Below are positions 1-14,244 of a stretch of DNA of 14,244 bases, piece by piece. The stretch lies in NCBI GenBank assembly GCA_038208905.1, contig JBBQYG010000098.1:1-14244 (forward strand), read 5' to 3'. Both the position numbers and the translations under genes were made by a program. The stretch's first letter is position 1, and the number at the start of each line of letters is the position of its first letter. The DNA is from Candidatus Sumerlaeia bacterium. GTDB taxonomy: Bacteria > Sumerlaeota > Sumerlaeia > SLMS01. The notes under the pieces were generated by a model, which was not told the DNA's origin, searched no databases, and saw only the letters and a program-made list of their open reading frames with translations.

Positions 1-57
1 GGTGAATCTTCGCGAGGAGACATTCAGGACCACGCCAAACAGGATGAACATCGTAAC
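1..57. repeat. Exact 57-bp direct repeat of 684..740 (3' end of rodA)
   Basis: ggtgaatcttcgcgaggagacattcaggaccacgccaaacaggatgaacatcgtaac occurs at 1..57 and 684..740; extends to 61/744 with one mismatch (ccagg vs ctagg). Confidence 0.97.
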
Positions 58-555
58 CAGGCGGCCCTTGCCGTCGATCATCCACCCAGTGCCCAGGCCG
101 GCGGGATTGGAAACCAGGACCACGCCTCGCTTAACACTCTCGAGCACTTCCTGCTGGGAAAGCACCGCGCCCGAATCGCCGCGAGAGCGGAAGACCAACG
201 AGCCTGTCTCTGAATCGAATACACCCGACCCAAGACCCGCACCGGTCTTCGATTCCTCCAGCTCCTTGAGCGAGAGCTTGGAAAGCACTGAAGACGCGGG
301 GATCTGAATGATGGAAGGACCAATATCGATGAAGACCTCGGCAGGCGTCTCCTTGATGGGACGGCCCACGACTTCGCCGCCGCCGGCGAGCCGCCACAAC
401 GTCGCGTCTGTGATGGGTTTCACCACCTCCTCGACAACTGGCGCCGTGGTGGGTATGGGAAGAGCGAATGTCGCGTCCTGCGCAACAGTCAGAACCGGAA
501 GCCCCAGCAGCCCGGCGGCCACGGCGGCGATCAGGCGAAATGTGCGTCGAGTCAT
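1..555 (-). CDS. Secreted trypsin-like (S1/HtrA-like) serine protease, N-terminal part; runs off the window edge and is chimeric with the rodA 3' end over about 1..57
   Basis: Hand-translated, not in the ORF track: ATG at 555 after GAGGGG/AGGA; open frame to position 1: MTRRTFRLIAAVAAGLLGLPVLTVA (signal peptide) QDATF...EVLESVKRGVVLVSNPAGLGTGWMIDGKGRLVT, which matches the trypsin-2 pattern VVxV...GSGFxIxxxGxIVT(NxHV). It then continues MFILFGVVLNVSSRRFT, identical to the RodA C-terminus. Confidence 0.8.
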   Translation of the reverse strand, partial: MTRRTFRLIAAVAAGLLGLPVLTVAQDATFALPIPTTAPVVEEVVKPITDATLWRLAGGGEVVGRPIKETPAEVFIDIGPSIIQIPASSVLSKLSLKELEESKTGAGLGSGVFDSETGSLVFRSRGDSGAVLSQQEVLESVKRGVVLVSNPAGLGTGWMIDGKGRLVTMFILFGVVLNVSSRRFT

Positions 556-671
556 TCCTGTGATTTCCCCTCGCGTCGGATGTCGGGCCCAAGGCACCGG
601 CATGATGTGGCGCAAGTTAGGGGCCCAACCGGGGGTTGGCAACGGGTTTCCAGCCCCCAATCGCCGCTTCC

Positions 672-1829
672 CTATCGCGTGAAGGTGAATCTTCGCGAGG
701 AGACATTCAGGACCACGCCAAACAGGATGAACATCGTAACTAGGAACGATCCCCCATAGCTGAAGAACGGCAGCGGAATCCCCGTCACGGGGAGTAGCCC
801 CATGCTCATCCCGATGTTCTCCACCACGTGACCGCAGACCAGCGACGCCAGACCTGCCACCGCGATGCCGCCGAACCGATCCCGAGCGAAGTCAATCGCG
901 CGCACCATTCTGTACACGAGCAGGGCGAAAAGCAGCAGCGCGACCAACCCGCCGATTAGCCCAAACTGCTCCACCAGGCTCGCGAAGATGAAGTCGGTAT
1001 GGTGTTCAGGCAGGAAGCGGTGGTTTGCCTGACTCCCCGCCCCCCAGCCCTGACCAAAAATGCCGCCGTTCCCGATCGCCACCTTGGACTGGATCACGTT
1101 GTAGCCCGATCCCGCCGCGTCGGCGGATGGGTCAAGGAAGCTGGTAAGCCGCGCGCGCTGATAGGGCTTAAGGAACGGGAACGCGCAAGCCATCCCTGCG
1201 CATGCCGCGGCGAGCAACGTGCCGAGCTGGCTCCATGCCGCCCCCGCCACCAGCATCATCGCGAGGAAGAGCAGGAAGAAGAGCGACGCGGTTCCCAGAT
1301 CGGGCTGTGCCAGAATCAGCAGCGCCGGAATGCCACAGATCGCTCCCGGCACGATGATGCCGCGCCAGCTCTTGAGCGTCTCTGGATGCAGGGCGAGCCA
1401 TTGGGCGCATACGAGCACCGTGGCGATCTTCATCGTCTCGCTCGGCTGCCAGTTCACCGGGCCCAGCGCAATCCACGACTTTGCGCCCTTGATGCGCGAA
1501 CCCGAGACGAGCACGAAAAGGAGCGCCGCGATGTTGAACGCATAGATCGCCATCGCGCCACGGTTGAGCCAGCGATAGTCCACCAGCGTCGTCGCGACCA
1601 GTGCGGCAACGGCGATCCAGAAGAACGTTGCCTGCCGGTCCACCGCGCCGCTCAGCGCGGGGATCGCGCCCACCGCACCCTCCAGCACAAACAACCCGGC
1701 CCCGGCCATCAACACCACCAGCGCCAGGAGCGGATAATCGAGATGCCGAAGCACCGCGAACGACGAATCGCGTGCCGATGAGGCTGCGTCGCCGCGCTCT
1801 CGGGTGATGGGAAAACGTGCCACGCTCAC
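672..1829 (-). CDS. rodA: Rod shape-determining protein RodA (SEDS peptidoglycan glycosyltransferase)
   Basis: 385 aa polytopic membrane protein with SEDS motifs GAKSWI, QPSE, QPDLGT, YQRARL, GYNVIQSKVAIGNGG, FLPEHHTDFIFA, GLLPVTGIPLPFFSYGGS; downstream of mreC; GTGA overlap with upstream gene. Confidence 0.93.
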   Translation of the reverse strand: MSVARFPITRERGDAASSARDSSFAVLRHLDYPLLALVVLMAGAGLFVLEGAVGAIPALSGAVDRQATFFWIAVAALVATTLVDYRWLNRGAMAIYAFNIAALLFVLVSGSRIKGAKSWIALGPVNWQPSETMKIATVLVCAQWLALHPETLKSWRGIIVPGAICGIPALLILAQPDLGTASLFFLLFLAMMLVAGAAWSQLGTLLAAACAGMACAFPFLKPYQRARLTSFLDPSADAAGSGYNVIQSKVAIGNGGIFGQGWGAGSQANHRFLPEHHTDFIFASLVEQFGLIGGLVALLLFALLVYRMVRAIDFARDRFGGIAVAGLASLVCGHVVENIGMSMGLLPVTGIPLPFFSYGGSFLVTMFILFGVVLNVSSRRFTFTR

Positions 1830-2356
1830 GGGAGGCGACCCCCTCCGACGCCAAGGGCTATCGACGCCTCCCGGTCGCGAGACAACTCCTCAAGCACCGC
1901 CGAGGCCACCGCGACGATCACGAAAACGACTGCTGTGAGAAGTGCGGTCGGAACTCCCTCGATCAGTGCGGATTTGGGCCCGCGCACGAAGGCGGTCGCC
2001 ACGACATGAGCCAGCAAGTACAGCCCAGCAAACACCGCGTGCTCATGGGACCACATCCGGCGGCTCTCCGTCCGCGCCACCAAGTTCGCCACCAGCAGCC
2101 CGACCGCGCAAGGTACCAGCAGCCGCAGCAAAGGAAGATCGCTCAGCGTAGCCAAGACCAGACACGGTGCCAGTGTCAGCGCCGCCTGCCAACTTGTCGG
2201 TCCCGCGAAGCATCGGATCGCCAACGCCAGAGCCACCGCATCCAAAGGGAACCCGCGAAGCAACCCCGACAGCGCCGCCAGCGGCAGCGCGAGCAGCGCG
2301 CCCTCCGCCAATCCCGCCAGCACCGGACGGCGCTCCCTCAAGTGATGGTCGGCCAT
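1826..2356 (-). CDS. Hydrophobic membrane protein, probable divergent MreD
   Basis: 176 aa with several hydrophobic segments; overlaps the mreC stop (2356) and rodA start (1826-1829). Size and position fit MreD, but sequence motifs are weak. Confidence 0.55.
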   Translation of the reverse strand: MADHHLRERRPVLAGLAEGALLALPLAALSGLLRGFPLDAVALALAIRCFAGPTSWQAALTLAPCLVLATLSDLPLLRLLVPCAVGLLVANLVARTESRRMWSHEHAVFAGLYLLAHVVATAFVRGPKSALIEGVPTALLTAVVFVIVAVASAVLEELSRDREASIALGVGGGRLP

Positions 2357-3210
2357 CAGCGCTTCGGCTCGAAGGGAATGCGCGCGTGCGGCAGCACGAA
2401 CAGCGTGCGCAGGCTGCCGGGCTTCTCGGATAGACGCACGATCGCCACCGCCTCGCCCTGCTTGTTGGTCGCAATCTTTTCGATGACACCAAAGGGAACT
2501 CCGCCCGGCGCGATGGATCCCGCCATCCCCGACGACACCACGATGTCGCCCGGTTCCGCCCGCTGGGAGGTGCGCTCGAATCGCATCTCCACCAACTCCG
2601 GATCGCCGGTCCCGCTCAAGACGCCGATTTCGCCGCGGCCATCAACCTCGGCCCCCCACGCGGCGCGGCTGTCGGTTACCAATTCCACCAGCGCAGTTGT
2701 CGCAAACACTTCGTCCACCTCGCCCACGATGCCGTGGGCGCCCAGCACGATCATGCCGGGTGAAAGCCCCTGCTCGCGCCCCGCGTCGATCCACGCCACC
2801 TGGCGGCCGCGCGCCGGGGCCAGCGACAGAACCGGCACCGGCATCAGCTCGAAGGTCCCCGCCGGAATCGCCGTGGAGATTTCCTGTGTCAGGTAGGCAA
2901 GCGCCTCTGTGGCGCGGCGGGCGGGGTTTTCCACGTGCAGGCTCGCCACCTGCTCGCGCAGCGCCGCGTTCTCGGCCCGCAAGGCGTCCGCCGAGAATAC
3001 CCCCGTCCAGACCGATTCCATCCCCCGATGCGCCGCCGCACCCGCCCTAAGGAACGGCGACGCCACCAGCATCACACCGTTGGAAAAGAAATTTCCACCC
3101 GAGGCCCCCGGCCCCGCAATCACCTGAAACACGAGCCCAGCCAGCAGCATCCCCACCAGCGAGCGGATGAGGAGTTCGACACGGTTTTTGCGGCGTCCCA
3201 AGGTGGCCAT
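2356..3210 (-). CDS. mreC: Rod shape-determining protein MreC
   Basis: N-terminal TM helix, coiled coil LRAENAALREQVASL, IDAGREQGLSPGMIV, GIVGEV, GDIVVSSGMAG, GVPFGVI: MreC architecture; upstream of rodA. Confidence 0.9.
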   Translation of the reverse strand: MATLGRRKNRVELLIRSLVGMLLAGLVFQVIAGPGASGGNFFSNGVMLVASPFLRAGAAAHRGMESVWTGVFSADALRAENAALREQVASLHVENPARRATEALAYLTQEISTAIPAGTFELMPVPVLSLAPARGRQVAWIDAGREQGLSPGMIVLGAHGIVGEVDEVFATTALVELVTDSRAAWGAEVDGRGEIGVLSGTGDPELVEMRFERTSQRAEPGDIVVSSGMAGSIAPGGVPFGVIEKIATNKQGEAVAIVRLSEKPGSLRTLFVLPHARIPFEPKR

Positions 3211-3362
3211 CGGAGGAGCGGTGCGAAGAGCGGGATTTGCCTGTACAATCCTAGGCCCCCAAATGACCGCCGGGGGTGAGATACCACGTCAAGATAAAGT
3301 GGATTGACCAGCGCCCGCACCATGTGAAGTGCCGACGAAACACACGAAGCGAGGATCCGCCT

Positions 3363-3605
3363 ATGCTTCTCGACTATATCAAGGCCGCACTCCGGCGCGC
3401 TACTCTTGAAGAGGTCTCGGACACCGGCCGCTACTATGCAGGGATTCCCATCGTCCCCGGAGTCTGGGCGGAGGGTGACACTCCTGATGAGTGCCGAGCG
3501 GAATTGGCTGAGGTTCTGGAGGAATCAATTTTTCTCGCGATTAGACTCGGACACGCATTGCCTGAGATCGACGGTGCGCGGTTGCGCCTACCCGCGGCGG
3601 TGTAG
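3363..3605 (+). CDS. hicB: HicB-family type II antitoxin (short form, no evident DNA-binding domain)
   Basis: ATG at 3363 after GAGGA (ORF-track start 3276 is probably too long); 80 aa MLLDYIKAALRRA...YYAGIPIVPGVWAEGDTPDECRAELAEVLEE, matching the HicB partial RNase H fold pattern. Confidence 0.85.
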   Translation: MLLDYIKAALRRATLEEVSDTGRYYAGIPIVPGVWAEGDTPDECRAELAEVLEESIFLAIRLGHALPEIDGARLRLPAAV

Positions 3606-3827
3606 TTGCCCCCGTTTGGCTCAATCTCGCGCCGCGAGTTCATTCAGTCGCTCCGACGGTGTGGTTATGAAGGCCCATATTCGGGAGGCAAGCACCAGTC
3701 CATCGTTAGGGGAGGGCTTCGATCGCGGATTCCCAATCCCCACACAGGCGATCTTTCTAACGATCTGGTGTCGCGACTCCTTCGGCAGGCGGGGATCACC
3801 CGCGAACAGTGGGAGGAAGCGCGGTAG
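3606..3827 (+). CDS. hicA: HicA-family mRNA interferase toxin
   Basis: 73 aa, TTG start immediately after the hicB TAG; REFIQSLRRCGY, GGKH (GSH-like His motif), IPNPH, LLRQAGITREQW. Confidence 0.85.
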   Translation: MPPFGSISRREFIQSLRRCGYEGPYSGGKHQSIVRGGLRSRIPNPHTGDLSNDLVSRLLRQAGITREQWEEAR

Positions 3828-3904
3828 GGTCCCTGTGGACGAGGCCCCGGGCTCAAACCAGCAACCCTGCCGCTCTCGCCCGCGCAAAAAGCGAAACTTT
3901 TCCG

Positions 3905-3932
3905 TTGCATCTGATACCCGCCTGACTAGCTT
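3905..3932 (+). promoter_or_regulatory. Possible sigma70-type promoter for the Trm112-rpmE pair
   Basis: TTGCAT-N16-TAGCTT preceded by A/T tracts, 36 nt upstream of ATG 3969. Pattern match only. Confidence 0.3.
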
Positions 3933-3968
3933 CTCCCTCCCCGCCGAAGGGGATTCGTGGGCAATGGC

Positions 3969-4214
3969 ATGATCGACAAGAAATTACTGGAAATTCTCGC
4001 CTGCCCCCTCTCCAAGGCTCCCGTCCTTCTCGACGGCGAGCGTCTGGTGAGCACGGATCCCGAGACCCGGCGGGTTTACCGGATCGAGGACGATATCCCC
4101 GTGATGTTGATCGAGGAATCCGTCGAGCTTGGCCCAGAAGAACATTTGGAAATTCTCAAGCGGCACGGCGCAACGCCCTTTGCCGCAAAGACAAGAAGGA
4201 AGGCTGCGCGATGA
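3969..4214 (+). CDS. Trm112-family (YcaR/UPF0434-like) protein with basic C-terminal extension
   Basis: MIDKKLLEILACPLSKAPV...YRIEDDIPVMLIEES is the Trm112-like signature; ATG at 3969; ATGA overlap with rpmE. Confidence 0.85.
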   Translation: MIDKKLLEILACPLSKAPVLLDGERLVSTDPETRRVYRIEDDIPVMLIEESVELGPEEHLEILKRHGATPFAAKTRRKAAR

Positions 4215-4474
4215 AGAAAGACGTCCACCCCAAGTATGGCCACGTATTGTACCGGTGCCCCTCCACCGGCACCTCGTTCCTGATCCGCTCCACCAAGCTG
4301 GATGGTCCCAAGACCACCTATCAGGGCAAGGAAGTCCCCACCGTCACGATCGAAATCTGCAGCGACAATCACCCGTTCTACACCGGCAAGCAGGGCCTCG
4401 TCGATACGACGGGCCGCGTGGACGCCTTCAACAAGCGCTTCGCCCGCCTCAAGGCACCCGCCAAGACCATCTAG
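4211..4474 (+). CDS. rpmE: 50S ribosomal protein L31 (type-B-like length)
   Basis: MKKDVHPKY, FLIRST, HPFYTGKQ, VDTTGRVDAFNKRF; 87 aa. Confidence 0.95.
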   Translation: MKKDVHPKYGHVLYRCPSTGTSFLIRSTKLDGPKTTYQGKEVPTVTIEICSDNHPFYTGKQGLVDTTGRVDAFNKRFARLKAPAKTI

Positions 4475-4495
4475 GTCTCGGGCCGACCGACGTTT

Positions 4496-4531
4496 CGAGA
4501 CCCCCACGCCTTCGCGGCGCGGGGGTTCTCG
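4496..4531. terminator. GC-rich hairpin between convergent genes, possible terminator
   Basis: cgaga-ccccc-a-cgcc / ttcgc / ggcg-c-ggggg-t-tctcg inverted repeat between the rpmE stop (4474) and the convergent stop at 4542; no clear U-tract. Confidence 0.5.
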
Positions 4532-4541
4532 GCGTTAAGCC

Positions 4542-5786
4542 CTACCCGGAGAGTTCGGCAAGCGTCAGCGCCAGCACTTCCACGCCCCGGCGAATCTCCT
4601 CCGGCGACGAATACTCGTCGGGCCGGTGGCTGACTCCGTCACGGCACGGGATGAAGATCATCCCCGTGGGGCACACTCGAGCCATAAACAGGGAATCGTG
4701 ATAGGCGCGGCTGACCATGCGGCGGCTTGGGATTCCGAGCTGCGCGCTGGCCCTCGCCACTGCCTCCACGACAGCGGTGCCACAGGTGGCCGGCGGGTCG
4801 GCGTTAAGCATCTGAATGCCGACAGTGAGTCCCCTTCGCTCGGCGATGGCGCGTGCACCTGATAGGATCTCCTCCACGGCGGCGTCGCGAGGTTCCAACG
4901 CCGTGTCGCGCACATCGATCTCAATCGTGCAGCGGCTGGGGATGCTGTTGATGGCGCCGGGAAAGGGCTGCATCACGCCTACTGTGCCCACGGTGCTGGG
5001 GCTCCCCGTCGCGCGCGCGGCGCGATCCACCGCCAGCGCAAGCTCCGCCGCGCCAAGTAGAGCATCGCGCCGATCGGGCATCATCACCGTGCCCGCGTGG
5101 CCGCCTTGACCATGAAAGACCACACGCATCGAGGCTGGCGCAGCGATGGCCTCCACGATGCCGATGGCGAGGCCCTCCTTCTCCAGCAACGGTCCCTGCT
5201 CGATGTGGAGCTCCACGAAAGTCTCATAGTAGCCCGCCGGAAGCGCTACCGTCGCCAGATCGCCGCGAAAGCCGCACTCCGCGCGTGCCTCGTCCAGCGA
5301 CGTGCCCGAGCCATCGCGCAGCGCCGTCGCCGCGGCGGGGGAGAGCGTGCCGCTCAGCAGGCGGCTACCAAGGCAGCCGATGCCGTAACGCGTAGGTTCC
5401 TCGGCGGTGAACATCAGGAGTTCGATCGAGCGGCGCGGCTGATGCCCTGCGGCCCGGAGCGCGCGGATCGCCTCCAGCCCGCCAAAGACGCCGACGGTTC
5501 CATCGTACCGCCCGGAGTTGGGAATTGCATCGGTGTGGGAGCCGGTGCCGACGGCTGACGCTTGGGGATCGGAGCCAACCCACCGCCCGAAGATATTCCC
5601 CACGGCATCCTCGCGGATCAAAAGGCCCGTCTCGCGGCAGCATTGCTTGAAGAACTCCCGCGCGGCGCGATCCGTCGCGGTAAACAGGATTCGAGTCACC
5701 GACGGCGCGGGTGAGTCGGTGAACCCCGCAAGCTCCTCCAATTCGGCGCTCAAGCGGGCAATGTCCACCTTCACGGCGGCGGTCAT
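4542..5786 (-). CDS. M20-family amidohydrolase, plant-type ureidoglycolate amidohydrolase (UAH-like)
   Basis: GSHTDAIPNSGRYDGTVG, FTAEEPTRYGIGCLGSRLL, ELHIEQGP, GGHAG, SRAYHDSLFMAR, GMIFIPC..GVSHRPDEYSSPE. EEPTR, AYHDSLF and IFIPC are motifs I recall from Arabidopsis UAH; ATGA overlap with allE. Confidence 0.75.
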   Translation of the reverse strand: MTAAVKVDIARLSAELEELAGFTDSPAPSVTRILFTATDRAAREFFKQCCRETGLLIREDAVGNIFGRWVGSDPQASAVGTGSHTDAIPNSGRYDGTVGVFGGLEAIRALRAAGHQPRRSIELLMFTAEEPTRYGIGCLGSRLLSGTLSPAAATALRDGSGTSLDEARAECGFRGDLATVALPAGYYETFVELHIEQGPLLEKEGLAIGIVEAIAAPASMRVVFHGQGGHAGTVMMPDRRDALLGAAELALAVDRAARATGSPSTVGTVGVMQPFPGAINSIPSRCTIEIDVRDTALEPRDAAVEEILSGARAIAERRGLTVGIQMLNADPPATCGTAVVEAVARASAQLGIPSRRMVSRAYHDSLFMARVCPTGMIFIPCRDGVSHRPDEYSSPEEIRRGVEVLALTLAELSG

Positions 5787-6532
5787 GGCGCGATGCCAAG
5801 CGGGTCGCGGTGAATATCCTTATAGTAGAGGTACGAGCTTGGCCCCTTGCCATAGGCCACAAACCACTGTGGGCAGTAGGACGCCATCCAGATCGCATCG
5901 CCCGCCTGCACGGGATACCACGAATCTGCGAGGCGATAAACGCCCTGGCCCTCCAGCATCAGCAGCCCGTGCTCCATGACATGGCACTCCACGAAGGGAA
6001 GCGCTGCGCCGGCCTTGAAATCGAAGACGTTCATCGCCATGTCGAACCCCGGAATCTCCGGCAGTAGAACCTTCAGCCGCGCATCGGGATCGCCGAGGAA
6101 GGGATTGCCCTTCACCTTGGCGGAATCCCCCGCGACGGCGCCCGGAATCTCGACGCCTTCGCGCTCCTCGTAGGGCTTCTCGAACACCGTCAACCGCGTC
6201 GCCTTCGCCGCGCGAATCGTGTGGGGAACATCTGGCGGCAGCCATGCGAAGCCGCCGGGTGCCAGCGTCGCCTTGAGCTTTCCGCACTCCACGCGCACCC
6301 CGCCCTCGTGGACGAAGATCGCGCGCTGAACACCGGGCAACGGCAGCCCCGCGGTGCCACCCCGCGCCATGTTGGCAAAGTATTGGATGAACCGCGAGCC
6401 CATTTGCGGGGAGATCAGGATGATCGCACTGGTCTCAGTCCATCCCACCGGCGGACAGGGCACGTGGGAATCCGGCGCGATCATCGCGTGATCGCCTTTG
6501 ATGCAGGTGCGGGTGAGGGCGTTGAGGGCCAT
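5783..6532 (-). CDS. allE: (S)-ureidoglycine aminohydrolase (bicupin)
   Basis: 249 aa; FDMAMNVFDF, LPFVECHVMEHGLLMLEGQGVYRL, AGDAIWMASYCPQW, YLYYKD; RBS AAAGGAAG upstream. Confidence 0.9.
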   Translation of the reverse strand: MALNALTRTCIKGDHAMIAPDSHVPCPPVGWTETSAIILISPQMGSRFIQYFANMARGGTAGLPLPGVQRAIFVHEGGVRVECGKLKATLAPGGFAWLPPDVPHTIRAAKATRLTVFEKPYEEREGVEIPGAVAGDSAKVKGNPFLGDPDARLKVLLPEIPGFDMAMNVFDFKAGAALPFVECHVMEHGLLMLEGQGVYRLADSWYPVQAGDAIWMASYCPQWFVAYGKGPSSYLYYKDIHRDPLGIAP

Positions 6533-6556
6533 CGCGACTTCCTTTCGTGTATCTAT

Positions 6557-7825
6557 CTATACGGCGGAAATCAGCTTCTTCGGAAGGGAGGAGACAAATC
6601 TAGCCATCGCATCCAGCGCCGCGGCCACATCCTCCACCTTGACCGACTCGTCGGGGTGATGGCTGACACCGTCGCGGCACCTGAGGAAGAGCATCGCCGT
6701 CGGCAATATTCGCGAGATCACCATCGCATCATGACCGGCGCCGCTAAGAAGGTGCGACGGGCGGATCCCCGCCTCGGCCACGGCCTCCTGCATGATTCTC
6801 GTCAACTTCGGGTCGCAGCGCACCACGCTCTGCGTCGCGTTGGTCTTGAGCGTCACCGCCAAGCGTCGCGCTTCGCCGATCTGCCTTGCCACTTCCAGCA
6901 GGTGGTCCACGGCTGCTTGGCGCAACTGGTCGTCGGCATGGCGTATGTCCAGCCCCAGCATCGCCCGCCCCGGGATCACATTGGAAACATTGGGCCCGAT
7001 GTTCACCGTGCCCACTGTAGCGCGAAGGTCCGGGGTCGCGCGTGCGTGGGCCTCCACCGCCAGGATGAACTCCGCCGCCCCCGTCAGCGCGTCTCGTCGT
7101 TGATCCGGCGGAACCGTACCCGCGTGTGCCGCGCGTCCTTCGAAGAGCACCTGCGCCCGCGTCTGTCCCGCGATGCCCGTTACGATTCCGATCGGCAGGT
7201 TCAGCGACTCCAGCACGGGGCCCTGCTCTATGTGAGCCTCCAGATAGCCGAGCAGCCGCTCCGGCACCCAGGCCGCCTGGGCGATCCGGTCTGGATCGCC
7301 GCCGAAATCGCGAATCGCCTGATCCATCGAGACGCCATCCGCGTCGGTCAACTGCAGGAGACTCCTCTCGAAGCTTCCCGCCGCGGCCATGCTGCCGAGG
7401 AAGGGAGCGCCATAGCGCACCCCCTCCTCCTCGGAGAAGCCCGCCACAAGGAGGCCGAACGGCAGCTCCGCATCACGCAAAGCCTCCGCGACGGCGATGC
7501 CCAGGAGGACGCCCACGATTCCGTCGTACTTTCCCGCATGGGGAACCGTGTCGAGGTGGGACCCGATGACGAAGCTCGGCGCGCTGGTGGAGGTGCCGGC
7601 GCGATGGCCGAGGATGTTCCCAACGGCGTCTATGCGTGGCGACAGCCCCGCCGCAATCATCCATCCGCCCACATGCTCGTGGACCTCCCGCATCGGCGGC
7701 GTCAGGAAACGCCGTGTCAGGCGAAAGGTCTCCTCGCTGCAGGAACCTAGCACGTCACACCGCTCCATGACCCTGTGCGCCAGGGCCATGATGTCCGGCG
7801 CGGTGACTTGCTCAGGCTGCTCCAT
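6557..7825 (-). CDS. allC: Allantoate amidohydrolase (M20 family)
   Basis: [70 protein letters not shown]; directly upstream of allE. Start placed at ATG 7825, overlapping the upstream stop; exact start uncertain. Confidence 0.8.
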
Positions 7826-8990
7826 ACACCGCGTTTGCCGCATCCAGCGCCTTGCCGCGCGGGATTGATAGGCCTTCCGTGGCGAGGATCGACTCCAGCG
7901 CCGACAGGCACAGCGTCACGTGGCGTCGGCTGCTGGAATCCCCCATCAGCCCAATGCGCCATGCCTTGCCCTTCATCGGCCCAAGGCCGCCGCCGATTTC
8001 CAGGCCGTACTCGTTCAGCAGCCGCCCGCGCACCTTCGCGTCGTCGGCACCCTCGGGGATAGAGATGCAGTTCAGCGTCGTCAGGGAGTGCTCCGGTATA
8101 TACGAGATACCCATCGCCTCAAGACCCGCGCGCAGCGCCCGGTGGTTCAGCGCGTGACGCGCGAATCGCGTCTCAAGCCCTTCCTCCAGCGCGGCGGCCA
8201 GCGCCTCCCGCAGCGCATACGTCATATTAATCGGCGCCGTGTGGTGATAGGAGCGCGATGCGCCCCAGTAGTCCCGCACCATCGTCAGATCCAAGTACCA
8301 GCTCTGGACTTTCACCTTCCGATTGTCGATCGCCGCCTCGGCCCGCGGCGAAATCGTCACGGGCGACAGGCCGGGCGGACACGAAAGGCACTTCTGCGTT
8401 CCACTATACGCCGCATCAACTTCCCAGTCATCGACGCGCACGTCGATGCCGCTCAGCGATGTCACGGTGTCCAGAATCAGCAACGCCCCTGCGTCGTGGA
8501 CCAGCTTCGAAATCGCATCCACGGGCTGATGCGCTCCGGTGGAAGTCTCCGCGTGGACCAGGCCAACAGCCTTCGTCTTCGGGTGCGCCTTGAGCGCCTC
8601 CGCGATCTGGTCGGGCTGAATGATCTTTCCCCAATCCGCCTTCACCTCGTGGACCACCGCGCCATAACGCCCGGCCACGTCCACCATGCGCATGCCAAAG
8701 ACGCCGTTCACGCAGACAATCATCTCGTCGCCCGGCTCGATCAGGTTGGCGATACAGCATTCCATGCCCGCCATGCCCGTGCCCGGCACGGCCAGGGTCA
8801 GCGTGTTCTTCGTCCGATATATCTCGCGCGTCAGCTGGCGGACCTCGTCCATCATCTTGAGGTAGAGCGGATCAAGGTGACCGATCGTGGGGCAGGAGAG
8901 CGCGCGCAGCACGCGGTCGGAGACGTCGCTGGGCCCGGGCCCCATCAGAACGCGGCGGGGTGGGTTCAGCGGTGGGACGGATAGGCTCAT
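7812..8990 (-). CDS. Class V PLP aminotransferase, alanine/serine-glyoxylate aminotransferase family
   Basis: ATG 8990 preceded by [42 protein letters not shown] (PLP lysine), YHHTAP, WRIGLMG. Confidence 0.88.
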
Positions 8991-9213
8991 CGGTGGCTCC
9001 GGTATCGGACTTGCAGGATTCAGTTGCATCAAACACCAAGGCATTGCGCCCCGAGCCCTCCGCCGCAAGGCGAAAAGGGAATCATCCGATGGTGGACGCT
9101 CCATCACGGGCGCTTTCGGTTGACCCCGGGCACAATGCCACGAGTTCTCTTCTTGCCGTGGCTCTTAAATCAGCCTTACAGGCAACCGATTAATTGACCA
9201 GGAGCTGCCCCCG

Positions 9214-11097
9214 ATGACCACGACTCTCAATCCGAAATGGGCCGCTTTCAACCCGCCCGCCGACCTCGCCGCCATCCTGACCGCCGCCCCCAGCGTCCGC
9301 GTGGCGAGCACGGTCGAGGATTTGATCGATCTCGCATGTGGCGGTCCCGGCAGTTCGGAACTTCGCGTGGCCTATGACCTTCCGGATGGGACCTCCGTGC
9401 TGGAGGCCATTGCTGTCCGCGTTCGAAACGGTGTGGCGGCAAACTATATCGATCCCTATATGCGCCGTCGCGATCCCGATTGCATGGTGATCGGTGATGA
9501 GTCCCCGACGGACAAGAAGCGCTTCCGAGATAGGTTCGGATACGAGTTCGATATCCTCCGGGCAGAGACAATGAAGTGGCTTTCCACGCAGCCCCTCGCC
9601 ATTTTCGCATTTAAAGCGGGCCGAGGGTACGGCTACTCCTCGATCGCTGTCCTGCCAGACAATGCCGGGTTCTTTGCGCTGGGGTTGGCGCTGCTTCAGG
9701 GGATTGTTCCCGTGGACAGCCTCGCGCCCGATTTCAAGCCTCAGGCCGTCATGTACACCGCGCCTCCCTTTCGCCACACGCACTTCAAGGGGAAGCAGGT
9801 GGTGGTCCATCACCGCGGCGCCGACCTGCACGAAATGTTTGCCTACAACCTCTATCCCGGCCCCAGCGCCAAGAAGGGCGTTTATGGGATGCTACTCGCC
9901 CAGGGCGAGCGCGAATCGTGGATTACAGCCCACTGTTCCACGGTCAAGATCGTGACTCCCTATGACAACGAACTTGTCCTGATGCACGAAGGCGCCTCGG
10001 GTGGCGGTAAGTCCGAGATGCTACAGCACCCCCATCGCCTCAGCGATGGACGACTCTTGCTGGGCAGGAATGTGCTTACCGGCGAACGGCGCTACGTTGA
10101 ACTGCCACGCACCTGCGATCTATTCCCCGTAACCGACGACATGGCGCTCTGCCACCCATCGTTCCAGAATGATGGTGGCCGCCTGTCGCTTGCCGACGCA
10201 GAGGACGGCTGGTTCGTTCGTGTGGACCATATTCGCGAGTACGGCACCGATCCCCATTTGGAAAAGATTACTGCCAAGCCCACCACGCCGCTCCTTTTCC
10301 TCAATATCGACGCGGTTCCCAACGGACGCGCGATGATTTGGGAGCACATCGAGGATTCCCCCGGCAAGCCCTGTCCCAATCCGCGCGTAATCATCCCGCG
10401 CACCGCCGTCCCTAGCGTGGTCGACGGTTCGGTGGAGGTACAGGTCAGAAGCCTTGGAGTGCGCACGCCGCCGTGTACCAATGAATTGCCTTCGTATGGC
10501 ATCATCGGGATCATGCATCTGCTTCCCCCGGCTCTTGCCTGGCTGTGGCGACTCGTCGCGCCCCGGGGCCACGCAAACCCAAGCATCGTCAGCACCGAAG
10601 GCATGAGCAGCGAGGGCGTTGGTTCATACTGGCCCTTTGCGACAGGCCGCCGCGTCGATCAGGCGAATCTTCTGCTGGAGCAGTTCGTCGCCACCCCGCG
10701 CGTTCGCTATATCCTCACCCCAAATCAGCACATTGGCGCATGGGAGACGGGATTCATGCCTCAATGGCTGGCCCGCGAGTACATCGCGCGGCGCGGCGGC
10801 GTAAAATTCAAGGACGAAGTCCTTCGCCCGTCTCGCTGCCCCCTGCTTGGGAGCGCCCTGCACACGATGACGATCGAGGGGCGCCTGATTCCGCGCTGGT
10901 TCCTTCAGGTGGAGACGCAGCCGGAAGTCGGCGAAGAAGCCTATGACAAGGGTGCCCTCCAGCTTCAGGAATTCTTTGATAAGTGCCTCGCCAAGTTCGA
11001 CCATCCAGAGATGCTCCCACTTGGGCGACGCATCATCCAGTGCTGCCTCGACAGAGGCGGTGAAGCGGATTACGCCTCCTTGATCAAACAGGAGTAG
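9214..11097 (+). CDS. Uncharacterised PEP-carboxykinase-fold P-loop protein (DUF4914-like)
   Basis: 627 aa; RBS AGGAG at 9200-9204; ordered motifs YPGPSAKKG, HCS, GASGGGKSE, TDD, NPR. DUF4914 assignment is from recall of family size and motifs. Confidence 0.75.
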   Translation: MTTTLNPKWAAFNPPADLAAILTAAPSVRVASTVEDLIDLACGGPGSSELRVAYDLPDGTSVLEAIAVRVRNGVAANYIDPYMRRRDPDCMVIGDESPTDKKRFRDRFGYEFDILRAETMKWLSTQPLAIFAFKAGRGYGYSSIAVLPDNAGFFALGLALLQGIVPVDSLAPDFKPQAVMYTAPPFRHTHFKGKQVVVHHRGADLHEMFAYNLYPGPSAKKGVYGMLLAQGERESWITAHCSTVKIVTPYDNELVLMHEGASGGGKSEMLQHPHRLSDGRLLLGRNVLTGERRYVELPRTCDLFPVTDDMALCHPSFQNDGGRLSLADAEDGWFVRVDHIREYGTDPHLEKITAKPTTPLLFLNIDAVPNGRAMIWEHIEDSPGKPCPNPRVIIPRTAVPSVVDGSVEVQVRSLGVRTPPCTNELPSYGIIGIMHLLPPALAWLWRLVAPRGHANPSIVSTEGMSSEGVGSYWPFATGRRVDQANLLLEQFVATPRVRYILTPNQHIGAWETGFMPQWLAREYIARRGGVKFKDEVLRPSRCPLLGSALHTMTIEGRLIPRWFLQVETQPEVGEEAYDKGALQLQEFFDKCLAKFDHPEMLPLGRRIIQCCLDRGGEADYASLIKQE

Positions 11098-11208
11098 GCT
11101 GACGGTCCGGGCGCCAGAAATCCGATTGGACCGCGATTCTTCGTTGACGGTGAATCGGGTTCCCCGCGTGATGTTCCGTTCAGGACATTCCCGCGAGGCT
11201 CGCCCCGG

Positions 11209-13332
11209 ATGACTTCAGCCGCACCTCCCTATCGCTATGTCGGCCACTCCGTTCTTCGGCGGGAGGGGGCCGACAAGGTGACTGGCCGCGCCATATATAT
11301 CGATGATCGCGCGACGCCGGGATGTCTCCACGCAAAGACGCTCCGCAGCACCATCCCCGCCGGGCGCATCCGCGCTATCCACTTTCCGCCTCACATTCCG
11401 TGGCACGAGTTCACCATCGCCGACGCCCGCGACCTGGCCGAGAACGTGGTCGCGCTGATTCTTGACGATCAGCCCGTGTTCTGTGACGGCATCGTGCGAC
11501 ACCTCCATGAGCCAATCCTCGTCCTCGCCCATCCCGACCACGGGAAGGCCGAGGAGGCAGTCCGCGCGATTCGCGTGGATTACGACGAGGAGCCCGGCGT
11601 TTTCGACATCGGCCCCGGTCCCGTGATGAAGTCCTATCGCATCGACCACGGCGAAATTGACGCCGCATTCGCAGAAAGCGACGTCGTGCTGGAGGGCACC
11701 TACCAGACCGGCGCCCAAGAACACGTTTATATCGAGCCCAACGGGTTCATCGCCGAGTGGAAGAACGGGGTCGCCACGCTGCGCGGCTCGCTCCAGTGTC
11801 CCTACTACGTACACAAAGCTGTGATGCGCGCGCTTGGCCTTCCCGCCGAAAAGGTGAACGTCATCCAGGAAACGACCGGCGGGGGCTTTGGCGGCAAGGA
11901 GGACTTCCCCAGCGTCCTTGGCATTCACGCGGCGCTGCTGGCGCGGAAGTCGGGAAAGACCATCCGGCTGATGTATAACCGCAACGAGGACATGGCGAGT
12001 TCCACCAAGCGGCATCCCTCGCGCAGCCTCATCCGCACCGGCTGCAGCCGCGACGGGAAGCTGCTGGCTCTCGACTTCGAGTTCCTGATCGACGGCGGCG
12101 CCTACTCCACGCTCTCCGCCGTGGTGCTCTCGCGCGGGATTCTTCACGGCTCCGGTCCTTACAGGTGGAAGGCCGCGCGCCTCGTGGGGCACTGCCACTT
12201 CACCAACTCGCCGCCCTATGGCGCGTTCCGCGGATTTGGCGCACCCCAGAGCCAGTTCGCCATCGAGCTCCACCTCTCTCGCCTTGCCGACCAACTCGGC
12301 ATCGACCCGGCTGAACTGCGGCGGCGCAACTTCCTGCACCGGGGCGACGTGCTCCCCACGGGCCAGATCCTCGCAGAGGATCCGAATCTGGAGGCCATGC
12401 TGGATCGCGCGCTCGACATCTCCGACTACCATGAGAAGCGGAAGAAGCCGCGTGGCGGAGGCTCAGGCGTTGGCGTGTCCGCCACGCTTCACGGCACCGG
12501 ATTCACGGGGAATGGCGAGGTGTATCTCGCCTCCAAGGTCGCCGTCGAGGCCCGCGCCGATGGCAAGGCGACGATCCTTGTCGCCTCCACGGAGATCGGC
12601 CAGGGGACAGAGACGATCTTCTCCCAAATGGTGGCCGAAGCGCTCGGCATCCCCATCGGGGACGTCGTCTTTCACAGGCCCGAAACGGATCGCGTCCCCA
12701 ACAGCGGGCCCACAGTCGCATCGCGCACGTGCTCCGTGGTGGGGCGGCTGGTGCAGCGCGCGGCGGAGCAGCTCCGCGACCGGCTCTCTGGGGCGTCCAT
12801 CGCGGACCACGTGCGCAGGCACGGCGTCGCCCGCGAGGAGGCTGTCTATACACCGCCACCGGGGCTCGTGTGGAACGAGGACAGCTATCGCGGCAGTGCC
12901 TATGGTGCCTATTCTTGGGCGATCATGGTGGCCGAAACCACTGTCGATCCCGTGACGCGGGCGCCCAAGGTCGAGGCCATCTGGAACACAACCGACGTCG
13001 GCACGATCATAAATCCCGTACTCGCCATCGGCCAGATGGAGGGCGGCATCGCCCAGGCCGTGGGATGGGCCACGTGCGAGCAAGTCGTTCTTCGCAAGGG
13101 CGCCATGGCCAACGGGCAGATGACCAACTACATTATTCCGACTTCCGCCGATGCGCCAAGCATCGTTGTGGAGTTCATAGAGAATCCCTACGCCGAGGGC
13201 GCCTACGGCTCCAAGGGCGTCGGCGAGCTCCCCATGGACGGACCCGCCTCCGCCATTGTGGCGGCGATCAACCACGCCGCCGACGCAGGCCTCGCCCACA
13301 TCCCCGCCACGCCGGAGGACCTTCTTTCGTGA
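11209..13332 (+). CDS. Xanthine dehydrogenase family, molybdopterin-binding subunit
   Basis: KVTGRAIY, QEHVYIEP, GGGFGGKE, AFRGFGAPQ, EIGQG, SGPTVASR, GQMEGG, SKGVGE (catalytic Glu). Confidence 0.93.
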   Translation: MTSAAPPYRYVGHSVLRREGADKVTGRAIYIDDRATPGCLHAKTLRSTIPAGRIRAIHFPPHIPWHEFTIADARDLAENVVALILDDQPVFCDGIVRHLHEPILVLAHPDHGKAEEAVRAIRVDYDEEPGVFDIGPGPVMKSYRIDHGEIDAAFAESDVVLEGTYQTGAQEHVYIEPNGFIAEWKNGVATLRGSLQCPYYVHKAVMRALGLPAEKVNVIQETTGGGFGGKEDFPSVLGIHAALLARKSGKTIRLMYNRNEDMASSTKRHPSRSLIRTGCSRDGKLLALDFEFLIDGGAYSTLSAVVLSRGILHGSGPYRWKAARLVGHCHFTNSPPYGAFRGFGAPQSQFAIELHLSRLADQLGIDPAELRRRNFLHRGDVLPTGQILAEDPNLEAMLDRALDISDYHEKRKKPRGGGSGVGVSATLHGTGFTGNGEVYLASKVAVEARADGKATILVASTEIGQGTETIFSQMVAEALGIPIGDVVFHRPETDRVPNSGPTVASRTCSVVGRLVQRAAEQLRDRLSGASIADHVRRHGVAREEAVYTPPPGLVWNEDSYRGSAYGAYSWAIMVAETTVDPVTRAPKVEAIWNTTDVGTIINPVLAIGQMEGGIAQAVGWATCEQVVLRKGAMANGQMTNYIIPTSADAPSIVVEFIENPYAEGAYGSKGVGELPMDGPASAIVAAINHAADAGLAHIPATPEDLLS

Positions 13333-13802
13333 TTCACACGCCGATTCAGTTTTCGCTCAACGGAGAGAAGCGCTCCGTTGCCGCACACCCGATGGAGCCG
13401 CTTCTCGATGTGCTCCGCCGCGAGTGCGGCGCCACCGGAACCAAGTACGGTTGCGGAGAAGGCGAGTGCGGCGCGTGCAGCGTGATCATCAACGGCGAGC
13501 TTGCCATGAGCTGCATGATCCCCGCGTGCCAGGCCGCCGACGCCACCATCGAGACCATCGAGGGCCTTGCGCGCGACGGCGAACTTCACCCCGTGCAGCA
13601 GGCGTTTCTGGAAACCGGCGGCGCCCAATGCGGCATCTGCACCCCCGGCATGGTGCTCGCCGCGGTTCAGTACATACGCCACCCGGAACGCTCGCCCGGC
13701 GGCGCGGCCGAGGCACTGGAGGGGAACCTCTGCCGCTGCACTGGATATTCCGCGATCTTCCGCGCCGTGGAACTGGCGCGCTCCCGCATGGAGTCCGCAT
13801 GA
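13329..13802 (+). CDS. Xanthine dehydrogenase family, 2Fe-2S subunit
   Basis: GTG start overlapping the upstream TGA; 157 aa; GTKYGCGEGECGACSV, SC, QCGICTPG, GNLCRCTGY. Confidence 0.93.
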   Translation: MIHTPIQFSLNGEKRSVAAHPMEPLLDVLRRECGATGTKYGCGEGECGACSVIINGELAMSCMIPACQAADATIETIEGLARDGELHPVQQAFLETGGAQCGICTPGMVLAAVQYIRHPERSPGGAAEALEGNLCRCTGYSAIFRAVELARSRMESA

Positions 13803-14244
13803 TCGCCAGCGACCTTTCCGCTTTCGAGTGCGTCGTTCCCGCCACCGTGGAGGAGGCGCTGCGCCAGCGCGCGGAAACTCCCGGCCTTTCGCCCATCGCC
13901 GGCGGCACCGAGGTGATGGTCCTCCTCAACGAGGCCAAGCTCCAGGGCCGCAAGTTCCAGAGCCTCCACCGCCTCGCCGCCGAGTGGCGCTACGTCCGCC
14001 CCGCGCTGGATGGTGGACTCCTCGTCGGCGCTCTCGCGACCTACACCGACCTTCGCCACGTCGATCACGTGTCGAAGCACCATCCGCTCCTCGTCGAGGC
14101 CGCCCGCGCCACGGGCGCTCTCCAGATCCAGAACCGCGCGACGATAGCGGGAAACATCGTCAACGGATCCCCCGCGGCGGACACGGTCCCGGCGCTCATG
14201 GTGTACGACGCCCGCCTCCGCCTCGTCCGCAGCGGGGGAGAACG
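13799..14244 (+). CDS. Xanthine dehydrogenase family, FAD-binding subunit (partial, truncated by window end)
   Basis: Hand-translated from the ATGA overlap at 13799: MIASDLSAFECVVPATVEEAL...IAGGTEVMV...VGALATY...IQNRATIAGNIVNGSPAAD; open to the end of the window. Confidence 0.92.
   Translation, partial: MIASDLSAFECVVPATVEEALRQRAETPGLSPIAGGTEVMVLLNEAKLQGRKFQSLHRLAAEWRYVRPALDGGLLVGALATYTDLRHVDHVSKHHPLLVEAARATGALQIQNRATIAGNIVNGSPAADTVPALMVYDARLRLVRSGGE

What the first reader, a model, noticed from the sequence alone, without database searches (positions are those of the whole stretch)
9214..11097. Uncharacterised PEPCK-fold enzyme with an apparently intact active site, embedded in a purine-catabolism locus
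Seen: the 627-aa protein carries, in order, RRRDP, YPGPSAKKG (9853-9879), HCS (9931-9939), GASGGGKSE (9991 onward), TDD (DD at 10135-10140) and NPR (10378-10386). It lies between the divergent ureide operon and co-oriented xanthine dehydrogenase genes. Established: ATP-dependent PEP carboxykinase (E. coli PckA) has the same series: Arg65, Y207xGxxKK213, His232-C-S, GLSGTGKT, D268-D269 and Arg333. Inference: this is a Mn/Mg- and NTP-dependent enzyme, too divergent elsewhere to be an ordinary PckA/PckG. It could be a new PEPCK class, or a kinase/decarboxylase acting on a small carboxylate linked to purine carbon (glyoxylate, oxalurate or a downstream C3/C4 acid). No PEPCK-fold step is known to me in purine degradation. 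The location may also be incidental.
Basis: partly seen in the sequence, partly recalled or inferred. Interest (0 to 1): 0.7.

Follow-up and report, generated by a model that had tools for sequence, protein, structure and literature searches.

The report
Uncharacterised PEP-carboxykinase-like enzyme (DUF4914)
This gene encodes a member of a large, highly conserved but unstudied bacterial protein family that has the shape and catalytic residues of PEP carboxykinase, and its position beside purine-breakdown genes looks accidental.

Summary
ORF 9214-11097 (+) encodes 627 aa, and every motif sits at the stated coordinates. The protein is a full-length member of Pfam DUF4914 (E 7.5e-301). It matches no PEPCK HMM, NCBIfam model or PDB sequence.

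An AlphaFold model (pLDDT 93.2) matches E. coli PckA over both domains (Foldseek E 4e-24, TM 0.65/0.75, 13-14% identity). It also matches GTP- and PPi-PEPCKs. Profile alignment maps PckA R65, Y207, K212/K213, H232, S250, K254, T255, D268/D269 and R333 onto R86, Y214, K220/K221, H240, S262, K266, S267, D308/D309 and R391. All are invariant or at least 90% conserved in the family.

The purine link is not conserved. 0 of 80 homologous loci carry ureide genes, and 2 of 80 carry a weak XDH-like hit. Instead, 18 of 80 loci carry genes of the PEP/pyruvate/oxaloacetate node or of inorganic-carbon handling: pckA, PycB/OadA, PPDK, beta-carbonic anhydrase, an SbtA-like bicarbonate transporter, PurE/PurK.

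Best reading: a fourth PEPCK-type (de)carboxylating phosphotransferase whose phosphoryl donor is unknown. No paper mentions the family.

The parts
9214..11097 (+). DUF4914 gene, 627 aa. It has a PEPCK-like two-domain fold.
   Evidence: Pfam PF16260, 999 bits, E 7.5e-301, profile positions 3-612 of 612. AF2 pLDDT 93.2, pTM 0.91. Foldseek versus PckA E 4e-24.
9463..9477 (+). RRRDP motif. R86 aligns with PckA R65; R84 and R86 are invariant in the family.
   Evidence: This N-terminal part of the alignment comes from the greedy hhalign run and is less certain.
9853..9879 (+). YPGPSAKKG motif. Y214, G216, K220 and K221 align with PckA Y207, G209, K212 and K213.
   Evidence: BLASTP, hhalign. All four are invariant.
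9931..9939 (+). HCS motif. H240 aligns with PckA H232.
   Evidence: H240 and S242 are at least 90% conserved; C241 varies.
9991..10017 (+). P-loop GASGGGKSE. S262, K266 and S267 align with PckA S250, K254 and T255.
   Evidence: S262, G263, K266 and E268 are invariant.
10132..10140 (+). TDD motif. D308 and D309 align with PckA D268 and D269. The motif follows an insertion of about 28 residues that PckA lacks.
   Evidence: Both aspartates are invariant.
10378..10386 (+). NPR motif. N389 and R391 align with PckA N331 and R333.
   Evidence: Both are invariant.
4542..9107 (-). Context only: divergent ureide operon. It holds an M20 amidohydrolase (4542-5786), a ureidoglycine aminohydrolase (5783-6532), an allantoate amidohydrolase (6557-7843) and a class-V aminotransferase (7812-9107).
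   Evidence: None of these four proteins has a hit in any of the 80 homologous loci.
11209..14244 (+). Context only: genes for a three-subunit xanthine-dehydrogenase-family enzyme. Mo subunit 11209-13332, 2Fe-2S subunit about 13329-13802, FAD subunit from about 13799 and running off the window.
   Evidence: The Mo subunit scores below every NCBIfam cut-off, so its substrate is not assigned.

Best explanation
The gene encodes a soluble enzyme of the PEP-carboxykinase superfamily. It belongs to a separate, very conserved lineage, Pfam DUF4914.

Shown: it has the two-domain PEPCK fold. It keeps counterparts of the PckA residues R65, Y207, K212/K213, H232, S250, K254, T255, D268/D269 and R333.

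Recalled, not from a call: in PckA these residues bind oxaloacetate/PEP and CO2, hold the catalytic Mn2+ and the nucleotide Mg2+, and carry out phosphoryl transfer.

Inferred: it catalyses a metal-dependent phosphoryl transfer coupled to carboxylation or decarboxylation at the PEP/oxaloacetate node. That means oxaloacetate + XTP <-> PEP + CO2 + XDP, or a very close variant. This would make it a fourth PEPCK type. The phosphoryl donor is undetermined, because the P-loop is kept but the PckA adenine-pocket residues are not.

Inferred from gene neighbourhoods in other phyla: the enzyme works with CO2/bicarbonate supply and with PEP/pyruvate/oxaloacetate enzymes. It may run in the carboxylating (anaplerotic) direction in some hosts.

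Its place between ureide and xanthine-dehydrogenase genes in this window is most likely incidental. At most it reflects a gluconeogenic need during growth on purine-derived glyoxylate.
For: Fold: AF2 model pLDDT 93.2, pTM 0.91. All Foldseek PDB hits listed (50 ranks) are PEPCKs. E. coli PckA 1ayl/1aq2 give E about 4e-24, TM 0.63-0.65 (query) and 0.73-0.75 (target) over about 640 columns. GTP-PEPCK 2qzy/4wou and PPi-PEPCK 6k31/8e1u also match.

Sequence:
- BLASTP versus E. coli PckA gives E 0.009 and aligns the Y..KK, HCS and P-loop motifs.
- hhalign of the family versus PckA gives 94.5% probability, E 8e-8.
- hhalign versus a 5-sequence PckA alignment gives 95.9%, E 5e-9, 496 columns.
- The mapped residues are invariant, or at least 90% conserved, in 32 sequences that go down to 28% identity.
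- PDB titles show that R65, Y207, G209, K212, K213, S250, K254 and D269 are residues studied by mutagenesis in PckA.
- ESM Atlas: the nearest named cluster that is not DUF4914 is PEPCK (ATP), score 0.91.

Context in 80 homologous loci:
- canonical pckA directly downstream in 4 of 80 (Bacteroidota, three named Flavobacteriaceae; above the TIGR00224 cut-off), flanked by a DASS/CitMHS anion transporter and an ATP-PFK
- PycB/OadA-type carboxyltransferase in 6 of 80
- PPDK in 1, double adenylate kinase in 2, PFOR in 2, OAD beta in 1
- beta-carbonic anhydrase in 5, Sbt_1 bicarbonate transporter in 3, PurE in 8, PurK in 2
- 18 of 80 loci have at least one of these
- 32 of the 34 gene hits are on the same strand as DUF4914
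- this context label needs 10 changes on the family tree

Published background (passages of review PMC8100219): PEPCK uses CO2 rather than bicarbonate and needs both Mg and Mn. Organisms with PPi-PEPCK mostly also keep a canonical PEPCK.

Conservation: 62-68% identity to the window protein in loci from at least 14 phyla, and more than 8000 homologues. This fits a core metabolic enzyme.
Against: No activity was measured, and no paper on the family was found.

62 of 80 loci show none of the listed neighbours, including 0 of 15 Chloroflexota loci. Among the 56 loci with at least 4.5 kb downstream flank, only 13 have them.

The neighbour families were picked after seeing the data. Many positive loci are related to each other: Verrucomicrobiota 10 of 25, and four near-identical Bacteroidota/Flavobacteriaceae loci. 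No background control was possible.

Sitting next to a canonical pckA argues that the two enzymes are not redundant. The substrate, donor or direction may therefore differ from PckA.

The family has extra invariant residues without PckA counterparts (E64, R84, R187, E268, E330, R521), and a roughly 28-residue insertion after the P-loop. These could shape a different substrate site.

I could not superpose coordinates. The claim that the residues converge on one site rests on the alignments and on the global fold match, not on measured distances.

PckA adenine-site residues R449, I450, I452 and T455 align to W518, L519, R521 and I524 (a low-confidence region).
Confidence: 0.5

Rival explanations
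1. The protein is a PEPCK-fold kinase/decarboxylase that acts on a small carboxylate from purine breakdown (glyoxylate, oxalurate or a downstream C3/C4 acid). It would be functionally part of the ureide/xanthine-dehydrogenase locus.
For: In this window the gene sits 106 nt from a divergent ureide operon and 111 nt upstream of co-oriented XDH-family genes. No terminator-like site was found in the 11097-11209 spacer.

One homologous locus (L006, Anaerolineae) has an XDH-family Mo-subunit gene directly upstream.

PurE, PurK and PurC (purine biosynthesis, not catabolism) lie downstream in 8, 2 and 1 of 80 loci.
Against: The window's four ureide-operon proteins and its FAD subunit have no hit (tblastn E<=1e-5) in 0 of 80 loci. 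The Mo subunit has only 2 of 80 weak hits, at 28% and 21% identity.

The family is 62-68% identical across phyla whatever the context, which argues for one function everywhere.

The residues kept are exactly those that align to the PckA residues studied by mutagenesis.

The closest relatives (75-83% identity) lie on contigs I could not fetch. A clade-specific link therefore stays unchecked.
Confidence: 0.08
2. The protein is a PEPCK-superfamily enzyme at the same metabolic node but with different chemistry from PEPCK. Candidates are a dedicated oxaloacetate decarboxylase, a pyruvate/enolpyruvate kinase, or a carboxykinase for another 2-oxo/enol acid. That would explain why it coexists with pckA.
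For: It lies directly upstream of a canonical pckA in 4 of 80 loci.

It has extra invariant Arg and Glu residues and family-specific motifs with no PckA counterpart, and an insertion after the P-loop.

PEPCKs are known to have oxaloacetate-decarboxylase side activity (review PMC8100219, passages).
Against: The P-loop lysine and the counterparts of both metal sites are invariant, so phosphoryl transfer is probably retained.

PPi-PEPCK also coexists with canonical PEPCKs, so coexistence alone is not informative.
Confidence: 0.25
3. The protein is a regulatory protein kinase/phosphorylase, like HprK/P. HprK/P shares the PEPCK P-loop domain; this is recalled, not from a call. Under this idea it may act together with the kinase-like protein that follows it in some phyla.
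For: The P-loop is conserved. A 297-aa protein follows the gene in 14 of 80 loci, often 3-15 nt away. That protein gives only weak matches to protein-kinase folds, and it has invariant K101, D258-H-K260 and D287-Y-E289.
Against: The match to PEPCK covers both domains. It includes the N-terminal domain and the residues aligning to PckA R65, Y207 and R333, which a protein kinase would not need.

No HprK/P structure appears among the 50 listed Foldseek ranks.

The window has no homologue of the 297-aa partner.
Confidence: 0.05

Closest known systems
ATP-dependent PEP carboxykinase (PckA, EC 4.1.1.49; Pfam PEPCK_ATP PF01293, TIGR00224)
   Same: It has the two-domain fold over the full length: TM 0.65 (query) and 0.75 (target), Foldseek E about 4e-24. 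Aligned and conserved counterparts exist for R65, Y207, G209, K212/K213, H232, S250, K254, T255, D268/D269, K288 (here Arg), N331 and R333.
   Different: Identity is 13-14%. There is no PF01293 or TIGR00224 hit. The protein is 627 aa against 540 aa. It has an insertion of about 28 residues between the P-loop and the DD motif. The adenine-pocket residues are not conserved in the alignment. The family has its own invariant motifs. It coexists with, and sits next to, a true pckA in four Bacteroidota loci, three named Flavobacteriaceae.
GTP-dependent PEP carboxykinase (EC 4.1.1.32)
   Same: The fold matches chicken mitochondrial PEPCK 2qzy (E 2.6e-22) and M. tuberculosis PEPCK 4wou (E 5.5e-21), with query TM 0.60-0.64.
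   Different: Identity is 12-14%. No Pfam PEPCK_GTP hit at E<=1. Guanine-specific residues were not examined.
PPi-dependent PEP carboxykinase / PEP carboxytransphosphorylase (EC 4.1.1.38; PDB 6k31, 8e1u)
   Same: The structural core matches: query TM 0.66-0.70, E about 3e-21 to 9e-21. It is a precedent for an additional PEPCK class that coexists with canonical PEPCKs (review PMC8100219, passages).
   Different: Those enzymes are about 1100 aa, so target TM is only 0.39-0.41. Identity is 11-12%. There is no sequence-level hit to any PDB chain.
Pfam DUF4914 (PF16260)
   Same: The window protein is a full-length, high-scoring member. The 120 hits listed all carry PF16260, and where a source names them it is only as 'DUF4914 family protein' or 'hypothetical protein'.
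   Different: Nothing differs. This is the family it belongs to. The family has no assigned function and no paper in the searched library.

Membership tests
Pfam DUF4914 (PF16260) | Score above the Pfam gathering cut-off (25.7 bits) over the whole domain | tested here: met
   999.1 bits, E 7.5e-301, residues 16-624 on profile positions 3-612 of 612
ATP-PEPCK (PckA) | Match to the PEPCK_ATP Pfam model or the pckA NCBIfam equivalog | tested here: not met
   No PF01293 hit at E<=1. No NCBIfam hit at E<=1. No PDB sequence hit at E<=10.
ATP-PEPCK (PckA) | Two-domain PEPCK fold | tested here: met
   Foldseek E about 4e-24, TM 0.65/0.75 to 1aq2, about 640 aligned columns, from a model with pLDDT 93.2
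ATP-PEPCK (PckA) | Catalytic set: substrate Arg (R65, R333), Tyr207, Mn ligands (K213, H232, D269), P-loop Lys and Ser/Thr (K254, T255), S250. The roles are recalled; the positions were checked. | tested here: met
   These residues map to R86, R391, Y214, K221, H240, D309, K266, S267 and S262. All are invariant or at least 90% conserved.
ATP-PEPCK (PckA) | Adenine-binding residues near the C-terminus (R449, I450, I452, T455; recalled) | tested here: inconclusive
   They align to W518, L519, R521 and I524 in a low-confidence part of the greedy hhalign alignment.
ATP-PEPCK (PckA) | OAA + ATP <-> PEP + ADP + CO2 activity | not testable with these tools
   This needs an enzyme assay.
GTP-PEPCK | Match to the PEPCK_GTP Pfam models | tested here: not met
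   No hit at E<=1. Fold similarity only.
PPi-PEPCK | A protein of about 1100 aa with sequence similarity to the Entamoeba/Propionibacterium enzymes | tested here: not met
   627 aa. No PDB sequence hit, although 6k31 and 8e1u are in the library. Core fold similarity only, with target TM 0.39-0.41.
Purine-catabolism (ureide/XDH) gene set | Conserved co-location of homologues with ureide or xdh genes | tested here: not met
   The four ureide-operon proteins and the FAD subunit hit 0 of 80 loci. The XDH Mo subunit hit 2 of 80, weakly.

The most novel reading that the evidence does not exclude
DUF4914 is a fourth, widespread class of PEP carboxykinase. It is found in Verrucomicrobiota, Planctomycetota, Chloroflexota, Bacteroidota, Sumerlaeota and other phyla. 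It has its own phosphoryl-donor preference. In several lineages it is wired to bicarbonate uptake (SbtA-like transporter) and carbonic anhydrase as a CO2-fixing, anaplerotic PEP-carboxylating module. That would make it a previously unrecognised enzyme of the central PEP-pyruvate-oxaloacetate node.
Probability: 0.35. Interest if true: 0.75.

Novelty: new variant of a known kind. Interest (0 to 1): 0.6.

Why it matters
The PEP-pyruvate-oxaloacetate node is central to carbon metabolism. Only three PEPCK classes (ATP, GTP, PPi) are recognised in the 2020 review read here (passages).

A fourth, very conserved lineage exists. It has more than 8000 homologues, and I found no paper on it. It is common in phyla that dominate soils, sediments and guts. 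Metabolic reconstructions of those organisms may therefore mis-assign gluconeogenic or anaplerotic flux.

The family is easy to test: it is a soluble single-gene enzyme with standard coupled assays. The recurring neighbours (carbonic anhydrase, bicarbonate transporter, PPDK, PycB/OadA, pckA) give concrete hypotheses.

For this window, the practical message is that the gene should not be annotated as a purine-catabolism step.

Tried and rejected
- NCBIfam scan of the protein: 0 families.
- PDB sequence search at E<=10: 0 hits.
- Papers: 'DUF4914' 0; 'PF16260' 0; 'PEPCK-like' + 'uncharacterized' 2 irrelevant (listing only); 'phosphoenolpyruvate carboxykinase/Arg65/Tyr207' nothing relevant (listing only). 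Supplementary files were not searched, so fitness or omics tables that list DUF4914 genes could exist unseen.
- Fused forms: the search among proteins of 1099-3135 aa found none, which is weak evidence. An 831-aa representative (P0124) has a roughly 200-aa N-terminal extension with no Pfam domain. P0147 joins a C-terminal fragment to an MFS transporter and is probably a gene-call artefact.
- Rfam on the whole window: no match.
- Promoter/terminator scan of 8900-11400: 0 promoter-like sites and 5 terminator-like sites, none in the 11097-11209 spacer. This does not decide co-transcription.
- Plasmid collection, tblastn: no match.
- First neighbour clustering: the top clusters were spurious ORFs overlapping the DUF4914 gene itself, so I re-clustered without them.
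- Greedy longest-ORF gene calls gave false long ORFs in GC-rich loci. I replaced them with a codon-usage score trained on each locus's DUF4914 gene. On the window this still missed mreD and mis-called the FAD subunit, so the neighbour tables are approximate.
- Idea that DUF4914 replaces PurK next to PurE: dropped, because PurK itself is present in L018 and L070.
- I did not run complex prediction, because no binding claim is made.
Full report
**1. Observation**

The ORF at 9214-11097 (+) is real and intact. It has an ATG start, encodes 627 aa, and has an AGGAG about 10 nt upstream. A 100% identical protein exists in the public protein collection (P0002).

- RRRDP, nt 9463-9477
- YPGPSAKKG, nt 9853-9879
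- HCS, nt 9931-9939
- GASGGGKSE, nt 9991-10017
- TDD, nt 10132-10140
- NPR, nt 10378-10386

I checked the E. coli PckA numbering on the K-12 pck product fetched from NC_000913. It is correct.

**2. Family**

The protein is a full-length member of Pfam DUF4914 (PF16260, 999 bits, E 7.5e-301). It matches none of the following:
- any PEPCK Pfam model at E<=1
- any NCBIfam model
- any PDB chain by sequence at E<=10

A word-indexed search found at least 8000 homologues. The 120 listed are 64-100% identical to the window protein and come from Sumerlaeia, Chloroflexota, Verrucomicrobiota, Gammaproteobacteria and Acidobacteriota. They are named only 'DUF4914 family protein' or 'hypothetical protein'.

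An exhaustive HMMER search of 50%-identity cluster representatives returned 669 hits at E<=0.001. Most are fragments. Only a handful of full-length divergent representatives exist, at 29-41% identity. The family is therefore unusually tight.

No paper in the searched library contains 'DUF4914' or 'PF16260'.

**3. Fold**

I built a 32-sequence alignment (A1) and used it for AlphaFold2. The model has mean pLDDT 93.2 and pTM 0.91.

In the Foldseek search against the PDB, all 50 listed ranks are PEP carboxykinases:
- E. coli PckA 1ayl/1aq2: E about 4e-24, TM 0.63-0.65 by query length and 0.73-0.75 by target length, about 640 alignment columns, 13-14% identity
- GTP-PEPCKs 2qzy and 4wou
- PPi-PEPCKs 6k31 and 8e1u

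The match spans both PEPCK domains, not only the P-loop domain.

**4. Active site**

Three alignments agree:
- BLASTP of the window protein against E. coli PckA aligns the Y..KK, HCS and P-loop motifs (E 0.009 for the single comparison).
- hhalign of A1 against PckA gives 94.5% probability, E 8e-8, over 321 columns.
- A greedier local run against a 5-sequence PckA alignment (E. coli plus four Bacteroidota PckA from the fetched loci) gives 95.9%, E 5e-9, over 496 columns spanning both proteins.

The resulting residue map is:

| E. coli PckA | Window protein |
|---|---|
| R65 | R86 |
| Y207 | Y214 |
| G209 | G216 |
| K212 / K213 | K220 / K221 |
| H232 | H240 |
| S250 | S262 |
| K254 | K266 |
| T255 | S267 |
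| D268 / D269 | D308 / D309 |
| K288 | R336 |
| N331 / R333 | N389 / R391 |

In A1 these positions are invariant, or at least 90% conserved in the case of H240, S267 and R336. C241 varies.

The PDB titles returned show that R65, Y207, G209, K212, K213, S250, K254 and D269 are the residues mutated in mechanistic studies of PckA. The specific roles (substrate and CO2 binding, Mn2+ ligands, P-loop) I state from recall.

Three caveats apply:
- The N-terminal R65/R86 pairing comes only from the greedy alignment.
- PckA's adenine-pocket residues (recalled: R449, I450, I452, T455) align to non-identical residues in a weak region. The phosphoryl donor is therefore open.
- I could not access the model coordinates, so convergence of the residues on one pocket was not measured directly.

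Features specific to the family:
- an insertion of about 28 residues between the P-loop and the DD motif
- additional invariant residues E64, R84, R187, E268, E330 and R521

**5. The purine link**

In the window the gene lies between a divergent ureide operon and co-oriented xanthine-dehydrogenase-family genes.
- The ureide operon holds a class-V aminotransferase, an allantoate amidohydrolase (NF006775, above cut-off), a ureidoglycine aminohydrolase (TIGR03214, above cut-off) and a second M20 amidohydrolase.
- The XDH-family genes encode Mo, 2Fe-2S and FAD subunits.

I fetched 80 homologous loci with up to 10 kb of flank from species-representative genomes. None is more than 68% identical to the window protein.

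tblastn of the window's neighbours against those loci, at E<=1e-5, gave:
- both M20 amidohydrolases, the ureidoglycine aminohydrolase, the aminotransferase and the FAD subunit: 0 of 80 each
- Mo subunit: 2 of 80, namely L006 (28% identity, directly upstream of the DUF4914 gene) and L011 (21% identity, 1.6 kb downstream)

Flanks are incomplete. 50 of 81 loci (window included) have at least 5 kb upstream and 54 of 81 have at least 5 kb downstream.

The purine-catabolism link is therefore not a property of the family.

**6. What the neighbours do say**

Most neighbourhoods are heterogeneous, as expected for a stand-alone housekeeping gene. Two themes recur.

(a) In four Bacteroidota loci (three of them named Flavobacteriaceae), the order is Usp, DASS/CitMHS anion transporter, DUF4914, canonical pckA (TIGR00224, 701 bits against a 590 cut-off), then ATP-PFK. 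All are co-oriented.

(b) In Verrucomicrobiota, some Planctomycetota and an Omnitrophota locus, DUF4914 is followed or preceded on the same strand by:
- a PycB/OadA-type carboxyltransferase (6 of 80; 5 of the 6 on the same strand)
- PurE (8), PurK (2), PurC (1)
- beta-carbonic anhydrase (5)
- an Sbt_1-family bicarbonate transporter (3)
- pyruvate phosphate dikinase (1, L066)
- a double adenylate kinase (2)
- PFOR (2)
- near L057, OAD alpha and beta
- divergent AraC/PocR regulators (17) or LysR regulators (4) upstream

Counts for this context:
- 18 of 80 loci carry at least one of the carbon-node, inorganic-carbon or PurE/K genes; 62 of 80 carry none.
- Among the 56 loci with at least 4.5 kb downstream, 13 do.
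- By phylum: Verrucomicrobiota 10 of 25, Bacteroidota 4 of 6, Planctomycetota 2 of 15, Chloroflexota 0 of 15.
- On a FastTree of the 81 proteins the context label needs 10 changes.

My estimate, not a tool result: the total flank of 1.08 Mb is roughly 1000 genes. From ten mostly single-copy families one would expect about four chance hits, against the 34 seen. However, the families were chosen after seeing the data and the loci are related, so I treat this as suggestive only.

The theme is chemically coherent. PEPCK uses CO2 rather than bicarbonate and needs Mg2+ and Mn2+ (review PMC8100219, passages read). A bicarbonate transporter plus a carbonic anhydrase would supply CO2. PPDK plus adenylate kinase would supply PEP and ADP.

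Adjacency to a true pckA shows that the two proteins are not simple replacements for each other. The same review notes, however, that organisms with PPi-PEPCK mostly keep a canonical PEPCK as well.

**7. Best explanation and rivals**

Most likely (about 0.5): a metal-dependent phosphotransferase/(de)carboxylase of PEPCK type acting at the PEP/oxaloacetate node. This would be a fourth PEPCK lineage with an undetermined donor. In some hosts it may run in the carboxylating direction.

Rivals:
- the same node but different chemistry or substrate (0.25)
- a purine-linked carboxylate kinase (0.08)
- an HprK/P-like regulatory kinase (0.05)

The remainder is unassigned.

For this window, the gene is best annotated as 'DUF4914 family PEP-carboxykinase-like protein', not as a purine-catabolism enzyme.

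**8. Novelty**

The gene is an ordinary member of a catalogued family, so the sequence itself is not new. What is not in print, as far as can show, is that the family is a complete PEPCK-type enzyme with conserved catalytic residues and carbon-node/CO2 neighbours.

I rate it a new variant of a known kind, interest 0.6. Domain databases may already flag the fold automatically. I could not check that.

**9. Side finding**

A 297-aa protein with no Pfam or NCBIfam match follows DUF4914 in 14 of 80 loci, often 3-15 nt away.
- It has about 275 homologues, all 'hypothetical'.
- Its AF2 model has pLDDT 87.7.
- Foldseek gives only weak matches, all to protein kinases or WaaP (E about 1e-3, TM 0.3-0.35).
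- K101, D258-H-K260 and D287-Y-E289 are invariant.
- The window has no copy.

Noticed in passing
window 13329-13802 (+): A 157-aa 2Fe-2S small subunit lies between the Mo subunit (ends 13332) and the FAD subunit (starts about 13799). It carries CGEGECGAC and CGICTPG motifs and overlaps both neighbours by 4 nt. The XDH-family enzyme is therefore a complete L-S-M set. The default ORF list hides this gene inside a longer GTG-started ORF (12729-13802).
   Followed up: partly
L066:2283-3176 and 13 other loci (L038, L050, L054, L056, L060, L061, L062, L064, L065, L069, L074, L075, L076): An unannotated family of about 297 aa sits immediately downstream of DUF4914. It has no Pfam or NCBIfam hit. Its AF2 model has pLDDT 87.7. 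It gives only weak Foldseek matches, all to protein kinases or WaaP, and it has invariant Lys and DHK/DYE motifs. It may be a divergent kinase-like partner or regulator.
   Followed up: partly
L007, L014, L021, L025 (Bacteroidota; three named Flavobacteriaceae), about 7.2-15 kb in each locus: A co-oriented cluster: Usp, DASS/CitMHS anion transporter with a TrkA_C domain, DUF4914, canonical pckA, then a 433-438 aa ATP-dependent phosphofructokinase (NF005301, above cut-off).
   Followed up: partly
L018, L059, L064 (Sbt_1); L050, L066, L074, L075, L076 (beta-CA); L066:3221-6019 (PPDK): In PVC-group bacteria, bicarbonate-transporter, carbonic-anhydrase, PurE/PurK and PPDK genes are strung on the same strand as DUF4914. 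This looks like an inorganic-carbon-related operon, with a divergent AraC/PocR or LysR regulator upstream.
   Followed up: partly
window 4542-5786 and 6557-7843 (-): The ureide operon holds two paralogous M20 amidohydrolases. The upstream one passes the allantoate amidohydrolase cut-off (NF006775, 534 against 479 bits). The downstream one falls just below its best model (391 against 399 bits) and may be a ureidoglycolate amidohydrolase. The aminotransferase ORF (7812-9107) overlaps the amidohydrolase ORF by 32 nt.
   Followed up: no
window 1-3605: Cell-shape genes lie on the minus strand: rodA (672-1829), a probable mreD (1826-2356, no family hit) and mreC (2356-3210). A UPF0150/HicB-like ORF lies on the plus strand at 3276-3605. 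ORFs at 3406-3972 (+) and 4076-4507 (-) have no family hit.
   Followed up: no
P0124 (831 aa): A DUF4914 representative with an N-terminal extension of about 215 residues that has no Pfam domain. It may be a mis-called start or a novel added domain.
   Followed up: no
L006:190-1990: In one Anaerolineae contig, an XDH-family Mo-subunit gene lies directly upstream of DUF4914. It is the only one of the 80 loci that echoes the window's arrangement.
   Followed up: partly
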